64,000 nucleotides of DNA from Minisyncoccia bacterium. Lineage in GTDB: Bacteria; Patescibacteriota; Minisyncoccia; Phycocordibacterales; UBA1006. Of this stretch, positions 1-64,000 are shown in pieces. The DNA is taken from positions 40,058-104,057 of the forward strand of contig JBGATS010000002.1 of the NCBI GenBank assembly GCA_044229075.1, given 5' to 3'. Below the pieces are notes generated by a model. The model was given only the letters and a program-made list of their open reading frames with translations, was not told the DNA's origin and did not search any database. Positions within the stretch are counted from its first letter, which is position 1. Each line of letters begins with the position of its first letter. Both the position numbers and the translations under genes were made by a program.

Positions 1-2
1 TT

Positions 3-998
3 GGTATTGTTGCAGTACCTGATGAACGACTGTATAAACTTGCAGAATTTTCAAAAACGAACAAAATAATTCCAGCAGCGATCGAATTTGTAGATATTGC
101 AGGACTGGTTGCAGGTGCCAGTAAAGGTGAAGGACTGGGAAACAAGTTCCTGTCACATATTCGTGAGGTAGATGCGATACTTGAAATGGTGCGCATTTTT
201 CCGGTTGCTGGTGGTGGAACGATGATTAATCATGTGTATGGCGATATGAATCCAATGCGTGACATTGGTGTTATTAATTTGGAACTAATTTTAGCGGATC
301 TTGAAACGGTTACAAAACGTGCATCAAATATCGTTCGCGAGGTAAAGCAGGGAAACAAGACTGCAATTCTGGAACAGTCTATTATAGAAAGATTTTTGAA
401 AGCACTACAAGATGAAAAAATGGCGAACACAGTAGAGCTGACCGAGGATGAAGAAAAAATTGCAAAGCAGTTGAATCTGTTAACACGGAAAAAATTTATC
501 TATGGTTTAAATAAACGCGCAGGCGCAGAAAATCTTGATCAATCAAATCCAGAAGAATTTAAAAAGGTATGTAAAGCAATAGAAGAAATGGGCTCAGAAT
601 GGGTGATTATCGACGCAAAGGTTGAACACGAGTTATCAGAATTCGAAGGCGATGAAAAAGCAGAAATGCGCGCGATGTTACAAGCCGATACAGAGGCTGA
701 CGATGGAATTAATACGTTAATTATAAAATCATATACACTGCTTAGACTTGAAACGTATTTCACAACAGGAGAGGTTGAAACCCGCGCATGGACGATTGCA
801 AAAAATTCGACCGCACCAGTTGCAGCGGCTGCGATTCATACCGATTTTCAGACAAAGTTCATCCGGGCAGAGGTAGTATTTTGGTCAGATTTATTGAATG
901 CGGGATCATTTGCCAATGCAAAATCAGCAGGACTGGTTCGAACAGAAGGGAAGGAATACATTGTAAAAGATGGTGACGTGATGGAGTTTAAGATATAA
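3..998 (+). CDS. ychF: Ribosome-binding ATPase YchF (Obg-family GTPase), 5'-truncated by window edge
   Basis: Frame-3 translation from nt 3 reads GIVAVPDERL...FVDIAGLVAGASKGEGLGNKFLSHIREVDAI. C-terminal TGS-like region ends ...DGDVMEFKI at 998. These are typical YchF motifs. Confidence 0.85.
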   Translation, partial: GIVAVPDERLYKLAEFSKTNKIIPAAIEFVDIAGLVAGASKGEGLGNKFLSHIREVDAILEMVRIFPVAGGGTMINHVYGDMNPMRDIGVINLELILADLETVTKRASNIVREVKQGNKTAILEQSIIERFLKALQDEKMANTVELTEDEEKIAKQLNLLTRKKFIYGLNKRAGAENLDQSNPEEFKKVCKAIEEMGSEWVIIDAKVEHELSEFEGDEKAEMRAMLQADTEADDGINTLIIKSYTLLRLETYFTTGEVETRAWTIAKNSTAPVAAAAIHTDFQTKFIRAEVVFWSDLLNAGSFANAKSAGLVRTEGKEYIVKDGDVMEFKI

Positions 999-1055
999 AG
1001 TATTCAATAAATAAAAATGATTGAAATTATTAATTTAGAATGATATAGTCTTTCT

Positions 1056-2060
1056 ATGACATCACAACAACCGCGCGAGTTTATTATCTATTTAGGCTAT
1101 ACAATCAGTTATCTGGTTGTAGCAATTTCGTTTATTATTTTCTCGTTTTCATTTACGAATATTTTATTTCCGGAAACTGGTAGTTATTCATCATTGGGGT
1201 ATCAATCTGTATTTGGTTCGCTTGGCGTATTTACCACAGCAGTATTGGTATTTTTGGCGATGGTTTGGGTGGTGTTTAGATTAGTACAAGAGAAAAAAAC
1301 TCACCCTGACAGTAAACCACGATTATGGTTGTTACAACTGGGAATGTTTGTAGGGTTTGTGGTGCTTGCTATTACGCTTGCTGTATTAATTAAATTCTTT
1401 TTTTCTGGAGAAATTACGGCACGGTTTTTAATAAAGACTGCAATTGTTTTAGTAGTTGGTATTGATGCTGTGCTGTTTTTCCGTCATGAATCTGCAAAAA
1501 CAATTGATACTCCAAAATGGATTTCACTAGGTGCGAGTATTGGTGCTATGATCGTTATGATTGCAGGAATTATTACAACATTTGTATACCTAGGAACACC
1601 AAATATTGCACGTGCAATTCGATATGATCAACAACGAACAAATGATCTGCAGTCATTACAATCAACTATTACGAATTGGTATCAATCACATGGTGAATTA
1701 CCAACAGATTTGGCAACATTAAAAAAACAAGATTATTACCAAGAACCTCGCGATCCAGAATACTTGAAAGGAAAGGTGTACACCTATCAAGTGATCGATG
1801 CTAAAAAATTACAGTATCAAGTATGTGCGGATTTTGCACTTGCTTCTGATAATAAATTTGTTATTCGTAAAGATCGAGCTGAATTTAATAACGGGCGTGG
1901 TAGTGTACCAATACCAGTTGTATATGATGAAACTCAGGCTGGAATTGTTTCAGAAACAAGTCTGGAAAATCAATGGGATCATGCTGCAGGAAAACATTGT
2001 TTTGATCGAGTAATTGATACAAAGATGTATCCTTTTTATAATAATAAAGTGAAGCGGTAA
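1056..2060 (+). CDS. Polytopic membrane protein with C-terminal pseudopilin/GspG-like extracellular domain
   Basis: N-terminal ~190 aa carry about 5 hydrophobic helices. The C-terminal segment RYDQQRTNDLQSLQSTITNWYQSHGELPTDLATL...DPEYLKGKVYTYQV...YQVCADF resembles the type II secretion/type IV pseudopilin fold pattern. No prepilin cleavage motif is seen. Confidence 0.35.
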   Translation: MTSQQPREFIIYLGYTISYLVVAISFIIFSFSFTNILFPETGSYSSLGYQSVFGSLGVFTTAVLVFLAMVWVVFRLVQEKKTHPDSKPRLWLLQLGMFVGFVVLAITLAVLIKFFFSGEITARFLIKTAIVLVVGIDAVLFFRHESAKTIDTPKWISLGASIGAMIVMIAGIITTFVYLGTPNIARAIRYDQQRTNDLQSLQSTITNWYQSHGELPTDLATLKKQDYYQEPRDPEYLKGKVYTYQVIDAKKLQYQVCADFALASDNKFVIRKDRAEFNNGRGSVPIPVVYDETQAGIVSETSLENQWDHAAGKHCFDRVIDTKMYPFYNNKVKR

Positions 2061-2064
2061 ACTT

Positions 2065-2577
2065 ATGAACGAGTCAAGTAAATTATACGTCTACCACGGA
2101 TCACATGAATTGTTTGATCTTGCGATTCCAAAAAGACAAGTTCGTAAAGGATTAAATCCCGATCCAAACGGAGAAAAATACATCACTGTATTTGATGATA
2201 TTTCATTTCATGCAACACCCTATAAATGGATTGCGTTAAATTATATATGTCAGTGCCAAAATATCTTATATCAAGGAAAAGAGTATTGGTATGCTACAGG
2301 TGTAGACTTGCGGGAATATAAAGAAGAAATTGAGATATACGGCGTTGAGTCTCTTGAGAAAAGTTTAGAAATATTATTTGGACAAGGTGGATATTTATTT
2401 ACGTTTGATGCAAAAGATTTCATCCATCAAGAAGGATTAGGAATTAACGAAGTAATTGCAAAATCACCAGTTACGCCAATCTCTGTAGAACGAATTGATG
2501 ATCCTGTATCTGAAATTAAAAAACTAGGAATACCTTTTATATTTAAAGATCTTACACTCCCAGAGAATAATTGGTAA
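2065..2577 (+). CDS. Hypothetical protein (possible divergent ART-PolyVal-like fold)
   Basis: 170-aa ORF immediately downstream of the previous gene. It begins KLYVYHGSHELFD, reminiscent of the vYHGT start of ART-PolyVal-type domains, and later has a QEG motif. This is weak. Confidence 0.3.
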   Translation: MNESSKLYVYHGSHELFDLAIPKRQVRKGLNPDPNGEKYITVFDDISFHATPYKWIALNYICQCQNILYQGKEYWYATGVDLREYKEEIEIYGVESLEKSLEILFGQGGYLFTFDAKDFIHQEGLGINEVIAKSPVTPISVERIDDPVSEIKKLGIPFIFKDLTLPENNW

Positions 2578-2601
2578 AACCTCGATTTATGCGAGGTTTT
2601 T

Positions 2602-2610
2602 TGGTATACT
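2602..2610 (+). promoter_or_regulatory. Extended -10 promoter element TGGTATACT (genome-wide recurring motif), about 9 nt upstream of ATG at 2620
   Basis: The same motif (TGGTATACT, TGATATACT, TGGTATAGT or TAGTATAC) recurs 7-18 nt upstream of many start codons. These include genes at 3483, 3810, 8030, 12193, 15031, 39869 and 60696, plus minus-strand murG and ftsZ. It is preceded here by a small terminator hairpin (cctcgatttatgcgagg). Confidence 0.55.
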
Positions 2611-2619
2611 AATTATGTT

Positions 2620-3429
2620 ATGAAAAAATCAATTATTTCGACATTATTTATCAGTTTGTTTGTATTATTAGGAGTTATGCATAGTGCGTTAGCATTATCA
2701 ATGGTTGAAGATAATCGGGCCAAACTAAAATGTATTGAAAATGGAGGTAGTTATTCGTTTAAAATTAGCTCACTTGATGCAGAAGGTAGTTGTACTTTCC
2801 CAGATGGTTCAGTTTGTGAGGAATGGGCATATTATGATGGAGTGTGTACGCCAAAAAAAGTAAATTCAATCAGTGACTTGCCTGCAACATGTGTTGCCGC
2901 ATTTGATGGGTGTAACTCATGTTCTAAAATTTCAGGCGGACAATGGGCATGTACTATGAAGGCATGCTTGAATCAATCAACAAGTCCTGCTGCATACTGC
3001 AAAAAATTTCAAACAACTAATCCTGATCCGATAGCGTGCCCAGCAATCTATGCGCCAGTATGTGGTGATATTAGTGATCGTGTACGATGCATTACAGCGC
3101 CATGTATTGCCGAAAGAACATACAGCAACGAATGCATGTTGAATGCTGATGGTGCAAAAAAGATATCAGATGGTGAATGTAAATCAGTTTCAACAAAACC
3201 GTCATTTTGCAATGCGACATATATCAAATTAGTTCGTGGATCTCGTGGTGACTATGTTCGTGGATTGCAAGAATATCTGCGTGATCAAGGATATAATCCT
3301 GGAACTATTGATGGTGTATTTGGTCGCCAAGTAGCTGCTGCAGTAAAAACATTTCAGAAAAATAACGGATTAGTTACTGATGGAGTTTTTGGAAAAGGAT
3401 CTAGGGCAAAAGTATGTGCAATGTTTTAA
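2620..3429 (+). CDS. Secreted Cys-rich protein with DUF333 (putative-hemolysin-like), Kazal-type inhibitor-like and peptidoglycan-binding (PG_binding_1) domains
   Basis: Signal peptide MKKSIISTLFISLFVLLGVMHSALA. The segment CIENGGSYSF...CTFPDGSVCEEWAYYDGVC matches the DUF333 pattern. The segment CPAIYAPVCG...TYSNECMLNADGAKKISDGEC matches the Kazal pattern. The C-terminal GLQEYLRDQGYNPGTIDGVFGRQVAAAVKTFQKNNGLVTDGVFG matches a PG-binding repeat. Confidence 0.6.
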   Translation: MKKSIISTLFISLFVLLGVMHSALALSMVEDNRAKLKCIENGGSYSFKISSLDAEGSCTFPDGSVCEEWAYYDGVCTPKKVNSISDLPATCVAAFDGCNSCSKISGGQWACTMKACLNQSTSPAAYCKKFQTTNPDPIACPAIYAPVCGDISDRVRCITAPCIAERTYSNECMLNADGAKKISDGECKSVSTKPSFCNATYIKLVRGSRGDYVRGLQEYLRDQGYNPGTIDGVFGRQVAAAVKTFQKNNGLVTDGVFGKGSRAKVCAMF

Positions 3430-3482
3430 TATCTTAAACCTCTCGAGTAATCGAGTGGTTTTTGATATACTCATTAAATACT

Positions 3483-3770
3483 ATGAAAAGAACATTTACA
3501 GTTACTGCAAAATTATGGCAATGGAGTGGCGATATGTCGTCATGGCATTTTATGTACGTTCCCAAAGATATTTCAGAAATACTGCGAACACGCTATCCAA
3601 AATCTGCAATGATCAAATGTAAGTTTATGATAGGTAATACAATATGGAACAGTAGTATGTTTCGTAATAATCAAGAGAAAAATTATTTAATACCAGTTAA
3701 AAAATCCGTCCGAAAGGCAGAACACCTTTTCCCGGGTGAGGAAATTACGGTGAAAATTGAAGTGCTGTAA
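3483..3770 (+). CDS. DUF1905-family small protein
   Basis: MKRTFTVTAKLWQWSGDMSSWHFMYVPKDISEIL matches the DUF1905 N-terminal pattern. An upstream TGATATACT -10 lies at 3456-3464. The ORF track starts at 3462, and the ATG at 3483 is preferred. Confidence 0.5.
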   Translation: MKRTFTVTAKLWQWSGDMSSWHFMYVPKDISEILRTRYPKSAMIKCKFMIGNTIWNSSMFRNNQEKNYLIPVKKSVRKAEHLFPGEEITVKIEVL

Positions 3771-3809
3771 ATATCGATTTTTTGAGGGTTTTTTGGTATA
3801 GTGAACTAT

Positions 3810-4400
3810 ATGAAATTTGATAATCCTCCGAAAATTGAAAAAACAATAAGTTCTAAAGATTATAAGGAAATTATAGAAACACCTGAGTTCCAAAAATGGT
3901 TTTCTGGAAGTGTTGTTATAGATGATAAGGGTAATCCTTTGGTTGTATATCATTCTACTAATATCAAAAACTTTGAGGGTCAAAATCTTAAAAGAAATGA
4001 AAAAGCTAAGAAATGGAATTCTTTCGGTATATATTTCTCTTCTGATAAATATGCTACAAGAAATTTTTTTACTCAAGATTATATGGATTCAAAAGAGATA
4101 CTTGATAGGTTATTAAAATATGACTCAGAAGAAACAAAAGATATACAAAAAGATAAACAAGAATTTGAAGAAAAATATGAACCAATAACAAAAACATTTT
4201 CTTGTTTTCTGTCTATTAAAAATCCGTTATTACTTGATGATCATGAAGAACTCATAGAGTTATATTATTCGGGAACTACTTTTGATAAATTAAATGAAAA
4301 ATATGATGGAATAATTATTAAACACGATTCAGAATTTACCGATCAATACATTGTTTTTAATCCAGAACAAATTTATATGCTTCCATCTTTAATTAAATAA
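3810..4400 (+). CDS. Standalone ART-PolyVal-like (predicted ADP-ribosyltransferase-fold) protein
   Basis: FQKWFSGSVVIDDKGNPLVVYHSTN...FGIYFSSDKYA...FLSIKNPLLLD...YDGIIIKHDSEFTDQYIVFNPEQIYM follows the motif order recalled for the ADP-ribosyltransferase-like domain of phage polyvalent proteins. TGGTATAGT lies 7 nt upstream of the ATG at 3810. Confidence 0.4.
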   Translation: MKFDNPPKIEKTISSKDYKEIIETPEFQKWFSGSVVIDDKGNPLVVYHSTNIKNFEGQNLKRNEKAKKWNSFGIYFSSDKYATRNFFTQDYMDSKEILDRLLKYDSEETKDIQKDKQEFEEKYEPITKTFSCFLSIKNPLLLDDHEELIELYYSGTTFDKLNEKYDGIIIKHDSEFTDQYIVFNPEQIYMLPSLIK

Positions 4401-4405
4401 ACTAT

Positions 4406-7400
4406 ATGAAACCCTACGATCACAAAAAAATTGAAAAGAAATGGCAGAAGACTTGGGTAGATACTAATGTGTATAAAACACTCTCTGCAAAACAGGCTCG
4501 TGCTAAAAAACTCAAACCATATTATGTACTGGATATGTTTCCGTATCCGTCTGGTGCAGGTTTACATGTTGGTCATCCACGCGGATATATTGCATCCGAT
4601 GTTTTTGCGCGCATGAAACGCATGAGCGGTTTTAACGTATTGCATCCAATGGGATTTGATAGTTTTGGGCTTCCTGCAGAACAATATGCAATCAAGACTG
4701 GAAAAAATCCTGGACCATTTACTAATGAACTAGTAAAACGATACAAGGAACAATTGTCGATCCTTGGCTTTTCATATGACTGGAATCGTCAGGTTGCAAC
4801 ACATGATCCAGAATATTATCGATGGACACAGTGGATTTTCTTACAGATTTATAACAGTTGGTATGATAAGGAAAAGCAAAAAGCTCGACCGATTACAGAT
4901 CTTGAAAAAGAATTTGCGAAAAATGGAAATGAAAAAGTGAACGCAGTTTGTGATCAGAATACTCCGACTTTTTCAAAAACAGATTGGAAGAACTTTTCAG
5001 ATTTGGAAAAGCAAAACATGTTAATGAAATACCGATTGGCGTACGAGGGATATGCCGAGGTCAATTGGTGTGCAGAAATGGGAACCGTGCTCGCCAATGA
5101 TGAGGTGATCGAGGTAGATGGCAAAATGGTTTCCGAGCGAGGTGAATTTCCCGTTGAGAAAAAATCAATGCGGCAGTGGTTTATGCGCATTACTGCATAC
5201 GCTGATCGGTTAATTGATGGACTCGACGAAATCGATTGGTCAAACAGTATCAAGGAAATTCAACGGAATTGGATTGGAAAAAGTGAGGGAAGTGAGATTG
5301 AGTTCGGAATTGTCTCAGATAAAAAGACTAGGATCTTCGGTGAAAAAATTACGGGTTCCATTGAAAGAAGTATTGTAAAAGTTATATTAAGAAACAAAGA
5401 CGGAAAAATTCTCGTTCTCGATTCAAAAGGTTTCGGATTAGATCTTCCTGGAGGTGCGATTGAAAGCAATGAATCATTAGAAAAAACAGCAGTTCGGGAA
5501 CTTCAAGAAGAAACGGAATATACAAATTTTAGATTTGTAAAAAACATGAGTTCTGACTTTATTAACTACTATCACCTCAATAGACAACAGTATTTTCACG
5601 GAAAAATTCATGTACTTTTATATGATTTAATTAACGATGAAAAATCTATAAAAAATGTTCAGTCAGGAGAAAATGAAACCAAAGATAAATGGATTAACCC
5701 ACAAGAGTTATATGATATTTTTCCAAAAGATTCAGCTTATAAAACTGCTTTAAAGAAATCAATTTTTGATTATATAAGTATACAGAAAAATCAAATAACA
5801 GTATTCACAACGCGTGCAGACACATTATTTGGTGTGACCTATGTTGTGTTGGCGCCAGAGCATGATTTGGTTCAGCAATTAAAATCACACATTACAAACT
5901 GGGATGAAGTTGAACAATATATCGCATCAGTAAAATCAAAATCAGATGAAGATCGCACTGCAGCAAAAGAAAAAACAGGAATACAATTAGAGGGAATTTT
6001 TGCAGTAAATCCAGTAAGCGATGAGCAAGTTCCAGTATGGATTGCGGATTATATATTAGCTGGATATGGAACAGGAGCAGTGATGGCAGTTCCTGCGCAT
6101 GATGAACGAGACTTTGAGTTTGCACAGAAATATGATCTACCGGTTAAGCATGTTGTTTCCCGTGTTCTTGATTATAAGGATCATAAAGAAGGTGTTCCAC
6201 ATTTAGTACGAAAAACAGTTGATCCTATTATTCGTGATAAGGAAGGGAATTTTTATTTAATACGTGAAAGTGAAGAAGATGTACACTTCGCAGGAGGTGG
6301 GGTTGAGGAAGGAGAAAGTGATATAGAAACTGCTCGGCGTGAAATAATTGAAGAAACAGGATTTACGGATTTTATTATCGGCAACCCAATTAATCTTTAT
6401 ATTTCTGCAACAGGTTATAGAGCAGCAAAAAATAGAAATCAGACTGGGTATGGAACTGCATATGAAGTTGTATTAAATAGTACTCAGCAGATTCCATCAG
6501 AAATTGATCAAGGAATCCATACGGTAGTAAAGGTTTCAAAGGATGATGTCTTAAAATCAATCACATGGGAGCATCATCGTTGGATTTTTGAAGCGTATTT
6601 AAACGGACCAAAAGCTTTTACAGACGAAGGTTTACTTATCGACTCTGGTCAGTTTAATAATATGAATTCTACTGAAGCTCGCAAAGCAATTACGGAATTT
6701 GTTGGTGGGAAATTGGTTACTAAATACAAAATGCGCGATGCAATCTTTGCACGACAGCGATATTGGGGTGAACCGATTCCGTTAATCCATGAAAAAGACG
6801 GGCTAATTGAAGCAATTCCAGAGAAGCAACTTCCACTAACTCTTCCACCTGTCAAAAGTTATGCACCAAGTGGAAATGGTGAAGGGCCGCTTGCGACTGT
6901 AAAATCATGGGTGACTGCAGGCTACGAAACCAACACCATGCCGGGCTGGGCTGGATCATCATGGTATTTCTTGCGCTATACGGACCCAACGAACAAGAAA
7001 AAATTTGCAGATGAATCAGAACTTGATTATTGGTTTGGGAAAAATGGTGGGGTGAATATGTATGTCGGTGGTGCAGAGCATGCAACAGGACACCTCCTCT
7101 ATTCTCGTTTTTGGCACAAGGTCTTGAAAGATTTGGGATATGTAAAAACAGAGGAACCGTTCCAGGCATTGCGTAATCAGGGTATGATTGGTGGTGCCGA
7201 TGGACGCAAAATGTCAAAACGGTGGGGAAATGTGATCAACCCAGATGATGTGGTGCGTGATATGGGTGCTGATACATTGCGTGTGTATGAATCATTCATG
7301 GGACCATTTGATGCCCACCTACCATGGAGTATTGATGGTATTGCAGGCGCGCGACGATTTATTGAACGTATTTGGCGATTCCAAACTAAAGTTTCAAATA

Positions 7401-7876
7401 CAGTAAAGACTACCGAACATCTTGAGAAAGTTCTCCATAAAACAATCAAAAAAGTGAGTGAAGATATTCAAAACTTTGCGTTCAATACAGCAGTATCGTC
7501 CATGATGATTTTTGCAAACGAACTTGAAAAAGCAGAATCAATCAATATTGCTGATTTTAAAAAATTCCTCCAAATTCTCGCTCCGTTTGCACCACATATT
7601 ACGGATGAATTATGGGCAAGTCTTGGTGAGAAAAAATCAATTCATAGTGCATCATGGCCAACATTTGATCCAAAAAAGGTAATCGATACTACCATCACTA
7701 TCGGAATTCAAATCAATGGAAAAGTGCGTGCCGAAATAGAAATTAATCGCGAAGAGTCATCAGAAAACATACAATCAATAGTTTTGGCAATGCCAGAAAT
7801 TATCAAATGGATTGATGGAAAAGAAATAAAGAAATTTATTTATGTTCCAGGAAGGGTGATTAATATTGTTGTATAG
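4406..7876 (+). CDS. leuS: Leucyl-tRNA synthetase carrying two inserted NUDIX hydrolase domains
   Basis: Class I motifs are present: PYPSGAGLHVGHPRGY (HIGH), KMSKRWGN (KMSKS), and the CP1 marker TVFTTRADTLFGVTYVVLAPEH. The ORF is 1156 aa against about 820-880 usual. Extra segments at aa ~301-463 and ~585-740 each contain a canonical NUDIX box: GGAIESNESLEKTAVRELQEETEY and GGGVEEGESDIETARREIIEETGF. Confidence 0.9.
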   Translation: MKPYDHKKIEKKWQKTWVDTNVYKTLSAKQARAKKLKPYYVLDMFPYPSGAGLHVGHPRGYIASDVFARMKRMSGFNVLHPMGFDSFGLPAEQYAIKTGKNPGPFTNELVKRYKEQLSILGFSYDWNRQVATHDPEYYRWTQWIFLQIYNSWYDKEKQKARPITDLEKEFAKNGNEKVNAVCDQNTPTFSKTDWKNFSDLEKQNMLMKYRLAYEGYAEVNWCAEMGTVLANDEVIEVDGKMVSERGEFPVEKKSMRQWFMRITAYADRLIDGLDEIDWSNSIKEIQRNWIGKSEGSEIEFGIVSDKKTRIFGEKITGSIERSIVKVILRNKDGKILVLDSKGFGLDLPGGAIESNESLEKTAVRELQEETEYTNFRFVKNMSSDFINYYHLNRQQYFHGKIHVLLYDLINDEKSIKNVQSGENETKDKWINPQELYDIFPKDSAYKTALKKSIFDYISIQKNQITVFTTRADTLFGVTYVVLAPEHDLVQQLKSHITNWDEVEQYIASVKSKSDEDRTAAKEKTGIQLEGIFAVNPVSDEQVPVWIADYILAGYGTGAVMAVPAHDERDFEFAQKYDLPVKHVVSRVLDYKDHKEGVPHLVRKTVDPIIRDKEGNFYLIRESEEDVHFAGGGVEEGESDIETARREIIEETGFTDFIIGNPINLYISATGYRAAKNRNQTGYGTAYEVVLNSTQQIPSEIDQGIHTVVKVSKDDVLKSITWEHHRWIFEAYLNGPKAFTDEGLLIDSGQFNNMNSTEARKAITEFVGGKLVTKYKMRDAIFARQRYWGEPIPLIHEKDGLIEAIPEKQLPLTLPPVKSYAPSGNGEGPLATVKSWVTAGYETNTMPGWAGSSWYFLRYTDPTNKKKFADESELDYWFGKNGGVNMYVGGAEHATGHLLYSRFWHKVLKDLGYVKTEEPFQALRNQGMIGGADGRKMSKRWGNVINPDDVVRDMGADTLRVYESFMGPFDAHLPWSIDGIAGARRFIERIWRFQTKVSNTVKTTEHLEKVLHKTIKKVSEDIQNFAFNTAVSSMMIFANELEKAESINIADFKKFLQILAPFAPHITDELWASLGEKKSIHSASWPTFDPKKVIDTTITIGIQINGKVRAEIEINREESSENIQSIVLAMPEIIKWIDGKEIKKFIYVPGRVINIVV

Positions 7877-7894
7877 AAAATAGTATACAAAAAA

Positions 7895-7946
7895 TACAAA
7901 CAACAGAGGGGCGCCGCAGGCGCCCCCCCTTTTTTTTTGTTGTTTG
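7895..7946 (+). terminator. Rho-independent terminator after leuS
   Basis: A GC hairpin gaggggcgcc-gca-ggcgcccccc is followed by T9 and flanked by caaacaaca/tgttgtttg. Confidence 0.85.
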
Positions 7947-8029
7947 TATTATAGTGTTTTCAAAAAGACACATCTATCCACAGAATCAATCTTCCAAAAA
8001 TAGTAAAATAGGTTTATACTGGTGCGTAT

Positions 8030-10399
8030 ATGTTTAAAAAAATAACTCGTGGAATTTCTTCAGTAATTGGGCGTGGACTTACCTTCATAGCCCCAAAAAA
8101 AGAATCGTCATTTTTTTTTATTAGTCTTTTAGTACTCGTTGGAATCGTACTTTTAGGATTTATTCCTATGGCTGGAGTCAACGGACTTTTTGCAAAGAAT
8201 CTCCTCCTTCCATTTTTTGCAGGAGCAATGCTTATTCTTGTCGCAGGACAAGCCTTGAAACAGGGTGCTTTTACTCTCTTGGAACAAAAAAGCTCACTCG
8301 TGATTGGTGGATCTTTACTTATAATGTTGATTGTATCTTTTTTTGCAGTTGCTCCAAAAACAGCACTTTTTGGATCTTTTGGTGAAACACCTTCATTTCT
8401 TTTATTGTTATCACTTGTTATTATCTTTTATGTTGCAGCTATCTCTTTTAAAAAATTCTCCCATACATTAGGACTGTTATTAGTGCTTGCAATGGTATAC
8501 AGTATTACCTTTCTCCATATAATTATTCGGATTATTTTTGGCCCCCAGATACTCTCTTTTGGATTCATGAACACTATTACAACAACGTTAATAGGGTCAT
8601 GGACAGATTTTGCAATCCTTTCAATGATTATTATGGTATTAGGGGTTATCTGTTTTGAGGTTGGTAAATTTACTCGTCCAGCAAAAATAATAACAGGATT
8701 AGTCACCATACTTGGATTTTTAGGGATGGTGTTAGTTAATATGAAATGGATTTGGATTTTTGGTGGAGCTTCATTACTTGTGTTTTCAGTATATACATTT
8801 TCTTTAGCATATTGGGATCCAGAAAAAGAATCCTATGAATCAAGTAGAACTGTTCCATGGTTTACTATTCTATTATTTATTGCAACATTAGTCGGACTTA
8901 TTTTCGGGAGTTTCGTTACTCAATTTATTGGTAATTATCGTTCAATTAGTTATCAAGAAGTGTATCCAAGTATTCCAGCAACTTTTCAAGCAACAGTAAA
9001 AGGTTTTACAGAACGACCACTTACAGGAACCGGGTTGGGTGATTTTGATCATTTATGGAATCTTGTAAAACCTGTGCAACTTTCAGGTACTCATCCAGGG
9101 TCTCTCGAGTTTGCAAGTGGATATAGTTTTGTCACAACAGTTATTGCAACTACAGGAGTTTTAGGAATATTTGCTATTATAGCACTGTTTGGAATCTTCT
9201 GTATTCGTATTGTACGTGTTATCAAAAAAGAATTTTCGAGTATCCATTCTCGGTTTATGATTACACTTACTATTGCAGGCGCAGTAATGACATCATTAGT
9301 ATTATTAATTGATTACCCAGGAACAAGCATTATGCTCATTTGGACTGTTTTTATGGGGTCATTGTGGGGAATCCATCATGATAGAGAAGAGAAAAAACTT
9401 TCATTTGTTCATGATCCTCGAACAAGTTTCTTTGGGATGATTGTTATTGTTCTCTTGGTAGCTGTAGGTGCTATGTCCATGTATATCAGTATTCGCAAAA
9501 CAGTATCAATAGTTTCCTATAGTACATCGTTACAATTACTTGCACAGAATAACATTGATGCAGGAGTTGCAAAATTAGTACAAGCAAATCAACTATGGTC
9601 GAGTGATTTTTATCATCGAGCATTAGCAAATCAAGTTCTTGCACAGGTTCGTGTGTTGGGGAATCAGCCAGGTATTTCAAAGGAAGTACTCGGGAAAGAA
9701 GTAGAACGTATTTTATCACTAGGTGTTTCATATGCAAACGCTGCAACTACTGCTGATCCGAATAATTACCGCAACTGGACAATGTTGGGTAATGTATATC
9801 AGTTCTTTGGGAACCTCCAGGTTGAAGGTGCTCTTGAAAAAGCGCGATCAGCATATACCAAGTCATCACAGCTTTCACCAAACGACAGAACATTGGATAT
9901 TTTATTTGCAAATAATTACCTTTCTTCTGGTGATAAAACAACTGCAACGTCATTGATCAATGATTCAATTAAAAAATATCCAACCCAAGATGCGTATACA
10001 TGGCTCTATCAACAAGATATTTCTGAAAAATCTTTTGATAAGGCTGCGCAAAATTTAGTTAATGCAATTAGTCTGGATATTACTAACTATGGACTCATTA
10101 ACGAGTTTGGTATATTAATGTTTGCCCAAGGAAACTATCAAGAGGCAGCAACTGCCTTCGAGCAATCATTGTCCGTATATCGACTGCAACCAGTAGTGTT
10201 TGCGTATCTCGGTGTATCATACGAATCTCTTTCTAAAACAGAACAGGCAGAACAAGTTTTTGCATTCCTGAGAAAAGAACTTCCTGACAATGCTGATACA
10301 TTTATCGATCAAGCGAGAAAGCAAAAAGGATCACTCTCGACACAAGTAATACCTCAAATACAAACACCAACTGAATCTATTATTCCCGTGTCTCAATAA
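8030..10399 (+). CDS. Polytopic membrane protein, O-antigen ligase/polymerase-like, with C-terminal TPR-like repeats
   Basis: More than 10 predicted TM helices are followed by a soluble C-terminal region with TPR-like A/Y/L periodicity (NYRNWTMLGNVYQFFGNLQVEGALEKARSAYTKSSQL...). TTTATACT lies 8 nt upstream of the ATG. Confidence 0.4.
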   Translation: MFKKITRGISSVIGRGLTFIAPKKESSFFFISLLVLVGIVLLGFIPMAGVNGLFAKNLLLPFFAGAMLILVAGQALKQGAFTLLEQKSSLVIGGSLLIMLIVSFFAVAPKTALFGSFGETPSFLLLLSLVIIFYVAAISFKKFSHTLGLLLVLAMVYSITFLHIIIRIIFGPQILSFGFMNTITTTLIGSWTDFAILSMIIMVLGVICFEVGKFTRPAKIITGLVTILGFLGMVLVNMKWIWIFGGASLLVFSVYTFSLAYWDPEKESYESSRTVPWFTILLFIATLVGLIFGSFVTQFIGNYRSISYQEVYPSIPATFQATVKGFTERPLTGTGLGDFDHLWNLVKPVQLSGTHPGSLEFASGYSFVTTVIATTGVLGIFAIIALFGIFCIRIVRVIKKEFSSIHSRFMITLTIAGAVMTSLVLLIDYPGTSIMLIWTVFMGSLWGIHHDREEKKLSFVHDPRTSFFGMIVIVLLVAVGAMSMYISIRKTVSIVSYSTSLQLLAQNNIDAGVAKLVQANQLWSSDFYHRALANQVLAQVRVLGNQPGISKEVLGKEVERILSLGVSYANAATTADPNNYRNWTMLGNVYQFFGNLQVEGALEKARSAYTKSSQLSPNDRTLDILFANNYLSSGDKTTATSLINDSIKKYPTQDAYTWLYQQDISEKSFDKAAQNLVNAISLDITNYGLINEFGILMFAQGNYQEAATAFEQSLSVYRLQPVVFAYLGVSYESLSKTEQAEQVFAFLRKELPDNADTFIDQARKQKGSLSTQVIPQIQTPTESIIPVSQ

Positions 10400-10414
10400 A
10401 TTTTTTAATACAAT

Positions 10415-12106
10415 ATGATTAAGCGCGTCCTCTCAATGATATATAATCGATCATCAGGCATCAATGAGGCCGCTTTTTTGTTGGGATTATTTACACTTGT
10501 TTCTCAATTACTTGGTCTGGTACGAGATCGATTACTCGCAACCTATTTGGGGGCGGGGACACAATTGGATGTGTATTATGCAGCGTTCAAGATCCCTGAT
10601 TTCTTATTCGTTTCTATTGCATCACTTGCATCGATTACTGTTTTATTACCATTTCTTTCGCAAAAATATAAAGATGGAGATAGTAATAATTATCGAGAGG
10701 CAAAATTATTTTTTGATCAAGTGTTTACGGTACTTCTCGTATTTTTGGTTGGAGTGAGTGTTATCTTGTTTTTTATGATGCCATTTCTTGCAAAAATCGT
10801 TGCTCCTGGTTTCACTAGTGAACAAACACAAACTCTTGTAATGCTTTCTCGAATTATGTTGGTACAACCAATTATTATTGGTGTGTCTAATATGGTGTCG
10901 AGCGTAACCCAAATGTTTAAAAAGTTTTTTATCACTGCTCTTTCCCCAGTTCTTTATAATATTGGTATTATTCTCGGAATTATTTGGTTGTATCCATTGA
11001 TAGGTATTACTGGGCTCGCATACGGAGTTATTATTGGGGCACTATTTCACTTTGTTATTCAGGTGCCGACCCTTTATTCCATTAAATTTTTCCCACGATT
11101 TGCACGTAATATCGACTGGAGAGAGCTATTGATTATTATAAAAACCTCTATTCCACGCACACTGGGGTTGTCTATGTCCACCATTACTGCGCTCGTCCTC
11201 ACCTCTATTGCGTCCACGTTGGCTACAGGATCTATTTCGTTGTTTAATTTAACAAACAACATGTTAAATGTTCCTATCGGAGTGGTTGCAATATCATATT
11301 CTGTTGCGTCTTTTCCTGTGTTAGTGAAATTTTTTCATGATCAAGATCGCGATAAATTTGTAGCATATATAATTAATGCAACTCGGAAGATTATATTTTT
11401 TTCGGTTCCGATCACAGTTCTTTTTATCGTTTTGCGGGCCCAGATTGTTCGTGTTATTTTGGGCTCTCAATCATTTTCATGGAATGATACCCGATTAGCA
11501 GCGGCGTCACTTGCATTGTTTGTTATCGGACTCGTTGCACAAAGTTTAGTGCATCTATTTGTCCGCGGATACTATGCAGCAGGGAATACACGTAAACCGC
11601 TCTTGATGAATTTTTCTGGGGAAGTTATTACAGTACTATTAGCTTTTGTATTCATTGGTCTCCTCCGGGATGGACCTCTCTATATCTTTTTTGTGAATAC
11701 GCTACGATTAACCGGAATTAGCGATATCACCTTACTTGCATTACCGCTTGCATTTTCTATAGGAAATATTTGTAACTATCTATTATTATTATGGGTATTC
11801 AGAAAAGATTTTCCCGAAGCAAAGAATTTTTCTCTTCAAAAAACAACCATGCAAACTATTTTTGCATCACTGATAATGGGAGGCATTTCCTATGGTATTT
11901 TGAACCTACTACCACAAGTAATTCGTCAGGAAACGTTTGGGGGAATTTTCTTGCAAGGGTTACTCGCAGGATGTATGGGAATGGTTGTGTTTGTTATTGT
12001 AATGATGGCAATAGGGAACGAGGAAATGATGGAATTTACCAAAACTGTCCGTCGCAAATTCTGGAAAGCGAATGTGGTAATTGATCAGAGCGCGATTGAT
12101 AATTAA
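10415..12106 (+). CDS. murJ: Lipid II flippase MurJ (MviN)
   Basis: N-terminus AAFLLGLFTLVSQLLGLVRDRLLATYLGAGTQLDVYYAAFKIPDFLF and about 14 TM helices, as is typical of MurJ. Confidence 0.85.
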   Translation: MIKRVLSMIYNRSSGINEAAFLLGLFTLVSQLLGLVRDRLLATYLGAGTQLDVYYAAFKIPDFLFVSIASLASITVLLPFLSQKYKDGDSNNYREAKLFFDQVFTVLLVFLVGVSVILFFMMPFLAKIVAPGFTSEQTQTLVMLSRIMLVQPIIIGVSNMVSSVTQMFKKFFITALSPVLYNIGIILGIIWLYPLIGITGLAYGVIIGALFHFVIQVPTLYSIKFFPRFARNIDWRELLIIIKTSIPRTLGLSMSTITALVLTSIASTLATGSISLFNLTNNMLNVPIGVVAISYSVASFPVLVKFFHDQDRDKFVAYIINATRKIIFFSVPITVLFIVLRAQIVRVILGSQSFSWNDTRLAAASLALFVIGLVAQSLVHLFVRGYYAAGNTRKPLLMNFSGEVITVLLAFVFIGLLRDGPLYIFFVNTLRLTGISDITLLALPLAFSIGNICNYLLLLWVFRKDFPEAKNFSLQKTTMQTIFASLIMGGISYGILNLLPQVIRQETFGGIFLQGLLAGCMGMVVFVIVMMAIGNEEMMEFTKTVRRKFWKANVVIDQSAIDN

Positions 12107-12124
12107 AAATCCAATAATATTATT

Positions 12125-12157
12125 AAAAAGCCTTTGAAATTTCAAAGGCTTTTTTTA
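12125..12157 (+). terminator. Rho-independent terminator after murJ
   Basis: Hairpin aaagcctttgaaatttcaaaggcttt followed by T6. Confidence 0.8.
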
Positions 12158-12192
12158 TTACAAAAATATGGTAGTATACGGATACTTTTTCT

Positions 12193-13992
12193 ATGAATCT
12201 ATCTCTCTCAAAAATCAGAAACTTTTCCATTATTGCCCATATCGACCATGGAAAGTCAACATTGGCGGATCGAATGTTGGAGGTCACCCATACTGTCGAA
12301 AAACGTAAAATGCAGGACCAAATCTTGGACTCTATGGAACTGGAACGAGAGCGGGGAATTACGATTAAAATGCAGCCAGTACGTATGCAGTACGGTGATT
12401 TTGTGTTGAATTTGATTGATACTCCTGGACATATTGATTTTTCGTATGAGGTTTCCCGAGCATTGAAGGCGGTTGAAGGTTCAATTCTATTGGTTGACGC
12501 AACCCAGGGTGTACAGGCACAAACACTTACGACACTGGAAATGGCAAAGGCTGCAGGCTTGGTTATTATTCCTGCAGTATCAAAAATTGATTCACCACTT
12601 GCACGTGTTGATGATGTAAAACTTGAAATTGCAGAGATTCTCGATTGTGATATCGATGATATTGTTGAGGTTTCTGGTCGCACTGGGCAAGGTGTTTCTG
12701 ATATTTTGGACCGTGTAATCGAAAAAATCCCAGCACCAATAACGACACATCAGGGGGCTGATGATGTTTCTGCCTTGATTTTTGATTTCGAATATTCTAA
12801 TCACCAGGGAGTTATTGTCTATGTACGTATGTTCGACGGTACGATTCAGCGAGGAGATCAGGTACTCTTTTCTGTTGCACGAGAGAAATTTACTATAATG
12901 GAGGTTGGTACCTTTTCGCCAGGAAAAACGTCTCAGAGCACTCTTAATGCGGGCGAAATCGGATATATTGTAACAGGTATCAAGCAGCCAGGTATTGCGT
13001 CGGTTGGTGATACTATTACGCATGCGCGCAGACCACTTCTACCGCTTCATGGGTATCAACACCCACGCCCTGTCGTGTGGGCATCGGTATATCCAGAATC
13101 CCAGGATGATTTTATGGATTTGAAGCAAGCGTTGGCACGATTGCGTTTGTCCGATTCTGCGTTTTCCTATGAAGAAGAATCATCCGGCGCACTGGGTCGT
13201 GGGTTCCGTTGCGGTTTCTTGGGAATGCTCCACATGGAAATTATCACCGAGCGTCTTCATCGGGAATTCTCGCTTGATCTCATTGTTACCTTGCCAAGTA
13301 TTACGTATCAAGTAACCACAAAAACAGGGAAAGAGTTAACTATTTATTCACCACACTTGTTTCCTAATGACGGCGAGGTAAAACTTGTTCGTGAACCATG
13401 GGTATCAGTTCATATTATGACTCCCAATGAATACCTGGGTGGTATTTCAACACTTGCCCATGAACATGAAGCAGAAATCACCCTTATGAATACTTTTGGT
13501 GATGGACGAACAAAAGTAGATTTGCTCATGCCGCTACGGGAGCTCATGCGTAATTTCTTTGATGAACTAAAATCAGTAACTTCTGGGTATGCGTCTATTG
13601 CGTATGATTTTTCCGAAATGCGGGATGCAGACGTTACTCGACTTGATATTCTTCTTGCAGGGGATAGTGTCCCTGCGTTTACCCGGGTGATTGCTCGACG
13701 GAGGGCATTAGAGGAGGCAGAAGAAGCTGTTGAAAAACTACACGATATTATGCCACGTCAGCAATTTGAAATGAAAGTTCAGGGCTACGCATTAGGTCGT
13801 ATTATCGCATCAAAAACCATCAAGGCGTTCCGTAAAGACGTGCTCATGAAAGGAAGTAAAATGGTAGGTGCAGGGGATAGTAGTCGTAAGAAAAAACTTC
13901 TCGAAAAACAAAAAGAAGGAAAAAAACGAATGCAGCAAACAGGGCGAGTACATATTCCTCATGAAGTTTTTCTAAAAATGATGAGAAAATAA
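12193..13992 (+). CDS. lepA: Elongation factor 4 (LepA)
   Basis: NFSIIAHIDHGKSTLADRMLE (G1), DTPGHIDF (G3) and the LepA-specific C-terminal domain. TGGTAGTATAC sits upstream. Confidence 0.95.
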   Translation: MNLSLSKIRNFSIIAHIDHGKSTLADRMLEVTHTVEKRKMQDQILDSMELERERGITIKMQPVRMQYGDFVLNLIDTPGHIDFSYEVSRALKAVEGSILLVDATQGVQAQTLTTLEMAKAAGLVIIPAVSKIDSPLARVDDVKLEIAEILDCDIDDIVEVSGRTGQGVSDILDRVIEKIPAPITTHQGADDVSALIFDFEYSNHQGVIVYVRMFDGTIQRGDQVLFSVAREKFTIMEVGTFSPGKTSQSTLNAGEIGYIVTGIKQPGIASVGDTITHARRPLLPLHGYQHPRPVVWASVYPESQDDFMDLKQALARLRLSDSAFSYEEESSGALGRGFRCGFLGMLHMEIITERLHREFSLDLIVTLPSITYQVTTKTGKELTIYSPHLFPNDGEVKLVREPWVSVHIMTPNEYLGGISTLAHEHEAEITLMNTFGDGRTKVDLLMPLRELMRNFFDELKSVTSGYASIAYDFSEMRDADVTRLDILLAGDSVPAFTRVIARRRALEEAEEAVEKLHDIMPRQQFEMKVQGYALGRIIASKTIKAFRKDVLMKGSKMVGAGDSSRKKKLLEKQKEGKKRMQQTGRVHIPHEVFLKMMRK

Positions 13993-13994
13993 AA

Positions 13995-14028
13995 AACAGA
14001 GATAGTCAATGACCGTCTCTGTTTTTTA
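13995..14028 (+). terminator. Terminator after lepA
   Basis: Hairpin acagagat...gtctctgt followed by T6. Confidence 0.7.
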
Positions 14029-14166
14029 TTAGAATGACATAGTAAACAGTAATATCATAGAGATAATAACAAGAATTACTATAACTCGCCAAACCCACTT
14101 TACCCAGGTTTTATTTTTTGTTCTAAAAATATTCATAATGTGATAGTATACAGATATCGGAATTCT

Positions 14167-14538
14167 ATGCAAGGTATTCATCGTCACAAAGAAAGCTTCT
14201 TCTTTTCTCACTTTTGGGTGGGAGTGTTGGTAGTGGTATTCGGAATTGCATCGTTTTCCGTATCTAAGATGTATAAAAAATATATTCATGCAAAATCGGT
14301 GCGAAACGATTTTCATGCTGAATTACTAGAAACACAACATCAACAAGCAAAACTTCAAGAAAATATTGACGCTCTTTCTACTGATCGAGGAAAAGAATCA
14401 GAAATTAGAGATCGATACCGTATTGTGAAAGAAGGGGAACAGATGATCCTCATTGTTGATAATGATCAAAAAGTGACAGATCCCACAGAACAAGCAACAA
14501 CTCAAAAAAAATCACGTATTATGGATTTGTTTCAATAA
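14167..14538 (+). CDS. FtsB/DivIC-like septum formation initiator (single TM plus coiled coil)
   Basis: TM segment FFSHFWVGVLVVVFGIASF is followed by a coiled coil LLETQHQQAKLQENIDALSTDRGKESEIRDRYRIVKEGEQMILI, as is typical of DivIC/FtsB. It is preferred over the overlapping antisense ORF 14029..14316. Confidence 0.4.
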   Translation: MQGIHRHKESFFFSHFWVGVLVVVFGIASFSVSKMYKKYIHAKSVRNDFHAELLETQHQQAKLQENIDALSTDRGKESEIRDRYRIVKEGEQMILIVDNDQKVTDPTEQATTQKKSRIMDLFQ

Positions 14539-14593
14539 CATAACCATGATATACTTGTAATGTAATTAATAGATTAATACACCTTATATTGTT

Positions 14594-14848
14594 ATGCAGA
14601 AAATAACTATTTACTCCACGCCTACTTGTCATTTTTGCCATATGGCAAAAGATCATCTTCAGGATCATAATATCCCATTTACCGATATTGATGTTTCTGT
14701 TGATATGGCAGCACGAACCCACATGATGGACATGACAGGACAAATGGGTGTTCCGGTAATTATGATCGAACAAGAAGAAAAAGACCCCGTGGTTATGGTA
14801 GGATTTAACCAGAAATTAATCGACGAGACGCTTGGTATCAATGATTAA
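14594..14848 (+). CDS. Glutaredoxin-like protein (NrdH/YruB family, CxxC)
   Basis: ITIYSTPTCHFCHMAKDHLQDHNIPFTDIDV...GVPVIMI matches a thioredoxin-fold glutaredoxin pattern with CHFC. Confidence 0.7.
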   Translation: MQKITIYSTPTCHFCHMAKDHLQDHNIPFTDIDVSVDMAARTHMMDMTGQMGVPVIMIEQEEKDPVVMVGFNQKLIDETLGIND

Positions 14849-14892
14849 TTATGGTATATAAAAATTACTTGGAGACAAGTAATTTTTATATT

Positions 14893-14964
14893 GCCCCTAT
14901 AGTTTAATGGATAGAACTGTTCCGTCCTAAGGAATTAATCCTCGTTCGATTCGGGGTAGGGGCA
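14893..14964 (+). tRNA. tRNA-Arg (anticodon CCT)
   Basis: A manual cloverleaf fits: acceptor GCCCCTA/TAGGGGC, D-arm GTTT-AATGGATA-GAAC, anticodon stem GTTCC/GGAAT with loop GTCCTAA, T-arm CCTCG-TTCGATT-CGGGG, discriminator A. Confidence 0.8.
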
Positions 14965-14974
14965 CTTGTTAATG

Positions 14975-15015
14975 CACAAAGCGGGGAAATTCCTTCGGAA
15001 TTTCCCCGCTTTGTG
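14975..15015 (+). other. Perfect 19-bp stem / 3-nt loop hairpin immediately 3' of tRNA-Arg, overlapping the next promoter
   Basis: cacaaagcggggaaattcc-ttc-ggaatttccccgctttgtg. Its 3' arm runs into TGTGGTATACT (15012-15022), the -10 of the gene at 15031. Confidence 0.7.
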
Positions 15016-15030
15016 GTATACTCGCAACAT

Positions 15031-15306
15031 ATGGATGAATCAACAAAAAAACTTCTCGACCAGACATATCGTCTTACAGAAGAAAATAACAGGTATCTCA
15101 AAAAAATCGATCGACGGCAGCGATTAAATTTTTATTGGCGATTATTTATTATGATTCTGGCAGTAGCGTCTGCGTTGGGAATATATTATTATATGCAACC
15201 GTATATAGATCAAGTAATCACTATTTATAACCAAGTAGAGAAAAATGTTGCCCAATTTGGAACAGTTCCAGAACAGATAAAAAGTTTTCTTCCATTCAAA
15301 AAATAG
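15031..15306 (+). CDS. Small membrane protein, hypothetical
   Basis: MDESTKKLL... with one TM helix (FYWRLFIMILAVASALGIYYYM). The ATG lies 8 nt after the TATACT -10. The ORF track's GTG at 15013 is less likely. Confidence 0.4.
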   Translation: MDESTKKLLDQTYRLTEENNRYLKKIDRRQRLNFYWRLFIMILAVASALGIYYYMQPYIDQVITIYNQVEKNVAQFGTVPEQIKSFLPFKK

Positions 15307-15385
15307 TTGATTTTTTATCGTTTTTTTGATATGATATTTTTCAGGTTAATCACCGGGTTATACAGTTTTCCGCCGTATAACCATT

Positions 15386-15458
15386 GCCGAGATAGCTCAG
15401 TTGGTAGAGCGCTTCCCTGAAGAGGAATAGGTCCCCGGTTCGAGCCCGGGTCTCGGCA
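15386..15458 (+). tRNA. tRNA-Phe (anticodon GAA)
   Basis: Acceptor GCCGAGA/TCTCGGC, D-arm GCTC-AGTTGGTA-GAGC, anticodon loop CTGAAGA, T-arm CCCGG-TTCGAGC-CCGGG, discriminator A. Confidence 0.85.
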
Positions 15459-15524
15459 CACTTGACAATAATTTTTTTTAATATATTTTTAATAAAAATA
15501 TTTCAATAACTTAAAATATAAAAA

Positions 15525-16238
15525 ATGGAGACACTATTTGATAAAGTTTTTAAAAACTTAGAATTAATTGACTTTTTTGTTTTTAATAATCAAAAAACGA
15601 AGATTACGGAAGTTTCTGGTAATTTTTACTCAACAGATTCAGTGAATTTAGCAGCAGCATATAATATAAAAACAGATTCCTATAGCATTCATTCAAGGCT
15701 TAAGAATTTAAACAAAGAAACTTTCGTCAATGAGTTTTCGGCTATACGATCAGATCGTGTTTTAAATACAATTTTGCCTTGCTATTTGAACGAAAAACAA
15801 GAACTGCATGAAATGCCTGAGTTTTCAGAACTTCCTAAAAAAAGTTTTAAACATACAGTGGCAGCTTTATGTGCACACGAAGTGAGGCATCGCAGTCAAT
15901 TTGTTCGAAATCTTAATGAATCAATTTTTCATAATTATGAAATTTTGCAAGAATTTAAACTTTTCTATAATTTTAATAATTATTATATAGAAAAATTAAT
16001 AAGTACGGGCGCATACCCTACAGAACATTATCATTTAGAATTAGATGCGATGATGATTGAAGAAATTTTTCTATATGAATTGTGGCTTGCTGAAGAAAAT
16101 GGTATGACTTTTGATCAAGCGATAGAGCAAGCATCAAAGATTATCTCCATGAGCACAGAAGAACTTCGAGATAGGTTGTATCAATTTTGTTATCTTGGAA
16201 CGAATTATTTTAAAAATTACACAAAACACCAGACATAA
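15525..16238 (+). CDS. Hypothetical protein with HExxH motif (possible metallopeptidase-like)
   Basis: 237-aa ORF that is very AT-rich. The motif CAHEVRHRSQF contains HEVRH. No other recognisable domain. Confidence 0.35.
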   Translation: METLFDKVFKNLELIDFFVFNNQKTKITEVSGNFYSTDSVNLAAAYNIKTDSYSIHSRLKNLNKETFVNEFSAIRSDRVLNTILPCYLNEKQELHEMPEFSELPKKSFKHTVAALCAHEVRHRSQFVRNLNESIFHNYEILQEFKLFYNFNNYYIEKLISTGAYPTEHYHLELDAMMIEEIFLYELWLAEENGMTFDQAIEQASKIISMSTEELRDRLYQFCYLGTNYFKNYTKHQT

Positions 16239-16256
16239 ATAGCTGGTGTTTTTTTA
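16226..16256. terminator. Bidirectional terminator between the convergent genes at 15525-16238 and 16254-16805
   Basis: caccag-acataaatag-ctggtg followed by T7. Confidence 0.75.
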
Positions 16257-16805
16257 TAGCGCTTTCAATTTTACAGTTCTTACCTTATTAAACTTTGGAA
16301 GTCGTATCGTGAGGAGCCCATGATGTTCTGTCGCCGCAGCATCATCGATGGCAACTTCGTCAGGGAGTTGGATGGTTCGTGAAAATGGCCCCCAATAGAG
16401 TTCTTGGATAGAAAATTCATTCGTGTATGAATTATTTGGGTTATCACGACGTCCGCGAATGGTGATTTCATCACGAGAAAGAATGATTTCCAAGTGCTCT
16501 TTCTTGATCCCTGCGGTCATAGTCTGAATAACAATTTCTTTATCATTATGAAAAACATCAACTGCGAGTTCTGCTTCGGTTTCAATGTCTTCCTCTGGTT
16601 CTACTTGATCAAAATCAGGTTCCGAAGAAGAAATTTGTTGCAGACGATGTATAGGAGTTTGATAATGATCAGAAAATGTATGAGGACCTCTGTGATCAGT
16701 ATCCTCAAAAGAGTCTTGTGATATGACCAATGAATCTGGTTCATCATTCTGCATACGAATAGTTCCTGTTAATCGTTCAAAAAATGAAAGTTTTTTTGTA
16801 GACAT
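16254..16805 (-). CDS. Hsp20/alpha-crystallin family small heat-shock protein
   Basis: The alpha-crystallin domain pattern VDVFHNDKEIVIQTMTAGIKKEHLEIILSRDEITIRGRR...GPFSRTIQLPDEVAIDDAAATEHHGLLTIRLPK is present. Confidence 0.7.
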   Translation of the reverse strand: MSTKKLSFFERLTGTIRMQNDEPDSLVISQDSFEDTDHRGPHTFSDHYQTPIHRLQQISSSEPDFDQVEPEEDIETEAELAVDVFHNDKEIVIQTMTAGIKKEHLEIILSRDEITIRGRRDNPNNSYTNEFSIQELYWGPFSRTIQLPDEVAIDDAAATEHHGLLTIRLPKFNKVRTVKLKAL

Positions 16806-16825
16806 ATATCAATATAGTATCATGT

Positions 16826-17539
16826 TCATAGAGTACCTGCAAGAGCTTGTTCATTAAAATGCGCAAGTCTATGAATTCGTCCAAAGATAATTACTACAAT
16901 TAACCCAATAAACCATAATCCCGAAAGACTAATAATAATACTCCGTGTAGTATTAATCATAATAAAGTAATTGAAAATTGCATGGAGTCCAATAGCAAGT
17001 CCTAGTCCGAATACTGCATGCACCCATTTCATAAACGCGGTTTCATAATAAGCAATTCCCAACATAATACCTACAATAGCAACACAGATTGTATGAAGGA
17101 GTGTTGCACCAATAAATCGTAGATTACTGGCGAAGAGAAATGCACTGATTGGGCCTGTGGAAGGCTCAATGAGGTAGAGCGTATTTTCCAACCCCGAAAA
17201 ACCAAGTGCTAGGGTAATAAGATACAATGCATAATCTGTCGGTTTTGTAATACGATATACAGAGAAAGAAATGAGTGCGGTTACAATTACTTTGATAACT
17301 TCTTCAATGATTGCGAATGCTAATACGTACTCTTTTTGATCAAGATTTGTCAGGAGTATTACATGACTCAATGGGAAGACAAGGAACACACACACCATCC
17401 CCATGATATAGAGAAAAGATAAAAAACCCGTTTGTACAGGTTTTTTATCTTGTGAAAACCAGAACCATAACCACAAAAAAGTAGGAATAATTCCCCCAAC
17501 AATTGCCCATAATAACATTTCTGGTTTTATACCGGCCAT
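16826..17539 (-). CDS. PrsW-family intramembrane protease
   Basis: Polytopic protein with the PrsW signature motifs EEVIK (EExxK), FSGLENTLY, HTICVAIVG and HAIFNYF. Confidence 0.6.
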   Translation of the reverse strand: MAGIKPEMLLWAIVGGIIPTFLWLWFWFSQDKKPVQTGFLSFLYIMGMVCVFLVFPLSHVILLTNLDQKEYVLAFAIIEEVIKVIVTALISFSVYRITKPTDYALYLITLALGFSGLENTLYLIEPSTGPISAFLFASNLRFIGATLLHTICVAIVGIMLGIAYYETAFMKWVHAVFGLGLAIGLHAIFNYFIMINTTRSIIISLSGLWFIGLIVVIIFGRIHRLAHFNEQALAGTL

Positions 17540-20250
17540 GACTCTATTATAAGCAATTTTTGCGATTTTGTCTTGTCTTTTTCAGTATAGAGCATACTCC
17601 AAATTTCCTCGGTAATGAACGGCATAAACGGGTGGAGAACCTTGATCAAGGTGACCAAGTGTGTACGGAGCGTCCATTGTGCGCTGACTTTATTTCGATG
17701 CTCTGCAATTTTTACCTTTGATCGTTCTAGGATATTACTCGCAAATGTGTCCCAAAAATAATGATAGAGTTTTTCAGAAACCAGATAGAATTTATACTCT
17801 GACATTTCCTTGGTAATTTCAGTAATAAACGCATTCAATGCATCAATAGATTGCCTGTCTTCTGTATCATATTCAGGTTTCTGATCAAGATCTAAATCAT
17901 AAGTTTGTTCCATGACGAATCGTGTCGCGTTCCAGATCTTGTTTGCGAATTTTGAATAGGCTTTTATTTTCTCCTCGGTCATCGTGGTTGGCTGTCCTGG
18001 TCCGACGCCGACAATCATCGACATACGCAGTGCGTCTGCGCCGTGTTTTGCAATCGTTTCGAGCGGATCAATAGCAGTCGCAGGGTTTGATTTGCTCATT
18101 TTCTTTCCATTTTTATCCAACACCATTCCGTGCAAATAAACAGTTTTAAAGGGTACCTCGTCGAGTAAATATCGCGACATCAAGATCATACGTGCAACCC
18201 AAAAGAATATAATATCGTTTCCTGTTTCCAGTACTGATGTTGGGTGATAGGTTTTTAAATCTGATGTATGTTCAGGCCAACCAAGCGTTGAAAATGTCCA
18301 TAGTCCTGATGAAAACCATGTGTCGAGCGTGTCAGAATCTTGAGAAAGATTTTCACCTTTGGGATTTATAAAAATAGGGAATTCAGTAATACTTGCATTA
18401 TCTACACGCCATTTTTTTCGGAATGCAACAAGATCATATTCTTCTTCAAGAACGGCTTTCATTACTGCAGAAAATGTAGCATGTCCCACAATTAAGATGT
18501 CACCATTACTTGCGTCATTATGGATAATTTCCCAAGCACGCTTTGCACGAGCGATCAGTTCATCCTGGGTTTCACCAGTTTTATCATTGAAAGCTGCCAT
18601 CAGTATAGGAATTTTTCTACTAGGAGTACCTTCAACACTTCCGCCATTGATTTCACGAAACTCAGGAGAAGTTTCAATATCAAGTCCCAACGTATCAGCA
18701 ATTATTTTTGCAGTATCATGAGCGCGCGAAAGGTCTGAAGAGAATATTTTAGTAATATTTTTATCTTTCAATAATTTAGCTGTAGTTTTCGCTTGCTCAC
18801 GACCTTTGTCGGTAAGTGGTGTATCATTTTGACCAGCATATATATGCGCAGCATTTGCTTCTGATTCGCCATGGCGGACTAAAATAATGTTTCGCTTTTT
18901 TTGCAAATGGATATTATTATTTTTGTCATACCAAACAGGAATCCGATGTCCGTACCAAATTTGTCGGGAAATACACCAATCGCGTAGGTTTTCGATCCAA
19001 TGAAAATAAACCTTTTCAAATTGTGCTGGCATTATTTTAATATCACCATTACGCACTGTTTCGATCATGAGTTCTTTCAATGATTTATTATTGCGTGCAG
19101 GAATTTTCTTGTTCACATCAACGAACCACTGCAATTTTGGTAATGGTTCAATAATTCCTTTTGACCGTTCTGCGATAGAGACATTTTGTTTTACCGTTTC
19201 TTCTTTCTCGAGTAATCCTTCAGTTCTCAAGTATTCAATAACTACTTCACGCGCCTCGGTTGTTTTCTTGCCTAATATAGTTTCGTCACCAACCGTCATT
19301 TTTGCAAATTCGTTGATTACAGGTTTTACCTCGAGTCCGTGACGCTGTGCAATATCCCAGTCGATTTGACTGTGTGCAGGTGTCACACCCAGGGCGCCTG
19401 TTCCAAATTCTGGTTCGACAGATTCATCAGTAATAATTTTGATTGAAAGTGGAACACCACAAAAAACACCTTCGTATGTTTTTCCTACGAATTCTTTATA
19501 ACGTGCATCATTAGGATGAACCGCTACGGCAACATCACCAACCTTTGTCTCGGGTCGGGTAGTAGAAATGGCAACAGGGAAGTCTTTCCAATATTTGAAG
19601 GTATATAATAGTGCATCGCGTTCCTCGTGATCAATTTCATCATCTGAAATAACCGTCTGACCTTTTGGATCCCAGTTTACAATTTTATATCCACGATAAA
19701 TCAATCCGTCATCATACATTTGTTTGAACGCGGTGTTTACGGCAACCGATCTTTTTCCATCCAATGTAAATGCTTCACGTGACCAATCAACAGATGCGCC
19801 CATTTTGCGTACTTGGCTCACAATGGTGTCATGGGAATTTTGTGCGAATTCGTTTACTCGTTTCAAAAATTCCTCGCGGCCGAGATCTTGTTTACGGATT
19901 TTTTCTTTTTCAAGATTTTTTTCTACAATGGTTTGGGTGGCAATGGCTGCATGATCGGTTCCTGGGAGCCAGAGCGTTTTTTTGCCTTGCATACGTGCAA
20001 ATCGTGTCATGATATCCTGGATCACCAACATGAACGCATGTCCGGTATGTAATGTTCCGGTTACATTGGGTGGTGGTAGTACTATCGAAAATGGCTCTGC
20101 GCTTACATCAGTAACTCCTTTTTCAATACAAATATCTGGATTAAAAAATCCAGATTCTTCCCAAGTTTTGTAGATAGATTCTTCAACTTCAGAGGCATTA
20201 TACGGTTTTAATAATTTTTCAGGAACATTTGCCTTGTTTTCAAAAGTCAT
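17527..20250 (-). CDS. valS: Valyl-tRNA synthetase carrying an inserted histidine-phosphatase (PGAM-like) domain
   Basis: PPPNVTGTLHTGHAF (HIGH), KMSKSNPATAIDP (KMSKS), CISRQIWYGHRIPVWY and TLDTWFSSGLWTFSTLGWPE are present. Between the last two motifs, about 190 extra aa contain ILVRHGESEAN...GQNDTPLTDKGREQA...IFSSDLSRAHDTA...ILIVGHATF. These are the RHG catalytic motif plus the second conserved His of the histidine phosphatase superfamily. Confidence 0.9.
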   Translation of the reverse strand: MTFENKANVPEKLLKPYNASEVEESIYKTWEESGFFNPDICIEKGVTDVSAEPFSIVLPPPNVTGTLHTGHAFMLVIQDIMTRFARMQGKKTLWLPGTDHAAIATQTIVEKNLEKEKIRKQDLGREEFLKRVNEFAQNSHDTIVSQVRKMGASVDWSREAFTLDGKRSVAVNTAFKQMYDDGLIYRGYKIVNWDPKGQTVISDDEIDHEERDALLYTFKYWKDFPVAISTTRPETKVGDVAVAVHPNDARYKEFVGKTYEGVFCGVPLSIKIITDESVEPEFGTGALGVTPAHSQIDWDIAQRHGLEVKPVINEFAKMTVGDETILGKKTTEAREVVIEYLRTEGLLEKEETVKQNVSIAERSKGIIEPLPKLQWFVDVNKKIPARNNKSLKELMIETVRNGDIKIMPAQFEKVYFHWIENLRDWCISRQIWYGHRIPVWYDKNNNIHLQKKRNIILVRHGESEANAAHIYAGQNDTPLTDKGREQAKTTAKLLKDKNITKIFSSDLSRAHDTAKIIADTLGLDIETSPEFREINGGSVEGTPSRKIPILMAAFNDKTGETQDELIARAKRAWEIIHNDASNGDILIVGHATFSAVMKAVLEEEYDLVAFRKKWRVDNASITEFPIFINPKGENLSQDSDTLDTWFSSGLWTFSTLGWPEHTSDLKTYHPTSVLETGNDIIFFWVARMILMSRYLLDEVPFKTVYLHGMVLDKNGKKMSKSNPATAIDPLETIAKHGADALRMSMIVGVGPGQPTTMTEEKIKAYSKFANKIWNATRFVMEQTYDLDLDQKPEYDTEDRQSIDALNAFITEITKEMSEYKFYLVSEKLYHYFWDTFASNILERSKVKIAEHRNKVSAQWTLRTHLVTLIKVLHPFMPFITEEIWSMLYTEKDKTKSQKLLIIESWPV

Positions 20251-20331
20251 ATGGAGAGACTATACCATTTTATATGTTTTTTGAGGAGTACTTGACATTT
20301 ATATATAAATATGATAATATAAAAAGAAAAA

Positions 20332-20589
20332 ATGGAAACATTAAAAAATATAGGTATTGCATTAGGAGAGATTTTCTTGGCAATACTAAACGCTGTTGGG
20401 AGCGTTGTAAAAAGTTACCCAAAATTCTTTGGACTTTTGTTCATTATCAGCACAGTTTTTCTGGGTTGTATAATAAGTAAACCTTTCATGGATTTTGTAG
20501 CGCAAATCATTGCGCTCGGAATCATGATTGGTTTAGGGTTTATGATCTTCGGGTCTAAATCTCAATCTAAACCACCAAAGAAAAAATAG
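20332..20589 (+). CDS. Small membrane protein, hypothetical
   Basis: 85 aa with two hydrophobic helices. Upstream TTGACA-N17-TAATAT promoter. Confidence 0.4.
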   Translation: METLKNIGIALGEIFLAILNAVGSVVKSYPKFFGLLFIISTVFLGCIISKPFMDFVAQIIALGIMIGLGFMIFGSKSQSKPPKKK

Positions 20590-20674
20590 AAAAAGGAGAA
20601 TGCGGATGCCTAATTATAAAATTCCGCTCAATCTTTAAGAAGAGGATAGTGTATTGTCTTTTTAACGGTTGAAA

Positions 20675-21862
20675 CTACAATGACAAATTTCCATTTGCAA
20701 TAATATTGTTATAAATATTATCAGGATTTTTTTTGTACTTGAAATATCCAGCAAGTCCAATCATGAGTGCATTGTCACCAGTCAGTTCGCGAATAGGGAA
20801 ATGAATATGTTCACGTGGAATAATCTCGGAAATTTTTTCTATAAGAGATTCTTTGATTCGATTATTTGCAGAAACACCACCACCAACGATTAGGGTTTGC
20901 ACGCCAAAATCATTCATCGCTGAACGTGTTTTTTTAGTGATAACCTCGGCTGCTGCTTCTTGGAATTCATGACAGATTTCACTTTTCAAATGTTCTGGGA
21001 TGATATCATTGTGAGCAGACTTGATATCGCGAACAGTATATAATACAGCAGTTTTTAGCCCAGAAAACGAAAAATCGTAGTCTTTTGAGTGGATCATAGG
21101 ACGAGGTAGTTCAATACTCGACTGTGTAGATTTTTCATGCTGGAGAGCCATTTTTGAGACTTCTGGACCACCTGGATAGGGAAGTCCCAGTATTCTGGCA
21201 ACTTTATCAAAAGCTTCACCAACTGCATCGTCACGTGTTTTTCCGATAATTTCATATTGACCTAAGTTTTTCACTAATACCAACTCTGTATGTCCACCAG
21301 AGATTAATAATGCAAGTGCGGGAAATGGAAAGAGTTTATGTTGGACAGAAAAAGTATTTCCTTGCTCTGGATTATTTTCTGGAACGAGTACTGACAGAAT
21401 ATGACCTTCCATGTGGTTTACAGGAATAACAGGAATGTTCCACAATACTCCAACCGCTTTTGCAAAGCTTATACCAACCCATAGCGCAGGTTCCAGTCCT
21501 GGACCAGAGGTCACACAAACTGCATCAATACCAGGATTTGAAATTGGCAGTACGTGTTTCATAAATGATTCAAGAAGTTGTGATTCGCGCTGTAGTATTG
21601 TTTCGATTTCAAGATTATAGATAACCTCTGAATGTGAAACTACTTCCTGATTTAAAATTTTCAGTAAGATGGGAACAAGGTTTTTTTGATGTTCTCGTTT
21701 TGCTAAAGCAGGGAACACGCCACCAAATTCCTGATGAATATCGATCTGCGATTGTGTAATAGTGCTGTGAACGTCAAAATCAACCCCAGAAGCTGTTTCT
21801 GTGGCGGTAAAGAGGGAAAGGCTGGTTTCATCACAGGATGTTTCAATAGCTAAAATCTTCAT
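20675..21862 (-). CDS. tsaD: tRNA N6-threonylcarbamoyladenosine synthase TsaD (Kae1/YgjD)
   Basis: KILAIETSCDETSLSL...FGGVFPALAKREH...IDAVCVTSGPGLEPALWVGISFAKAVG...NHMEGH. Confidence 0.85.
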   Translation of the reverse strand: MKILAIETSCDETSLSLFTATETASGVDFDVHSTITQSQIDIHQEFGGVFPALAKREHQKNLVPILLKILNQEVVSHSEVIYNLEIETILQRESQLLESFMKHVLPISNPGIDAVCVTSGPGLEPALWVGISFAKAVGVLWNIPVIPVNHMEGHILSVLVPENNPEQGNTFSVQHKLFPFPALALLISGGHTELVLVKNLGQYEIIGKTRDDAVGEAFDKVARILGLPYPGGPEVSKMALQHEKSTQSSIELPRPMIHSKDYDFSFSGLKTAVLYTVRDIKSAHNDIIPEHLKSEICHEFQEAAAEVITKKTRSAMNDFGVQTLIVGGGVSANNRIKESLIEKISEIIPREHIHFPIRELTGDNALMIGLAGYFKYKKNPDNIYNNIIANGNLSL

Positions 21863-22037
21863 AATTTGTAATCTAGCATAGATTTTTTATTCAGAGAAAT
21901 GTTTTTCTCGAAAGGATTGACTTTTTATAAAAAATAATATATTATTAATAACTGACACAGCTCGTTGTAAAAAGAATACCTCTTTTGCAAACGGGTTTTT
22001 TATTTTAAAAAAATTAATAACCAAAACAAAATTAAAT

Positions 22038-23237
22038 ATGGAACAGAAAAAACTAAAAAACATTCGGATAGCCATTATTGGACCATCTGGAGCAGGAAAG
22101 ACAACACTAATTGATTTACTTTTTATTGTCTTTAGAAATATGCATTTTGCAATTTCTGATACAACAAAAACATTACCAATTGGGCATGTGAATGGACAGG
22201 AATATAATTATATTTCTACTGAAAAGTTTTCTGAAAAGAGAAAAGATAATCTCTATGCAGAATATAATGACCAATTTAATGATTGGTATGGTACACCACT
22301 ATCAGAAACTGATATTACAGATCATTCTGTAATATTTAATGTTGATGTTGATGGTGCAAGAAATTTGAAAAAAATATTTCCAGATTTGGTAACAATTTTT
22401 ATTAAACCACCTAGTGTACAGGAATTAGAGCGACGACTACTTGTCCGTGCTCGTGAAACCGAAGAAAAAATTAAATTACGCATTAGACGTTATCGGTATG
22501 AAAAGAAATTTATACCATTTTTTGACTACTGTTTAACAAATAATGATTTAGATGGATGTTTTGCAAAACTTGCAGCAATTATTTTCAAAGAACAAGGTGG
22601 AATTATTACGGCAATTGATGGTACTGCTGCTAGTGGTAAGGGTACTATAGCAAAGGAGCTTGCTAAAATATTTGATGCTTATCACTTGGATTCTGGTTTG
22701 ATTTATCGCAGTATTACCTACGCAATGATTAACGAGGGAATCACTCATGATGATGAAAATCTTGGACAATATTTATCAAGATTTTTAGAAACCTTTTCAG
22801 GTGTTGAAGATGAAAAATTACTACGCACTGAGGAAATTAGTGTGAAGGTTGCTAATTTTAGCGGCTTGAAAGAAGTTCGTAGGATCGCTTTTCAACTTCA
22901 AATGAAAATGGCATATCATTTTGGGCATTGTCATATTATTGCGGAAGGTCGCGATATGACAACATTTGTATTTAGCGAAGCTCAATACAAATTCTTTGTG
23001 GATTGTCCGTTGGATATTCGTGCAGAACGACGATCAAAACAGTTTAGGTACTTAAAAAATTCTGCAGATTATTGGAATATTTATAATGCACTAGAATGTC
23101 GTGATAGAGCTGACAGAGAACGAAAACTTCATCCTTTGAAGTTTTGCCCATGGCTAGGTGTTAAGAAAATCAATAACATTAAACTTCTTGAAAAAACAAT
23201 TGAAAAAACTATCTCTTTTTACAAAGAAGCCGCTTGA
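22038..23237 (+). CDS. gmk/cmk: Bifunctional guanylate kinase / cytidylate kinase fusion
   Basis: N-terminal half: IIGPSGAGKTTL...ISDTTK...NGQEYNYISTEKF...WYGT...FIKPPSVQELERRL is Gmk-like. C-terminal half: ITAIDGTAASGKGTIAKELAKIFDAYHLDSGLIYR...AEGRDMTTFVF...DIRAERRSKQ is Cmk-like. Confidence 0.8.
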   Translation: MEQKKLKNIRIAIIGPSGAGKTTLIDLLFIVFRNMHFAISDTTKTLPIGHVNGQEYNYISTEKFSEKRKDNLYAEYNDQFNDWYGTPLSETDITDHSVIFNVDVDGARNLKKIFPDLVTIFIKPPSVQELERRLLVRARETEEKIKLRIRRYRYEKKFIPFFDYCLTNNDLDGCFAKLAAIIFKEQGGIITAIDGTAASGKGTIAKELAKIFDAYHLDSGLIYRSITYAMINEGITHDDENLGQYLSRFLETFSGVEDEKLLRTEEISVKVANFSGLKEVRRIAFQLQMKMAYHFGHCHIIAEGRDMTTFVFSEAQYKFFVDCPLDIRAERRSKQFRYLKNSADYWNIYNALECRDRADRERKLHPLKFCPWLGVKKINNIKLLEKTIEKTISFYKEAA

Positions 23238-23256
23238 TTCGAAAAAATAGTTATTA

Positions 23257-23285
23257 AGCACCACAAATTGTGGTGCTTTTTCTTT
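23257..23285 (+). terminator. Terminator after gmk/cmk
   Basis: agcaccaca-aat-tgtggtgct followed by T5. Confidence 0.75.
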
Positions 23286-23305
23286 TTGTATTTTTCCTGT
23301 AGTGT

Positions 23306-24034
23306 ATGATTATTATGAGACTAGATCAGTATATCGTACATCATTTTGGATTGTCACGTGCTCGGGCACAATTACTCATTCGTGACGGATCAGTAACGTT
23401 CCGTGGTAAGGTGATTAAAAAATCATCACTTGATATGAGTAATACTATTGACCCGACAGACATAGTAATTACCGATACGGTGAAATATGTATCGCGCGCA
23501 GGATTGAAATTGGAACATGCATTGCGTGAATTTTCTGTAGATGTTACCGGAAAAAATTGTCTGGATATTGGATCCTCAACAGGCGGATTTACGGATTGTT
23601 TATTGCAATACGGTGCAACACATGTTGATTGTGTAGACGTTGGGTCCGATCAGCTACATATAACGATAAAAGACGATCTGCATGTTAGTGTGTATGAACA
23701 AACAGACATTAGAAATTTTAACTCAAGTCATACTTATGACGTAATTGTGTGTGATGTTTCGTTTATTTCTCTTGTCCATATTATTCCAGAATTACCACGA
23801 TTTTCAGATGGTAATACTCGAACTATTCTCTTGATCAAACCGCAGTTCGAGGTTGGTAAAGAATTTTTAAACAAACAGGGAATTGTGGTAAACGATCAAG
23901 CAGCTCAGGACTGTATTCAAAAAATAAAAAACACCCTGCATGAATTCGGTTTTGCCGAGCAGGGTGTTATACTATCACCAATTAATGGTGGTGATGGTAA
24001 TCAGGAGTTTTTAATCTATTCTTGCAAATCTTAA
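23306..24034 (+). CDS. tlyA: TlyA-family rRNA 2'-O-methyltransferase (S4 domain plus FtsJ-like MTase)
   Basis: RLDQYIVHHFGLSRARAQLLIRDGSVTFRGKVI (S4) and CLDIGSSTGGFTDCLLQYGATHVDCVDVG (MTase motif I). Confidence 0.8.
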   Translation: MIIMRLDQYIVHHFGLSRARAQLLIRDGSVTFRGKVIKKSSLDMSNTIDPTDIVITDTVKYVSRAGLKLEHALREFSVDVTGKNCLDIGSSTGGFTDCLLQYGATHVDCVDVGSDQLHITIKDDLHVSVYEQTDIRNFNSSHTYDVIVCDVSFISLVHIIPELPRFSDGNTRTILLIKPQFEVGKEFLNKQGIVVNDQAAQDCIQKIKNTLHEFGFAEQGVILSPINGGDGNQEFLIYSCKS

Positions 24035-24705
24035 ACTTCCTTTAATAATTCTTTTAAATCATACTCGTTATCTGTACGCGCAATCATAAATAACCCATTA
24101 TCTAATGGATAGAGGTAACTCATTAATGTGGTATCAGTACGGATGAAATCTTGGAAATCAGTAACGCTCTTTTGGTTACGCAAGGCATTATCAATCACAA
24201 CGATGCTTTTTTTGTGTAAAAAATACTTCAAATAATTCCAGTATTCTTGATAATTTCCACGATCTGCATCCATGAAAATAAAATCAAATACTATATCCTC
24301 GGGAATCATGGGCAAATAATTACCAATCATTCCACTGTGAAATTGCACAAACGGGAAATATGGACCAAGAGTATTGTGTGCAATTTCTGATTTTTCTGGA
24401 TTTTTCTCGAGCGTGATCATGTGTGCATGTTCGCCTTGCTCATCAAGTGCTGCAGCAATCCATAAGGTTGAATAACCAATCGAGGTGCCTAGTTCTAGGG
24501 CAGTTCTAAATCCAAGTTTGATAATTAAAGAATACAAAAATTGCCCAGTCGTTTTTGGAATACTCCACGCGCGTTCACCTACAGTAGTATCATTTTTCAA
24601 GTGATCACCACGGGCAATTTGTGATGGTGAATATATGACATAGGTTTGTGCATGGCGCGTTACTTTCTCGAGAAGATTTAAAAATATTTGACTTCGGGTA
24701 TTCAT
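24031..24705 (-). CDS. Class I SAM-dependent O-methyltransferase (family 3, YrrM/TrmR-like)
   Basis: ALELGTSIGYSTLWIAAAL...HMITLEKNPEKSEIA...FIFMDADRGNYQEYWNYL...VVIDNAL. Confidence 0.7.
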   Translation of the reverse strand: MNTRSQIFLNLLEKVTRHAQTYVIYSPSQIARGDHLKNDTTVGERAWSIPKTTGQFLYSLIIKLGFRTALELGTSIGYSTLWIAAALDEQGEHAHMITLEKNPEKSEIAHNTLGPYFPFVQFHSGMIGNYLPMIPEDIVFDFIFMDADRGNYQEYWNYLKYFLHKKSIVVIDNALRNQKSVTDFQDFIRTDTTLMSYLYPLDNGLFMIARTDNEYDLKELLKEV

Positions 24706-24706
24706 G

Positions 24707-24779
24707 TGCGCGATACAGGATTCGAACCTGTGACATCCACAACGTCAATGTGGCGCTCTACCAACTGAGCTAACCGCGC
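24707..24779 (-). tRNA. tRNA-Val (anticodon GAC)
   Basis: The reverse complement folds as acceptor GCGCGGT/ATCGCGC, D-arm GCTC-AGTTGGTA-GAGC, anticodon loop TTGACGT, T-arm ACAGG-TTCGAAT-CCTGT. Confidence 0.8.
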
Positions 24780-24865
24780 AAATTATAAAAAACTATAGCA
24801 CAGAAATCTTTTCGGATAAATTATTGACAATATTTAAAAAGTGAGTATTATAAAAAGAAAAAATT

Positions 24866-25228
24866 ATGACAAGTACTAAGAAAAAATCAGTGTTGGATAT
24901 GAAATTATTCAGTAGAGAAGAGATTAACAAAAACAACATTGTATTCGCGATTGCATACACAATCCACAAATACAAAATAACGTTTTTCGCGGATGATTTT
25001 TTGCAATTTATCAACACGCAACATCGTGAATACTGGCTCGATATTCTCACCATTATTCCTGATGAGCGTCGTGAGATTAAAGAACAAATTATCTATCAAA
25101 TTGGACCAGTAAATCCAAGAGATATGAAAAAATTGTTCGAGGTATTTAAAAACGATGGGGAATTTTGTCGTTTTATCATAGAACAAAATGAATGCCACCA
25201 ACAAATTGTTGATCATGCGTCAGCATAA
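24866..25228 (+). CDS. Hypothetical protein
   Basis: 120-aa ORF with an upstream TTGACA-N16-TATTAT promoter at 24826-24852. The antisense ORF 24905..25216 is rejected. Confidence 0.4.
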   Translation: MTSTKKKSVLDMKLFSREEINKNNIVFAIAYTIHKYKITFFADDFLQFINTQHREYWLDILTIIPDERREIKEQIIYQIGPVNPRDMKKLFEVFKNDGEFCRFIIEQNECHQQIVDHASA

Positions 25229-25334
25229 ATAATGGTATTTCTAAAAATAAAGACATGACTTCTGTTGTGTCTTTTTCTTGATTTTTATTGAAAATCTGAT
25301 ATGCTGTTTCTCGTGGTAACCATAGGTTTACTTT

Positions 25335-25406
25335 GGCCCTATCGTCTATCGGTTAGGACAGCAGGTTTTCATTCTGCAAAGCGGGGTTCGACTCCCCGTA
25401 GGGTCA
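25335..25406 (+). tRNA. tRNA-Glu (anticodon TTC); integration target of the downstream island
   Basis: Acceptor GGCCCTA/TAGGGTC, Glu-type D-arm TC-GTCTATCGGTTAGGAC, anticodon stem GCAGG/TCTGC with loop TTTTCAT, T-arm CGGGG-TTCGACT-CCCCG. Confidence 0.8.
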
Positions 25407-25460
25407 CAATAGAGAGAGCTAGTTCGAGCGCTCGAGAAGGGTCGAAACTAGCAAACAAAA

Positions 25461-25485
25461 GCAAGTCAGAAATGACTTGCTTTTG
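25461..25485 (+). terminator. Terminator downstream of tRNA-Glu
   Basis: gcaagtca-gaaa-tgacttgc followed by TTTT. Confidence 0.75.
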
Positions 25486-25517
25486 TTGTACTAAACTACA
25501 ACGATTTGTGATACAAT
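25485..25517 (+). promoter_or_regulatory. Candidate C-box-like palindrome (GTTGTA-N6-TACAAC) plus extended -10 (TGTGATACAAT) upstream of the controller gene
   Basis: Inverted repeat gttgta ctaaac tacaac at 25485-25502 sits at the -35 position relative to TGnTACAAT at 25508-25517. ATG at 25524. Confidence 0.4.
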
Positions 25518-25523
25518 ATTTTT

Positions 25524-25730
25524 ATGAAAGATGATGCTAAGAAATTGGGAGAAAATCTCAAAATGATCAGAACAAAGAAGGATATTACACAAACACAACT
25601 TGCGGATATCCTTGGAGTCGACAAGTCTTTTGTGAGTAATATTGAGAACGGAAAAACCAACCCTACTCTTTCAACTATTACTAATCTAGCTCAAGCGTTG
25701 AATGTGTCGACTAATGAATTATTAAAATAA
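25524..25730 (+). CDS. XRE-family HTH regulator, probable R-M controller (C) protein
   Basis: 68 aa with the Cro/C1-type HTH LKMIRTKKDITQTQLADILGVDKSFVSNIENGKTNP...LAQALNVSTNELL. It lies directly upstream of the restriction and methyltransferase genes. Confidence 0.65.
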   Translation: MKDDAKKLGENLKMIRTKKDITQTQLADILGVDKSFVSNIENGKTNPTLSTITNLAQALNVSTNELLK

Positions 25731-25734
25731 ATTT

Positions 25735-26715
25735 ATGGCAAGTACAAATTCTAAACAAATGACAACAGGAAAATCTTTTGAGTATGCTCTATTGATTTCC
25801 TTTGAAGAAAAATTGAAAGATAAAACAAATCTTGAGGTCGTAAAAAACTCTGCTTTTGATGTTGCAAAAAGTTGTTTTGATAGTGTTTCTAATCTTGAAA
25901 GAAGTGAGTATCTTCTGTCTGCAAGTTTTGCGGTTAACTTTTTAATGGATATAGAGCCAAGACTTTCAAATGATATTGGAAAAGACGATATTCTTCAACT
26001 TGAAATTTTATCAGATAACCATGGTAAAGCTGGTGATGTTCGTGATGTGCTTGCTATCAGATTACTTCAAAAATGGGAAATTGGTGTTTCTGCAAAGAAT
26101 AATCATATGGCAGTAAAACATTCTCGACTATCGTCGAGTATTGATTTTGGTGACAAGTGGTTAGGGTCCAAAGCTTCTAGTGAGTATTTTAATGAAATAA
26201 CTCCGATATTCTCTAGTCTTGAACAAATAAGAAAAGAAAGTGGAGCAAAAAAGAAGTGGAGTGAATTGGGTGATTATCACTCTACAATTTATGTTCCTAT
26301 TCTTAAAGCTTTTATAAAAGAACTAAAAAATCTGTACAAAAAAGATCCTGCAAGGGTTGCATCTAATCTGGTTGCTTACCTGGTTGGAAAAAAGGATTTT
26401 TATAAAGTAATCAAAGGGAAAAATTCTGTTGAAATTCATGCGTATAATTTAAACGGAACTTTAAATCTCCCATTTAAGGATGTTCAGCCTAAGTATAAAA
26501 CCCCAAAGGTCCCACTTCCTACTGAAATAGTTGATATAGATTTCAAGAATGGTAGTGACACAACAGCTATCGTAACAATGAATAATGATTGGACTTTGTC
26601 ATTCCGAATTCACAATGCAAGTTCAAGAGTTGAATCTTCTTTAAAGTTCGATATCAATCTTTTAAAATCACCAAATAAATTATTTAAAAACACGTTAACG
26701 ATAAGTAAAGATTAA
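25735..26715 (+). CDS. Putative type II restriction endonuclease of the C-R-M module
   Basis: 326-aa ORF between the C protein and the C5-methyltransferase, with 4-nt gaps. It has a possible PD-(D/E)xK-like segment GDVRDV...WEIGVSAK. The call rests mainly on position. Confidence 0.45.
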   Translation: MASTNSKQMTTGKSFEYALLISFEEKLKDKTNLEVVKNSAFDVAKSCFDSVSNLERSEYLLSASFAVNFLMDIEPRLSNDIGKDDILQLEILSDNHGKAGDVRDVLAIRLLQKWEIGVSAKNNHMAVKHSRLSSSIDFGDKWLGSKASSEYFNEITPIFSSLEQIRKESGAKKKWSELGDYHSTIYVPILKAFIKELKNLYKKDPARVASNLVAYLVGKKDFYKVIKGKNSVEIHAYNLNGTLNLPFKDVQPKYKTPKVPLPTEIVDIDFKNGSDTTAIVTMNNDWTLSFRIHNASSRVESSLKFDINLLKSPNKLFKNTLTISKD

Positions 26716-26719
26716 AATT

Positions 26720-27697
26720 ATGAAATTAGCTTCATTATTCACAGGTGCAGGAGGACTTGATTTAGGCTTTGAAAAAGCTGGTTTTCATGTTGTTTGGGCA
26801 AATGAGTATGATTCAACAATTTGGGATACATTTGAATATAACTTTCCAAAAACAAAACTCGACCGTCGTAGTATTGTAGATGTATCCCACTCAGATATTC
26901 CTAAAGTTGATGGAATTATCGGAGGTCCACCATGTCAGAGCTGGAGTGAGGCTGGGGCTGGTCGTGGAATAAACGATAAACGAGGTCAGTTATTTTTTGA
27001 TTATGTTCGATTACTAAAAGAAAGACAACCAAAGTTTTTCCTAGCTGAGAACGTTGCTGGAATTCTTCATCCGAAACATGCAGAGGCTTTTAATAATATT
27101 ATTAAATCATTTGAAGATGCTGGCTATGTAATATCCTGGAAATTATTAAACGCAAATGATTATGACGTTCCTGAGGACAGACTTCGTGTAATTATAGTTG
27201 GTTATCATAAAAAACTTAAAAAGAAATTTGAATTTCCTGAACCGCAAAAGTATAAACCCGTTCTTAAGGATGCAATTTTTGATTTACGATTAGCTAAACC
27301 TGCAAAAGATAAAAACAAAACAAATGGAGATGCCCTAAAAATACCAAACCATGAGTACATGATTGGTGGGTTTTCTACTATGTATATGTCACGAAATCGC
27401 GTTAGATCTTGGGATGAACCATCTTTTACTATCCAAGCTGGTGGTCGTCATGCACCACTACATCCACAAGCCCCAAAAATGAAATTCATATCTCAAAATG
27501 AAAGAGTTTTTGTTCCTGGTAAAGAAGATTTATATCGCCGTTTATCGGTACGAGAATGTGCAAGAATACAAACATTTCCCGATGATTTTATTTTTAAATA
27601 TCGTGATGTAGCTGATGGATATAAAATGATAGGTAATGCTGTACCAGTTAATTTTGCATACCATATAGCTAAGAAAATAATGAAAGATTTAAAATAA
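26720..27697 (+). CDS. DNA (cytosine-5)-methyltransferase, M.HaeIII-like
   Basis: Motif I LFTGAGGLDLGF, motif IV GGPPCQSWS, motif VI FLAENV and motif X IGNAVPVNFA are present. Long stretches (KNKTNG...NHEY.IG.FST..MSRNRVR.W.EP.FT.QA.GR...LHPQAP...YRRL.VRECAR.Q.FPDDFIF.Y...DGYKMIGNAVPVN) match my recollection of M.HaeIII (GGCC). Confidence 0.85.
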   Translation: MKLASLFTGAGGLDLGFEKAGFHVVWANEYDSTIWDTFEYNFPKTKLDRRSIVDVSHSDIPKVDGIIGGPPCQSWSEAGAGRGINDKRGQLFFDYVRLLKERQPKFFLAENVAGILHPKHAEAFNNIIKSFEDAGYVISWKLLNANDYDVPEDRLRVIIVGYHKKLKKKFEFPEPQKYKPVLKDAIFDLRLAKPAKDKNKTNGDALKIPNHEYMIGGFSTMYMSRNRVRSWDEPSFTIQAGGRHAPLHPQAPKMKFISQNERVFVPGKEDLYRRLSVRECARIQTFPDDFIFKYRDVADGYKMIGNAVPVNFAYHIAKKIMKDLK

Positions 27698-27708
27698 AGA
27701 ATAAAGAG

Positions 27709-28974
27709 CTAAATTTTAATTATTTTGTTTTTCAAAATCAACTCACTACTGATACATTCCAAGATAGATCTTTGTTCTAGCGGAGATCCTTCTTTTAGTA
27801 CAAATTTTGTATAATCCCTGAGATCAATTGGTTCTATTTTTTCTGTCTTTTTCTTACCCAAGAACATTGCTTGTAGTTTCTTGAACTTCTGTATCTCAAC
27901 ATCAAGTTTTGCTGTCAACTTAACCTTATTGATATTTAAGGTATCAACCATATCGAGTAGTGACTCAATTAGTTCAGTCTCGTTCAATGCAGGGTTCTTA
28001 CAATTCCGATCTTTGGCTTTTGTACATCGGTAATATACATGTCGATTTACTCCACCATTCAGTAGCTTCTTGAATTTTTCATCGGCAGTAATACCTGATC
28101 CACACACTCCACATTTCATAATTCTCGTAAAGGCAAATTCCTTGCCTTGTGATTTTATAGTCTGCGATTTGATAGAATTTCGTGTCTCATCAAATAATTC
28201 CTTGGAGATGATCGGCTTATGTTTTCCCTCATACCAGATACCAGCACCTTGAGGAAACTCAAAGCGACCATAATAGAAAGTATTATTTATAATTTTGAAC
28301 ACATTTCCTAGACTTAAGTGAAAACCTCTGTGAGTTTTGAAATTGAGATCATATCGTAACCATGCGTGTACTTTTGATACACTCCATTTTTCGTAGCTGA
28401 TCTTCTCAAATATCTGGCGTATGGTATCGGCTCGTTCTGGATCTATTTCCACCTCACACTTGGCTAATCGTTGGTTAGGCTTTCTATATCCTGTTGGTGG
28501 TTGTACTGGCCATAGACCCATTTCGCATCTCGCCCTCATTCCACGCTTTACATTGATACTTTTATTATCATTTTCTAGTTTTGCTTGAGAACACAGAATC
28601 ATCAACAAGAACTTATCACTTGGAGAATTCGTAAATGTCTGACCAAATGTTTTGATCTGAATTAGTTTTTTCTGATCCATTCTATCTACGAGTTTTCCAA
28701 GATCTCCTGCATTACGAGAAAGTCTATCGGGTGCCCATGTGATTATTCCGTTGAATATATCAGTATCGATATCTTTTACGATTTCCTCAAATACTGGTCT
28801 TTGTCCTGACTCTTTTGCACTATGTGATTCCTTCCGAATCTCAACTATGGTGAGATTTTCACGTTCTGCAATCTGTCTCATTTCCTTGATCTGAGAATCA
28901 ATAGAAAGAGCTTGTTTTTCTTCAGCTTCTGTTGATTTACGAGCATATAAGCAATATTTTAATGGTGCTTCCAT
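27709..28974 (-). CDS. Large serine recombinase (resolvase/invertase N-domain plus recombinase domain plus Zn-ribbon)
   Basis: N-terminus YARKSTEAEEKQALSIDSQIKEMRQIAERENL...WAPDRLSRNAGDLGKLVD holds the catalytic Ser region. A recombinase domain and a C-terminal CGVCGS...YYRCTK...C zinc ribbon follow. Confidence 0.85.
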   Translation of the reverse strand: MEAPLKYCLYARKSTEAEEKQALSIDSQIKEMRQIAERENLTIVEIRKESHSAKESGQRPVFEEIVKDIDTDIFNGIITWAPDRLSRNAGDLGKLVDRMDQKKLIQIKTFGQTFTNSPSDKFLLMILCSQAKLENDNKSINVKRGMRARCEMGLWPVQPPTGYRKPNQRLAKCEVEIDPERADTIRQIFEKISYEKWSVSKVHAWLRYDLNFKTHRGFHLSLGNVFKIINNTFYYGRFEFPQGAGIWYEGKHKPIISKELFDETRNSIKSQTIKSQGKEFAFTRIMKCGVCGSGITADEKFKKLLNGGVNRHVYYRCTKAKDRNCKNPALNETELIESLLDMVDTLNINKVKLTAKLDVEIQKFKKLQAMFLGKKKTEKIEPIDLRDYTKFVLKEGSPLEQRSILECISSELILKNKIIKI

Positions 28975-29009
28975 ATGTATATTAATGACAGACCAGTTGG
29001 TGGTGCATA

Positions 29010-29043
29010 GTCTATGCAGAACTATAAATACGTCGCATACTCG
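29010..29043 (+). repeat. 34-bp direct repeat copy 1 (GTCTATGCAGAACTATAAATACGTCGCATACTCG), promoter/operator-like, upstream of the MTase gene
   Basis: It matches 32 of 34 positions with the copy at 30151-30184. Both copies lie about 85-90 nt upstream of consecutive + strand genes. Confidence 0.7.
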
Positions 29044-29128
29044 AATTTAGTAAAATAGTTAGATATTTACATTTATTAAAATATATGTTAATATTTATTA
29101 AATTTTACTCATTTTAAATTTAATAACA

Positions 29129-30094
29129 ATGAAAAGTCAATTTATTAAAGATTACGGTACAACCGTAACACCAGAAATTTATATTAATGCCCTGCAAGGA
29201 CATCAGTACATCCCACAAGCAGATAAATGTATAGGTGATATTGTATCCAGAAAGCTAAACATTAGTCTTCCAGAAGATAAATTTTCTTTACTAGATGTAG
29301 GTTGTGGACCTAATAGATTAACTTCTCAATTTGCTGCTATTGTTGGCTCGGGAGTTGTTGGTATTGATATATCTGAGTCATTCATTAGGTTTTCAAATGA
29401 AAACTTGCCATGTTTAAAGCCTGGTAATATGCGTTCCAATCCTACCTTTTTTCAGATTGATTTTAGTAATACTAAAGAGTTAGGAATTCTTAAAGAGTCG
29501 CGACCTTTTGATGTTATTATTATGCATGGTGTTATGCATCATATTCATGGTAGTGATAGAATTTCGTTCATTCAAAATGCTTATGACTATCTTTACAGTA
29601 CAGGAACTCTCATTATTGGAGATGAATTTATAGCTGATTATGATTCAGATCAAACTCGTAAAGATAATATTGCAAAATTTTACTGCCATATTATTGATGA
29701 AGCTCGCAAAGGTGGATTCAATAAATTAGCTGAAGAAGAGGCAAAAAATCTTATTGACGATTACTTTTCAGGAACAGAATATGCCGGCTACGGAGGTAGT
29801 AAAGTGTTTGAATGTATTTATGAATTCTCTCAAAAGATTAATACTGAATTCTATACCAGAGGTATATTTGGTGAATTTACTAAACTCATTGATCTTATGG
29901 AAAAGAATATTATAAGATTAATAGAACATCTTGAGCCGAACACAACTTCCTTTAATCGAGGCGATTATAAAACTTCTATTAATAAGTTTGCGTCAGAAGT
30001 CAGCGAGTACGGATTTACACTTTCAGAAACCTATAGGATTGGTCCTGTGGATCAATTGGGTGGTATGGGGGTTTTGGTTTTCAAAAAGTATTAG
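29129..30094 (+). CDS. Class I SAM-dependent methyltransferase with extra C-terminal domain
   Basis: LLDVGCGPNRLT (motif I), VGIDIS, FDVIIMHGVMHHI and GTLIIGDEF are followed by an approx. 130-aa C-terminal extension of unknown function. Confidence 0.65.
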   Translation: MKSQFIKDYGTTVTPEIYINALQGHQYIPQADKCIGDIVSRKLNISLPEDKFSLLDVGCGPNRLTSQFAAIVGSGVVGIDISESFIRFSNENLPCLKPGNMRSNPTFFQIDFSNTKELGILKESRPFDVIIMHGVMHHIHGSDRISFIQNAYDYLYSTGTLIIGDEFIADYDSDQTRKDNIAKFYCHIIDEARKGGFNKLAEEEAKNLIDDYFSGTEYAGYGGSKVFECIYEFSQKINTEFYTRGIFGEFTKLIDLMEKNIIRLIEHLEPNTTSFNRGDYKTSINKFASEVSEYGFTLSETYRIGPVDQLGGMGVLVFKKY

Positions 30095-30105
30095 ATTACG
30101 CTTTT

Positions 30106-30140
30106 AACGGATTGTTCAATTGAACAATCCGTTTTTTATT
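30106..30140 (+). terminator. Terminator after the MTase gene
   Basis: Perfect hairpin aacggattgttcaat/tgaacaatccgtt followed by T6. Confidence 0.85.
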
Positions 30141-30150
30141 TTTAAATTTG

Positions 30151-30184
30151 GTCTATGCAGAACTAAAAATACGTCACATACTCG
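30151..30184 (+). repeat. 34-bp direct repeat copy 2 (GTCTATGCAGAACTAAAAATACGTCACATACTCG) upstream of the radical-SAM gene
   Basis: See copy 1. It contains the TAAAAAT/TATAAAT -10-like core. Confidence 0.7.
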
Positions 30185-30271
30185 TGAAGTCTTTTTAAAT
30201 ATAACACTTGATTTATTTATAAAGTATGATATAATAAAAACAAAATTTCGTAACTTGTAAAATAAATAAAA

Positions 30272-32200
30272 ATGAAAAATAAAATTCTAAATTTCGTCAA
30301 AATAACTGGAGTTTTGTTGCTTTTATTTGTAACATTTCTTTCACAGTTATCATTTACAGTATCCAAGTATATTGGGATACCTCCTAACCATGAGGCAGGG
30401 TCAGGAACATCTGCATGTGTAGAATATGAAATAGATGGAAAAATTTATCGAAACTATTCATCTGAAGCCATAAAGCTATATAATCTTGATTCTTGCAGAG
30501 TAGGAATACATTTGCCTGGATATTTTAATCCAAGTAATGGAGAAACAAGTCCAATGAGTACGCATTTCCCTAAAAAAGATATTCAATTTTGTTTCAAGTA
30601 TGTTGAATATATCTTACCTGTACAAGTAAGAGTTCCAACAAGAAAAAACCAAAAGGATTACTCTTTTAGGGTCATGGGAGTATCTGCTCCTCAATGGGTT
30701 TCAACTGGGGGTACTTCTATAAGTTACGCACTTGATAGTCGAACACCTTTTAGCTTGCAAAATGCCCTAAGGCTTGCCGTACAAGACGCACAAAGATCAC
30801 AAAGTGTTTGGGGTCTTTCTAATTGGTCTGACCCTGAAAATCTTCATGACTCAGTATTTCTCATGAATTATTTTGAAGAAGAAAAAGAAAACTTCGTTCA
30901 AAGAATTCGTGAAATACAACCACATGTACTATTTATCGGATCAATGACACTTTCATTTCCTGGTGCAGTTCAAATTGCTAAACTAGCAAAACAAGAACTA
31001 GGTAATGTGTTCGTTGTTCTTGGCGGTAAACATGCTATTGAAACCATCTATTGGAAAGATAATCAAGTAAATCACCATCCCGCTTCGCCAACATTATTAA
31101 TGCAAAATAAGTCTATACCAGAAGTATTTGACTTAGTGGTATCGGGTGACGGTGAAGATGTTGTAAAATCTATTGGAGAGATATTAGGTCAAGAAATTGT
31201 AAATCAAAAATGTATTTTACCTTTTTCTGAATATCAAAATAGTTTTGAAAAAACAAAAGGTAATTTTATACTTACTTGGTTTGAGGATGGGAAAATTAAA
31301 AGTTTTACTAAGCAAAAAAACCCACTTGAGCACGATCTACTTCCGTCACCAGTCTCTCTTTTTGGTGTAAATACATCTTTTCCTGTTTTTGGAAAAGAGT
31401 TTACAGCACATGTTTATAGTGACATGGGAAAAGGTTGCGTATTTAATTGTTTTTTCTGTTCCGAACGTTCTGCAATTAATGGTCCTATTGTGCAATCTGG
31501 TAGTCCGGCAAAAAGACTTTACACACAACTCAGAGATGCTTCTTTGCAAAATGATTCAATGAGTGCGTTTGTAGAGGATTCGATTTTACTTATGGGTTTA
31601 CCAAAACATTTAGATGAGTTTGTTTGTCTTCTTGAATCAAATCCTTTACCTATTGTATTTGGAGGTCAATTTACTATTGATAATTTACTTGATCCAAAGG
31701 TTCAGCCTTGTATTCAAAGATTATCTCAATTAGGATTAGTATATATTTATACTGGAATGGAAACTTCCAACGAAGAAATTGCCACAGAAATGAGTAAAAA
31801 CACCAAGAGGAAAGAAGGTTGGATTGAGCGAAACAAAAAAGCTGTCCAATTTGTAACAGATTTAGGCATTAAACACGGAGTAAGTATTCTTTGGGGATTA
31901 GGTGAGTCATCTCAAGATCGACAAAACCAACTTTCAATTATTGAAAGTTTCCAAAATAAATATAATAATCCTGTTTGTGTATCACCTAATTGGGCAACCC
32001 AACATCCTTTGTTTAATCAATCTCAGTTCATATACACTGATTGGGGTACTGATAAGGATAGTGATTACTTAAAATATTTCACGCAATTATTTGGAGAAGC
32101 TTCTGAAAGGTATTGTTTGAACAACATAAACCTTCCAGATACTAAAGAGTTAGAGTTTTTGATTTCAAAGTTTCGCCAATTAAATATTAAAAATATTTAA
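30272..32200 (+). CDS. Membrane-anchored B12-binding radical SAM enzyme (class B radical-SAM-like) with novel approx. 200-aa N-terminal domain
   Basis: N-terminal hydrophobic anchor ILNFVKITGVLLLLFVTFLS. A B12-binding-like segment HVLFIGSMTLSFPGAVQIAKLAKQELGNVFVVLGGKHA. The CVFNCFFC (CxxxCxxC) radical SAM cluster motif at about aa 390. Confidence 0.6.
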   Translation: MKNKILNFVKITGVLLLLFVTFLSQLSFTVSKYIGIPPNHEAGSGTSACVEYEIDGKIYRNYSSEAIKLYNLDSCRVGIHLPGYFNPSNGETSPMSTHFPKKDIQFCFKYVEYILPVQVRVPTRKNQKDYSFRVMGVSAPQWVSTGGTSISYALDSRTPFSLQNALRLAVQDAQRSQSVWGLSNWSDPENLHDSVFLMNYFEEEKENFVQRIREIQPHVLFIGSMTLSFPGAVQIAKLAKQELGNVFVVLGGKHAIETIYWKDNQVNHHPASPTLLMQNKSIPEVFDLVVSGDGEDVVKSIGEILGQEIVNQKCILPFSEYQNSFEKTKGNFILTWFEDGKIKSFTKQKNPLEHDLLPSPVSLFGVNTSFPVFGKEFTAHVYSDMGKGCVFNCFFCSERSAINGPIVQSGSPAKRLYTQLRDASLQNDSMSAFVEDSILLMGLPKHLDEFVCLLESNPLPIVFGGQFTIDNLLDPKVQPCIQRLSQLGLVYIYTGMETSNEEIATEMSKNTKRKEGWIERNKKAVQFVTDLGIKHGVSILWGLGESSQDRQNQLSIIESFQNKYNNPVCVSPNWATQHPLFNQSQFIYTDWGTDKDSDYLKYFTQLFGEASERYCLNNINLPDTKELEFLISKFRQLNIKNI

Positions 32201-32229
32201 TTGGTATTGTAAAGAGCAAGTGTCCTGTA

Positions 32230-33264
32230 TTAGGTCTTGCTCTTTTTTATTTCAATTAATTTTTGCACTAGTTTTTTAAAATCAGTAATCTTTGTTTTAC
32301 TTGTAAACGAAATACGAATTCCGGGATTTTTTGGTTCTGTAATGGAATACTTTTTATTATGAAAAACATGAATATTGTATTCTTTTAGGTTATTAATAAC
32401 TTTTTCGATATTTCTTTTCCACGGAATAGTTACTATATAATCTACCTGGTTTTGTGTTTTGTATACAGTAAGATCGTTTTCTTTGATCAATTTTTCAAGG
32501 TAATTTCTTTTTTGACGAAGAATTTTAGAATTAATTATTACTTTCTTTATATTCACTAAAGTTGAATATATTTCTCTTGAAAACTCTTTTGGATCAATAG
32601 ACCATTGATCCATGTTATATTTTTTCCTTAAAGATTTACTAATATAACAAAACCCAATATGAGGTTCTGCATTTATAAATTTAGAAGTAACCCCTAGATA
32701 AATATCTGAAATCTTTTTTGGGTTCACTGATAGTATACCAACTGACTGAGAACCATCAACTATTAGTATATTATGAGGGTTTATCTTTTTAATCTCTCTA
32801 TATAATTTTTCATTAACAAATCTTTCGCCTGTCATTCGTGATACATGCGAGATAATAATTATTGCGGGCTTTTTCCTGATTACTTTTTCTATATTCTCCA
32901 AGTTTACTTCTGGATTAAAAAGTGTGACATCCTTTTTAATAAAGGGAACCGATTTTTGTTTTACGTAATTTGGGTACGTTGTTTCGCGAACAGGAAGCTT
33001 ACCTGTTCCAAATAATGTTTTAAACCACTTAATCTCGTGATTACTTATAAATATATTATAGTCACTTTTTTCAAGTATTGGTTTTAGTGAAAAAATAAGA
33101 GATGTTGTTAGATTTTGAGAAAAAGACAAAGAATCGTTTTTACCTAAGTGTAAAAGCCTTTTTAGTAAAAAGCAAAAATCTTGAAAATTTTTAGTATAAT
33201 TTTTAATACTAGTGTTTTCTAACTGCTTAATCTTACGCCCGTCTGAATAATTTAAGTAAATCAT
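32230..33264 (-). CDS. Class V PLP-dependent aminotransferase / cysteine-desulfurase-like protein (divergent)
   Basis: Fold-type I class V pattern: IYLNYS..., ISNHEIKW (EH-like), AIIIISHVSRMTGERF, ILIVDGSQSVG and TSKF (candidate PLP lysine). It is very AT-rich and convergent with the radical SAM gene. Confidence 0.5.
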   Translation of the reverse strand: MIYLNYSDGRKIKQLENTSIKNYTKNFQDFCFLLKRLLHLGKNDSLSFSQNLTTSLIFSLKPILEKSDYNIFISNHEIKWFKTLFGTGKLPVRETTYPNYVKQKSVPFIKKDVTLFNPEVNLENIEKVIRKKPAIIIISHVSRMTGERFVNEKLYREIKKINPHNILIVDGSQSVGILSVNPKKISDIYLGVTSKFINAEPHIGFCYISKSLRKKYNMDQWSIDPKEFSREIYSTLVNIKKVIINSKILRQKRNYLEKLIKENDLTVYKTQNQVDYIVTIPWKRNIEKVINNLKEYNIHVFHNKKYSITEPKNPGIRISFTSKTKITDFKKLVQKLIEIKKSKT

Positions 33265-33420
33265 TATACAAATATTAACATATATTATCTCTATACAAAA
33301 CCATTAATCTATTTCATACTCGCATGACCTCTTAGCAAAACATATTTTTTGCGATATGATCATGGAATATTAACATAAAGTGTGTTAATATAAGATTATA
33401 ACTTAATAAAATTAAAATGA

Positions 33421-33615
33421 CCTAACCCCTTTGGTTTTCCAAAGGATATGGTTGCAAAACTCGCTACAAGATAAAAACCCCATCATCAGGGGCTATTACT
33501 TGTAGCGAGTCGTATCGGGAAACTGGTACGGGTAACTTCGGTTACCGATGCCTTGGTGGTGGGATTTTTGTTTACCACCAAAATATTATTAACCATAAAA
33601 ACTCGCTACAAAAAT
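33421..33615 (+). other. Highly structured non-coding region (possible cis-regulatory RNA) upstream of the gene at 33616
   Basis: Direct repeat AAAACTCGCTACAA at 33456 and 33597. The inverted copy CTTGTAGCGAG at 33499 can pair with either. Hairpins ggtaac-ttcg-gttacc and ttggtggtggg...ccaccaa lie between. This gives alternative-pairing geometry. Confidence 0.4.
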
Positions 33616-34128
33616 ATGGAAACAAAAACTCTTTCCCAAAAAGGAATGGGTTGGGCTAAAAAACATCCAATCCTTTCCGTCATTGGGGTCATTTTTATAA
33701 TAGGACTTATCGGCAGTATTGTTGATCCTTCTGAAAAGAAACCAGATGAGCCTAAATTACAAGAACAAGTTCAGCAGGTTGTGTTTGATGTTCCTTCGCT
33801 TATTGGGAAAAACATAGATGAAATTGAATTTATCTACGGCAAGGAAGAATCACAGGAACCGAATGAGTATCAAATTAATACCGTTACTGAATGGAGTAAG
33901 GAATTCAAAAGGGATGAATTTATTCTTCTTGTAACATATGACTACAAAACAAGAGTTGTTAAAGATTTCTTTGTTTCTGCAACTGACGAAATTTATGAGA
34001 GTAGAGATAAGGATCGAATGATGAGTATTACAAATACTAATAAATATGATTCAAAATATTCAGTATCATTTGTAAAAGCAATGACTGACTCAACTCGATT
34101 CACTGGAATACAGATTTCGCCAAAATAA
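33616..34128 (+). CDS. Membrane-anchored hypothetical protein
   Basis: METKTLSQKGMGWAKKHPILSVIGVIFIIGLIGSIV (TM) is followed by an approx. 130-aa soluble domain. The ORF-track start at 33553 overlaps the structured region, and the ATG at 33616 is preferred. Confidence 0.4.
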   Translation: METKTLSQKGMGWAKKHPILSVIGVIFIIGLIGSIVDPSEKKPDEPKLQEQVQQVVFDVPSLIGKNIDEIEFIYGKEESQEPNEYQINTVTEWSKEFKRDEFILLVTYDYKTRVVKDFFVSATDEIYESRDKDRMMSITNTNKYDSKYSVSFVKAMTDSTRFTGIQISPK

Positions 34129-34299
34129 AGTTATGGGTTTTCGTAGTCAAATTAAGGTTTGGATCAGAAAATTCTTTCATAAGAAAGATAATATATTCAT
34201 TATTAAAATGTGGATCAATATTCCCACCAAACCAAAACCACAGAAACCCTATATACCCAAAAAGCGATCGTTGAACGTATCGCTTTTTGATTATATGGA

Positions 34300-34884
34300 T
34301 TAATCATCATTATCTTCGTTTAAAAATTGAGCATTTATTTCATTTATCTTTTCTGACAAACTATTAAGCTGTTCGGTCACAATATTTTTTACTGCAGGAT
34401 CACTAAGATCGGTCATATCTAAAAATGGTGATTCTGGCTTCATTGGGTGGTATCGACCACTGTTATGCCGTAATGCAAATATGATTGCATTGAGGTCTCC
34501 TTCAAGGATTTTCTTCATGAGCATTGATTCTCCAATATCAAGAAAGTCTAATCTTCTTTCTTGTGGAGTATTAAAGAGGTTAATATCCAACATGCCATTT
34601 TTCGGCTTTTTCATAAAACGGTCATCGTTATGTGAAAGCCAGTATTTAATCATCCCTGAATCGCCTTGCTTGATCTTGTTGATAGTCTGACTAGTCGCCA
34701 AATCGTTCACATTGTTAATTCCTTGTGTCATACATTCTTCGTACTGTTTCTTGAAATCAGGATCTTCCTTAAGCCATCTAAAAATAGTTTGTCGGGAAAG
34801 GTTTAACTGTTTACAGACAGCACTAACAACAGGAGTATTCCTGAGTTCTTCGAGAAAAAGTTTTGATTTACGATGCTTTTTCAT
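34300..34884 (-). CDS. HTH protein, phage terminase small-subunit-like
   Basis: HTH VSAVCKQLNLSRQTIFRWLKEDPDF sits near the N-terminus and the C-terminus is acidic. It lies next to the ParB-methyltransferase gene, as in phage packaging/partition modules. The alternative start at 35001 would overlap the upstream gene by 134 nt. Confidence 0.4.
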   Translation of the reverse strand: MKKHRKSKLFLEELRNTPVVSAVCKQLNLSRQTIFRWLKEDPDFKKQYEECMTQGINNVNDLATSQTINKIKQGDSGMIKYWLSHNDDRFMKKPKNGMLDINLFNTPQERRLDFLDIGESMLMKKILEGDLNAIIFALRHNSGRYHPMKPESPFLDMTDLSDPAVKNIVTEQLNSLSEKINEINAQFLNEDNDD

Positions 34885-36169
34885 AGCTAATAATTTGTGC
34901 TTTGTTGCCAGCCAACTTTTCGTATCTACTGATGATGAGATCGCAGAATACTGGTTCCATTTCAATACCGTATACAACTCTTTGTAATTGTTCTGCTGCA
35001 ATTAACGTACTTCCTGATCCGAGAAAACTATCAAGGATAATATCGCCAGGGAGTGTGCACCTACGAATCGCTTTCTCATGTAATTCAACAGGTTTTGTCG
35101 TGGCGTGCTTATAATCTTTTCCGCTGACTCTTTTTGCAGTCCAGATATTCACTTCATCAATTGAATCATTACCCGTGGTAATTTCCTTGTTCATGATCTC
35201 GGTTAATCCTTGCTCTTTCTTTGAAAGATACGGATGACCTTTTGTTCCATAGATACATGGCTCATAACACTTATTGAACGCGACCAAGGGCGTTGGGTTG
35301 TGTCCATTTTTGACCCACAAACATACTCGCTTATTCTCAATACCTAATTCTCGATAGAGTACCTGAACTATCCAAATATGTTGTTCTGTATTCCAATAGA
35401 ATACATGTACATCTTTCTTTGAAACTGCCAAGGCGGCTGACATGCTTTGCTTGAGGAAACTTTTGTATTCCTCATCCGTTTTGTTGTCAGTAACAGTTCC
35501 GCCGTAGTTTTGTTTACCACCCAAACCTTTATCATAGTCTAGGTTGATATTGTAAATCGGATCAGAGTAGATCATGGAAGCCTGCTTGTCTTCAAACAAT
35601 CTTTTTAACACTTCAGGATCAGTAGAATCACCGCAGATTATCTTGTGTTTGCCAAGGATGACAATGTCGCCAGTTTTAACTCGGGGTTCTTTAATATTCT
35701 TAAGTTCTTTTGCAACATCAAAGTTCTCAACTTTGGTAGTGATGTTGTTATCCCAGATATTTGCAAGATCAGATTTAGGGAATCCGACTTCTGTGAGTAG
35801 TTCAATATCGAATTCTTTGAGTAGTTCAAAATCCCAATCACCACCAAGCGCATTACTAGAAATCAAATAGCCCTTAGCTTCTTCATCAGTGAGTTTTCTA
35901 TTAGGTACACGAACATCAATAATTTCATTGTCTCGACCGAGTAGCTTGAGAACTTTGATTCGTTGATGACCTGCAAGAATACTGCCATCCACATCAATTG
36001 CAGGTATTTCAACGAGGTTATATTTCTCGAAACTTCGTTTAAGAGCATCTAACTGGCTCGGGCTAATCTTCCGAGGGTTTTTAATGTGAGGCACAAGTTC
36101 AGAAACTGTTCGTGTTTCTGTGTGCCAAGTAAGTTTTGTAGACATAATGAAAACGCAAACCAATATCAA
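34868..36169 (-). CDS. ParB-like nuclease domain fused to N6/N4 DNA methyltransferase (phage-type)
   Basis: ParB/Srx N-domain VSELVPHIKNPRKISPSQLDALKRSFEKYNLVEIPAIDVDGSILAGHQRIKVLKLLG. DPIY (DPPY-like motif IV) SDPIYNINLD. A C-terminal ILDSFLGSGSTLIAAEQLQRVVYGIE (motif I; beta-class order). Confidence 0.8.
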   Translation of the reverse strand: MILVCVFIMSTKLTWHTETRTVSELVPHIKNPRKISPSQLDALKRSFEKYNLVEIPAIDVDGSILAGHQRIKVLKLLGRDNEIIDVRVPNRKLTDEEAKGYLISSNALGGDWDFELLKEFDIELLTEVGFPKSDLANIWDNNITTKVENFDVAKELKNIKEPRVKTGDIVILGKHKIICGDSTDPEVLKRLFEDKQASMIYSDPIYNINLDYDKGLGGKQNYGGTVTDNKTDEEYKSFLKQSMSAALAVSKKDVHVFYWNTEQHIWIVQVLYRELGIENKRVCLWVKNGHNPTPLVAFNKCYEPCIYGTKGHPYLSKKEQGLTEIMNKEITTGNDSIDEVNIWTAKRVSGKDYKHATTKPVELHEKAIRRCTLPGDIILDSFLGSGSTLIAAEQLQRVVYGIEMEPVFCDLIISRYEKLAGNKAQIISYEKAS

Positions 36170-36537
36170 GATATTGGCAACTAAATTAATAAAAAATCGG
36201 TTTGCGATATGTCCTTCCGCTGATACTATGTGACTACTTAGAGTCTGGTGACCATGTGCTAGAACAATGTTGCAAATAAAGTATATGATTTATTTGATAC
36301 AAAGTAAACAAAAAAGCATTATAAATAAGTACTTTTTGAGGAAAGTGTAATATGCACTGTATAGTGGATATTCGATTAAAAATTTGATTGACGGATTTTA
36401 GTTATCCACAGTTTTATTTTTCAGTATCAAGATCTGACAAAAAATTGTATCAGTTTTAGATAGTAAGGACTGTCACTTTTGTCACTTTTTTGATAGAATT
36501 ATAATACAAACATATTTTCACTTACTATAGAAAAACT
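36170..36537. other. AT-rich intergenic region with nested palindromes and DnaA-box-like motifs (candidate replication origin of the element)
   Basis: Nested inverted repeat CGCAAACC-AATATC-AA-GATATTGG...GGTTTGCG at 36175-36230. A perfect TTATCCACA at 36403-36411. An inverted near-copy AGTGGATAT at about 36362. A tandem GTCACTTTT x2 at 36471-36488. Confidence 0.35.
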
Positions 36538-37278
36538 ATGAATAATGAATTACTCAAAAACTGTAAAAAATTATTGAATGCTTACAAAGATGGTCTTTTA
36601 GGTCAAACAATAATGCCCGAGGATACAAACCCTGGTTTTTCCGATAGTGAGGCAGAATTAAGAATTGCATATTTTACTCTTCCTATGGCACTAAACTATC
36701 AACGTGATAGTTACAAACTTTGGGAAGCCGCCCTCAAGACTTTTAATGATCCCGAAACTAAATTTGTGTTTAATGTAGCTAAAGTATCCCAAGCACCTGA
36801 AGAAGATTTAAGAAATGCTTTGATGAAATATAAGCTTGCTTTACAGCCAAATAAACATATAAATACATGGAGGACTATTGCTCATACTATTAATGATAAC
36901 TGGGGTTCCTTTGTAAAATTCTTTGAGTCAAATATTGGTGATTTTCTCAATTTAAAACAGAAAGTCAAAGTAGAGCACAAGAAAGGATTCCCATATCTAT
37001 CAGGACCGAAGATTTTCAATTACTGGTCTTTTATTATGACGACTTATGGCGGTATAAAATTATCTAATCGTGACTGGATTGAAATTGCTCCAGATACACA
37101 CATAACTCAATGCTCTGTGAAGTTAGGAGCTATAACACCTGATGAAGCGGTGAGTCTTACCAAAGATCAAATTTCTGAAAGATGGCGGAAACTATTAATG
37201 GGAAGTAGTATTGATCCAATCGACATGCACTCGCCATTGTGGTTCTGGAGTAGGAATGGATTTCTATATAAATTATAA
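36538..37278 (+). CDS. HhH-GPD superfamily DNA glycosylase-like protein
   Basis: FPYLSGPKIFNYWSFIMTTYGGIKLSNRDWIEIAPDTHITQCSVKLGAI matches the helix-hairpin-helix plus I.VDTHV.R pattern of the EndoIII/MagIII family. An Asp-containing GSSIDPID follows. Confidence 0.45.
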   Translation: MNNELLKNCKKLLNAYKDGLLGQTIMPEDTNPGFSDSEAELRIAYFTLPMALNYQRDSYKLWEAALKTFNDPETKFVFNVAKVSQAPEEDLRNALMKYKLALQPNKHINTWRTIAHTINDNWGSFVKFFESNIGDFLNLKQKVKVEHKKGFPYLSGPKIFNYWSFIMTTYGGIKLSNRDWIEIAPDTHITQCSVKLGAITPDEAVSLTKDQISERWRKLLMGSSIDPIDMHSPLWFWSRNGFLYKL

Positions 37279-37440
37279 ATTTTTTAGTCTCTCGAGAAGG
37301 GTCAGAAAAATTATTAGAAAATACTAAAAATAACCTTACAGGGTAATGAATCAAAAGGTTCTATCTCGAAAAGGCTCACCAACTCGTGCTAGCACGAGAA
37401 GTATACAAAAACAGCCAATCTTTGGCTGTTTTTGTATCAT

Positions 37441-38382
37441 TTATTTAGTTTTTAATTCCATATAAATATCCTCAACCGCTTTTACGGCGTCACCTGCAGC
37501 AATATTATTTTGATGATAGTAAATATCGGTACAGTCACCAGCTGCCCAGATTCCAGACAGGGAAGAAGCTTGAGTCCACGGATTAATTTTTATATTTCCA
37601 AATTCGTTTTTATCTACTAAATTATTCAAATATCCAGTGTTTGGAATCTGACCAACCTCGACAAAAATTCCGTTTACGTTCAAAATTTCCTCAACATTAT
37701 CATTATTTTTGATTTTCAATCCGGTGACAAATTTTTCGCCAATTACCTCTATTGGTTGGGTATTTTTCATAATTTTCAAATTTGGGTGTTGAGATAATTT
37801 TTCAACAGTAATTTGATCAGCTTTGAAGTGATCGCTACGATTGATTAAATAAACCGTAGGGCAATAGGCAAGGAGTTGCACAGCAGACTCAAATCCTGCA
37901 TTTCCACCACCAATAACAGCTACGGGCATACCAGAAAACAATGGCCCATCACATGACGCACAATAGACAACACCACGATTTTCAAATTGATCAGCGCCAG
38001 GAATAGTGAGTTTGCGACGAGAACTACCTGTAGTTACCAGTATCGTTTTTGTGGTATAGATTTCCTTGCTTGTTACAACAGAAAAACCATTATCCGTTTT
38101 GGTCACAGATTCAACCATTTGTCCTGTGAAAATATCAAGAAATTCACCCTTGTAATATTCAACATGTGATTTCAAGTTCTTTGCCAAGTCTGCACCTGCA
38201 ATTTCAGGTGTTCCAATCCAGTTGTAGATGGTTTCTGATACGACAGATTGTCCACCAAATTCAGTAGTAATAATTGCAGTTGATAATTGTTTGCGTGCTG
38301 CGTATACAGCTGCTGCACATCCAGCAGGCCCGCCGCCGATGATGATAAGGTCGTAGGTTTTCATAGGGTAATAGTATAACAT
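37441..38382 (-). CDS. trxB: Thioredoxin reductase
   Basis: YDLIIIGGGPAGCAAAVYAA (FAD), CASCDG redox-active disulfide, VIGGGNAGFESA (NADPH). Confidence 0.9.
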   Translation of the reverse strand: MLYYYPMKTYDLIIIGGGPAGCAAAVYAARKQLSTAIITTEFGGQSVVSETIYNWIGTPEIAGADLAKNLKSHVEYYKGEFLDIFTGQMVESVTKTDNGFSVVTSKEIYTTKTILVTTGSSRRKLTIPGADQFENRGVVYCASCDGPLFSGMPVAVIGGGNAGFESAVQLLAYCPTVYLINRSDHFKADQITVEKLSQHPNLKIMKNTQPIEVIGEKFVTGLKIKNNDNVEEILNVNGIFVEVGQIPNTGYLNNLVDKNEFGNIKINPWTQASSLSGIWAAGDCTDIYYHQNNIAAGDAVKAVEDIYMELKTK

Positions 38383-38497
38383 ATTATATAATAATGCAGT
38401 ACTTTCCCTGATCTTTTAAGCAGAAAATACTGTATTTGACAGAAAATTATCTATAGAAAAATAAAAATTCCCACATAATATATGAGAATTTTTAGTA

Positions 38498-39727
38498 TTA
38501 TTTCTTCCGTCGTAGAAACGCTGGAACCGCAGACCAATCATCTTCATCATCACTGATTTCCTCGATAACACGTTGAGGTGAAGTCATTGAAGACTGTTGA
38601 GTCTGAATAAAAGGTTGTTCGTCTAACGGTTCTTCAATAATAGGAGCTTTTTGTGTGAGTCGTTGAACAAACGGTGATTGAGTATTCTGTGCGGAGGTAT
38701 TTTTCTTTGAATTTCCTTGGAATCCTGTTGCAATAACGGTAACCTTGATCTCACCTTTTTTCAACTTATCATCATGGATAGGTCCAAAGATAATTTTTGC
38801 CTCTGGGTCAACTGAATCAGTAACTACCTGCGCAATCTGGTGTACTTCGTGCATGGTCAAATCATCACCACCTGCAATCGCAAAGAGAACTCCTTTTGCT
38901 CCAGATATCGCAACATCCAAGAGTGGGGAATTGATAGCTTCATAGGCAGCTTCTTCTGCTCGATTTTCACCACTGGCAATACCAATTCCCATGAATGCTG
39001 ATCCGGCATTTTGCATAACAGATTTAATATCTGCAAAATCGATATTGATGATTCCTTGGGTAGTGATGAGTTCAGAAATGCCTTCTACTGCTTGGCGGAG
39101 GATTTCATCAGACATAGCGAATGCATCCTTGAAAGTAGTATCCTTTGAGGTAATGGTGAGTAGACGATCGTTCGGTACCGTGATCAGTGCGTCAACGTTT
39201 TTCTCAAGTTCAGAGAGTCCGCTTTCCGCAATACGGTTACGTTGCTGTCCCTCGAAAGAGAATGGTTTTGTAACAACACCAATGGTGAGCGCGCCTTGAT
39301 CTTTTGCAATACTCGCAACGATTGGGGCAGCACCTGTTCCTGTCCCACCACCCATACCACAAGCAATAAATACCATATCAGCACCTTTAATTGCCTCTTG
39401 AATTTCTGCCTTTGTTTCCTCGGCTGCTTCACGACCTGTTTCTGGATTCATTCCAGTACCCTGACCACGTGTTAGGTTTCGTCCAATATGGATCTTTTTT
39501 GGTGCAAGTGAATTATGGAGATCCTGGGTGTCGGTATTCATACAAATGAATTCAACACCATCAACTTTTGAATTAATCATGTGATTGAGCGCATTGCGAC
39601 CAGATCCACCAACACCAACAACCTTAATACGTGCAATAGTTTCAATTTCAGGGTTTATTTTAGCCATAAAGTAAAGAGTATCCACCAGATTTGGCAGAAT
39701 GAGTTTAATCAATAATAATAAATTCAT
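38498..39727 (-). CDS. ftsZ: Cell division protein FtsZ
   Basis: IKVVGVGGSGRNALNHMI and GGGTGTGAAPIVASIAK (tubulin signature). C-terminal acidic tail ending DDWSAVPAFLRRKK. Confidence 0.95.
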   Translation of the reverse strand: MNLLLLIKLILPNLVDTLYFMAKINPEIETIARIKVVGVGGSGRNALNHMINSKVDGVEFICMNTDTQDLHNSLAPKKIHIGRNLTRGQGTGMNPETGREAAEETKAEIQEAIKGADMVFIACGMGGGTGTGAAPIVASIAKDQGALTIGVVTKPFSFEGQQRNRIAESGLSELEKNVDALITVPNDRLLTITSKDTTFKDAFAMSDEILRQAVEGISELITTQGIINIDFADIKSVMQNAGSAFMGIGIASGENRAEEAAYEAINSPLLDVAISGAKGVLFAIAGGDDLTMHEVHQIAQVVTDSVDPEAKIIFGPIHDDKLKKGEIKVTVIATGFQGNSKKNTSAQNTQSPFVQRLTQKAPIIEEPLDEQPFIQTQQSSMTSPQRVIEEISDDEDDWSAVPAFLRRKK

Positions 39728-39868
39728 TATATCAAGTTTTTTCAGAAGTTACAACAACCTCGTATACCACATTTACTATTAGAGAATAATTTTTAAAAGA
39801 ACGCAAATAGTTAATTACCAGTAAATGACTAGAGTATTTTTTAAAAAAATGGTACACTAAAACCGTTT

Positions 39869-40153
39869 ATGAAACATTCAAAAATTATTTTGACCATTGG
39901 GATTTGGTTTCTGATTATTCCACTATTAGGAATTCCTTTATCAGTCAAGAAATTTCTCTTGGTTATTCCAGCACTTTTACTCATTGCGATGGCAATTACC
40001 GCAATTCGTAATGAACGTGATGATTTTCCAAATATTTCCTCAGATCACGAGGAACTCATCCATGAAGTTGCCGAGGATATTGCTGATGATATTATTAATC
40101 ATGCAGACGAGGTTACTACTCACGAGATGAAAAAACTAAGAGATATTTTATAA
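39869..40153 (+). CDS. Small membrane protein, hypothetical
   Basis: Two TM helices and an acidic C-terminus. TGGTACACT lies upstream. Confidence 0.35.
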   Translation: MKHSKIILTIGIWFLIIPLLGIPLSVKKFLLVIPALLLIAMAITAIRNERDDFPNISSDHEELIHEVAEDIADDIINHADEVTTHEMKKLRDIL

Positions 40154-40155
40154 TT

Positions 40156-41343
40156 ATGCATACACCTAAAAAACCATTTATTATTACAGGAATACTCCTC
40201 GCTATAATTGTTGGTTTTTTTGTTTTCGGTTTTTTCTTTTCTGGTGCTCAGAGCTCTACACAACCTATCGTAGTCGATCAAATCCCTCCCGAAAATACTA
40301 TACAAAATGAACAATTGATACCTATGGCCAAGGAAAATCAAGAAGTGGATTCGTCGGTTGGTTTTCATCAAAAAACACCTGAAACAGTTCGTGCATTGTA
40401 TATGTCAGCATGGACTGCTAGCAGTATAAAGGATCGCGAAAAATTATTAAAAACAATAGAATCATCGAATTCTATCAATGCAGTTGTATTAGATATTAAG
40501 GATGCAACAGGGAGAGTATCATTTCTGGTTAATGATCCTATTGTTGCAAATACGGGGTCACCAGAAAATAAGATTTCCAATATTCGCGAATTTATTCAAC
40601 AACTTCATGAAAAGAATATCTATATTATTGGCCGTATATCAGTTTTTCAGGACCCTTATCTGACTAAAAAATATCCCGAATGGGCAATACAAAGTATTTC
40701 AAAAAAATCTCCATGGAAAGATAGAAAAGGACTTTCTTTTCTTGACCCAACAGAGGATGCGGTACATGAATACATTATTGCGCTTGCCCGAGCATCGTAT
40801 GAGATTGGTTTTGATGAGATTAATTTTGACTATATTCGATTCCCGTCTGATGGAAATATGCAAGATATTCGCTACCCAGAAAATTCTGGTACTCGATCAG
40901 AAATACTGGAGAGATTTTTCAAGAAGCTCCATAATGAAATGATTATTGATCAGATTCCAACATCGGCAGACCTCTTTGGATTAACAACTGAAGCTATCGA
41001 CGATATGGGAATTGGACAAGTTCTCGAAAAAATATTGCCGTACTTTGACTTTATTGCTCCAATGATTTATCCTTCTCATTATGGTAAAGGGTATCAAGGG
41101 TTTTCTAATCCTGCAGAGCATCCTTACACGGTAGTAAAAAGTGCTATGCAACAAGGTATTGCACGCGCAGCGAATATGGAACTTTCTCCAAATAAGTTTC
41201 GTCCATGGATTCAAGATTTTGACATGGGAGCTTCCTATGGTACTACAGAAATCCTTGATCAGATTAAAGCGCTTGAAGAATTACACATTCAGAGCTTTAT
41301 GGTATGGGATCCGGCAAATCGTTATACACAAAATGTTTATTAA
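40156..41343 (+). CDS. Membrane-anchored TIM-barrel glycoside-hydrolase-like protein (DUF4015/GHL-type), putative
   Basis: N-terminal TM. Motifs VRALYMSAWTA...INAVVLDIKDATG and FDEINFDYIRFP resemble the YngK/DUF4015 family. Confidence 0.35.
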   Translation: MHTPKKPFIITGILLAIIVGFFVFGFFFSGAQSSTQPIVVDQIPPENTIQNEQLIPMAKENQEVDSSVGFHQKTPETVRALYMSAWTASSIKDREKLLKTIESSNSINAVVLDIKDATGRVSFLVNDPIVANTGSPENKISNIREFIQQLHEKNIYIIGRISVFQDPYLTKKYPEWAIQSISKKSPWKDRKGLSFLDPTEDAVHEYIIALARASYEIGFDEINFDYIRFPSDGNMQDIRYPENSGTRSEILERFFKKLHNEMIIDQIPTSADLFGLTTEAIDDMGIGQVLEKILPYFDFIAPMIYPSHYGKGYQGFSNPAEHPYTVVKSAMQQGIARAANMELSPNKFRPWIQDFDMGASYGTTEILDQIKALEELHIQSFMVWDPANRYTQNVY

Positions 41344-42570
41344 ATGTACTTATATATTATGTATTCACCTCAACACAAAAAAATTATTCAAAATACCTTA
41401 ATAGTTATTGGGATAATTTTTGCGTTTTTCCTTGGGTATATTTTTGGTAATAAAAATACTACTACCAATGCTGCAGATCAACAAAATCAATTAATTACGA
41501 CACGTGGAGACTTTACTCAGTTTTGGAATGTATGGAGTCTCCTAGATGAAAAATATCCTTTCAAAGAGAAAATACCGGCAGATACCGACCGTATGTATGG
41601 GGCAATCGCGGGAATGGTTGCATCGTTCAAGGATCCGTATACTATGTTTTTTCCACCAAAGGAAGCAAAACTTTTTGCAGAGGATGTCAAGGGTGAATTC
41701 AGTGGTGTCGGCATGGAAGTAGGGATGAAAGATGGAATTTTAACAGTAATTAGCCCCTTAAAAGGGTCTCCTGCTGAACAATCGGGTGTATTAGCAGGCG
41801 ATTATATTGTTAAAGTTGATGGAAAAACAACTGAGGGGATGTCGCCAGAAGAGGCAATCACACTTATACGAGGAAAGGCGGGCACATCTGTAATACTTAC
41901 TATTGCACGAAAAGGGGATAGTAATTTTCAAGATATTACAATTGTTCGAGAAACTATTGCAATGCCGATTATTGAAACAAAAATTGACGGGGATATTTTC
42001 ATTATTAATTTCTACAGCTTTTCTGAAACATCACCAAAATTGTTTGCTGATGCGTTTCAAAAATTTAAGGAGAGTGGTTTGAAAAAAATGATTATTGATT
42101 TGCGAAATAATCCTGGCGGGTATATGGATGCAGCAGTTGATATTGGGAGTTATTTTATCCCTCAAGGAAAAATTATCATTCGTGAAAGTTTTGGGGAAAC
42201 TCAACCAGAAACAATATATAGAAGTAATGGTACTGATGAAATGTTGCAGCGTAATTTTAAGTTGATCGTACTCGTAAATGGCGGATCAGCATCGGCATCA
42301 GAAATTCTCGCAGGAGCTCTTTCAGAGCATGGAGTTGCAAAAACGGTTGGAACACAAACTTTTGGAAAAGGGTCTGTGCAAGAATTAATTCCATTAACCG
42401 ATGGTTCATCAGTAAAAATTACTGTTGCAAAATGGTTTACCCCCAATGGAATTTCAATTTCTGAAAAAGGAATTACCCCTGATTATGTGGTAACGCCTGG
42501 TGATACAAAATCTGGTACAGATACAGTCCTCGACGAGGCAAAAAAATTATTAGGAACAACAAAAAAATAA
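41344..42570 (+). CDS. ctpA: C-terminal processing peptidase (S41, Ctp/Prc) with PDZ domain
   Basis: FSGVGMEVGMKDGILTVISPLKGSPAEQSGVLAGDYIVKVDG (PDZ), IIDLRNNPGGYMDAAVDIG and ASASEILAGAL (S41 catalytic region). Confidence 0.8.
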   Translation: MYLYIMYSPQHKKIIQNTLIVIGIIFAFFLGYIFGNKNTTTNAADQQNQLITTRGDFTQFWNVWSLLDEKYPFKEKIPADTDRMYGAIAGMVASFKDPYTMFFPPKEAKLFAEDVKGEFSGVGMEVGMKDGILTVISPLKGSPAEQSGVLAGDYIVKVDGKTTEGMSPEEAITLIRGKAGTSVILTIARKGDSNFQDITIVRETIAMPIIETKIDGDIFIINFYSFSETSPKLFADAFQKFKESGLKKMIIDLRNNPGGYMDAAVDIGSYFIPQGKIIIRESFGETQPETIYRSNGTDEMLQRNFKLIVLVNGGSASASEILAGALSEHGVAKTVGTQTFGKGSVQELIPLTDGSSVKITVAKWFTPNGISISEKGITPDYVVTPGDTKSGTDTVLDEAKKLLGTTKK

Positions 42571-42579
42571 TTATTATTT

Positions 42580-43020
42580 ATGAAAGTATTTTTTATTAAA
42601 AATTTGAAAGGAAAAGGAAAGATTGGTGATATTGTAGAAGTATCCGATGGATATGCAATGAATTATCTGGTCAAAGGAGGCTACGCAGTGCGAGCGACCG
42701 AAGAGGTTGTTCGACGACACAGCCAAGAAAAAGCCCTCCATGATGCAGAAGAAAAACAACAGGAAGAAAAAATTCAACAAGATTTTGCAATGATTAATAA
42801 AAAAATAATAACACTTGTAGCGACACAAAAAGATTTAAAAGGGAAATTATATCAATCAATTCGTATTGAAGAAATCATTTCAGAAATTCGAAATCGGTAT
42901 AAAGTATTTCTCGATAAAAAATACGCAGATCACTACATACCTATTAAGACAATAGGGAAGTATGAAGTTTCATTTTCGTCCGGTACTAATAAAGGTATTA
43001 TAACTGTTATTGTTCAATAA
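42580..43020 (+). CDS. rplI: 50S ribosomal protein L9
   Basis: [37 protein letters not shown] is the L9 N-domain signature. Confidence 0.85.
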
Positions 43021-43022
43021 AA

Positions 43023-43052
43023 AACCTCCTTGATGTACAAGAAGGTTTTTTA
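43023..43052. terminator. Bidirectional terminator between rplI and rpmA
   Basis: aacctccttg-atgta-caagaaggtt followed by T6. Confidence 0.7.
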
Positions 43053-43328
43053 TTGTGAGATAACGTTCGCAACTTTTTTATTAGTTGTTGTACCATTAAA
43101 TTTCTCTTTTCTTTTCGTAGAGAATTTTACCTTTCCAGGTTTTGTCGCAAAGAGGGTATGATCTTTTCCAACAGAAACATTTGTTCCGGCCAAAATACGG
43201 GTACCACGCTGACGAACAATGATTGCTCCGGTTTGTGCAAATTCACCATCGTATAATTTTGTACCAAGATATTTTGGATTTGAATCAGTAAGGTTTTTTG
43301 CGGAACCTGCCGCTTTTCGGGTTGCCAT
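43050..43328 (-). CDS. rpmA: 50S ribosomal protein L27
   Basis: [12 protein letters not shown]...[34 protein letters not shown]. Confidence 0.9.
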
Positions 43329-43416
43329 AGTGTATAAATAATAATTACTTTATTTTTAATAATATGCTATAATGAGCAGTATAACCTAAAAGGTAAAATT
43401 AATCAAGTACTTTTTT

Positions 43417-43887
43417 ATGGAAGAAAAAATTGTTTCCTTTATTAAAAAACCGGCAACACTGCGGTTAGTGTATTTCATTGGGTGCATGGCACTGTCTTTT
43501 TTCTTTGGGGTATATGCCCATTATTCACTAACAGAAGAAAGGAATAGTCCAACATTAGTAATTCCCGAACAACCACTTCCTCTGGCATATCGATACAAGA
43601 ATCCAGAGATAGCAAATCCATATGATCTATTACCTGCAGTTTCGATGGCAACATCATCAGGAGAAGATAATTCGGGAACAGTATTAAGTGGTACTAACCA
43701 AGACGAAGAGGTGCCTGCTCAAAAACCAACACAAAATTATGCCTTTGTAGCATCAAAAACAGGTTCAAAATATTATCCAGTTGACTGTGGGAGTGTCTCA
43801 CGGATTAAGCCAGAAAATAGAGTTTATTTTGCAACAGAGACAGCAGCTCTTGAAAAAGGATATGAACGAACGAGTGCGTGTAAATAA
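43417..43887 (+). CDS. Membrane-anchored hypothetical protein with Ada-metal-binding-like C-terminal segment
   Basis: One TM. C-terminus YYPVDCGSVSRIKPENRVYFATETAALEKGYERTSAC resembles the Ada N-domain pattern but has only two Cys. Confidence 0.3.
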   Translation: MEEKIVSFIKKPATLRLVYFIGCMALSFFFGVYAHYSLTEERNSPTLVIPEQPLPLAYRYKNPEIANPYDLLPAVSMATSSGEDNSGTVLSGTNQDEEVPAQKPTQNYAFVASKTGSKYYPVDCGSVSRIKPENRVYFATETAALEKGYERTSACK

Positions 43888-43930
43888 AAATAGTTGAATC
43901 TACTCTCAGAACATTTTAGAAACTTATTCT

Positions 43931-44833
43931 ATGAAAAAAGTACTTATTAGTTGTTTACTCATTATTTTCTTCGCGGTTAACTACCACGCATTTTTTGGTG
44001 ATAATATAGTATCGTTTCCAAAAATTTCATTTACATCTCTTTGGAAGTCTATTACTTTTCAAAAAGGCGCACCGCAACAAATTGCTTCTGACACAGTATC
44101 AGTACCACAAGAGGTTTACGAACAAGCAAAAGATATAACAACAAAGGATGTACTATCTCCAATCAACCGTGAGTCCCTTATTAATTTAATTAATAAAGAG
44201 CGAAAGGAAAGAGGATTTCTACCACTTCAAATGGTTACTGTATTGAATAATTCAGCAGAAGCAAAGAATAATGATATGGTTGCATATCAGTACTTTGCTC
44301 ACGAATCACCAAAGGATAACGAAAAAAACTTTTCTTATTTTATTACTCGACAAAAATATGACTTTGTCCGAGTGAGCGAAAACCTTGCGATGGGGGATTT
44401 TCAAAATGCACAAGAAGTAGTAGATGCATGGATGAAAAGCCCTACACATCGATCGAATATTCTCTACCAACACTATTCGGAAACAGGTATTGCTGTACAA
44501 CAAGCAACTCTCTTTGGGAAAAAGGTACTCCTAATTACACAACATTTTGGGATACCTCGATCAGCATGCCCACCCGTTCCAGGGGCGGTTATTTCGCTTA
44601 TGCGAGATCTTGAATATAAAGCAGACACAAAACGTAGTATACTTGATAACTTGAAGCAAGAAATTGATACCCAAGAAAAAACAGGAAATTTTGAGGCGTC
44701 CAACGAAATTATAGGGAAGTATAATGAAGTTATCCGAGCTTATAATCAGCTAGTGTTAGATTTTCAGAATATATCAACAGAATATACTAAACAAATTAAT
44801 GCATATGATGCATGTATCCAGAAATTAAATTAA
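43931..44833 (+). CDS. Secreted CAP/SCP-domain (YkwD-like) protein
   Basis: Signal peptide. The CAP motifs are HR-N-IL (THRSNIL) and YSETGIAV. Confidence 0.6.
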   Translation: MKKVLISCLLIIFFAVNYHAFFGDNIVSFPKISFTSLWKSITFQKGAPQQIASDTVSVPQEVYEQAKDITTKDVLSPINRESLINLINKERKERGFLPLQMVTVLNNSAEAKNNDMVAYQYFAHESPKDNEKNFSYFITRQKYDFVRVSENLAMGDFQNAQEVVDAWMKSPTHRSNILYQHYSETGIAVQQATLFGKKVLLITQHFGIPRSACPPVPGAVISLMRDLEYKADTKRSILDNLKQEIDTQEKTGNFEASNEIIGKYNEVIRAYNQLVLDFQNISTEYTKQINAYDACIQKLN

Positions 44834-44985
44834 TTACGTCTCTGAAGAGAATCTTTTCTTAAAGGAAAATAATGGAAGGGAGCTTATAGGAAATACTCAA
44901 TGATAAAAATATATAATTGTCCCACAATATATCTTTTGTAACAAATAATATAGTTATTTATAAATAAAGTATTAATTCTAATAAT

Positions 44986-45018
44986 AAGAAGGGCTCTTAT
45001 AGGCCCTTCTTATTATTT
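44986..45018. terminator. Bidirectional terminator
   Basis: aagaagggc-tcttata-gcccttctt followed by ATTATTT. Confidence 0.75.
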
Positions 45019-45051
45019 ATTCCTCCTTATTCAATTTATGTAATAGTTTCT

Positions 45052-45441
45052 TTATTTCATACTGTCGAGCTTATCGTGGATTTTTGTTAGCTCTGTTTTC
45101 AATGCTTCGAGAGTTAGTGATTCTTGTGCGAGATTCGCTTCAACCTCAAAAATTTCATTCGATGTTTTTGTACTAAGAGTTGCATCTCGCTCAACGTTTT
45201 TGATAATAATTGCGTTACCCACCATTGTATGTAAAAACATTCCGAGTCCACCCAATAATAATAATCCAACAATCAAAGAAGTAACTGCGGGAAGTTCTAT
45301 TGTGTCTGCGATATGCCAAACCCCTCTCCAAAATAACACAACGCCAACTCCTGCAAAAAAAGCATGAATGAAAGGTATTCTTTCAAAAAATTTTCGAGAA
45401 CGTTCTTCTATTTGTAAAAGTATATTCGTTATATAGTTCAT
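45052..45441 (-). CDS. Small membrane protein, hypothetical
   Basis: Two TM helices and a C-terminal coiled-coil-like segment. Confidence 0.35.
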   Translation of the reverse strand: MNYITNILLQIEERSRKFFERIPFIHAFFAGVGVVLFWRGVWHIADTIELPAVTSLIVGLLLLGGLGMFLHTMVGNAIIIKNVERDATLSTKTSNEIFEVEANLAQESLTLEALKTELTKIHDKLDSMK

Positions 45442-45535
45442 ATAATTGTAAGTATATCATTATAAAACTGTTTTGTGTATATTTTGTTTAAAATAAAAAA
45501 AATCTTACAAGAAATATGTAAGATTTTTAATAATT

Positions 45536-45904
45536 TCAATTTTGACAGAATTTAAAGGGGATATTTTCCTTTACTAAATTTTCCATTTTAAAAAGTGGAA
45601 ACAAGAGAACCCGACCAATGAATCTATCATAGAAACATCGAGTCGTTTTTAAGTTAATTACTTCCCTTTCTGTTGAAAAAGATTCCCATAATAATGGAAT
45701 ATCTTTTTCTGGAAAGTCAAGATCTTGAGATGGAATTACTTTACCTGTACTATTAATAAAGAAGAACAATTCCCAACCGAAGAGGTGTGACGAGGTTTTT
45801 GAAAGATAAATTGCCCCCCTCTTCTCACATTCTCCGAAGTATAAAATTTTTACTTCTTTAAACACTTTAAATAACTTGTTTATATTATCCTTTACATTTT
45901 TCAT
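45536..45904 (-). CDS. Hypothetical protein
   Basis: 122-aa ORF in an AT-rich segment with no recognisable motifs. Confidence 0.3.
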   Translation of the reverse strand: MKNVKDNINKLFKVFKEVKILYFGECEKRGAIYLSKTSSHLFGWELFFFINSTGKVIPSQDLDFPEKDIPLLWESFSTEREVINLKTTRCFYDRFIGRVLLFPLFKMENLVKENIPFKFCQN

Positions 45905-46020
45905 ATTAATATTTTAGAAACAGTATAATATTAATTAAAAAATTAGTCAATATAACCCGTAAATATTTCAATAAAAAATCCGAGATAAATTTCCTATCAG
46001 ATTTCTTTGTATTAAAAAAT

Positions 46021-47355
46021 TTATTTATACCGAAAACCACTTGTCGGAAGATAAATCATCGGGTCAAGATATGCGTTAATTGGCGCAAGAGGCATAGTAT
46101 AGGTCTTTCCACTACACGCAGAACTCGGTCGCTCGGTAATACGGGCTCCTTCCTCACCATTAGCGCCAGATGTTGCAAAAACAGTGAGGTGAAGATGTGG
46201 CGCAGTAGAATGCCCAGTATTTCCAGAATACCCAATGAGATCACCTTTTTGTACTGTTTGCCCGGAAGAAACTTTGATTAGGGAAAGGTGCCCATATGCG
46301 GTGGAAAGTCCATTATTGTGGCGAATAAAAATCCATTTTCCAAAAGAAGCTTTCGAGCAGGTTTTATCAGTATCACCAGTACCTTCCACTACCCCGCTCC
46401 CTACTGCATAAACAGGTGTACCAACAGTAGCACGAAAATCGATACCACTGTGTGACCCTGATGTATAGAGTCTTCGTGCATCGACAGTTTTACCAAACCG
46501 TTGAGTGATGACAACTTCATCAACTGGCCACCCAAATGTCTCTGATCCCGTTTGTGGGAGATTTTTTGTACTTAATACGAATTTTAATTTTGATTCATAA
46601 CTTCGAATTTCACCATCAATCTGAGTTTTTTTCTTTTGAAGATCTGTGATCATTTTCTTGTATTCACTTTCTTTATTCTTTGTTTGTTTTAATAAAGAAT
46701 CCTTTTCTGCTCGTTCTAATGCAATGAGTTTTTCTTTATCAGCTAATTGTCCAGAGAGTTGTTCTAATTCACGTTTTTTCTGTTCTAAATCTTTTTGTGA
46801 GGATGTGAGATCGCTTGTCTTGTCATGCATATCAATAACAACTCCGCGAAGTTTATTTTGAATCGTAGTGAGATCATGGTAATCGATTAGGAATTCTGAA
46901 AGTGAATTTTTGCGGAAAAGTAATTCTATAAAAGATCGGTTATCGTTACGATCAAGAGACCGTAATGTTGCTGCAATTGCTTGTTTGTTTTGGTGAATTC
47001 CTTGAGATAAGTCTTGTATCTCGTCAATATTTTTCTCGATAGTAAAACTTGTTTTATCAATTTTTTTATGTGTTGAAGAGAGCGATGTTTCAAGAAGTCT
47101 TTCCGATCCACGTAATCGAGAAACTTCTTGGTTAAGATTCTTTGCTTGCCCAGAAACTTCTTGAACCTGGTTTTGGAAATGAATAATCTGGTTTTCCAGT
47201 TCCTGGATTTGTCGGTTTTTTTCCGCAATTTCATTTTCAATTTCGGTTTTTATTGTTTTTACTTGAGCAGATACAGAAAAACCTGCGGTAAGTAACATAA
47301 TGAAAATTAATATAATACTTTTACGAACATGATTCATATCATACAAGTATATCAT
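46021..47355 (-). CDS. M23 family peptidase with N-terminal coiled coil (EnvC/LytM-like)
   Basis: A long heptad-rich N-half. C-terminus GSHSGIDFRATVGTPVYAVGSGVV...GHLS...GDLIGYSGNTGHSTAPHLHLTV carries the HxxxD and HxH M23 motifs. Confidence 0.8.
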   Translation of the reverse strand: MIYLYDMNHVRKSIILIFIMLLTAGFSVSAQVKTIKTEIENEIAEKNRQIQELENQIIHFQNQVQEVSGQAKNLNQEVSRLRGSERLLETSLSSTHKKIDKTSFTIEKNIDEIQDLSQGIHQNKQAIAATLRSLDRNDNRSFIELLFRKNSLSEFLIDYHDLTTIQNKLRGVVIDMHDKTSDLTSSQKDLEQKKRELEQLSGQLADKEKLIALERAEKDSLLKQTKNKESEYKKMITDLQKKKTQIDGEIRSYESKLKFVLSTKNLPQTGSETFGWPVDEVVITQRFGKTVDARRLYTSGSHSGIDFRATVGTPVYAVGSGVVEGTGDTDKTCSKASFGKWIFIRHNNGLSTAYGHLSLIKVSSGQTVQKGDLIGYSGNTGHSTAPHLHLTVFATSGANGEEGARITERPSSACSGKTYTMPLAPINAYLDPMIYLPTSGFRYK

Positions 47356-47379
47356 ATAAAAACACCCGATTAGGTGTTT

Positions 47380-48723
47380 TTATAACATATTTATTACTTT
47401 GTCTATACGTTTCAATGTTTCTATTTTTCCAAAAATCTCTGCGAGCGTAAATGGATCAGGTGATTTCTCACGACCTGATAGAGCAAAACGCATTGGCCAG
47501 AGTACGCTCCCCCGCCCTACTGATTCTGCATAATCCCATATTACTGACTTAACTCCGTCATGAGTCCATGGATCACTATAATCTTGTAGTAGTTTTGTAA
47601 TCTCTTGTAAATGAGCTTTTGTTTGATCTAATGTATCAATTTTCCACGTTAATTTTTCAAGGTCGATAATTGGTTGTGATATAAAATAATCATACTCACC
47701 CTGTTGTGCCAATTCTGTAATCTGTCCAAAATAATCAATACGTTCTACAATAGTAGGAATTAATTTATCGAGCATTTCGTCAGCTAGGTTTTTTAGTTGT
47801 TCTGGTAGAAATTTGAGCACCCATTCTTTTTTCTCATTGTCAGAAAGTTGTTTGATATATTCACGATTAAACCAGTTGAGTTTTTCTGGATTGAAAACCG
47901 CTCCTGATTTTTGCATTCTTTCAAAATCAAAACGTTTAATAAGTTCAGGTATTGAAAAAACTTCTTGCTCTGATCCCGGGTCAGCAGGATTCCAGCCAAG
48001 CATTACAATACAATTAAATACAGCTTCTGGTAAATAACCCATTTTCGCATAGTCAGTCATTGCAAGTGCTCCTTTGCGTTTTGATAATTTTTTCTTATCT
48101 GCAGTAAGTACTAATGGGAGGTGTGCATATTGTGGGACGTCCCACCCAAGAGCTTCCATAATGAGTATGTGGCGCGGAGTATTAGAAATATGCTCTTCGG
48201 CTCGAATAACATGCGTGACACCTTCATCGTGATCATCAACAATCGCAGCTAAATGATATACCGGATCGTTAATAGTTCGAGCAAGTACAAAGTCACCTAA
48301 ATCAGTTGTATCGATAGTTACTGCACCGCGAATAAGGTCAGTGAAAGTAATAATTTTACCAGGATTTCTAAAACGAACAACGTCTTTCATATCTCCTGAA
48401 CCGTCTCTTGATTCTTCGTGAGATAAATAAGCTTTATCTTCTTTAATAAGATAATTTAAAATTTCTTTATGGCGTTCAAGGTTTTCTGACTGAATAAACA
48501 TTTCGTCGTGTTTAATTCCAAGCCATTCTAATGCCTCAAAAATATCTTCACGTGCCCCTTCTTGGTTACGAGCTTTATCAGTATCTTCGATACGGAGAAT
48601 AAACTTCCCATTATTTTGGCGAGCAAACAGCCATGCGTACATAGCAGTTCGATAACCTCCTGCATGAGCTTTTCCTGTTGGTGATGGTGCGAAACGCGTA
48701 ATGATCTTTGACATATATAACAA
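47380..48723 (-). CDS. gltX: Glutamyl-tRNA synthetase
   Basis: ITRFAPSPTGKAHAGGYRTAMYAWLFAR (HIGH-class), ILRIEDTD and KLSKRKGA (KMSKS variant). Confidence 0.9.
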   Translation of the reverse strand: MLYMSKIITRFAPSPTGKAHAGGYRTAMYAWLFARQNNGKFILRIEDTDKARNQEGAREDIFEALEWLGIKHDEMFIQSENLERHKEILNYLIKEDKAYLSHEESRDGSGDMKDVVRFRNPGKIITFTDLIRGAVTIDTTDLGDFVLARTINDPVYHLAAIVDDHDEGVTHVIRAEEHISNTPRHILIMEALGWDVPQYAHLPLVLTADKKKLSKRKGALAMTDYAKMGYLPEAVFNCIVMLGWNPADPGSEQEVFSIPELIKRFDFERMQKSGAVFNPEKLNWFNREYIKQLSDNEKKEWVLKFLPEQLKNLADEMLDKLIPTIVERIDYFGQITELAQQGEYDYFISQPIIDLEKLTWKIDTLDQTKAHLQEITKLLQDYSDPWTHDGVKSVIWDYAESVGRGSVLWPMRFALSGREKSPDPFTLAEIFGKIETLKRIDKVINML

Positions 48724-48751
48724 CTATAGCAGATTACAAAAAACAAAAAAC

Positions 48752-48777
48752 TTGACAATTATATATATATATATAAT
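48752..48777 (+). promoter_or_regulatory. Sigma70-like promoter TTGACA-14 nt-TATAAT whose spacer is a (TA)8 dinucleotide repeat
   Basis: TTGACA at 48752-48757, (TA)8 at 48760-48775, TATAAT at 48772-48777, and ATG of the downstream gene at 48802. Confidence 0.5.
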
Positions 48778-48801
48778 AGGTGTAAATCAAAATAAATAAG
48801 A

Positions 48802-49434
48802 ATGAAAAAAATTATTGTATTGTTTATGGTATGTATCTATTGCATATCAACAAATGCTGCTGACACGAGTATTGTTTCAAAATGGACCGATATTAGTGCC
48901 TGGCAAACCATTAGAATTAACTCCGAGCAAAAAGCACCATTACTCTGGGTGAGTCATGAACATAAAAAATTCTTTCTAGAAACGCGGGTAAATTTTGACT
49001 GGCTATCTACATTCGGAGTAATTGTAGGAAAAACTTTCCAAAAGAAAAATGAATTTTGGGTAACTCCAAAAGCTGGGTTACTACTGAGTGCTTCAAAGGA
49101 CGCTTATAATGGTACAACCTGGGAAGTAAATTTTGGAGGTACTAAAAAGAAATTTTCATATTTTACCAGGAATCAGTTTGCTACTTCGTTTCAAAAAAAG
49201 AACCCTGCTTTTGTTTATCAATTTGTAAATTTACAATTTGATGTCAATAAATATTTCAGTATAAGTGGTGCATATCAAATTTATCAAGAAACCCGTAAGG
49301 GCGTACTACCTGTATTAGATATAGGTCCGCAAGCCGTATTTAGATTCAAAGGATTTTATTTAAAAACTCGGTACACTGGTGATCTAATTTCAAAGTTGCA
49401 GAAAGTAACATTTGGGTTCGGTTATAATTTTTAA
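48802..49434 (+). CDS. Secreted protein with beta-barrel-like features (alternating hydrophobics, C-terminal ...GFGYNF)
   Basis: Signal peptide MKKIIVLFMVCIYCISTNA. Amphipathic beta-strand periodicity. A terminal aromatic Phe as in outer-membrane beta-barrels. Confidence 0.45.
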   Translation: MKKIIVLFMVCIYCISTNAADTSIVSKWTDISAWQTIRINSEQKAPLLWVSHEHKKFFLETRVNFDWLSTFGVIVGKTFQKKNEFWVTPKAGLLLSASKDAYNGTTWEVNFGGTKKKFSYFTRNQFATSFQKKNPAFVYQFVNLQFDVNKYFSISGAYQIYQETRKGVLPVLDIGPQAVFRFKGFYLKTRYTGDLISKLQKVTFGFGYNF

Positions 49435-49452
49435 AAAATAAACCACTCGATA

Positions 49453-49483
49453 AAAGCCTTATAAAATAAATAAGGCTTTTTTA
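49453..49483. terminator. Bidirectional terminator
   Basis: aaagcctta-taaaataaa-taaggcttt followed by TTT. Confidence 0.75.
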
Positions 49484-50611
49484 ATATTTTATATGACTCA
49501 ATCCTATCTCCATAACTTTTTGTGCGATTATTCGCGCTGCGCCAGGAACATAAAATGCGTGAGCTCCTGCTGCCATTTTATGATGTAGATTAAGATCTGA
49601 TACGATTCGGTCAATTTCATTAATGAGTATGTGAGGGGTGAGATTTTTTTCCTCAATGACAACTCCTGCACCCGCCCTGGCATAGTTATAGGCATTTTTA
49701 CGCTGATGGTCATTATTTGTGGTAGTAATTGGAATTACTACCGCAGGAATTCCCCAGGAAGCTATTTCGAACAACATCGATCCGGCACGTGACACAACCA
49801 CTTTTGCAATTCCTGCAGCCATACGAATGGATAATGGATTCAGAAATGCAAATGGTTTATAACGATTTTTCAAAGGCGATCCGTCCAAAACCGCAGACGA
49901 CCTACTGATCACTTCATCAAAATTTGCCTTCCCTGTTTGGTGAACAATTTGGTACTTTTGAACAAGTTCCGGCAATGCCTGGAGTACTGCATCATTAATA
50001 ATTTGTGCACCCAGTGATCCGCCGAGAATAAAAATAGTTGGCGTATCTTTTTCAAGACCAAGAAATTCATATGCACCATCGGCAATGGGATGTTCTAATT
50101 CAGGACGGATAGGTTGTCCGGTGCGTGCAGTTTTTTCTTTTGGAAAATATTCCACAGATTCTGTATAGGATAATGCAATAGCCTGTGCAAATTTTCCTGC
50201 CCATGCTGTTACACGGCCAGGCGCAGAGTCAGATTCATGAATGACAACAGGAATTCGTAATATTCGAGCGGCCAACAATGTTGGAAATGACGCGTATGCA
50301 CCTTTTGCAAAAACAACATCCGGATATATTTTGAACAAATCCCAAAAACCTACTAATACACCATAGGCAGTTTTGAATAAATCAGTGATGTTTTTTAGTG
50401 AAAAATAAATACGTAGTTTCCCTGCTGGAATTTCGACAAAATGGATTCTGTTTTCGAATAGTGCTTCGCGATCATATGGAGCATCAGAAAAATAATATAA
50501 CTGCACATGAGCTATTTTTTCTTCATCGATAATTTTATTTATCTCTTGAGCAACGGCAATCAATGGGTAGAAGTGCCCGCCTGTTCCTCCACCAGTTAAA
50601 ACTATTTTCAT
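49481..50611 (-). CDS. murG: UDP-N-acetylglucosamine--N-acetylmuramyl-(pentapeptide) pyrophosphoryl-undecaprenol GlcNAc transferase
   Basis: MKIVLTGGGTGGHFYPLIAVAQEI. The minus-strand TGATATACT lies 9 nt upstream of this ATG, so the longer ORF-track start at 50629 is unlikely. Confidence 0.85.
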   Translation of the reverse strand: MKIVLTGGGTGGHFYPLIAVAQEINKIIDEEKIAHVQLYYFSDAPYDREALFENRIHFVEIPAGKLRIYFSLKNITDLFKTAYGVLVGFWDLFKIYPDVVFAKGAYASFPTLLAARILRIPVVIHESDSAPGRVTAWAGKFAQAIALSYTESVEYFPKEKTARTGQPIRPELEHPIADGAYEFLGLEKDTPTIFILGGSLGAQIINDAVLQALPELVQKYQIVHQTGKANFDEVISRSSAVLDGSPLKNRYKPFAFLNPLSIRMAAGIAKVVVSRAGSMLFEIASWGIPAVVIPITTTNNDHQRKNAYNYARAGAGVVIEEKNLTPHILINEIDRIVSDLNLHHKMAAGAHAFYVPGAARIIAQKVMEIGLSHIKY

Positions 50612-50687
50612 ATTGAATAAGTATATCACGAGTTAGTATTCTTGCAAAAAAATCCTTTGCCCTCCTGACAGAAAGTAAACAAAGGAT

Positions 50688-51809
50688 TTACCGTTGAACT
50701 GGAATTGATACTGTTCTTTGGTATTGAGAAATATTCAAGACAATCCCAACAGATAATAACGCAAAGAGGAGCGCTGTTCCCCCGTGGGATACAAATACGA
50801 GAGGTAGTCCTGACAATGGGAAAAGTGCTATAGTTGATGCAATATTGAGAAGGGATTGTAATAATATTAATAAAATAATCCCAACTACAACAAATCGGTA
50901 AAAGGTATCGTGCGTTCTTAAGGCAATGACAAATCCACGAAGTCCGAAAAATAGATAGACAATGACTAGTCCTAGAGATCCAATAAATCCAAATTCCTCA
51001 GATACAACAGCATAAATCGAGTCTGAAAGTGGCTCGGGGAGGTATTTAAATTTTTGAACACTCTGTCCGAATCCGCGTCCAGTCATACCACCCGATCCAA
51101 CTGCAATGAGTGATTGCTGAATTTGATACGATGATCCTAGTGGATCATGCGCAGGATTCATGAATGTTGTAAGTCGTGAGAGGATATAAGGTCGTGTCAT
51201 GATGAGAATTCCACCGAGGAGTAATCCTACCAAGAATAGCATCCCAATATGTTTCCATTGTGCCCCAGACAAGAAATACATAATAATACAACTGATTGCA
51301 ATAATCATAAAAGTATCTGTGTCAGGTTGTGCAAGAAGAATTCCACCCACTACTCCTAATAAAACACATAATGGGAGCAAGGTGTTCCAGATTGTTTTTT
51401 CTTTTTTTTCAACATAAGCGAGCCATGCTGCATAATAGATAATGATAGTATATTTTAAAATTTCTGCAGGTTGGAATGAAATAAATCCAAGATCAATCCA
51501 ACGTGCAGCTCCACCGATTTTAACACCGACACCAGGTATAAGGACAATTGCCGTGGCAATAAGACTAATAATTGCCATAGGAAGCGCTGCCGTACGGAGA
51601 TACTTTAAAGGAATTTTTATCATACAATAGGCACCAACAATACCCCCAAAAAGACCTAAGATAACCTGTGTGAGAATTACTCGAGAAAGGTCACCTTTTG
51701 AACCTAATAAAGAAAGTGATGCCGAGAGAAAAAATAATAACCCGAAAACCACCAGAATTCCGGTCAAGATGAGAAATATTCTATCGATAGTAAATTGTTT
51801 TGTAGTCAT
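50688..51809 (-). CDS. ftsW: SEDS-family peptidoglycan glycosyltransferase FtsW/RodA
   Basis: A 10-TM SEDS pattern with the motifs GFQPAE and QTDLGT-like elements (ISFQPAEILK, AQPDTDTF). Confidence 0.8.
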   Translation of the reverse strand: MTTKQFTIDRIFLILTGILVVFGLLFFLSASLSLLGSKGDLSRVILTQVILGLFGGIVGAYCMIKIPLKYLRTAALPMAIISLIATAIVLIPGVGVKIGGAARWIDLGFISFQPAEILKYTIIIYYAAWLAYVEKKEKTIWNTLLPLCVLLGVVGGILLAQPDTDTFMIIAISCIIMYFLSGAQWKHIGMLFLVGLLLGGILIMTRPYILSRLTTFMNPAHDPLGSSYQIQQSLIAVGSGGMTGRGFGQSVQKFKYLPEPLSDSIYAVVSEEFGFIGSLGLVIVYLFFGLRGFVIALRTHDTFYRFVVVGIILLILLQSLLNIASTIALFPLSGLPLVFVSHGGTALLFALLSVGIVLNISQYQRTVSIPVQR

Positions 51810-51830
51810 AAGATATAATCAAAACTAGTG

Positions 51831-52889
51831 TTACCCGATAATTGCAATAACAATTCCCAAAATTGCAAACATGAGTGAAATAATCCAGTATCGCATGGTT
51901 ATCTTTTCTCGTGACCAACCGAGTGCTTCAAAATGATGGTGAAGTGGGGCAACGCGAAAGATTTTCCTTCCAAAAAATCTCTTTGAAATGATTTGAACAG
52001 TAGATGAAAATGAGGTAGCTAATAAGAGCGCCCCAATAATAGGCAATAATAATACTGCGTCAGTAAGAAACGCAATCGATGCAAGCATGAGGGTGAGCCC
52101 CAGCATCCCTGTTTCACCCATATAAAATCGCGCAGGAGGAATATTGAACCAGAGAAATGCGAGAGTTGCACCGCTGGTAACAAAACATAATGTTGCAATG
52201 TCTATCTGGTTCTGCATGAGCGCAATAGTACCAAACGCTCCATAGGCAATTGCCATCACCCCACCTGCGAGTCCATCAATTCCATCAATAACCCGGGATG
52301 AAAATGTTCCCAGTGTTACTAATACGAAGATTGGAATAAATAACCACCCAACATGCCAATATCCAAAAAAAGGTACATAGATATCTCGTATCCCAAGCTT
52401 CAAGAAAAAATATGAGCCAATTCCTATCCCAATTACAGTCACCAGTAGGATGAGATATTTTGAAGGGAGACCTTGTTTAATCTTTGAAAATCGATGAGCA
52501 AAAATTTCAACGAAATCTTCAAATAACCCAAACAATCCCCCGAATAATAATACTCCGACTGGAAGTAATGTCTGGTTACGACTCAAGAAATCAAGTTTAC
52601 CAAGAATTTCGCCACCAACAATAATTTTCAAAAGATAGACTACTACAATAGTGAGTACTACAGATCCCCAAATAATAACACCACCAACTCGTGGAGTGTG
52701 TATCTCGGAAGCTTCTTTTTCTGTATGGAGCTTTTTGAATGCCTCACTCATTTCATCTGGATTATCTAATCGCGATGACTGTTTCCAAAGCCGATATTGG
52801 TAAAAATAACGAGTAGCCAGCGGCGTGATTGCAATTCCAATCACAAAAGAAAGCATTGCTGGAAAAAAGATTTTTATAATATTCATCAT
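51831..52889 (-). CDS. mraY: Phospho-N-acetylmuramoyl-pentapeptide transferase
   Basis: NIPPARFYMGETGMLGL, DGIDGLAGG and HHHFE are the MraY motifs. Confidence 0.9.
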   Translation of the reverse strand: MMNIIKIFFPAMLSFVIGIAITPLATRYFYQYRLWKQSSRLDNPDEMSEAFKKLHTEKEASEIHTPRVGGVIIWGSVVLTIVVVYLLKIIVGGEILGKLDFLSRNQTLLPVGVLLFGGLFGLFEDFVEIFAHRFSKIKQGLPSKYLILLVTVIGIGIGSYFFLKLGIRDIYVPFFGYWHVGWLFIPIFVLVTLGTFSSRVIDGIDGLAGGVMAIAYGAFGTIALMQNQIDIATLCFVTSGATLAFLWFNIPPARFYMGETGMLGLTLMLASIAFLTDAVLLLPIIGALLLATSFSSTVQIISKRFFGRKIFRVAPLHHHFEALGWSREKITMRYWIISLMFAILGIVIAIIG

Positions 52890-52907
52890 AATTATAATAC
52901 AGGTAAA

Positions 52908-53498
52908 TTATTCAGAGAGTAATTCTTCTGATAGTGTTGATAAATCCTTTTCTGGTAGAGAATCCTGATTCCCTTCCAATGGTATTCGTTTTTCGATTTC
53001 GTCATGAAGTTCTTGAAATTTCGGCAATTGTGTTTGATTAAGAACTCCCAAAAATCGGAGTGCGTCTGCAGTAATAACATACCCAGAATTTCTACTATTC
53101 CCTATTTCCTTTTCTACCATACCACGCAAAACAAGACTGCGTAACATGAATTGCGAGTTGACTCCTCGGATATAATCAATAGACGATTTTGTAATCGGTC
53201 CGCGATATGCGATGAGCGCAAGTGTTTCCAGGGCACCTTTGGAAAATTCCTTGGTTATCTCTTCTTTTTCGAGCGTGTTCAGTACGTCTTTCAATTCTGG
53301 TCGAGTAACCAATGTCGCTGATTCATTGTGAACAAGGAGTACAACAGCTTGATCCGCAAGTAACCCGTGTAATTCTGTCACTGCAGCATGTACTGAATCT
53401 TTGTCAGTCTGTAACGAATCTGCAAGTTCACGAAAAGTCCACGTGTCGCCACTGGTGAACAAGAGTGCATGGATAAGTTGAGTAAGTGGTTGTGTCAT
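52908..53498 (-). CDS. scpB: Segregation and condensation protein B
   Basis: LIHALLFTSGDTWTFRELADSL plus tandem winged-helix domains. Confidence 0.8.
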   Translation of the reverse strand: MTQPLTQLIHALLFTSGDTWTFRELADSLQTDKDSVHAAVTELHGLLADQAVVLLVHNESATLVTRPELKDVLNTLEKEEITKEFSKGALETLALIAYRGPITKSSIDYIRGVNSQFMLRSLVLRGMVEKEIGNSRNSGYVITADALRFLGVLNQTQLPKFQELHDEIEKRIPLEGNQDSLPEKDLSTLSEELLSE

Positions 53499-53503
53499 AA
53501 AAT

Positions 53504-54286
53504 TTATACATCAGTTTCTGATAATTCATAGGGATGTGCGACAATATCCTCAAAAAGATTTTCCTGGGCAACGGTAACGAGCGCCTTTTTCACCATTTCC
53601 AGTACTGCCAGAAATGAGAGTACTGCATATACTTTCGCCTCACGTCGTTCTGTAGGATTAGCTGCGTTGCGATATCGATCGGTAGCATCACGCAGACTGA
53701 AGAGTGATCCAGATTGGACTGCCTGGGCAACACGATCCATAACTTGCTCCAGAGTAATTGTTGTCTTTACTGATTTTTCTACAAGTTTTTCAACAACAGG
53801 GAGTGCTACAAAAAGTTCAGAGAGAACATTAATGAGTACTGCTGATGATACAGAATCGTGTGGTGCAAAAATAGGAACTTTCTTTTCCTTTGGCGGGGTA
53901 CCTCGATAGGATGCCGGTTTTTTATTAAATAATTTTCCAAAATCCTCACTGTATCGCTTGAGGATTTCATAGAGACGTAACCGCTCGGTCAGATCATCAA
54001 TTGATTCGGTCTCTTCTTCTGAAAGTTCAATGGTAGGTACCAGGCTACGTGCTTTGATCAATACCAATGTTGCTGCTACCGCCAAAAATTGTGATTGACC
54101 TGCGATTACTTCTTCATCGGATGATTTAAATTCTTCTGAACTATTCAGTGTACTCATAGATGACAAGTAATCCTGTGTTACTTCTGCCAATGAAATTTCT
54201 GAAACATGCATTTTCTTTGATTCTATTAAATCCAAGAGAAGTTCAAGAGGTCCTTCAAAGTATGAAGTTTTTAATTGAAACGACAT
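53504..54286 (-). CDS. scpA: Segregation and condensation protein A
   Basis: FEGPLELLLDLIESKKMHVSEISLAEVTQDYL is the ScpA N-terminal signature. Confidence 0.8.
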   Translation of the reverse strand: MSFQLKTSYFEGPLELLLDLIESKKMHVSEISLAEVTQDYLSSMSTLNSSEEFKSSDEEVIAGQSQFLAVAATLVLIKARSLVPTIELSEEETESIDDLTERLRLYEILKRYSEDFGKLFNKKPASYRGTPPKEKKVPIFAPHDSVSSAVLINVLSELFVALPVVEKLVEKSVKTTITLEQVMDRVAQAVQSGSLFSLRDATDRYRNAANPTERREAKVYAVLSFLAVLEMVKKALVTVAQENLFEDIVAHPYELSETDV

Positions 54287-54324
54287 AATAAGAATTATAT
54301 CATAAAAACCGCATTAATGCAGTT

Positions 54325-55653
54325 TTATTTTGAGAGCCTTTGATCAATTCGATTAATGTCTCGTGGGAATAATGTCGCTTCCTTTACGTTTTCAACACCT
54401 AGAAATTTTTGAGTCAATCGCTCTAGACCCATTCCAATTCCACCATGTGGCGGAATACCATACTTAAATGCCATCAAATAGAATTCAAATTTTTCAGGAT
54501 CAAGTCCTTTGCTTTTCATTTTCTCGATCAACATTTCATAGTCATGAACACGCTGACTTCCAGAAATGATTTCAACACCTCGAAACAATAGATCGAAACT
54601 TTTTGTCATACCTGGATCAGCAGGGTCTTCCATGGTGTAAAATGGTCGCTTTGAAACCGGATAATGTGTTACGAACACGAAATCACTTCCAAGATTTTTT
54701 GCTGCGTATTCACACAGCCACCGTTCATCTTCTGGTTCTAGATCTGGCTCGGTGGTAATATCTTTTCCAGTTTCTTTTTTGATTAACTCTTGTGCTTCTC
54801 GTAATTTCATCACTGGGAATGATTCAGGTGCCATAGGTAATCCCATTTCAAAAAATGAAAGCTCCTTTTGTGCTTTTTCTCCTACAGATTTAACAATATG
54901 TCGAAGTGTCGCCGAGATCATATTCATGATGTCAGTATGATCAGTAATGAACCCCATTTCGACATCGAGCATGGTCATTTCATTCAGGTGACGACTTGTT
55001 GCATGTTTTTCAGCACGGAATTGAGGACCTGTTGTATACACTCGCTCAAACACGCCTACCATCATTTGTTTATACAACTGAGGACTTGTTGAAAGATATG
55101 CTGGCTGGTTGTACAGATATTCAAGCTTGAATACTCCTGCACCACCTTCCGCATCGCTACCCGTGATTCGTGGTGCTTGGAATTCAATAAAGTTTTGTGA
55201 GTCTAAATATTCACGAAATGCAGTTAAAATAATTTGCTGAGTTTTGAAAATCCCTTTTTCTCGTTCACGACGAAGCGTAAGTGGTCGGAAGTCGAGCAAT
55301 GTATCAAGATTTAATTCAGCATCGCTTGAAAACGGAAGTTCATTTGCAGTACTAATAATTTCGAGCCTTAAAATTTCAAGTTCAATATCACCATTCTGTT
55401 TGTCAGCTTGGCGATTACGTTCTGGTCGCTCATTTACTTTTCCTGTTACCGATACAACGTATTCAGTTTTAATTTCTTTTGCAATATCGATCGCAGCACT
55501 TCCAGGTAGTACCACACCCTGTACATATCCTGTACGATCACGAAAGTCGAAGAAAACCATTTTCCCCTGATCACGACGAACAGATACCCACCCTTGAATC
55601 ATTGCCTCGCTTCCCTTGTGATTTGATAAATCACCAATTAAAATTCTTTGCAT
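54325..55653 (-). CDS. aspS: Aspartyl-tRNA synthetase (class IIb, archaeal/non-discriminating-like)
   Basis: Class II motifs FRAEKHATSRHLNEMTMLDVEMGF, GGIGMGLERL and a terminal FPRDINRIDQRL. The N-domain begins MQRILIGDL...MIQGWVSVRRDQGKMVFFDFRDRTG. A TATAAT lies 7 nt upstream of this ATG, so the longer ORF-track start at 55764 is unlikely. Confidence 0.8.
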   Translation of the reverse strand: MQRILIGDLSNHKGSEAMIQGWVSVRRDQGKMVFFDFRDRTGYVQGVVLPGSAAIDIAKEIKTEYVVSVTGKVNERPERNRQADKQNGDIELEILRLEIISTANELPFSSDAELNLDTLLDFRPLTLRREREKGIFKTQQIILTAFREYLDSQNFIEFQAPRITGSDAEGGAGVFKLEYLYNQPAYLSTSPQLYKQMMVGVFERVYTTGPQFRAEKHATSRHLNEMTMLDVEMGFITDHTDIMNMISATLRHIVKSVGEKAQKELSFFEMGLPMAPESFPVMKLREAQELIKKETGKDITTEPDLEPEDERWLCEYAAKNLGSDFVFVTHYPVSKRPFYTMEDPADPGMTKSFDLLFRGVEIISGSQRVHDYEMLIEKMKSKGLDPEKFEFYLMAFKYGIPPHGGIGMGLERLTQKFLGVENVKEATLFPRDINRIDQRLSK

Positions 55654-55792
55654 AAAAATTATATCCAGATTGGTTTTTATAAGTGAAATACTACACTGTT
55701 TTCGTATTTGAGTATGAGCTCGATTTGTTGTTCTATGAAAGAAATAGTCACGCAGAATAGACAATAGTATGTATGGAACACTTATTCAAAAT

Positions 55793-55975
55793 AAAAACCC
55801 CTCTGAACTTATGTATAATTATGAGCCGACGCTCGTAATGACTGATAAATTCAGAGGGGCGGAGAGTTTCCGCGGTGCCACCCTCAATTATACTCTTTTC
55901 TGAAATATAGGACTATTTCAAGCCTCCTCGCCAGGTGTCAGTTGGGTCACCGGAACAGGAATACTATAGCAATAT
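55793..55975 (-). promoter_or_regulatory. T-box riboswitch leader (promoter TGCTATAGT, short Stem I, T-box sequence, terminator) upstream of aspS
   Basis: Minus-strand RNA reads ...CCGGUGACCCAACUGACACCUGG (Stem I). Then ...AAUUGAGGGUGGCACCGCGG (T-box consensus AAUUAGGGUGGNACCGCG). Then AAACUCUCCGCCCCUCUGAA...UUCAGAGGGG-UUUUUAU (terminator). The UGGC bulge fits a G73 discriminator. Confidence 0.7.
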
Positions 55976-56145
55976 TTTGGTGGTTGTGGTACTTGACAAA
56001 TACTATTAAATATGCTAACATTGTACGTAGATGATAAAAATCATCATTGTTCTTTACAAAGTCTTTCATAATGAATTGTTTGGTGAATTAAGTAATTTTT
56101 CTTTATTACTAAAAATTATTTAATTCACCAAATCATTTTTATAGT

Positions 56146-56913
56146 ATGAAAACATTTTTTTTATTTTTAGGACAAAGTTCTGTTAGCATTTTTGACGGTG
56201 TAAAAACCAAGAGAGGACATAAAGGAAATTATGTCCAACTGGCAGAAATTCCAGGCGTTCCAGCAGAAAAATTTCAAATGAGGCTGGATTTTAAAAATCC
56301 GGCAATCCTGGATAATAAAGGGGTTATAAAAGAACTCTTTATTAAAATCTATGGAGCTCAACGATTTCGTGATGCTGGGTTTGTTAGTGCGTGTGCACCA
56401 ACAAAAAAAACGAGTGCGATTATGATTTTCACCAGCAAACATTGGCCAGAGCTGGGTTTGGAGATTATGGAGGGTAAACCAAACGGTGAGTTTCCTGGTG
56501 TTCAAATTATGAACGAGGGCGACACACTACGTTTTACCCACGCAAATGTTGGTTATCAATTAACCAACAGTGGTGGCGAGCCCTGGTTGACCAAGGTACT
56601 AAAACCAAAAATGGTACCTACTACTGTAAAGCAGTCAAAAACTGCTACGCCAGTAGAGGTGGTGGACAACCGGAAAAAAATTACCGAACAACCAAAAGTT
56701 GTTGGTAAAATACCAGTTGAAAAAATTGAGCAAAAAAATTCTCAGATCAAAAAATTTGAGAAAAAATATGCCCAAAAACCACCAACAGCGGGTAATAGTA
56801 ACAACAAGGAAGTTATGAAGAAAAAAATTTCTCATAACAAACCGACAACCTTTAAAGCTTTTAGTGGCTTAAAGGAATTACTTGCTGATACTGGTGTCAC
56901 AACAACCAGCTAA
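56146..56913 (+). CDS. Hypothetical protein with Lys-rich C-terminal tail
   Basis: 255-aa ORF with no recognisable motifs, followed by a strong terminator. Confidence 0.4.
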   Translation: MKTFFLFLGQSSVSIFDGVKTKRGHKGNYVQLAEIPGVPAEKFQMRLDFKNPAILDNKGVIKELFIKIYGAQRFRDAGFVSACAPTKKTSAIMIFTSKHWPELGLEIMEGKPNGEFPGVQIMNEGDTLRFTHANVGYQLTNSGGEPWLTKVLKPKMVPTTVKQSKTATPVEVVDNRKKITEQPKVVGKIPVEKIEQKNSQIKKFEKKYAQKPPTAGNSNNKEVMKKKISHNKPTTFKAFSGLKELLADTGVTTTS

Positions 56914-56923
56914 CTTAATACTT

Positions 56924-56990
56924 CCCCTCGGTGACAGCGAGGGGATTTTTGTTACAAAAAAAACGAAACTAATATAGTTTCGTTTTTTAT
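56924..56990. terminator. Tandem terminators (cccctcg-gtgacag-cgagggg followed by T5, then aaacgaaact-aatat-agtttcgttt followed by T6) between convergent genes
   Basis: Two consecutive GC hairpins with U-tracts. The second serves the minus-strand ABC transporter gene. Confidence 0.8.
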
Positions 56991-58798
56991 TATTTATAAC
57001 CTTCAGCCTGTAATTCAAACAATTCTTTATATCTACCATTATTAATTTCCATTAATTCGGTATGACTTCCCTGTTCAATGATGGTTCCGTGTTCGATCAG
57101 AATAATTTTATCTGCGTCGCGCACATTACTGAATTTATGGGAAATGATAATTCTGGTTTGGTTTTTGTGATTTTCTCGAAGTGCCTTGAAAATTTTGTCT
57201 TCGGATAGTGCGTCTACAGATGCTGTCGGTTCATCTAAAATCATAATTGATGCCTGACGATATAATACGCGAGCTAAAACTACTTTTTGTTTTTGACCTT
57301 TTGAAAGCTCTATTCCTCCGTGGAATTCTGTACCTACTTTTTGTTGATATTGTTCTGGTAAATCTTTAATAAATTCGTGCGCAGTTGATTCATGAGCACT
57401 TTGCTCTACTAGATTTTGATCATGTTTTGAAACATCGCCGAGCATAATATTTTCCGCGATAGTTTCTTCGGAATATAATTCATATTCTTGCAGTAAAATT
57501 GCCAAACATTTTTTCCAAGATACTAGGTCGTATTCTTTTAAATTTATACCGTTAACAAGAATTTCACCTGTCGTTGGGTCGTATACACGCGTAATAAGTT
57601 TTAACAATGTTGATTTTCCTGCACCATTCAATCCTACAATTGCAAGATTATCCCCACGATTGATTTCTAAATTTATATTATTCAGTACTATTTTATCGGA
57701 TCCAGGATAAGAGAATGAAAGATTTTTAAGAGAAACAACTTTTAATTCGTCAGGGTTTATTAATTTTGTCCCAGATTGTACAAGAGTTTCTGTCTCAAGA
57801 AAATCAAGCATTGTATCAACATTTTTCTTATGCTCATTCATTTTTCCAAAATTACTAAAAAGCACATTTAATGAACCTTGGAATCGAGAGACAACACTAA
57901 AACTAAAAACTAATGATCCGACCGCAAGACTTCCCAATCGAACATCACGAATCAATAAATAAAACGCAATAATAAACGAGGCAGTAAGAATCAGTTCTCC
58001 AATCAAATCGCTCTTTGCTTTTCCAAAATACATATTACCAATTTTTTGGTGAAACACACTAATTAATGACAAAAACTTATTTTTGAACACATTTACTAAT
58101 CCAAAATTCTTGAGTTCAGTCACCGCATCTTTATGTTGTAATGCATTTGTTTTTACTGTCCACATACGCCATTCTTCAAAATTTTCTTTATGAATTTTTG
58201 CAGAAAGTTTTGCGCCTTTTTGTTCAATAAAATAAGTCGGTAATGAACCAAGTAAGATAATTATAAAGACTATTGGAGATATAATTATAATAGAAACACT
58301 GGCAACAATTAATGCAGTTATTTGTTTTATACTATCAGTAATATTATTACTGATAGTATAAAAAGATGACCATCCGCGATTATTTGCAATACCATACATA
58401 TTTTGTAGTTCTGGCTGTTCAATTGTTCCAATATCTAAATATTCCATCTTTTTAAAAAACAATCCTTGCAGGTGACGTGAAACCGCATTTGATTGAATAT
58501 TCCAAACATACCCGTTAATAATCGAAATAAATGCAGGAACGATTTCTGATAAAATTAACAAGAGAAAACCCTTCATTAAAACAATAGTTCGTGCACCATT
58601 AATTCCATGCACAACAAACTCGTTTACAATAATTCCTACTGCACCAAATTGGGCAAACAAGAAAACAGCTCCAATCATAGAGGTTATATACCGAAGTATT
58701 GAGTACTTTTTCGATCCTTGAATTGCTTCTATAAAAACAAATTTCAACACAGTCCACAATGAACGCTCTCTTTCAATAATATTTGGTAATTGTGCCAT
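56990..58798 (-). CDS. ABC transporter, fused permease/ATP-binding exporter (MsbA-like)
   Basis: Six TM helices. Walker A GLNGAGKSTLLKLI. ABC signature LSKGQKQKVVLARVL. Walker B IMILDEPTASVD. Confidence 0.85.
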   Translation of the reverse strand: MAQLPNIIERERSLWTVLKFVFIEAIQGSKKYSILRYITSMIGAVFLFAQFGAVGIIVNEFVVHGINGARTIVLMKGFLLLILSEIVPAFISIINGYVWNIQSNAVSRHLQGLFFKKMEYLDIGTIEQPELQNMYGIANNRGWSSFYTISNNITDSIKQITALIVASVSIIIISPIVFIIILLGSLPTYFIEQKGAKLSAKIHKENFEEWRMWTVKTNALQHKDAVTELKNFGLVNVFKNKFLSLISVFHQKIGNMYFGKAKSDLIGELILTASFIIAFYLLIRDVRLGSLAVGSLVFSFSVVSRFQGSLNVLFSNFGKMNEHKKNVDTMLDFLETETLVQSGTKLINPDELKVVSLKNLSFSYPGSDKIVLNNINLEINRGDNLAIVGLNGAGKSTLLKLITRVYDPTTGEILVNGINLKEYDLVSWKKCLAILLQEYELYSEETIAENIMLGDVSKHDQNLVEQSAHESTAHEFIKDLPEQYQQKVGTEFHGGIELSKGQKQKVVLARVLYRQASIMILDEPTASVDALSEDKIFKALRENHKNQTRIIISHKFSNVRDADKIILIEHGTIIEQGSHTELMEINNGRYKELFELQAEGYK

Positions 58799-58853
58799 AA
58801 AAAATTTAGAGTAGATAAAGGCTAATAAGTCTATTATTTTACCAAATTAATAA

Positions 58854-60545
58854 TTATTCGTCAATAAATAGGCGTGCAAATTTTATATCATCAAAACTGA
58901 CCTCGTATCCGGATTGTTCCAAAGACCGCTTGATCGGTGTTAATTTCACGTCAAAAATTGATTCATTACTATTTTTTACCGCATTATACGCGTCACGAAC
59001 CTGGGAAAGGAGTTCAGAATCGATAGAAAGGTGCGGGAAATCGCGCAGCGATTTCCCGCTGTCTTTTATTTTCTGCAAATGTTCAATAATCGTTCCCTTT
59101 CCTAATTCTCGATTCTTTGCAATTTCATCGAGCGACATTCCTTGTGATAATAGATCGCCTGTTATTTCATGGGTTTTACGATGATCAATTTTTATCTTTT
59201 TTTCTTTCTTGGTACTTTTCTCCAGTGTTCCACCGCATGCAATAATAAATTCCTCGTGACGTTTTGTTATCTCTGATGATGATAATTCTGCAAGTTTCCC
59301 AGTGAACATGTCGGACGCTCGCTGCAACTGTTGATCAATAGACAAAATACGCGGATCGACAGATAATGCAGATTCAGAAAATCCCACCAGGTGTAACCCA
59401 CCCAATGTTCGTACACGTGACAGCGCAACATACCCCATTCCATAGGCAAATGACTTTGATAGATCAATGACCGCTGCGTCGAGCGACATTCCTTGTGATT
59501 TGTGCACTGTAATTGCCCACGCGTGACGTAGTGGAATTTGACTGATTGATGCAAGTACGCGACCATCATCCTCGATAGACCAGGTTTGTGGTTCTACGAT
59601 AATTTCAATGCCTGATAATGTTTTCACTACAGGTAATTCATCATCGTTAATATCAATGACTTCGCCACGGGTTCCGTTCACATACCCTAGTTCAAAATTA
59701 TTTTTTACAAACATAACCTGAGCACCAATTTTTAACTGTAATGTTGTTGGTGCAAGACAACTTTTTTTCAAGGTTTCCACCAGATTTGCTTTTCCCTTAC
59801 TGGTCATTTCATACAGATATTCATCGTCGGTAATATTTTCTAATTGCTGAAAATTGATCTGGTCAACGTCTACATTATGAGTAAAGAGTTTTGTAATACC
59901 TGAAAAATCATCTTCGTCATATTCACGAACACGATCTTGGAGTACTTCTGCATGTTCCTCGGTCACCGTTCCTGCGCGAATAGCATTGAGAATCTGTGTA
60001 AAAAAATCATCATTCTGACGAAATTGTTCGGTCAGATAGCATGTGGTTAGTCCCATACCGTTCCAAATAGACGAGTCAATTACCAGCTGTACATCATTAT
60101 TACGAGAAACAGGTGGTAATTGGAATAAATCTCCACAGAGTACTACCTGAATACCACCAAACGGTTGTGCGTGGTTACGTTTCATGGCACGACATAAACG
60201 ATCAAGCGTGTCGAGAAAGGTGCCCGAAAGCATCGAGATTTCATCAATTACAAGCACCTTTACTTTTTGATAGCGATCATACAGATATTTTTTCTCGTCC
60301 ATCATTTCTATTTCATACTCTGATAAGGTTTCCTTGATACCCATTCCAGACCATGCATGGATCGTCATACCGCCGATATGGGTTGCTGCAATACCAGTTG
60401 ATGCAGTAACTGCAATTGGAATTTCATGATCATAACAATACTGAATATACTGGTTAAGCACGTAGGTCTTCCCTGTTCCAGCACCACCCGTAAGAAATAC
60501 ATTTTTACCCATTTTTAAAATTGAAAGCGCATCGGACTGAGTCAT
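58854..60545 (-). CDS. Pif1/RecD-like SF1 DNA helicase with C-terminal HTH domain
   Basis: Walker A LTGGAGTGKTY, DEISML (motif II), QLPPV. C-terminal ITGDLLSQGMSLDEIAKNRELGKGTIIEHLQK is an HTH. Confidence 0.75.
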   Translation of the reverse strand: MTQSDALSILKMGKNVFLTGGAGTGKTYVLNQYIQYCYDHEIPIAVTASTGIAATHIGGMTIHAWSGMGIKETLSEYEIEMMDEKKYLYDRYQKVKVLVIDEISMLSGTFLDTLDRLCRAMKRNHAQPFGGIQVVLCGDLFQLPPVSRNNDVQLVIDSSIWNGMGLTTCYLTEQFRQNDDFFTQILNAIRAGTVTEEHAEVLQDRVREYDEDDFSGITKLFTHNVDVDQINFQQLENITDDEYLYEMTSKGKANLVETLKKSCLAPTTLQLKIGAQVMFVKNNFELGYVNGTRGEVIDINDDELPVVKTLSGIEIIVEPQTWSIEDDGRVLASISQIPLRHAWAITVHKSQGMSLDAAVIDLSKSFAYGMGYVALSRVRTLGGLHLVGFSESALSVDPRILSIDQQLQRASDMFTGKLAELSSSEITKRHEEFIIACGGTLEKSTKKEKKIKIDHRKTHEITGDLLSQGMSLDEIAKNRELGKGTIIEHLQKIKDSGKSLRDFPHLSIDSELLSQVRDAYNAVKNSNESIFDVKLTPIKRSLEQSGYEVSFDDIKFARLFIDE

Positions 60546-60695
60546 AATTCTACAGAGTATATCAAAATTATAATAACTTCCCTAATCTTGACAGACTTTT
60601 TATTAATAAGTTTTCTAAAAAGAAAAGAGACGGGAAAATTACTCTATGTTTTCTATTTCCTGGTTTTTTTGCGATTAATCAGTATACTATCATCT

Positions 60696-61658
60696 ATGAA
60701 AACACCGAAATCCCTTTTTCAAAGGAACACAAAACCAAAGAAAAAAAATGCTATTTATTTTGAGAAAACGCAATCAAAAAGAATTTCACGTAGACCAGAA
60801 CCTCTTCAACCTTCTTCTGCAAGAAAAACACAGAAAAAAACCAATTCCAAAGACACCTTACCGCGTCCAATAAAAAAAACTACTCGTGTCAAAAAAATAG
60901 TAAAGAAGGTAACAAAGAAAGTATTTTCACTGAAAAAGAAACCCTTGAAAATCCTTCCCAGTACTCTCTCTATAGGTCTTATTCGTCTCGAGAAATACAT
61001 GGCGCAATCTGGTATGGCATCACGTCGTGAAGCAAAAGATTTTATTCATCGCGGAATTGTTACCGTAAATCGACAGGTAATAAAAAATCCTGGTCACGGT
61101 ATCAACCCGGAAAAAGACAGTGTATCGTTTGTAAAAGGCACCGTGATTACACCGGAAGTTATCTTACTCTATAAACCTCGCGGGGTTGAAACGATGAAGA
61201 CAAGCCCAGAGAATCATGATATTCATGATCGATTCCCTCAATTTTCACACCTTGCACCTATTGGACGACTTGATAAAGATTCCGAGGGGTTAATTATTCT
61301 TTCTAATGATGGAGTACTCGCAAAAAAAATGACTGCGGTAAATTCTCCCATTGAAAAAGAATATCGCGTAACGGTACGAGAGGATGTTTTTCCAGTATTG
61401 TTACAAAAAATGGAGCGAGGAATTATTCTGGATAAAGTTATTACAAAACCATGCATCACAAAGAAAATTTCTACCCACGAGTTTTCTATTACTCTCACCG
61501 AGGGACGAAAACATCAGGTTCGTCGTATGGCAAACGCATGTAAATTAACTGTGACCAGGTTAGTTCGCATACGAATCGGAGCATTAACCATTGGAAAAAT
61601 GACCGCTGGAAATTTTAAAAAAATTCCGAATAGTTTAACCCAAGAAATGAAAAAATAA
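60696..61658 (+). CDS. RsuA/RluB-family pseudouridine synthase with Lys/Arg-rich N-terminal extension
   Basis: S4 domain IRLEKYMAQSGMASRREAKDFIHRGIVTVN and catalytic region HLAPIGRLDKDSEGLIILSNDG. An approx. 95-aa basic N-terminal tail precedes these. AGTATACTA lies 7 nt upstream of the ATG at 60696, so the ORF-track start at 60588 is unlikely. Confidence 0.75.
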   Translation: MKTPKSLFQRNTKPKKKNAIYFEKTQSKRISRRPEPLQPSSARKTQKKTNSKDTLPRPIKKTTRVKKIVKKVTKKVFSLKKKPLKILPSTLSIGLIRLEKYMAQSGMASRREAKDFIHRGIVTVNRQVIKNPGHGINPEKDSVSFVKGTVITPEVILLYKPRGVETMKTSPENHDIHDRFPQFSHLAPIGRLDKDSEGLIILSNDGVLAKKMTAVNSPIEKEYRVTVREDVFPVLLQKMERGIILDKVITKPCITKKISTHEFSITLTEGRKHQVRRMANACKLTVTRLVRIRIGALTIGKMTAGNFKKIPNSLTQEMKK

Positions 61659-61679
61659 AAAGCACCTTGGTGCTTTTTA

Positions 61680-62633
61680 TTATAATCCAATTCTCTCTCG
61701 AACCACTTTCATTTTTTCACTCGCTTTTGCACTTGCCTTTTCTGCTCCTTTTTTCAAAATTTCTACAACCAATTCTGGATTATTTGCATACTCTTCACGT
61801 CGTTTTCGCATTGGTGCTATAAATTCTAAAATATCGGTTAGTAATGCTTCTTTTAGATCTTTGTACTTCCCTTTTTTTTCTTCGTATAAACTCGCAAGTT
61901 CTGCTTCTGATTTGAACAACTTATGAATTGCATACACATTTGTTGGTATATCACCACTTGAATCTGTCACAATACTCATAACTGCTTTTTTGATTTCTTC
62001 ATCAGTACCGAACAATGGGATTGTATTTTTATACGACTTACTCATTTTCTGACCGTCCGTTCCTGGAACCACTGCAACTGATGTAACTATTTTTTCTGTT
62101 GGTTCTTTAAAGACTCCATCACCCCAGGTGTTATGAAATTTTCGTACAATTTCACGAGCAATTTCTACATGTTGTACTTGATCTTGCCCTACAGGAACAA
62201 TATCTGCGTCATACATAACGATATCTGCTGCCATCAAGAGAGGATAGTTAAATGTCCCTACTGATATTTCCTTGTTTTTTGCTTCAGCATCCTTGAACGC
62301 ATGTGCCCGCATTAATTGTGGCATCGTCGTAATACAAGAAAAAATCCAAGAAAGTTCTGTAACCTCTGGAACATCCTGTTGTCGCCACAGGGTAATTTTT
62401 TCTGGATCAAGACCAATTCCTAATAAATCTAATACGAGATCTTGTTCAAGTTTCTGTTGATCTTCGCGTGACTTTATTTCTCCGGTGAGCGCATGATAGC
62501 TGGGAATAAAGATATAGGTGTCATATTCGTGCTGTAAATCAACCCACTGTCGGAGGGCTCCAAAATAGTTTCCAATATGAGCTTTTCCGGTCGGTTTAAT
62601 TCCAGAAAGGAGTATTTTTTTTGATATAGCCAT
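61680..62633 (-). CDS. trpS: Tryptophanyl-tRNA synthetase
   Basis: KKILLSGIKPTGKAHIGNYFGA (HIGH-class) and GQKMSKSYKN (KMSKS). Confidence 0.9.
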   Translation of the reverse strand: MAISKKILLSGIKPTGKAHIGNYFGALRQWVDLQHEYDTYIFIPSYHALTGEIKSREDQQKLEQDLVLDLLGIGLDPEKITLWRQQDVPEVTELSWIFSCITTMPQLMRAHAFKDAEAKNKEISVGTFNYPLLMAADIVMYDADIVPVGQDQVQHVEIAREIVRKFHNTWGDGVFKEPTEKIVTSVAVVPGTDGQKMSKSYKNTIPLFGTDEEIKKAVMSIVTDSSGDIPTNVYAIHKLFKSEAELASLYEEKKGKYKDLKEALLTDILEFIAPMRKRREEYANNPELVVEILKKGAEKASAKASEKMKVVRERIGL

Positions 62634-62645
62634 ACAGATAAAAAA

Positions 62646-63410
62646 TTATTCAGAACGTTGTCGCACAATTTCATAACATACAATTCCCGCGGTTACTGAC
62701 GCATTCAATGATTCAACCTCGCGTGTCATTGGAATTTTTAGGATTGTATCACAATGATCTAATGTTTTTGCGCGAATACCTTGAGCTTCGTTCCCGATAA
62801 TAATTGCACTATGCGCGTCGTCGAATCGATAGCGCCATAGGTTTTGCGCTTCACGACCTTCTTGATCGTGAGATGAAAGCCCAACAACCCAGAACTTCTT
62901 TTGTTTCAAGAGTTCGACACATTGGTTAATATTCCCAACCTGAATAATTGGAATACGACCCACAGTACCTGCAGAGGTTTTGAACACAGCGCTGGTAACA
63001 GGAGCTTGGTTTAATTCTGCAACAATAATTGCATCGACTGCCAATCCGGCAGCGCTACGAATAATTGCCCCAATATTGGAAACATCGGTAATATGGTCGA
63101 GAACAACAACAGTTTGTAATGGCGATTCATCGGTAATTGTTCCCAGATAATCAGAAAGATTATCATAGTCAAACGGTTTTGATAGCGCAATAACTCCTTG
63201 ATGCGAAACATCGTCGCGCAACCAATCCTTGATCTGTTTTTCGCTAGTATCACTTACAGGAACACCTGCACGTTTTGCAAGTACACGAATTTCATCATAT
63301 CCAGACTGTTTCCCTGTTTCTTTAATATAAACACGTTTCAATGATTCTGGTTTTGTACGAAGCGCCTCAACTACCACATTTTTCCCATAAATATAAAAGT
63401 CTTTTGTCAT
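62646..63410 (-). CDS. rlmB: SpoU/TrmH-family RNA 2'-O-methyltransferase (RlmB-like)
   Basis: FYIYGKNVVVEAL (substrate-binding domain), VVVLDHITDVSNIGAIIRSAAGLAVDAIIV and LNASVTAGIVCYE (SPOUT motifs). The ORF-track start at 63548 would overlap tRNA-Gln, so Met47 at 63410 is preferred. Confidence 0.75.
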   Translation of the reverse strand: MTKDFYIYGKNVVVEALRTKPESLKRVYIKETGKQSGYDEIRVLAKRAGVPVSDTSEKQIKDWLRDDVSHQGVIALSKPFDYDNLSDYLGTITDESPLQTVVVLDHITDVSNIGAIIRSAAGLAVDAIIVAELNQAPVTSAVFKTSAGTVGRIPIIQVGNINQCVELLKQKKFWVVGLSSHDQEGREAQNLWRYRFDDAHSAIIIGNEAQGIRAKTLDHCDTILKIPMTREVESLNASVTAGIVCYEIVRQRSE

Positions 63411-63506
63411 AGAGAAAACATACCACAAAGACGGTTTTTTTGCTACAGGACTGGATTTTTTTGTACAATACGCTATACTACGAAATGTGTTTCCAATTGG
63501 AAATTT

Positions 63507-63577
63507 TGCCAGTTCGTCTAATGGTAGGACTTTGGTTTCTGGTACCAACTATTGGGGTTCGAGTCCCTGACTGGCAG
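63507..63577 (+). tRNA. tRNA-Gln (anticodon CTG); probable integration site of a second element
   Basis: Acceptor TGCCAGT/ACTGGCA with discriminator G, Gln-type D-arm TC-GTCTAATGGTAGGAC, anticodon stem TTGGT/ACCAA with loop TTCTGGT, T-arm TGGGG-TTCGAGT-CCCTG. Confidence 0.8.
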
Positions 63578-63793
63578 CACAAATTCAAAATTCGTTTTTT
63601 CGCCAAAATGCGGAGCGTCGCAAAGCGACGCGACTGGAGTTTCCGCCAGAATTCGCCAAGGGTTTTTGAAATCCAAAAGAAGCGAGCGGGACGCGAGGCG
63701 GGGGTTCCCTGATGATTACGTCAGTCAAAACAAAGTTTTGTGAGCCAATCTTTAGAAGCGATAATTATCAATATTTAACATAAACCTTTTTCT

Positions 63794-64000
63794 ATGAACA
63801 AATTCTTTCTATATGCGAGAAAATCTACCGACGAGCCAGATCGTCAGATTTTGAGTATTGAGGCACAAATTGACGAATTGAAAGAATTTGCAGAGCGAGA
63901 GCAGTTAGAGATTGTTGAAACTTTTATTGAATCACAAACCGCTAAGGAGCCGGGCAGACCTATTTTCAACAATATGCTCTCGCTCATAGAAAAAGGCAAA
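63794..64000 (+). CDS. Serine recombinase, N-terminal fragment (continues beyond window)
   Basis: MNKFFLYARKSTDEPDRQILSIEAQIDELKEFAEREQLEIVETFIESQTAKEPGRPIF matches the N-terminus of the island recombinase at 27709-28974 (YARKST...SI..Q). Confidence 0.7.
   Translation, partial: MNKFFLYARKSTDEPDRQILSIEAQIDELKEFAEREQLEIVETFIESQTAKEPGRPIFNNMLSLIEKGK

Follow-up and report, generated by a model that had tools for sequence, protein, structure and literature searches.

Organization of the leuS locus

The analysed stretch of DNA (64,000 nucleotides from a Minisyncoccia bacterium, hereafter the window) contains a leucyl-tRNA synthetase (LeuRS) gene in which two NUDIX domains are nested in the CP1 editing domain (Table 1). 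The leuS open reading frame was recovered at the full length described in the earlier note, and the whole protein scores 899.4 bits against the bacterial leuS_bact profile TIGR00396, for which the cut-off is 548.4 bits. The class I motifs HIGH and KMSKS are near-invariant across the LeuRS family alignment, as are the TTRADT and PAHD residues of the editing site (alignment A1), and both the synthetic and the editing motifs of the window protein are intact. An AF2 model of the protein has a mean pLDDT of 85.3 and a TM-score of approximately 0.8 against both E. coli and T. thermophilus LeuRS. We regard the host as a canonical bacterial-type LeuRS, very probably fully functional, of an ultra-small Paceibacterota (CPR/Patescibacteria) bacterium.

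Table 1. Coordinates of the leuS and valS features in the window
Feature	Position (nt)	Strand	Description and evidence
ADP-ribosyltransferase-like gene in the variable slot upstream of leuS	3801..4400	+	ART-PolyVal, PF18760, 42.8 bits
leuS	4406..7876	+	Bacterial-type leucyl-tRNA synthetase, 1156 aa; ORF, TIGR00396 and motifs
Class I motif HVGH	4565..4576	+	aa 54-57
Insert 1 (site 1), NUDIX	5306..5794	+	aa 301-463; Pfam NUDIX PF00293, 54.4 bits
Nudix box 1	5453..5521	+	GAIESNESLEKTAVRELQEETEY, aa 350-372; GX5EX7REUXEEXGU, except E for last G
CP1 editing-domain core, between the inserts	5795..6157	+	PF13603, 196.7 bits; aligns with T. thermophilus LeuRS residues 242-364
Editing motif TTRADT	5807..5824	+	aa 468-473
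Editing motif PAHD	6092..6103	+	aa 563-566
Recent horizontal exchange tract	6116..6745	+	Site-2 cassette with short LeuRS flanks; DNA identity and dS versus L003/L004
Insert 2 (site 2), NUDIX	6158..6625	+	aa 585-740; Pfam NUDIX PF00293, 40.1 bits
Nudix box 2	6296..6364	+	GGVEEGESDIETARREIIEETGF, aa 631-653; perfect consensus match
Class I motif KMSK	7208..7219	+	aa 935-938
valS	17527..20250	-	In-frame His_Phos_1 (histidine phosphatase) insert at ~aa 444-633 (nt 18352-18921); PF00300, 138 bits

The window LeuRS has the general build of the canonical enzymes (E. coli, 4AQ7/4ARC; T. thermophilus, 1H3N/2BTE): HIGH and KMSKS are present, the CP1 domain contains both the Thr-rich motif and the editing Asp, and the protein also includes an anticodon-binding domain and a C-terminal domain. 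It differs from them in carrying two NUDIX domains of approximately 155 residues each in CP1 loops, in lacking the leucine-specific domain that spans residues 577-638 of the T. thermophilus enzyme and in having about 60 additional residues at positions 150-209 relative to T. thermophilus LeuRS. In a fold search, no solved LeuRS structure among those retrieved has an extra domain at the insert positions.

The slot directly upstream of leuS, 5 nt away, is variable. The ADP-ribosyltransferase-like gene that occupies it in the window has a very low GC content (0.24-0.30) and is also found upstream of leuS in three relatives (L003, L004 and L027). In an allele of the same species (L002) the slot is taken by a T5orf172/PDC-S57-like gene, which matches the PDC-S57 defence candidate with 221 bits, and in another relative (L005) by an unrelated gene with a CdiA_C toxin domain nearby. 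A general linkage between ART-PolyVal and NUDIX was ruled out, as the association is limited to one small clade and absent upstream of other NUDIX-bearing leuS genes.

The earlier note had drawn a parallel to valS, as a second editing synthetase with a grafted hydrolase. The graft is present, a generic CobC/GpmB-like phosphatase, but it lies behind the WGHxIP motif, where it takes the place of residues 419-444 of T. thermophilus ValRS, and not in the editing domain. A 'split MutT1', in which LeuRS would contribute NUDIX and ValRS the partner histidine phosphatase, was not specifically supported, because the ValRS insert is generic and the C-terminal domain of MutT1 is a weak match.

Two complete NUDIX domains in surface loops of CP1

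Alignment with empty-site relatives and with T. thermophilus LeuRS resolved the excess length of the protein into two discrete inserts with the boundaries that the earlier note had assigned. Site 1 is usually a loop of 7-8 residues and site 2 usually holds 0-57 residues; in the window, insert 1 stands in place of an 8-residue hairpin loop directly before the Thr-rich editing motif, and insert 2 lies in a variable loop corresponding to T. thermophilus LeuRS residues 364-375. Both inserts occupy surface loops of the CP1 editing domain. When searched alone, as had been recommended, each segment matches PF00293 above the gathering threshold of 21.1 bits (E 1.7e-14 for insert 1 and E 4.4e-10 for insert 2). 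The alpha/beta/alpha Nudix fold places them in the NUDIX superfamily, and both domains are complete as NUDIX folds or HMM matches. In the full-length AF2 model insert 1 is poorly resolved (pLDDT only 34-60) because the alignment is shallow there.

The description of both Nudix boxes as textbook examples holds for box 2 and for the catalytic REx2EE core, which is intact in both inserts, but not for the end of box 1, where Glu stands in place of the last Gly, at the penultimate position; the same TEY ending occurs in L007 and L005. Across 27 diverse cassettes the G, E, RE and EE residues of the box are invariant, and they are at least 90% conserved in 79 cassettes, although cassettes with invariant box residues are otherwise only 25-35% identical. 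Insert 1 is related to the site-2 family (hhalign probability 99.7%, E 2e-26), whereas its similarity to insert 2 amounts to 36% identity over 55 residues only, which ruled out a recent internal duplication of one NUDIX domain. The two are remote homologues with separate histories and were acquired independently of each other. The GC content of insert 1 is 0.28-0.31.

The earlier note had also warned of an assembly chimera or an intein. Over 5937 nt, both inserts included, the window is matched at 100% identity by an independent Logan assembly (L001), and the same two-NUDIX arrangement is found in a different metagenome-assembled genome (L007, DAOLZR010000035.1); the architecture is not an assembly artefact. 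A Pfam search found no HINT/intein domains in LeuRS, the junctions of insert 1 (F300|G301...Q463|I464) are not of the Cys/Ser...Asn|Cys/Ser/Thr splice type, and the inserts are NUDIX folds, which together ruled out removal as inteins. Rfam found no intron within leuS, and neither insert has terminal inverted repeats, target-site duplications or a transposase at its junctions. As the architecture also recurs in further metagenome-assembled genomes and in dozens of homologues, and the frame stays open throughout, with purifying selection at the codon level, we consider the chance that a chimera, an intein or a removed intron produced it to be negligible.

Selection on the inserts and exchange between leuS genes

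The dN/dS values of the inserts are approximately 0.04-0.15, equal to or below that of the essential host gene. For insert 1 we obtained 0.15 against L007 and 0.14 against L005, and of the changes that separate the site-2 cassette from that of L003, 12 are synonymous and 2 non-synonymous. Both inserts are under purifying selection. They are nevertheless accessory to LeuRS, because the allele L002 has neither; its DNA is 97% identical downstream and its neighbouring TPR protein 98.9% identical, 'same species' being judged here by local sequence identity. Site 1 is empty in L003 as well.

Within the tract that covers the site-2 cassette and its short LeuRS flanks, the DNA is 97-99% identical to that of L003 and L004, compared with approximately 78% across the remaining leuS, and dS is 0.13, compared with 1.07-1.30 in the gene body. 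These values indicate that one cassette was recently exchanged horizontally between leuS genes of about 78% identity. Over 3081 pairs the identities of host and cassette are uncorrelated (r = 0.16), and where two LeuRS bodies share 90% identity or more, the median identity of their cassettes is 28%. In related leuS genes the same loops are empty or hold an unrelated NUDIX domain or a different small enzyme; the inserts behave as exchangeable cassettes.

Distribution of NUDIX and other cargo in LeuRS

Among the 120 closest LeuRS homologues, which all come from Patescibacteria/Paceibacterota, 86 have a NUDIX domain at site 2, and others carry up to three NUDIX domains. The author of the earlier note knew of no NUDIX domain within LeuRS; we likewise found no description of the architecture or of its cassette behaviour in the searchable literature, but it is not unique to this genome, being widespread in Patescibacteria and already present, unremarked, in public databases. 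The proposed comparison with relatives to see whether the inserts are lineage-wide gave a divided answer: site 2 is widely occupied, whereas L002 is devoid of both inserts, insert 1 is common only to L007 (90% amino acid identity) and P0009/L005 (64%), and many close LeuRS relatives have no NUDIX. A genome scan with the full protein returned chiefly generic LeuRS genes.

Site 1 is an insertion hotspot, which in close relatives holds a NUDIX, HAD, Ham1, ASCH, GNAT or alpha/beta-hydrolase domain or a DUF559 nuclease. NUDIX is by far the most frequent cargo, and among the hits examined LeuRS was the only synthetase to carry it. An exhaustive search found no close donor for insert 1, its best match (29% identical) lying within another LeuRS. 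An origin of the cassettes from the free-standing NUDIX gene that neighbours leuS in L005 was ruled out, there being no significant similarity. Other synthetases with grafted enzyme domains (IleRS-GNAT, NF040702; ValRS-His_Phos_1) have in common with LeuRS that a small enzyme domain is inserted in frame into a class Ia synthetase. LeuRS differs from them in that its cargo is nested in CP1, which is already an inserted domain itself, and in that this hypervariable cargo occurs in one to three copies and is exchanged horizontally.

Outside LeuRS, a free-standing derivative consisting of CP1 and NUDIX is found on mobile elements in Firmicutes, in some cases with an adjacent viperin gene; one serine-recombinase element that carries it also encodes a prokaryotic viperin (129 bits). 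The family is common in Lachnospirales of the human gut. Its members keep the CP1 core, but neither the Thr-rich motif nor the editing Asp survives in it. With trans-editing domains of the AlaX and YbaK/ProX type they share the principle of a synthetase editing-domain fold turned into an autonomous small protein, but unlike those they have lost the editing residues, contain a nested NUDIX domain and travel as mobile-element cargo, and are therefore unlikely to be deacylases.

Possible substrate of the NUDIX domains

A conserved X-loop Tyr approximately 16-18 residues past the Nudix box marks ApnA hydrolases (Dunn 1999 as summarised in PMC5389931). In the window, Tyr is found at +16/+17 of box 1 (Y388/Y389) and at +18 of box 2 (Y671), and across 79 site-2 cassettes the +18 column holds Tyr in 40 and Phe in 36. 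The conserved Pro at +14 to +18 that marks ADP-ribose pyrophosphatases is absent from these 79 cassettes and from insert 1, and the NADH pyrophosphatase motif SQPWPFPxS is absent from all 120 homologues. Sequence identity to NUDIX dinucleoside or diphosphoinositol polyphosphate hydrolases (Rv2985/MutT1 of M. tuberculosis, Ndx1 of T. thermophilus, human DIPP1/NUDT3, yeast DDP1 and Ap4A hydrolases) is no higher than 15-17%; the insert family has either Tyr or Phe in the X-loop and not strictly Tyr, and other NUDIX subfamilies score nearly equally. Small NUDIX proteins of Firmicutes such as 2AZW (Enterococcus faecalis MutT/NUDIX, 146 aa) differ in being stand-alone and not nested, and no function can be transferred from 2AZW to the inserts.

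We propose that each insert would function on its own as a Mg2+-dependent pyrophosphohydrolase whose substrate is a free nucleoside-diphosphate-X compound, with LeuRS as a constitutively expressed scaffold for the inserts, and that neither would take part in any step of aminoacylation or editing. The most likely route of their spread and turnover would be homologous recombination in the highly conserved LeuRS flanks, and not transposition. Taken as a whole, the proposal of a canonical LeuRS acting as scaffold for two acquired, exchangeable NUDIX pyrophosphohydrolases is the best explanation we can offer, and we judge it to be about evenly balanced between right and wrong. Our best single guess at the substrate, a dinucleoside polyphosphate of the Ap4A family, is more tentative. 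Such compounds are side products of aminoacyl-tRNA synthetases, formed from aminoacyl-adenylate and ATP, and a role of the inserts in clearing Ap4A, which the earlier note had raised, remains plausible. Two points count against it: LeuRS is not known as the main cellular producer of Ap4A, and in the site-2 family Tyr stands at the X-loop position in no more than about half of the members, the others having Phe.

Alternative roles and the basis of cassette turnover

Among other activities, the earlier note had suggested built-in pre-transfer editing, in which NUDIX would hydrolyse non-cognate aminoacyl-adenylates or join in LeuRS proofreading. The position of the inserts inside the editing domain and the recurrence of NUDIX in LeuRS specifically would fit such a role, but the NUDIX-less allele in the same species, the lack of NUDIX in many close relatives, the swapping of cassettes independently of the host and the chemically unrelated enzymes accepted by the same loops all argue against it. 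Moreover, the canonical editing residues are intact, so that nothing needs replacing by NUDIX, and NUDIX enzymes cleave pyrophosphate linkages and not the acyl-phosphate of an aminoacyl-adenylate (PMC5389931); we regard this role as highly improbable. That the cassettes are functionless or selfish passengers tolerated in permissive loops is also very unlikely. Their dispensability within one species, the low GC content of insert 1, which suggests a foreign origin, and the DUF559 nuclease at the same site in relatives, which could drive homing-like spread, are compatible with passengers, but dN/dS values not above that of the essential host, catalytic residues that stay invariant in otherwise divergent cassettes and retention across most of a lineage whose genomes are strongly reduced are not what passengers would show, and no mobility function is known for NUDIX domains. 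An activity on RNA ends deserves somewhat more credit, although we still consider it unlikely. Here NUDIX would remove pyrophosphate, NAD, Np4A or ADP-ribose-type caps or adducts from the 5' ends of tRNA(Leu) or other RNAs, in the manner of RppH, YtkD, NudC or Nudt16. CP1 binds the tRNA 3' end, which adjoins the 5' end (as in LeuRS-tRNA complexes such as 4AQ7 and 4ARC), an ADP-ribosyltransferase-like gene lies directly upstream of leuS, the free-standing proteins keep the CP1 core as though it were needed for substrate docking, and the best NCBIfam matches of both inserts are to YtkD and RppH, with a weak Nudt16-like match for insert 1. All of these matches are weak, however, and far under the family cut-offs (27.7 versus 154 bits for YtkD, for example), the editing-pocket residues are gone in the free-standing proteins, and mature tRNAs have a 5' monophosphate.

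A serious rival explanation, to which we would still give a minority share, is that NUDIX and the other cargo are a variable repertoire shaped by an arms race or by frequency-dependent selection, which would shield leucine charging or the whole cell by destroying a nucleotide-based toxin, antibiotic, antiviral nucleotide or signal, or would act as defence or counter-defence effectors tethered to the translation apparatus. Cassettes are replaced near-randomly between near-identical hosts, a pattern seldom met in housekeeping enzymes and better known from conflict genes, and the absence of correlation between host and cassette, the transfer across a boundary of about 78% identity, presence and absence within one species, the hypervariable upstream slot and the viperin-bearing recombinase element all point the same way. 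NUDIX is a recognised exchangeable accessory module of defence systems (PMC9226505), and small-molecule toxins target aminoacyl-tRNA synthetases, LeuRS included (PMC5388404). On the other hand, all of these points from the genomes are associations or population patterns, PADLOC 2.0 matched the inserts only to the generic NUDIX candidate PDC-S07 (24.1 and 17.5 bits), ART-PolyVal is tied to leuS in one small clade only, and high recombination in naturally competent CPR populations might generate the mosaicism without any arms race.

Two observations sit uneasily with the pure scaffold model. The predominance of NUDIX, its presence in up to three copies and its restriction to LeuRS among the hits hint at a LeuRS-specific link, and the retention of the CP1 core without its editing residues in the free-standing form suggests that the CP1 scaffold matters for NUDIX function. 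It is tempting to speculate, though we find it rather doubtful, that in Paceibacterota CP1 of LeuRS and a homologous loop of ValRS are docking platforms for a horizontally exchanged enzyme repertoire in biological conflict, with NUDIX as its main member, which would destroy nucleotide-based toxins, antiviral nucleotides or signals where translation takes place, and that the CP1+NUDIX unit is a functional module that escaped to Firmicutes mobile elements beside viperin. LeuRS is counted among the evolutionarily most stable synthetases (PMC5388404), and if this docking-platform reading were true, an essential and 'most stable' synthetase would be the carrier of an immune-like variable region. 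With a conflict-related role, more generally, an essential gene would carry variable modules for defence or detoxification, a new way of deploying them, while modules acting on synthetase by-products such as Ap4A would be a case of natural enzyme tethering in minimal genomes.

In a 2026 survey, PF13603 was classified as an insertion-only domain that is never a host (PMC13114784), whereas CP1 in the proteins described here hosts one to three active-looking NUDIX domains, and half a dozen other enzymes in relatives. The turnover of this cargo is fast, with near-identical LeuRS bodies bearing cassettes only about 25% identical. For LeuRS engineering the two loops offer natural permissive insertion sites, and the finding draws attention to the unstudied free-standing CP1+NUDIX family. 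The nested architecture also explains why NCBI names such proteins only as 'class I tRNA ligase family protein'.

Two NUDIX Domains within the Editing Domain of a Leucyl-tRNA Synthetase

The window encodes a bacterial-type LeuRS that scores 899 bits against TIGR00396 (cut-off 548). Its HVGH (aa 54), KMSK (aa 935), Thr-rich TTRADT (aa 468) and PAHD (editing Asp, aa 563) motifs lie at positions that hardly vary among 89 aligned relatives. Unlike T. thermophilus LeuRS, it has no leucine-specific domain (T. thermophilus residues 577-638), the place concerned being around aa 928-936. Relative to the same enzyme, the catalytic domain has an extra segment of ~60 aa (aa 150-209, nt 4853-5032), also seen in the family consensus.

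The earlier note had proposed two NUDIX insertions in this protein, each with a textbook Nudix box. Each segment alone matches Pfam NUDIX (54.4 and 40.1 bits, threshold 21.1) and both boxes were found; box 2 is a perfect GX5EX7REUXEEXGU, and box 1 departs from it only in having E for the last G. Across both inserts, a second, independent assembly (L001) matches the window at 100% identity, and the same two-NUDIX layout occurs in a different Paceibacterota MAG (L007, DAOLZR010000035.1); the two inserts are thereby confirmed and are no artefact.

In an alignment with T. thermophilus LeuRS, each insert falls within a loop of the CP1 editing domain, insert 1 in a short hairpin loop (residues ~235-242) directly before the Thr-rich motif and insert 2 between residues 364 and 375, ~20 residues past the editing Asp. 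Where the sites are empty in relatives, a loop of 7-8 residues is present at site 1 and 0-57 residues at site 2. Both inserts are shown to be complete NUDIX domains with intact catalytic cores. The model of insert 1 is weak (pLDDT 34-60) because only ~3 sequences cover it in the alignment. A profile-profile comparison (99.7% probability, E 2e-26, 121 aligned columns) nevertheless identifies insert 1 as a full-length homologue of the site-2 family. A recent duplication linking the two inserts was rejected (36% identity over 55 aa). The GC content of insert 1 (0.28-0.31) is below that of the rest of leuS.

Distribution of the NUDIX Inserts and Other Cargo

The names attached to relatives, together with the closest MAGs, place the host among the Patescibacteria/Paceibacterota (CPR). 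PF00293 is present in 86 of the best 120 LeuRS homologues, and 79 of the 120 have, precisely at site 2, a Nudix-box-containing insert of 150-175 aa; P0008, P0021, P0025, P0027 and P0031 have site-2 inserts of 132-138 aa without a Nudix box or Pfam NUDIX label. Among the relatives compared, a site-1 NUDIX domain was found only in the window, L007 and P0009/L005. Site 1 is an insertion hotspot, holding HAD, Ham1-like, ASCH, GNAT, alpha/beta-hydrolase or DUF559 nuclease domains in close relatives, and the DUF559 domain may be a nuclease of the homing type, aiding the creation or spread of hotspot insertions. Sites 1, 3 and 4 hold many small enzymes as well as some inserts with no recognisable domain, and the LeuRS of some relatives reaches 1300-1400 aa.

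Features of the window and insertion sites in LeuRS relatives
Feature	Position or carriers	Strand	Details
ART-PolyVal (ADP-ribosyltransferase of polyvalent proteins) match	3801-4400	+	GC 0.24-0.30; 5 nt upstream of leuS
leuS, bacterial-type LeuRS	4406..7876	+	uninterrupted ORF, 1156 aa
Insert 1 (site 1)	5306-5794	+	aa 301-463
Insert 2 (site 2)	6158-6625	+	aa 585-740
valS, ValRS with in-frame His_Phos_1 insert	17527-20250; insert ~18352-18921	-	906 aa; 138 bits
Site 1, GNAT	P0006/P0015		
Site 1, ASCH	P0022/P0018		
Site 1, HAD	P0037, L009		
Site 1, Ham1-like	P0039/P0045/P0062/P0106		
Site 1, alpha/beta-hydrolase	P0096, L032		
Site 1, DUF559/Vsr-like endonuclease domain	P0007, P0079, P0115, P0157		in-frame; 120 bits
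Site 3	P0017, P0026, P0085, P0018, P0038, P0046, P0102		after query aa ~795
Site 4	P0089		after query aa ~838

An exhaustive search found no close donor for insert 1, the best match being 29% identical. Nineteen long matches were examined: 18 are LeuRS or fragments of it and carry between one and three NUDIX domains, variously placed around CP1, the exception being a 515-aa triple-NUDIX protein (P0215), possibly a fragment; the 19 include no ValRS, IleRS or MetRS. At three loci of a Selenomonadaceae chromosome (L033, L057 and L059, OY782746.1), tblastn LeuRS matches span 4.3-4.9 kb and the longest ORF is only ~830 aa; leuS may be split, duplicated or interrupted there.

Full-text literature searches found no description of a NUDIX domain within LeuRS. 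A Nudix-clan review of 2017 does not list a tRNA-synthetase architecture, the LeuRS editing domain is reported never to act as host in a 2026 domain-insertion survey (PMC13114784), and a large aaRS survey calls LeuRS among the most stable family members (PMC5388404). NUDIX-bearing LeuRS sequences can already be found in public databases, automatically labelled with their Pfam domains, and the architecture is therefore unremarked, not unseen. Its components are ordinary; what is not ordinary is their arrangement on an essential synthetase, which is nested, multi-copy, hypervariable and exchanged horizontally.

Selection and Exchange of the Inserts as Cassettes

Both inserts are shown to be under purifying selection. 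Insert 1 has a dN/dS of 0.15 in comparison with L007 and 0.14 with L005, close to the 0.10-0.14 of the LeuRS body, the site-2 cassette differs from that of L003 by 12 synonymous and 2 non-synonymous changes, and the box residues are invariant across cassettes otherwise 25-35% identical. The inserts are likewise shown to be accessory and dispensable for LeuRS: a same-species allele (L002), 97.0% identical to the window in DNA from 6688 to 11943 (TPR protein, 98.9%), has no insert 1, and its site 2 is occupied by 57 aa of unrelated filler.

Comparison of loci further demonstrates that the inserts are exchanged as cassettes. The leuS genes of L003/L004 share ~78% DNA identity with the window overall and 97-99% across 6116-6745, which comprises the site-2 cassette and short flanks; dS is 0.13 in this segment and 1.07-1.30 in the gene body. 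Between the window and L007, insert 1 is 90% identical and the site-2 cassettes only 22%. In 3081 pairwise comparisons among 79 homologues, cassette identity shows essentially no correlation with host identity (r = 0.16), and where LeuRS bodies are at least 90% identical the median cassette identity is 28%. Since neither insert has terminal repeats or target-site duplications, and intein or intron signatures are absent from both, as the earlier reading of them as non-inteins had it, the simplest vehicle would be homologous recombination via the conserved LeuRS sequence on either side.

Free-Standing Relatives and the Slot Upstream of leuS

The best matches of a profile of the site-2 cassette and its flanks are abundant free-standing proteins of ~275-306 aa from Lachnospirales and Bacilli (P0273-P0317). 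In each, a NUDIX domain is nested exactly at site 2 of a minimised CP1 core; the Nudix box is intact and the editing residues are lost (TTRxDT to xxRP(D/E)L; AHD to AHI or SHN). The CP1+NUDIX unit can thus exist as a module without the synthetase. In gut metagenome contigs (L086-L089), its gene (6001-6855, about 284 aa) lies at the edge of an integrated serine-recombinase element splitting a Zip gene, and a prokaryotic viperin (2457-3188, 129 bits) is on the same element in three of the four loci (L086-L088).

The slot directly upstream of leuS is hypervariable. ART-PolyVal occupies it in the window, L003/L004 and L027; L002 has a T5orf172/MUG113 gene there that matches the defence candidate PDC-S57 (221 bits), and L005 an unrelated 256-aa gene, with a CdiA_C domain gene nearby.

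Possible Function of the Inserts

We propose that each insert would work autonomously as a pyrophosphohydrolase, with a free NDP-X compound as substrate. Both have a Tyr 16-18 residues past the box, an X-loop position diagnostic of ApnA hydrolases (PMC5389931), which hints at dinucleoside polyphosphates as the substrate; their sequences lack both the NADH motif and the Pro that marks ADP-ribose diphosphatases. The built-in pre-transfer editing suggested in the earlier note is unlikely, because the same-species allele manages without NUDIX, the same loops hold chemically unrelated cargo, and the bond specificity of NUDIX enzymes speaks against it. A conflict-related role is a serious rival, given the extreme turnover of the cassettes, the hypervariable slot adjoining leuS and the link of a free-standing relative to viperin.

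Other Genes of the Window

A hydrolase had also been described as grafted into ValRS, as part of a pattern among editing synthetases. The graft is present, as a generic CobC/GpmB-like phosphatase, but lies outside the editing domain, replacing T. thermophilus ValRS residues 419-444 just past the WGHxIP motif, a position homologous to LeuRS site 3. Elsewhere, a LOOT RNA (Rfam RF03000; 33419-33546, + strand; 88.3 bits, gathering score 46.4) lies just upstream of an ORF at 33553-34128. Ordinary context genes encode a B12-binding/radical-SAM-like protein with sub-threshold Pfam matches (30272-32200, + strand) and a PIF1-family helicase with a C-terminal HTH_40 domain (58854-60545, - strand).

Follow-up and report, generated by a model that had tools for sequence, protein, structure and literature searches.

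A probable mobile island with exchangeable defence genes, integrated at the 3′ end of tRNA-Glu in Patescibacteria

What is the DNA between tRNA-Glu(UUC) and trxB in this Minisyncoccia bacterium, one of the tiny-genome Patescibacteria, where does it begin and end, and how did it come to lie there? The 64,000-nucleotide stretch analysed here (the window) had been described preliminarily as holding a horizontally acquired integrative island at tRNA-Glu, bounded by a 13-bp direct repeat. Empty sites in relatives and sister islands with common ends bear out the island, but place the repeats 24 nt and 89 nt inside its real junctions. We regard positions 25408–37379 (11,972 bp) as, in all probability, one copy of a Patescibacteria family of mobile islands with large serine recombinase (LSR)-type integration at the extreme 3′ end of tRNA-Glu(UUC). 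The family, which uses an LSR and carries exchangeable anti-phage genes, is widespread in Patescibacteria and apparently undescribed so far. Sequence comparison shows the junction positions, the family, its modular layout and its association with tRNA genes.

Junctions and the empty site

The tRNA-Glu gene belongs to the host, and its 3′ end (…CCCCGTAGGGTCAC) forms the left half of the attachment site (Table 1). The left junction falls at this end, after …GGGTCAC (25407/25408), and the right junction after …GGCTCAC (37379/37380). Once joined, tRNA-Glu and positions 37380–37470 align across the joint with island-free loci, over 131 nt at 78% identity in L079 and also in L031, L005 and L073, the comparators L031 and L079 being other species with trxB identity of only 56–62%. 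In all four, trailer-type sequence lies directly 3′ of tRNA-Glu, and its counterpart in the window is made up of CAA, the palindrome CTCGTGCTAGCACGAG (37383–37398) and a terminator (37403–37437). The earlier view that everything from tRNA-Glu to trxB is accessory therefore holds for the island genes, which have no homologue in this interval in 80 of 80 trxB-anchored related loci, but not for this displaced host trailer. The left terminus is absent 3′ of tRNA-Glu in island-free relatives, and its 23-nt spacer and 13-mer were not found directly 3′ of the gene in island-free L002, L006, L012, L031 and L051. The low GC content reported for the island was also recovered: 33.4% vs. 36.6% for the rest of the window, lower than in any of the 113 windows of equal size taken outside the island (minimum 35.3%), with 30.8% in the methyltransferase/radical SAM/PLP stretch.

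Table 1 Features of the island and its attachment site in the window
Feature	Position	Strand	Basis or remark
tRNA-Glu(UUC)	25335–25407	+	ARAGORN; Rfam gives 25335–25406
Left terminus (attP-derived arm)	25408–25443	+	Comparison with sister islands
Putative regulatory region	25455–25523	+	Sequence reading; conserved in L083, L085, L123
HTH_3 regulator, 68 aa	25524–25730	+	Pfam
Slot A, HaeIII-family restriction endonuclease	25735–26715	+	Pfam (E 2e-98), PADLOC
Slot A, C5 cytosine methylase	26720–27697	+	Pfam (E 8e-99), PADLOC
Large serine recombinase, presumed integrase	27709–28974	-	Pfam Resolvase + Recombinase + Zn_ribbon_recom; phrog_95 integrase
Conserved recombinase upstream region	28975–29043		Comparison; holds 34-nt repeat D1-1 (29010–29043)
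Slot B cassette	29044–33288		Inserted, bracketed by 34-nt repeats
Slot B, SAM methyltransferase	29129–30094	+	
Slot B, repeat D1-2	30151–30184		
Slot B, B12-binding radical SAM	30272–32200	+	
Slot B, PLP Aminotran_5-like enzyme	32230–33264	-	
Repeat D1-3	33289–33322	+	71% to D1-1
LOOT RNA	33419–33546	+	Rfam RF03000, 88.3 bits vs. gathering score 46.4
orf33553 and 56-aa orf34133	33553–34303	+	
TerS-like HTH protein	34300–35001	-	Pfam, PHROGs
ParB-like/N6_N4 DNA methylase	34868–36169	-	Pfam, PHROGs
Slot C, promoter-like TGTCACTTTTGTCACTTTTT	36470–36493	+	
Slot C, orf36538	36538–37278	+	Sub-threshold AGOG match
91-bp right terminus (unit)	37289–37379	+	nhmmer family
Native tRNA-Glu trailer, displaced host DNA	37380–37440	+	Contiguous alignment to island-free loci

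Sister islands (L083/L084, L085/L086 and L123–L126) have recombinases 96–97% identical, in different hosts with different tRNA-Glu T-stems. Near-identical sequence begins directly after …GGGTCAC, upstream of which the T-stems differ by host, and continues up to …GGCTCAC, diverging right after; the same stop occurs in L082, represented by its right end only. L123 and L124 are 99.99% identical over 10 kb up to the GGCTCAC end, the diverging L124 flank being only 22 nt at a contig end. The left terminus, consisting of the spacer AATAGAGAGAGCTAGTTCGAGCG, an inverted box GAGCTAGTTCGAG (25416–25428) and box #1, is near-identical in the window, L083, L085, L086, L123 and L126, with related versions in L090 and L091. 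Spacer identity among hosts could partly reflect ascertainment, because the island enters only those hosts that offer a suitable site.

These islands also bear on a reading without site-specific integration, in which homologous recombination in the flanking DNA exchanges the locus as a replacement-type flexible region, the recombinase being either cargo or a DNA invertase. The tRNA-Glu–trxB interval does differ in every relative (0.05 to 6.7 kb, unrelated genes), the orientation of tRNA-Glu relative to trxB varies between genomes, and several sources call the recombinase ‘DNA invertase Pin-like’. However, the same island with the same ends is found at tRNA-Glu in genomes that have something other than trxB on its far side (TsaD or DUF5667 in L083, FecR or CHASE2 cyclase in L123), its backbone identity (86–88% nucleotide, 96–97% amino acid) is far above that of host genes, the Recombinase and zinc-ribbon domains of the recombinase are those of integrases and not of small invertases, and related clades track other tRNAs, all of which makes such replacement very improbable.

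The 13-mer boxes and the right terminus

The 13-mer CTCGAGAAGGGTC occurs exactly at 25431–25443 (box #1) and 37291–37303 (box #2) and nowhere else in the 64 kb; with up to one mismatch, three matches were found vs. 0.02 expected, the third (51680, one mismatch, antisense within a 373-aa ORF) being taken as chance. The direct repeat at both edges is thus real and not fortuitous, and it also flanks sister islands in other genomes, exactly in L083/L084 and with one mismatch in L085 and L123. A further copy with two mismatches begins at 37365 (box #3). In all, four copies of a box, CTCGA-N4-G-N-TC, are grouped around the attachment site of the element, the 13-mer being one of them, and the box resembles the tRNA-Glu 3′ end (CTCCCCGTAGGGTC). 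The copies do not represent a target duplication; most likely they serve to bind the recombinase or an accessory factor, or are left over from earlier junctions. The 91-bp unit comprises box #2, a variable segment, the conserved AACCTTACAGGGTAATGAATC, box #3 (CTCGAAAAGGCTC, 37365–37377) and the end GGCTCAC, directly 3′ of which conservation among islands ends.

Alternatively, attL and attR could share the 13-mer as their core. The island would then span 25431/25444 to 37290/37303, and both the 23-nt spacer and the 91-bp unit would be host DNA, the unit being a small gene split at its 5′ end. In favour of this, the two 13-mers match exactly, more than chance would predict, and recur at either end of sister islands, and a common core of 12–13 bp fits the range known for some serine integrases. 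In L085, L086 and L123 position 6 distinguishes the left 13-mer from the right, which would follow if each copy retained the origin of its left part, and L006 holds a tRNA-Glu-3′-like fragment, a short spacer, a 13-mer-like box and the unit with no island between, an arrangement that is explained equally well by collapse of an island between two 13-mers. Against host DNA in these positions, an intact tRNA-Glu followed directly by the spacer and complete unit was found in 0 of ~45 tRNA-Glu loci compared; the unit moves with the island, being identical in L123 and L124, and cross-host homology ends exactly at its 3′ end; and the host-type trailer begins after the unit and not after the 13-mer. 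We therefore consider a 13-mer core unlikely.

There is little to recommend the unit as an independent structured small-RNA family with its own promoter and terminator, in which the 13-mer would be conservation of the RNA 5′ end. Some 17 homologous units (~17) occur in relatives, often several per locus, some preceded by a conserved promoter-like motif and some followed by a terminator, and the window unit with its terminator folds at z = −6.2. Much of that energy is supplied by the host terminator; the consensus fold of 15 units is only −1.3 kcal/mol, without a compensatory pair or any RNA covariation in the unit, and the only plausible closing stem is matched by 399 of 500 shuffles and broken in divergent copies. 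The unit has no Rfam match. Every unit falls within the tRNA-Glu/trxB variable zone, and the promoter motif belongs to the island end gene, a pattern that fits remnants of island ends.

Returning to LSR-type integration, the recombinase would insert the island at the extreme 3′ end of tRNA-Glu(UUC), by recombining the host site (tRNA …GTAGGGTCAC / CAACTCGTGCTAGCACGAG…terminator) with an element site (…CTCGAAAAGGCTCAC / AATAGAGAGAGCTAGTTCGAGCG…). The exact 2-nt crossover would fall within TCAC, common to both sites and present at 25404–25407 on the tRNA side and 37376–37379 at the right end. Crossover here would keep the tRNA intact and move its own trailer and terminator 12 kb, to their present place beside trxB. 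The reconstructed element site has an imperfect inverted repeat (CTCGAcTAGGCTC / GAGCTAGTTCGAG) around the joint, although its centre lies ~3–5 nt right of the TCAC core, which counts against this account.

Backbone, cargo and remnants

More than 100 protein clusters across Patescibacteria are 80–98% identical to the recombinase, which distantly matches the SPbeta and TP901-1 integrases. Homologues at 43–58% identity are found upstream of tRNA-Asp, -Ser, -Gln, -Asn and -Trp genes on the minus strand. The internal position of the recombinase had been taken as pointing to decay, but in this family a cargo slot separates it from the tRNA-side end. L090 has nothing in that slot, and its recombinase is 125 nt away from tRNA-Glu, across a stretch that contains the same boxes. 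The region upstream of the recombinase gene is 97% identical to L082 and L123–L125 and ~96.5% identical to L083/L084, L126 and L127, homology stopping at 29043 or a few bases from there.

Comparison with its relatives shows the island to be built from a backbone (the left-end HTH regulator, the recombinase with its upstream region, LOOT RNA, the TerS-like gene, the ParB-methylase and the 91-bp right-end unit) and, between these parts, three variable slots with mostly defence genes. The HTH gene, preceded by a hairpin (~25455–25488), an inverted repeat GTTGTAC…TACAAC and a −10-like GATACAAT that presumably regulate it, had been assigned as the C gene of a restriction-modification (R-M) unit, possibly acquired separately; it shares 78–90% amino acid identity with L083, L085 and L123, where it adjoins different R-M types (type I, MmeI), and is therefore a backbone gene. 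Slot A cargo is thus the endonuclease and methylase only (25731–27711), backbone homology to sister islands halting at 25730 and resuming at 27712. Within slot B, positions 30212–33286 are 96.65% identical to L148, a non-island locus. In relatives LOOT lies in divergent orientation just upstream of the recombinase gene, beside which it is found in L085, L089, L091 and further loci. Homologues of the ParB-methylase/TerS-like operon (34300–36169) occur in the same order in L082, L083, L085, L089–L091 and L123. In L085 the slot C promoter motif is also found ahead of a 57-aa end gene, and in relatives ahead of the ‘solo’ units.

Pfam, PADLOC and PHROGs agree with the gene content first proposed, apart from two weaker labels. 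The HhH-GPD assignment of orf36538 comes from a single sub-threshold AGOG match (E 0.013), and all that remains of the ‘membrane proteins’ is a single-pass helix predicted in orf33553, the true start of which is probably internal because 33553–33581 is the LOOT terminator. Domain searches of the island genes found no tyrosine integrase or transposase, nor was a recombination directionality factor identified for the island.

In relatives the cargo is Thoeris, CBASS, type I R-M with AbiJ, or MmeI, and the backbone has the integrase, a divergent S24 repressor, a helicase-like gene and a TerS-like gene, without capsid genes. Degenerate remnants, which accumulate distal to the tRNA, include recombinase fragments (L028, L029) and solo end units (L006, L029, L045). 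The suggestion that the window island is composite or decayed proved partly true: it holds the inserted cassette bracketed by 34-nt repeats, and lacks the S24/HTH repressor module, a 139-aa gene, a ~500-aa gene and the 57-aa end gene of relatives. Without repressor and helicase-like genes this copy may no longer be mobile; a pattern scan of IMG/VR found no excised circle or attP.

Comparison with known systems

The recombinase has the three-domain architecture of LSR prophages and islands (phiC31, Bxb1, TP901-1, A118, SPbeta SprA, SCCmec CcrAB) and matches, by sequence, the SPbeta YokA/SprA and TP901-1 integrase structures, yet is only ~25% identical to any INPHARED phage integrase. As in such prophages, its gene in the basal relative L090 lies beside the attachment site, and host and element sites have only a very short core in common and are otherwise unrelated save for partial half-site mimicry. 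Unlike them, the island targets the extreme 3′ end and trailer of a tRNA, not a protein-coding gene, with related clades at other tRNAs; it has a cargo slot separating recombinase from attachment site, surrounds that site with extra tRNA-end-like boxes and a 91-bp conserved terminus, and encodes the structured LOOT RNA beside the recombinase gene.

tRNA-adjacent integration and variable cargo are shared with Islander-type tyrosine-integrase islands and Prochlorococcus tycheposons (10.1101/2020.12.28.424599; PMC4383910), and the tRNA-distal pile-up of remnants agrees with the tRNA-seeded island-growth model of the tycheposon paper. In contrast to both, the island has no tyrosine integrase, and the tRNA is not split and then restored by a long island-borne copy, only TCAC being in common; the ‘displaced fragment’ is here a loose mimic (14 of 25 positions by eye). 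In gene content, the relatives resemble PICI-like satellites and P4-type hotspots in their integrase, divergent S24 repressor, helicase-like and TerS-like genes and lack of capsid, and resemble defence islands on such elements in their defined hotspots filled with Thoeris, CBASS, R-M, AbiJ or an MmeI-type enzyme, but differ in their Patescibacteria host and serine-recombinase integrase and, for the window copy, in the missing repressor and helicase-like genes. Finally, a HaeIII-family endonuclease and C5 methylase directly 3′ of a small HTH gene recall a HaeIII-type type II R-M system with its controller, whereas the HTH here, conserved as it is in islands with type I or MmeI-like R-M, behaves as an island regulator ahead of the cargo slot and not as a system-specific C protein.

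Junctions of the island

By trxB, the closest genomes found are MAGs of Patescibacteria that carry the labels Saccharibacteria, Nomurabacteria or Paceibacteria (best 84% identity), and in these relatives tRNA-Glu and trxB are often neighbours, separated by an interval of ~50 bp to 6.7 kb of unrelated genes. As this interval is variable, and as none of the window's island genes occurs in it in the trxB-linked relatives, the stretch between tRNA-Glu(UUC) and trxB is accessory, as the preliminary description had proposed, and lies in a hypervariable spot. The GC content of the island is also lower, as described there (33.4% vs. 36.6% outside, and less than in any of 113 windows of equal size outside the island).

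We mapped the ends of the island against sister islands at loci of other genomes (L082, L083/L084, L085 and L123-L125). At the left end, the same 23-nt spacer, AATAGAGAGAGCTAGTTCGAGC(G/A), directly follows …GGGTCAC in the window, L083, L085 and L123, the T-stems of tRNA-Glu differ among these four left ends (cgggg, ccggg, cggag), and in island-free tRNA-Glu loci (L002, L006, L012, L031, L051) the sequence after the tRNA is unrelated to the spacer. At the right end, inter-island homology runs through a conserved 91-bp terminal unit and ceases after …GGCTCAC (L082, L083, L085, L123); L123 and L124 share 99.99% identity over 10 kb up to the GGCTCAC end and differ beyond it, the remainder of L124 being just 22 nt. 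When the window's tRNA-Glu is placed directly before 37380-37470, the composite aligns through the joint to L079 (131 nt, 78%), L031, L005 and L073, distant relatives of which none is conspecific and in which the tRNA is directly followed by C-A(A/T)…GCTAGCACGAG and a terminator. As this empty-site alignment is unbroken, 37380-37440 is the tRNA-Glu's own trailer. A search for a conspecific empty site by exact matches of flank proteins gave only the contigs of one sample, which end before the junctions or cross attR unbroken, and so yielded no such site.

The junctions read GGGTCAC|AATAG on the left and GGCTCAC|CAACT on the right, and the sole sequence common to both is TCAC (up to TCACAA in L123). 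Bounded by the G/C difference and by the first base after CAC, the exchange thus falls within TCAC (25404-25407 and 37376-37379), and the switch between host- and island-specific sequence occurs there in four islands with both ends, plus the right end of L082. This junction mapping gives an island of 11,972 bp. We are confident that it is a genuine, well-delimited integrative island with these junctions, and we moderately favour TCAC as the exact crossover. Such a crossover would produce a circular joint …CTCGAAAAGGCTCAC|AATAGAGAGAGCTAGTTCGAGCG… and an empty site …CCCCGTAGGGTCAC|CAACTCGTGCTAGCACGAG…; a pattern scan of IMG/VR for the attP joint gave no match.

The preliminary description had bounded the island by a 13-mer direct repeat (25431-37303, ~11.9 kb). 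This repeat, CTCGAGAAGGGTC, is indeed exact at both places with no further exact copy within the window, and chance expectation is 0.02 matches even with one mismatch allowed (dinucleotide-preserving shuffles); a one-mismatch match at 51680, antisense inside a 373-aa ORF, is taken as chance. Crossover at the 13-mers would give the joints …TTTTTTAGTCT-CTCGAGAAGGGTC-GAAACTAGC… and …TTCGAGCG-CTCGAGAAGGGTC-AGAAAAATT…, but the junctions map outside the repeats, and comparative mapping shifted the boundaries outwards by 24 nt and 76 nt. A direct repeat that is perfect and conserved close to both ends of an island therefore need not mark an integration duplication. The same 13-mer pair flanks sister islands (exact in L083/L084, left copy with one mismatch in L085 and L123), so the repeat is a feature of the family. 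Four copies of this box surround the reconstructed element site, the joint-adjacent ones forming an imperfect inverted repeat; the host trailer carries a related sequence, and the tRNA-Glu end, CTCCCCGTAGGGTC, read directly, has a box-like outline (CTC…AGGGTC). The boxes are presumably sites recognised by the recombinase or by an accessory factor, or else relics of former junctions. Arguments from half-site spacing of the recombinase sites, made by eye, were set aside as too weak.

Features of the island and its borders (window coordinates)
Feature	Position	Strand or orientation	Details
tRNA-Glu(UUC)	25335-25407	+	ARAGORN, Rfam
Island	25408-37379		
Box copy	25416-25428	inverted	GAGCTAGTTCGAG
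13-mer box, left	25431	direct	
HTH gene (backbone)			HTH_3, 68 aa (Pfam)
HaeIII-family endonuclease (slot cargo)			RE_HaeIII 2.2e-98; PADLOC REase_II
C5 methylase (slot cargo)			DNA_methylase 8.1e-99; PADLOC MTase_II
Recombinase	27709-28974	-	421 aa; Resolvase + Recombinase + Zn_ribbon_recom
34-nt repeat, copy 1	29010-29043	direct	
34-nt repeat, copy 2	30151-30184	direct	94% to copy 1
34-nt repeat, copy 3	33289-33322	direct	71% to copy 1
Cassette genes			SAM methyltransferase; B12-binding radical-SAM protein; Aminotran_5-like PLP enzyme (Pfam, PADLOC, PHROGs)
LOOT RNA (RF03000)	33419-33546	+	
Backbone genes			TerS-like protein; ParB-like/N6_N4 methylase fusion (Pfam, PADLOC, PHROGs)
Terminal unit, 91 bp	37289-37379		
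13-mer box, right	37291	direct	
Box copy	37365	direct	CTCGAAAAGGCTC; ends 2 nt from joint
Box-related trailer sequence	37393-37401		CACGAGAAG
trxB	37441		

A serine recombinase family at tRNA ends

The recombinase has the Resolvase catalytic, Recombinase and zinc-ribbon domains of a large serine recombinase (PF00239, 1.6e-20; PF07508, 8.1e-11; PF13408, 1.2e-08) and matches the integrase family phrog_95 of PHROGs (1e-62); no Phage_integrase-type domain, the mark of a tyrosine integrase, was found in any island ORF. More than 100 protein clusters are 80-98% identical to it, spread over many Patescibacteria (Nomurabacteria, Paceibacteria and other groups). Identity to phage integrases in INPHARED reaches ~25% at most, and the SPbeta and TP901-1 integrase structures are weak matches by sequence. 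On IMG/VR contigs, homologues with 43-58% identity are found a short way upstream of a tRNA-Asp, -Ser, -Gln, -Asn or -Trp gene on the minus strand, and overall the recombinase clade uses tRNA 3' flanks.

In the window the recombinase stands 2.3 kb from the junction, with the HTH, endonuclease and methylase genes between, and the preliminary description had called its position internal; in L090, where this cargo slot is empty and the recombinase is 79% identical to the window's, it ends 125 nt from tRNA-Glu. At L141-L147, after a recombinase with 82% identity to the window's, come a 702-aa N6_N4 methylase, a ResIII/YagJ helicase and a reverse transcriptase, and then the 13-mer and tRNA-Glu. On the contigs L144 and L146 the recombinase is identical but another gene comes next, so the cargo differs from strain to strain.

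Backbone genes and variable cargo

With the recombinase on the plus strand, the relatives share the order 57-aa gene, variable cargo, S24/HTH repressor, 139-aa gene, ParB-methylase, TerS-like gene, ~500-aa DEAD-like gene or other cargo, recombinase, opposite-strand variable cargo, 68-aa HTH gene and tRNA-Glu. Backbone identity between the window and these relatives is 96-97% for the recombinase, 78-90% for the HTH gene, 50-61% for the methylase and 30-46% for the TerS-like gene. The cargo of the relatives includes Thoeris (L082), an MmeI-type enzyme (L083), type I R-M with AbiJ (L085) and CBASS with type I/IIG R-M (L123). Homology to the window ends at 25730 and restarts at 27712, so its slot is filled by the cognate endonuclease and methylase of a type II R-M system alone and the HTH gene belongs to the backbone. 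The preliminary description had assigned the module its own C gene, but HTH genes 78-90% identical to this one precede type I or MmeI-type systems in L083, L085 and L123. The original observation of an island at this site is confirmed. Three points of its interpretation change, namely where the boundaries lie, what status the HTH and R-M genes have, and how the recombinase is placed. Most of the gene labels proposed at that stage also hold (Pfam, PADLOC, PHROGs); weaker are "HhH-GPD" for orf36538, whose single basis is a sub-threshold AGOG match (E 0.013), and "membrane proteins", which reduce to one predicted helix in orf33553.

An inverted repeat, GTTGTAC-N-TACAAC, at 25486-25503, just 5' of the HTH gene's -10-like box and conserved in sister islands, is probably the operator bound by the 68-aa HTH protein. 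L048 (Parcubacteria RAAC4_OD1_1) encodes, at 19796-20770 and ~9 kb from trxB, a C5 methylase with 79% identity to that of the window, and no HaeIII-type endonuclease was detected in the L048 stretch examined. L084 is identical to L083 from 2325 onward, and its unrelated, GC-rich end (1-2324) probably reflects chimeric assembly, not another host context.

The window's copy has an intact recombinase ORF and both ends complete, and is without the repressor module, the 139-aa and ~500-aa genes and the 57-aa end gene, no replacement small ORF being found in 36170-36537; it is a cargo-rich, regulator-poor copy. A 4.2-kb cassette lies between its recombinase and LOOT, where three 34-nt direct repeats bracket a methyltransferase gene and a radical-SAM/PLP pair. 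The first repeat corresponds to the conserved region upstream of the recombinase gene (97% identity in L082 and L123-L125). The cassette thus sits between recombinase and LOOT, within their intergenic region, and each plus-strand unit is preceded by a repeat of that region. The segment carrying the B12-radical-SAM and PLP Aminotran_5-like genes (30212-33286) is 96.65% identical over 3,075 bp to L148 3747-6818 from another sample, where the pair has housekeeping genes (YceG, RNase T, KhpA) as neighbours and lacks any island backbone. One radical-SAM protein (P0121) is 100% identical to the window's, and fused radical-SAM-PLP proteins of ~990 aa also occur (P0216, P0228, P0230). PADLOC gave no system match for the pair, only weak mad2 and DndA matches. 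A promoter scan was uninformative (57 matches vs. 51 expected).

LOOT RNA beside the integrase gene

The LOOT RNA scores 88.3 bits against a gathering threshold of 46.4 and covers model positions 1-121 of 121. It recurs in L085 (8913-9035), L089 (2076-2195) and L091 (1847-1969), more weakly in L062, L097, L098, L106, L115 and others, and is a recurrent part of the island family. In relatives it is divergent from the serine recombinase gene and 150-190 nt upstream of it, and it is also found near distant recombinase homologues that target other tRNAs. This orphan RNA thereby gains a genomic home adjoining the integrase gene of these elements. A role as guide RNA for the recombinase, by analogy with the IS110 bridge RNA, was considered and rejected, the RNA having only 4-5 nt loops, conserved single-stranded motifs and no variable loops. 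The literature library searched contained no description of the island family or of LOOT function.

Terminal units in related genomes

Some 17 relatives of the 91-bp unit were found in other loci with nhmmer, often two per locus and between single accessory genes, and all lie within the tRNA-Glu/trxB variable zone; a scan of IMG/VR gave only chance matches, in GC-rich phages. The unit does not behave as a structured RNA: the 15-copy consensus fold reaches -1.33 kcal/mol with 0 compensatory pairs, the single plausible stem does not exceed shuffled sequences, and there is no Rfam match. The genes 3' of the units are unrelated (HD domain, FabH-like, KAP NTPase), which speaks against a riboswitch, and an integron-like cassette array with the units as attC was rejected, as there is no IntI-type tyrosine recombinase and the units are direct and non-palindromic with no conserved hairpin. 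The motif TGTCACTTTTGTCACTTTTT precedes several solo units, the L085 island end gene and orf36538 of the window, and L029 and L028 carry, in the vicinity of tRNA-Glu or trxB, fragments of close homologues of the recombinase. From this shared motif and these fragments, the relatives' units are best read as right-end remnants of decayed islands, which later arrivals would have displaced from the tRNA. Accumulation distal to the tRNA is the pattern described for tRNA-seeded islands of Prochlorococcus (10.1101/2020.12.28.424599).

Two solo end-units, with single accessory genes between them (HD domain, FabH-like, unknowns), occur at each of L006 13341-14541, L029 14480-15393 and L045 16421-18694. 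On the minus strand of L006 (~14540-14580), a degenerate piece of the tRNA-Glu 3' end, TTCGGAAATCAAAGTCTTAGGGTCACC, precedes a short spacer, which leads to a 13-mer-like box and then a unit; this looks like an island that collapsed between two 13-mers and was then displaced by another tRNA-Glu insertion. In L007 two inverted units (5625-5714 and 11868-11957) flank a trxB-ftsZ segment, and inverted units of this type could lie behind the differing tRNA-Glu/trxB orientations among genomes.

Comparison with known systems

Patescibacteria (CPR) genomes are ~0.7-1 Mb in size and few of their mobile elements have been characterised. The island family offers a concrete route by which defence genes may travel in this group, in which one recombinase family brings interchangeable defence modules (R-M, Thoeris, CBASS, AbiJ, MmeI-type enzyme) to a fixed chromosomal address, and its serine integrases form a set whose targets at tRNA ends are simple and predictable. 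As a speculative joint reading, which we consider rather unlikely as a whole, these islands might form a Patescibacteria-wide, satellite-like class with a serine integrase clade specialised on tRNA 3' ends, where the tRNA-end-mimicking boxes and the 91-bp terminus would be accessory sites setting recombination direction or site choice and LOOT would be a regulatory RNA that the element itself brings to control the recombinase or a lysogeny-like switch.

The island differs from a classical tRNA island, having neither a tyrosine integrase nor a long tRNA-fragment repeat: by eye, only 14 of 25 positions agree between its distal end, …AAAGGTTCTATCTCGAAAAGGCTCAC, and the 3' end of the tRNA, and its exact repeat, the 13-mer, is not tRNA sequence. 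The gene set of its relatives resembles that of phage satellites such as PICI-like ones; they carry an S24 repressor, a DEAD-like 500-aa protein and a TerS-like gene. Of a satellite's gene set, the window has just the TerS-like gene and the integrase. Its mode of working is predicted to be the same as that of a serine-integrase prophage or island.

Follow-up and report, generated by a model that had tools for sequence, protein, structure and literature searches.

A probable pair of separately inserted cassettes at a serine-recombinase attachment site in a Minisyncoccia bacterium

Results

Two cassettes rather than one operon

The three genes at 29010-33322 of the window (the whole 64,000-nt stretch of contig JBGATS010000002.1 analysed here) are best read not as a single operon for DNA modification but as two cassettes that entered the attachment site of a large serine recombinase (LSR) separately. 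The original prediction had joined a SAM methyltransferase (MT), a B12-type radical SAM enzyme (rSAM) and a class-V PLP enzyme into one modification cassette with a duplicated 34-nt promoter/operator. All the genes and 34-nt copies it described were found where it had placed them, and the genes do lie in a mobile island. In the explanation we favour, conservative site-specific recombination would have inserted both cassettes into the attachment site of the LSR at 27709-28974. Cassette 1 (about 29044-30150) would carry a Patescibacteria SAM methyltransferase gene, complete with promoter and terminator, that was taken up from a chromosomal locus of housekeeping type; it would have no functional relation to cassette 2 (about 30185-33288), a two-gene unit moving as a block among Patescibacteria genomes. 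The structural part, two independent cassettes in the att site, seems to us highly probable; the proposed chemistry, acting on an amino-acid-like small molecule, is tentative, at slightly under even odds. Structure and function taken together, we give this explanation a probability of about 60%.

The recombinase and its element

The LSR gene (27709..28974, minus strand; Pfam Resolvase, Recombinase and Zn_ribbon_recom matches) has 34 relatives in IMG/VR contigs, with identity up to 94%, and is probably part of a phage-like element that is associated with tRNA-Glu and has the backbone order tRNA-Glu, cargo, LSR, att, LOOT RNA, ORF, TerS-like protein and DNA methylase. One edge of the element family is the tRNA-Glu gene (25335..25407, plus strand; ARAGORN and Rfam), a homologue of which adjoins the LSR 3' end in L078 and L079 (77-85% identity). 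A HaeIII-type restriction enzyme (25735-26715, plus strand; RE_HaeIII, 2e-98) and a C5 DNA methylase (26720-27697, plus strand; DNA_methylase, 8e-99) together form the cargo (25735..27697) of a second variable slot, from tRNA-Glu to the recombinase, in which L113, L112 and L077 have other cargo and L078 has none. On the other side is the LSR-adjacent slot, where L041 and L078 have a type III restriction-modification system and L086 has an 899-aa P-loop NTPase. Beyond this slot lies LOOT RNA (RF03000; 33419..33546, plus strand; 88.3 bits against a gathering score of 46.4), which directly adjoins the LSR site in L077, L079, L083, L085 and L113. Pfam matches then identify two genes of the phage-like backbone on the minus strand, a terminase-small-like HTH protein (34300-35001) and an N6/N4 DNA methylase (34868-36169); L077 has both (34300..36169 in the window) with gene order unchanged.

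The 34-mer as a recombination site

Three copies of the 34-mer, all on the plus strand, delimit the cassettes. R1 (29010..29043; 33/34 against the L041/L042 site) and R2 (30151..30184, between the cassettes) both consist of a P left half and an X' right half. They are 32/34 identical, where 100 shuffles gave an expectation of 0 matches by chance, and their flanks are unrelated to each other. R3 (33289..33322), with an X left half and a P' right half, is a third, degenerate copy at 24/34 against R1; the best match in 20 window shuffles was 23.

On other contigs the 34-mer is placed identically beside LSR orthologues with unrelated cargo. In L041 and L042 it lies ~37 nt upstream of LSRs that are only 54% identical. 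These two loci are 100% identical up to the end of the 34-mer, except for a short variable patch inside the recombinase gene; past it, similarity drops to random and the cargo differs. The empty element L077, whose LSR is 94% identical, has a single site, GTCTATGCAGAACTAGAAATCTATTTCATACTCG, in which the left half of R1/R2 is joined to the right half of R3, and LOOT, the TerS-like gene and the MTase follow directly in window order. R3 matches this single site in its right half and in the flank that follows, and homology between the window and L077 stops exactly at 29043. In blastn the window segments 29043-27728 and 33571-33290 map to L077 coordinates that overlap, which reveals an insertion of 4,246 bp in the window relative to L077. 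The P left half would always face the LSR, and the right half would be P' before LOOT and X' before cargo. This half-site rule holds for nine sites (R1, R2, R3, L041, L042, L078, L077, L113 and L112), less cleanly for L112, where the right half is only X'-like.

Judged from these alignments, the 34-mer is an att-type recombination site of the adjacent LSR and not an operator. The shared promoter/operator of the original prediction does not stand: the repeat tracks the serine recombinase, its halves form hybrids between empty and occupied elements, and no copy precedes the gene of an rSAM orthologue with 69% identity. Promoter-like hexamers lie not inside the 34-mers but 22-23 nt downstream of them. 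Several points count against our model. The dyad symmetry of the 34-mer, judged by eye, is weak, a simple version of sequential insertion predicts an X-type left half for R2, which is P-type, and a search for a second site within 10 kb in L078 found none.

The methyltransferase cassette

Cassette 1 encodes a 321-aa class I SAM methyltransferase (29129..30094, plus strand) of a Patescibacteria family with 79 homologues. Residues ~50-167 match class I SAM-MT Pfam models (Methyltransf_12, E=6.9e-13), and the C-terminal ~150 aa have no Pfam match yet are conserved across the family. In the three orthologue loci inspected (46-80% identical) rSAM was absent, and the two closest orthologues (74-80%) sit among translation genes. 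A promoter-like site, TTTACA-17-TAATAT with an upstream TG (29066..29094, plus strand; a consensus match only), falls inside a block at 29063-30087 that is homologous to the chromosomal MT locus L035. The cassette ends in a putative intrinsic terminator (30106..30143, plus strand), a perfect 14-nt inverted repeat followed by a T-run; its hairpin, with 12 pairs counted and a 4-nt loop, was graded strong and, at 30106-30133, separates the MT from the rSAM gene. By its sequence context the MT is a separate cassette, with its own repeat-bounded segment and terminator.

The radical SAM enzyme

The first gene of cassette 2 (30272..32200, plus strand) encodes a 642-aa protein that family, motif and fold matches point to as a membrane-anchored class-B (cobalamin-type) radical SAM enzyme. 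The profile searches that had been proposed gave a divided answer: B12-binding (residues 201-255) fell just below its gathering cutoff at 30.8 against 32.1 bits and Radical_SAM (residues 386-550) below its own at 24.5 against 29.5, and the core, residues 133-632, matched NCBIfam TIGR04434 with E=7e-125. This match is below the model's cutoff and TIGR04434 is itself only a "hypothetical equivalog"; with a negative PADLOC search, this agrees with the earlier view that the system cannot be named. The best NCBIfam match outside the family was BchE (3e-9). C389/C393/C396 (CxxxCxxC) and G251-G252-x-H254 are invariant in 26 homologues, and the same alignment contains no second conserved cysteine cluster. 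The enzyme is predicted to carry one [4Fe-4S] cluster and a cobalamin-type Rossmann domain. Among solved structures its fold comes closest to those of TokK, MgmA and CysS, which are without exception cobalamin rSAM C-methylases (E about 1e-10). It probably transfers a methyl group by radical chemistry, or carries out a related reaction, with an unactivated carbon of a small molecule resembling an amino acid as the target.

The "novel ~170-aa domain" claimed for the N-terminus is partly right, in that residues 1-~130 are a clade-specific extension; from 133 onward the sequence is conserved family core. The structure model predicts a hydrophobic helix at residues 2-24 and a beta-rich segment at 26-108. 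In this clade the helix may hold the enzyme at the membrane; by the positive-inside rule it resembles a signal anchor, a poor fit with a cytoplasmic Fe-S enzyme. Upstream of the gene lies the region's best promoter-like match, TTGATT-16-TATAAT with an upstream TG (30208..30235, plus strand; 10/12), and L111 has a corresponding sequence.

The PLP enzyme

The second gene of cassette 2 (32230..33264, minus strand) encodes a 344-aa class-V-fold PLP enzyme, assigned from Aminotran_5, homologues, an alignment, a structure model and comparison with SufS. The Aminotran_5 match is above cutoff (31.9 against 21.5 bits), in line with the original class assignment, and the fold resembles SufS and NifS (TM 0.72-0.75). 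K195, D170, Q173 and R317 are invariant in the family, whereas SufS C364 aligns to a variable aromatic position. By alignment the enzyme retains the lysine of the Schiff base, both the Asp and the Gln contact and the arginine for alpha-carboxylate binding, but has no catalytic cysteine. With neither a conserved cysteine here nor a second cysteine cluster in rSAM, the sulfur-insertion chemistry suggested earlier loses its footing; the enzyme probably transaminates or beta-eliminates the same substrate as rSAM. The family has only 22 matches, many of them on contigs equal in size to those of rSAM matches. The gene starts only 24 nt from R3, so that its promoter must lie in or beyond R3, a point that counts against the best explanation.

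The rSAM-PLP pair and its partners elsewhere

By their genomic linkage the rSAM and PLP genes are a real unit, so the proposed trio survives as a functional pair to which the MT does not belong. They are adjacent in at least nine loci (the window, L001, L003, L007, L008, L009, L014, L020, L023, L038 and L111), and in some lineages rSAM is fused to an Aminotran_5 domain (P0096, P0108 and P0110). The rSAM family is rare, patchy and mobile. In L111 the block is 96.65% identical over 3,075 bp (window 30212-33286) with unrelated flanks, and homology is lost where R3 begins on its left; because this copy is without both att halves, it appears to have moved or been fixed there by another route. Significant direct repeats flank the pair in L003 (42-nt core, 22 exact), L007 (44 nt, corresponding to a tRNA 3' half) and L009 (23 nt, directly next to a tRNA), against a longest repeat of 16 nt in 200 shuffles; those around the pair in L001 were not significant.

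In other lineages rSAM is partnered by a cystathionine-beta-lyase-like PLP enzyme (also fused, P0230) or a class IV aminotransferase. Other neighbours are an LivJ/HM-type ABC system, TrmB, AraC with an EamA exporter, and a B3_4-domain protein with a small MT (also fused, P0235). Type B loci pair rSAM with a SAM-MT and have no PLP enzyme; transporters and metabolic regulators accompany it in Proteobacteria and Planctomycetia. The amino-acid PLP enzymes, Liv-type transporters, TrmB/AraC and EamA suggest small-molecule chemistry rather than nucleic-acid modification. Most likely, this rare pair reworks an amino-acid-like small molecule; it could serve in the salvage or production of a modified amino acid, as a source of an antimetabolite, or in defence.

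Discussion

One might still suppose that the MT, rSAM and PLP genes form a single co-regulated cassette for DNA or RNA base hypermodification, with the 34-mer as shared operator/promoter. All three enzyme classes are represented by intact genes, the distance from the 34-mer to the downstream start codon is 85-87 nt for MT and rSAM alike, and the neighbouring restriction-modification system, recombinase and DNA methylase act on DNA. The mobile-element backbone, however, accounts for these DNA-related neighbours. We regard this reading as very improbable, because no nucleic-acid enzyme recurs beside rSAM in 30 loci, the MT has relatives in housekeeping surroundings away from rSAM and is unrelated to the family's usual small MT partner (only a 61-column SAM motif aligns), and the 34-mer accompanies LSRs rather than rSAM, with hybrid half-sites in L077 that do not suit a shared operator.

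A different possibility, unlikely in our view, is that the rSAM-PLP pair is an anti-phage or anti-competitor module that makes or destroys a small molecule and is kept as an occupant of a defence hot spot. Prokaryotic viperins are radical SAM enzymes that make antiviral nucleotides. Related elements carry restriction systems or the P-loop NTPase in the LSR-adjacent slot, and both the window and L113 have restriction-modification systems between tRNA and LSR. L001 lies in a defence island, where the pair has Pycsar-type genes (cyclase and PycTM) and a ResIII/RE_endonuc gene close by; rSAM comes after an AIPR gene in L005, and the pair after HTH and PIN genes in L007. With the scarce, scattered and mobile distribution of the family, such surroundings may point to defence instead of metabolism. 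A hot-spot position is, however, a mere association: in L003 and L111 the pair lies among housekeeping genes, the proteobacterial and planctomycetial partners are metabolic, PADLOC gave 0 matches for rSAM and only a 16.7-bit DndA match for the PLP protein, and 2.9 million IMG/VR contigs contained no relative of rSAM.

Improbable, and more so than a defence role, is that the pair is a non-methylating radical system, for instance one performing an aminomutase-like 1,2-shift or a C-C rearrangement. Lysine and ornithine aminomutases are typified by radical chemistry combined with PLP, rSAM is closely linked to PLP enzymes of two different subfamilies and sometimes fused to them, and class-B enzymes such as OxsB and BchE, the latter the best match outside the family, are not methylases. 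Against this, type B loci do without the PLP enzyme, the PLP partner is a full fold-type I enzyme that has an active site of its own and not the PLP-binding module of a radical enzyme, and the solved folds nearest to rSAM are C-methylases without exception.

Genes and repeats of the region

All three ORFs of the original prediction, together with the 34-nt repeat, were found where it had placed them, and profile searches were run. Residues ~50-167 of the 321-aa methyltransferase (MT; 29129-30094, + strand) matched class I SAM-methyltransferase models. The 642-aa radical SAM protein (rSAM; 30272-32200, +) matched NCBIfam TIGR04434, with Pfam B12-binding and Radical_SAM matches below cutoff, and the convergent 344-aa class-V-fold PLP enzyme (PLP; 32230-33264, −) matched Aminotran_5. 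The duplication of the 34-nt element also held: copies R1 (29010-29043) and R2 (30151-30184) are identical at 32/34 positions, with zero expected by chance, and to these we added a degenerate third copy, R3 (33289-33322), with 24/34 identities against 23 for the best of 20 shuffles. Cassette 1 (R1-R2) holds the MT gene and cassette 2 (R2-R3) the rSAM and PLP genes. Hexamers resembling a promoter, its −10 extended, are found 22-23 nt 3' of both R1 and R2, and between the MT and rSAM genes stands a strong terminator (30106-30133). An Rfam search of 28900-34300 for riboswitches and leaders found LOOT RNA alone. Relatives of the three proteins carry names that suggest a Patescibacteria (Paceibacterota-like) host.

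The 34-mer as a putative attachment site of a large serine recombinase

The 34-mer had been proposed as a shared operator or promoter. That role was not borne out: the element is absent upstream of rSAM orthologues, including those of loci L038 (69%) and L111 (96.7%), and travels instead with the large serine recombinase (LSR), whose gene (27709-28974, −) adjoins R1. A metagenome scan found the 34-mer on two contigs, L041 and L042, where it lies ~37 nt upstream of a divergent LSR gene; the protein is 54% identical to that of the window and the site matches at 33/34 positions. Except for a short patch in the recombinase gene, these contigs are 100% identical as far as the 34-mer extends, and past its end, where L041 continues with a 562-aa DNA methylase and L042 with a zinc-ribbon ORF, they are unrelated. 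Overall, LSR has the 34-mer beside it in L041, L042, L077, L078 and L113, and a more diverged version of it in L112. Members of the LSR family are frequent among IMG/VR contigs. We assign the 34-mer to the serine recombinase as its putative att site.

The two halves of the site behave separately. We call the left half P where it faces LSR (X in R3), and the right half P' when LOOT RNA follows and X' when cargo follows. P' is found in R3, L077 and L113, and X' in R1, R2, L041, L042 and L078; X' is common to all cargo-bearing junctions, the half-site of L112 being X'-like. In L077, whose LSR is 94% identical to that of the window, there is a single site, GTCTATGCAGAACTAGAAATCTATTTCATACTCG, with the left half of R1/R2 and the right half of R3. 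Directly downstream of it come LOOT RNA, an ORF, a TerS-like gene and an N6/N4 methylase, which is the window order minus the MT, rSAM and PLP genes. By blastn, window 29043-27728 and window 33571-33290 map to overlapping L077 coordinates, so the window has 4,246 extra bp at the site. Such half-site exchange is a prediction of conservative site-specific recombination with a central crossover, by which an empty junction would join the left half of R1 to the right half of R3 and an excised circle would carry the junction ...ACATATATTAT-CTCTATACAAAACCAT|AAATACGTCACATACTCG-TGAAGTC.... The island setting beside a recombinase that had been predicted can be stated more closely: as read from these junctions, the region is a two-cassette insertion at the putative att site of LSR, and sequence comparison demonstrably locates the insertion at the predicted recombination site itself.

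Among viral contigs, the exact 34-mer and the predicted cassette-circle junction pattern each gave zero matches, and a looser left-half pattern gave L077 and unrelated coding matches, nothing else. No second att site was found within 10 kb in L078, and the ends of the island are not marked by a direct repeat of the 3' end of tRNA-Glu.

The rSAM-PLP pair is a mobile unit

Scanning one genome per species for rSAM gave 29 loci scattered across many phyla. Clustering of the neighbouring ORFs placed a PLP gene of the window type next to rSAM in the window and in L001, L003, L007, L008, L009, L014, L020 and L023. The two are fused in L017, and three rSAM homologues of ~990 aa end in an Aminotran_5 domain that shows homology to the window PLP. 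Since they are fused in some lineages, the two enzymes very probably share one substrate. Of the trio first proposed as a unit, the rSAM-PLP pair, adjacent or fused, stood, whereas MT fell away, as no relative of it was found at any rSAM locus; rSAM and PLP are one unit and MT is outside it.

MT is a member of a ~320-aa Patescibacteria family. The neighbours of its orthologues (74-80%) are Obg and GatB, one on either side, or RF-1, L31 and L25, and rSAM is not among them. Homology of the MT block to these chromosomal loci is confined to 29063-30087, inside R1-R2. We also considered MT as the small partner methyltransferase seen elsewhere in the rSAM family (described below) and rejected it, profile comparison showing the SAM motif alone in common. 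In L037 (Falkowbacteria), an MT orthologue lies between 64-nt direct repeats (6792-6855 / 8292-8355, 77% identical), near AbiEii, GmrSD_N and PDDEXK genes; the bracketing repeat suggests that MT may move as a cassette elsewhere too.

The rSAM-PLP block is itself mobile. In L111, a block 96.65% identical over 3,075 bp to window 30212-33286 is flanked by khpA on one side and an unrelated gene on the other; the homology starts at most 27 nt past R2 and ends at the left edge of R3. Elsewhere the pair is bracketed by direct repeats with a 42-nt core (L003), by a perfect 44-mer duplicating the 3' half of a tRNA (L007) or by a perfect 23-mer abutting a tRNA (L009, where the segment also holds a class IV aminotransferase). 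These three repeats were longer than those in all 200 shuffles; that of L001 was not. L003 shares genes with the window (L003 14623-15159 and 17125-17921 with window 2065-2574 and 4397-5193, at 70-72% identity), and despite these it has the pair at a different locus, which independently supports mobility; the genes that flank the pair in L003 do not occur in the window. No LSR was found near the repeat-bracketed rSAM-PLP loci in other Patescibacteria.

The two enzymes

The rSAM core (residues 133-632) aligned end to end with TIGR04434 (rSAM_Pput_1520; E=7e-125), an uncharacterised B12-binding/radical SAM "hypothetical equivalog", at 417.4 bits, which does not reach the curated cutoff of 550 bits. 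Because all four homologues tested, one from Pseudomonas, likewise scored 390-440 bits, we regard the group as a sister of TIGR04434 and not the equivalog itself; no mention of TIGR04434 or Pput_1520 was found in the literature searched. The Pfam matches covered residues 201-255 (B12-binding, 30.8 bits against a cutoff of 32.1) and 386-550 (Radical_SAM, 24.5 bits against 29.5). We found 216 rSAM homologues, and the family is rare, with 79 clusters at 50% identity (E<=1e-30) among 1.84 billion representatives. The predicted CxxxCxxC core proved sound: in an alignment of 26 homologues, C389/C393/C396 and G251-G252-x-H254 were invariant, and there was no second conserved cysteine cluster.

The closest solved structures to the rSAM model were TokK, MgmA and CysS (E 3.6e-10 to 6e-10, TM about 0.4), which are cobalamin-dependent (class B) radical SAM C-methyltransferases. 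Like them, rSAM has an N-terminal Rossmann domain, putatively of cobalamin type, whose fold aligns with theirs and whose GGKH segment is invariant in the rSAM family, and after it a radical SAM barrel carrying a single CxxxCxxC cluster. However, sequence identity to them is just 13-16%, and searching PDB sequences with a profile of the family gave no real relative (TokK, E=0.07). Unlike the three, rSAM has its own ~65-residue conserved N-terminal segment, an obligate PLP partner and, in this clade, an additional transmembrane helix and beta-rich extension. In the AlphaFold model (pLDDT 88), the N-terminus consists of this helix, the beta-rich segment and a disordered linker. The membrane anchor noted earlier is thus predicted again, whereas the novel domain of ~170 aa falls into two parts: residues 1 to ~130 are an extension restricted to a Patescibacteria/Saccharibacteria clade, and from residue 133 on it belongs to the conserved core. 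Within residues 1-132 (window 30272-30670), the lysines flank the helix on its N-terminal side; by the positive-inside rule this would put the catalytic domain outside the cell, which seems implausible for an Fe-S/SAM enzyme.

The PLP model (pLDDT 95) resembles SufS/NifS (Foldseek TM 0.72-0.75). PLP has in common with SufS/NifS/IscS, including DndA and SspA of DNA phosphorothioation, the class V of fold-type I, the PLP lysine, the Asp and Gln contacts and the carboxylate-binding arginine; H140, D170, Q173, K195 and R317 are invariant in its family, which has 22 members, many on contigs equal in length to those of rSAM matches. It differs in being ~60 residues shorter and in lacking the catalytic cysteine, and its match to DndA was only 16.7 bits (8.7e-4; PADLOC v2). 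In an alignment with SufS, K195 falls on K226, and the place of C364 is taken by an aromatic residue that varies (Y306), which excludes a persulfide at this position; none of the cysteines is invariant among 21 sequences. We therefore rejected PLP as a cysteine desulfurase in spite of its fold and K195. The aromatic replacement argues against persulfide chemistry and sulfur insertion, and we rejected the sulfur-insertion toolkit of the original prediction, as a second conserved cysteine cluster is missing from rSAM and a catalytic cysteine from PLP.

Possible functions of the pair

Elsewhere in the rSAM family the partner is a cystathionine-beta-lyase-like PLP enzyme, also found fused (P0230), or a B3_4-domain protein with a small SAM-MT, the latter also fused (P0235). 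A LivJ/HM-type ABC system and TrmB regulators lie near rSAM in L014, L023 and L026, and Pseudomonas rSAM genes neighbour AraC and EamA exporter genes. A separate branch (L011, L013, L016, L018, L019, L024, L027, L031 and L032) always has a stand-alone B3_4 protein, whose domain is a PheRS-beta editing-domain fold, and a ~230-aa SAM-MT following rSAM, and no PLP enzyme was found in it; in its Pseudomonas member, the AraC regulator and EamA exporter are upstream.

Nucleic-acid hypermodification, as first suggested for the cassette, would lead one to look for a conserved nucleic-acid partner. Clustering the neighbours of rSAM at 30 loci recovered PLP enzymes, the B3_4 protein, the small MT, Liv-type ABC, TrmB, AraC and EamA as recurrent, and no recurrent transglycosylase, DNA-/RNA-binding protein or nucleotide enzyme, and we set that suggestion aside. 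We infer that the pair modifies an amino-acid-like small molecule by a radical reaction, probably the transfer of a methyl group, and that this reaction is coupled to PLP chemistry. A role in defence would be suggested by the company that the pair keeps: L041 and L078 have type III restriction-modification in the LSR-adjacent slot, where L086 has a P-loop NTPase, the slot between tRNA and LSR holds restriction-modification systems or ATPases, and the pair of L001 lies within a Pycsar and restriction island. However, PADLOC v2 gave 0 matches for rSAM (for MT, the generic MT region of mad2 alone matched), and no rSAM relative was found in IMG/VR. A literature search linking radical SAM, B12-binding and defence returned nothing relevant. 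We keep a defence role, unlikely as it appears, in view of the cargo of these slots and the L001 island; modification of a small molecule is the reading that we prefer.

LOOT RNA and the variable slots

LOOT RNA (RF03000) was found at window 33419-33546 (88.3 bits, gathering threshold 46.4) and, among LSR loci, in L077 (2076-2195), L079 (1847-1969), L083 (9699-9820), L085 (2426-2543) and L113 (8714-8830). It was present in 10/25 distinct LSR loci scanned, plus the window, and lies 150-230 nt from the LSR gene, divergent, with the att site between. LOOT RNA was absent from rSAM loci L001, L003, L007, L009, L014 and L024, so it goes with the recombinase and not with rSAM. The association with LSR may give this RNA its first genomic context. 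Just downstream, the listed TTG start of a 191-aa ORF overlaps a terminator-like hairpin (33553-33615), which probably ends LOOT RNA; the ATG at 33616 is the more likely start.

A second variable slot, between tRNA(-Glu) and the 3' end of LSR, occupies window 25408-27708, where it holds a HaeIII-type restriction-modification system and a small HTH ORF. Its counterparts hold type I/IIG-like restriction-modification (L113 10307-16629), an AAA_21 ATPase (L112 10253-12028) or two unannotated ORFs of 595 and 377 aa (L077 3647-6587), and the slot is empty in L078 (11270-11457). The small ORF (25525-25731), just upstream of the HaeIII-like endonuclease and Xre-type by eye, is probably the controller (C) protein of that system.

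A possible cassette-capture platform

It is conceivable, at a probability of about 0.2, that phage-like elements of Patescibacteria carry an integron-like cassette-capture platform built on LSR, with LOOT RNA as part of the module and the rSAM-PLP pair as cargo of undescribed chemistry. In such a platform, unrelated cassettes (type III restriction-modification, P-loop NTPase, methyltransferase, rSAM-PLP) would enter one site between the recombinase and LOOT RNA genes, and LOOT RNA would serve the recombination or regulation module. The pair might perform cobalamin/radical SAM alkylation of a PLP-activated amino acid, for use in defence or, in an episymbiont that is auxotrophic, to build or salvage branched amino acids.

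Several known systems resemble this arrangement. Serine-recombinase cassette elements such as SCCmec with CcrAB likewise combine a large serine recombinase with cargo placed between short direct repeats of the recombinase site, in tandem arrays of segments, some without a recombinase of their own. In the window, however, the recombinase is outside the array, adjoining the first site as in an integron, and the backbone is phage-like, with LOOT RNA, in a Patescibacteria host. Integrons share with it a recombinase gene divergent from the primary site, followed by an array of varied cassettes, and one half-site common to cargo-bearing sites (here X'). The arrangement is nevertheless not an integron: its recombinase is a serine enzyme (Resolvase, Recombinase and Zn_ribbon domains) and not a tyrosine IntI, its sites are near-identical 34-nt repeats and not attC hairpins, and its cassettes, of which two are seen, have putative promoters of their own. 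P2/P4-type prophage and satellite defence hot spots also place variable cargo at fixed positions beside the integrase, and much of the cargo in the related LSR elements is restriction-modification or defence-like as it is there, whereas recombinase type and host differ.

The notable content of the region is the mobile, uncharacterised pair of a B12-type rSAM and a PLP enzyme. With no characterised relative, it is a compact target in the search for new radical chemistry on amino-acid-like molecules, in hosts of minimal metabolism. Taken together, the empty, occupied and hybrid sites delimit, from sequence alone, a candidate 34-nt site for this family of large serine recombinases, which are of interest as genome-engineering tools. 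For genome scans, the region is a caution that island neighbours with a shared repeat can be independent insertions and not an operon.

The backbone (window 33616-36169, L077 28-2066) encodes a terminase-small-like HTH protein and a DNA methylase with no large terminase, which is present in the relatives L089, L094 and L113; the element in the window may have been a prophage that decayed, or it may be satellite-like. L089 and L094 were considered as occupied slots and rejected, as it is the packaging genes themselves that separate LOOT from LSR there. In L078, a reverse-transcriptase-like ORF (3901-5016), of group II intron type by eye, lies beyond the type III restriction-modification cargo.
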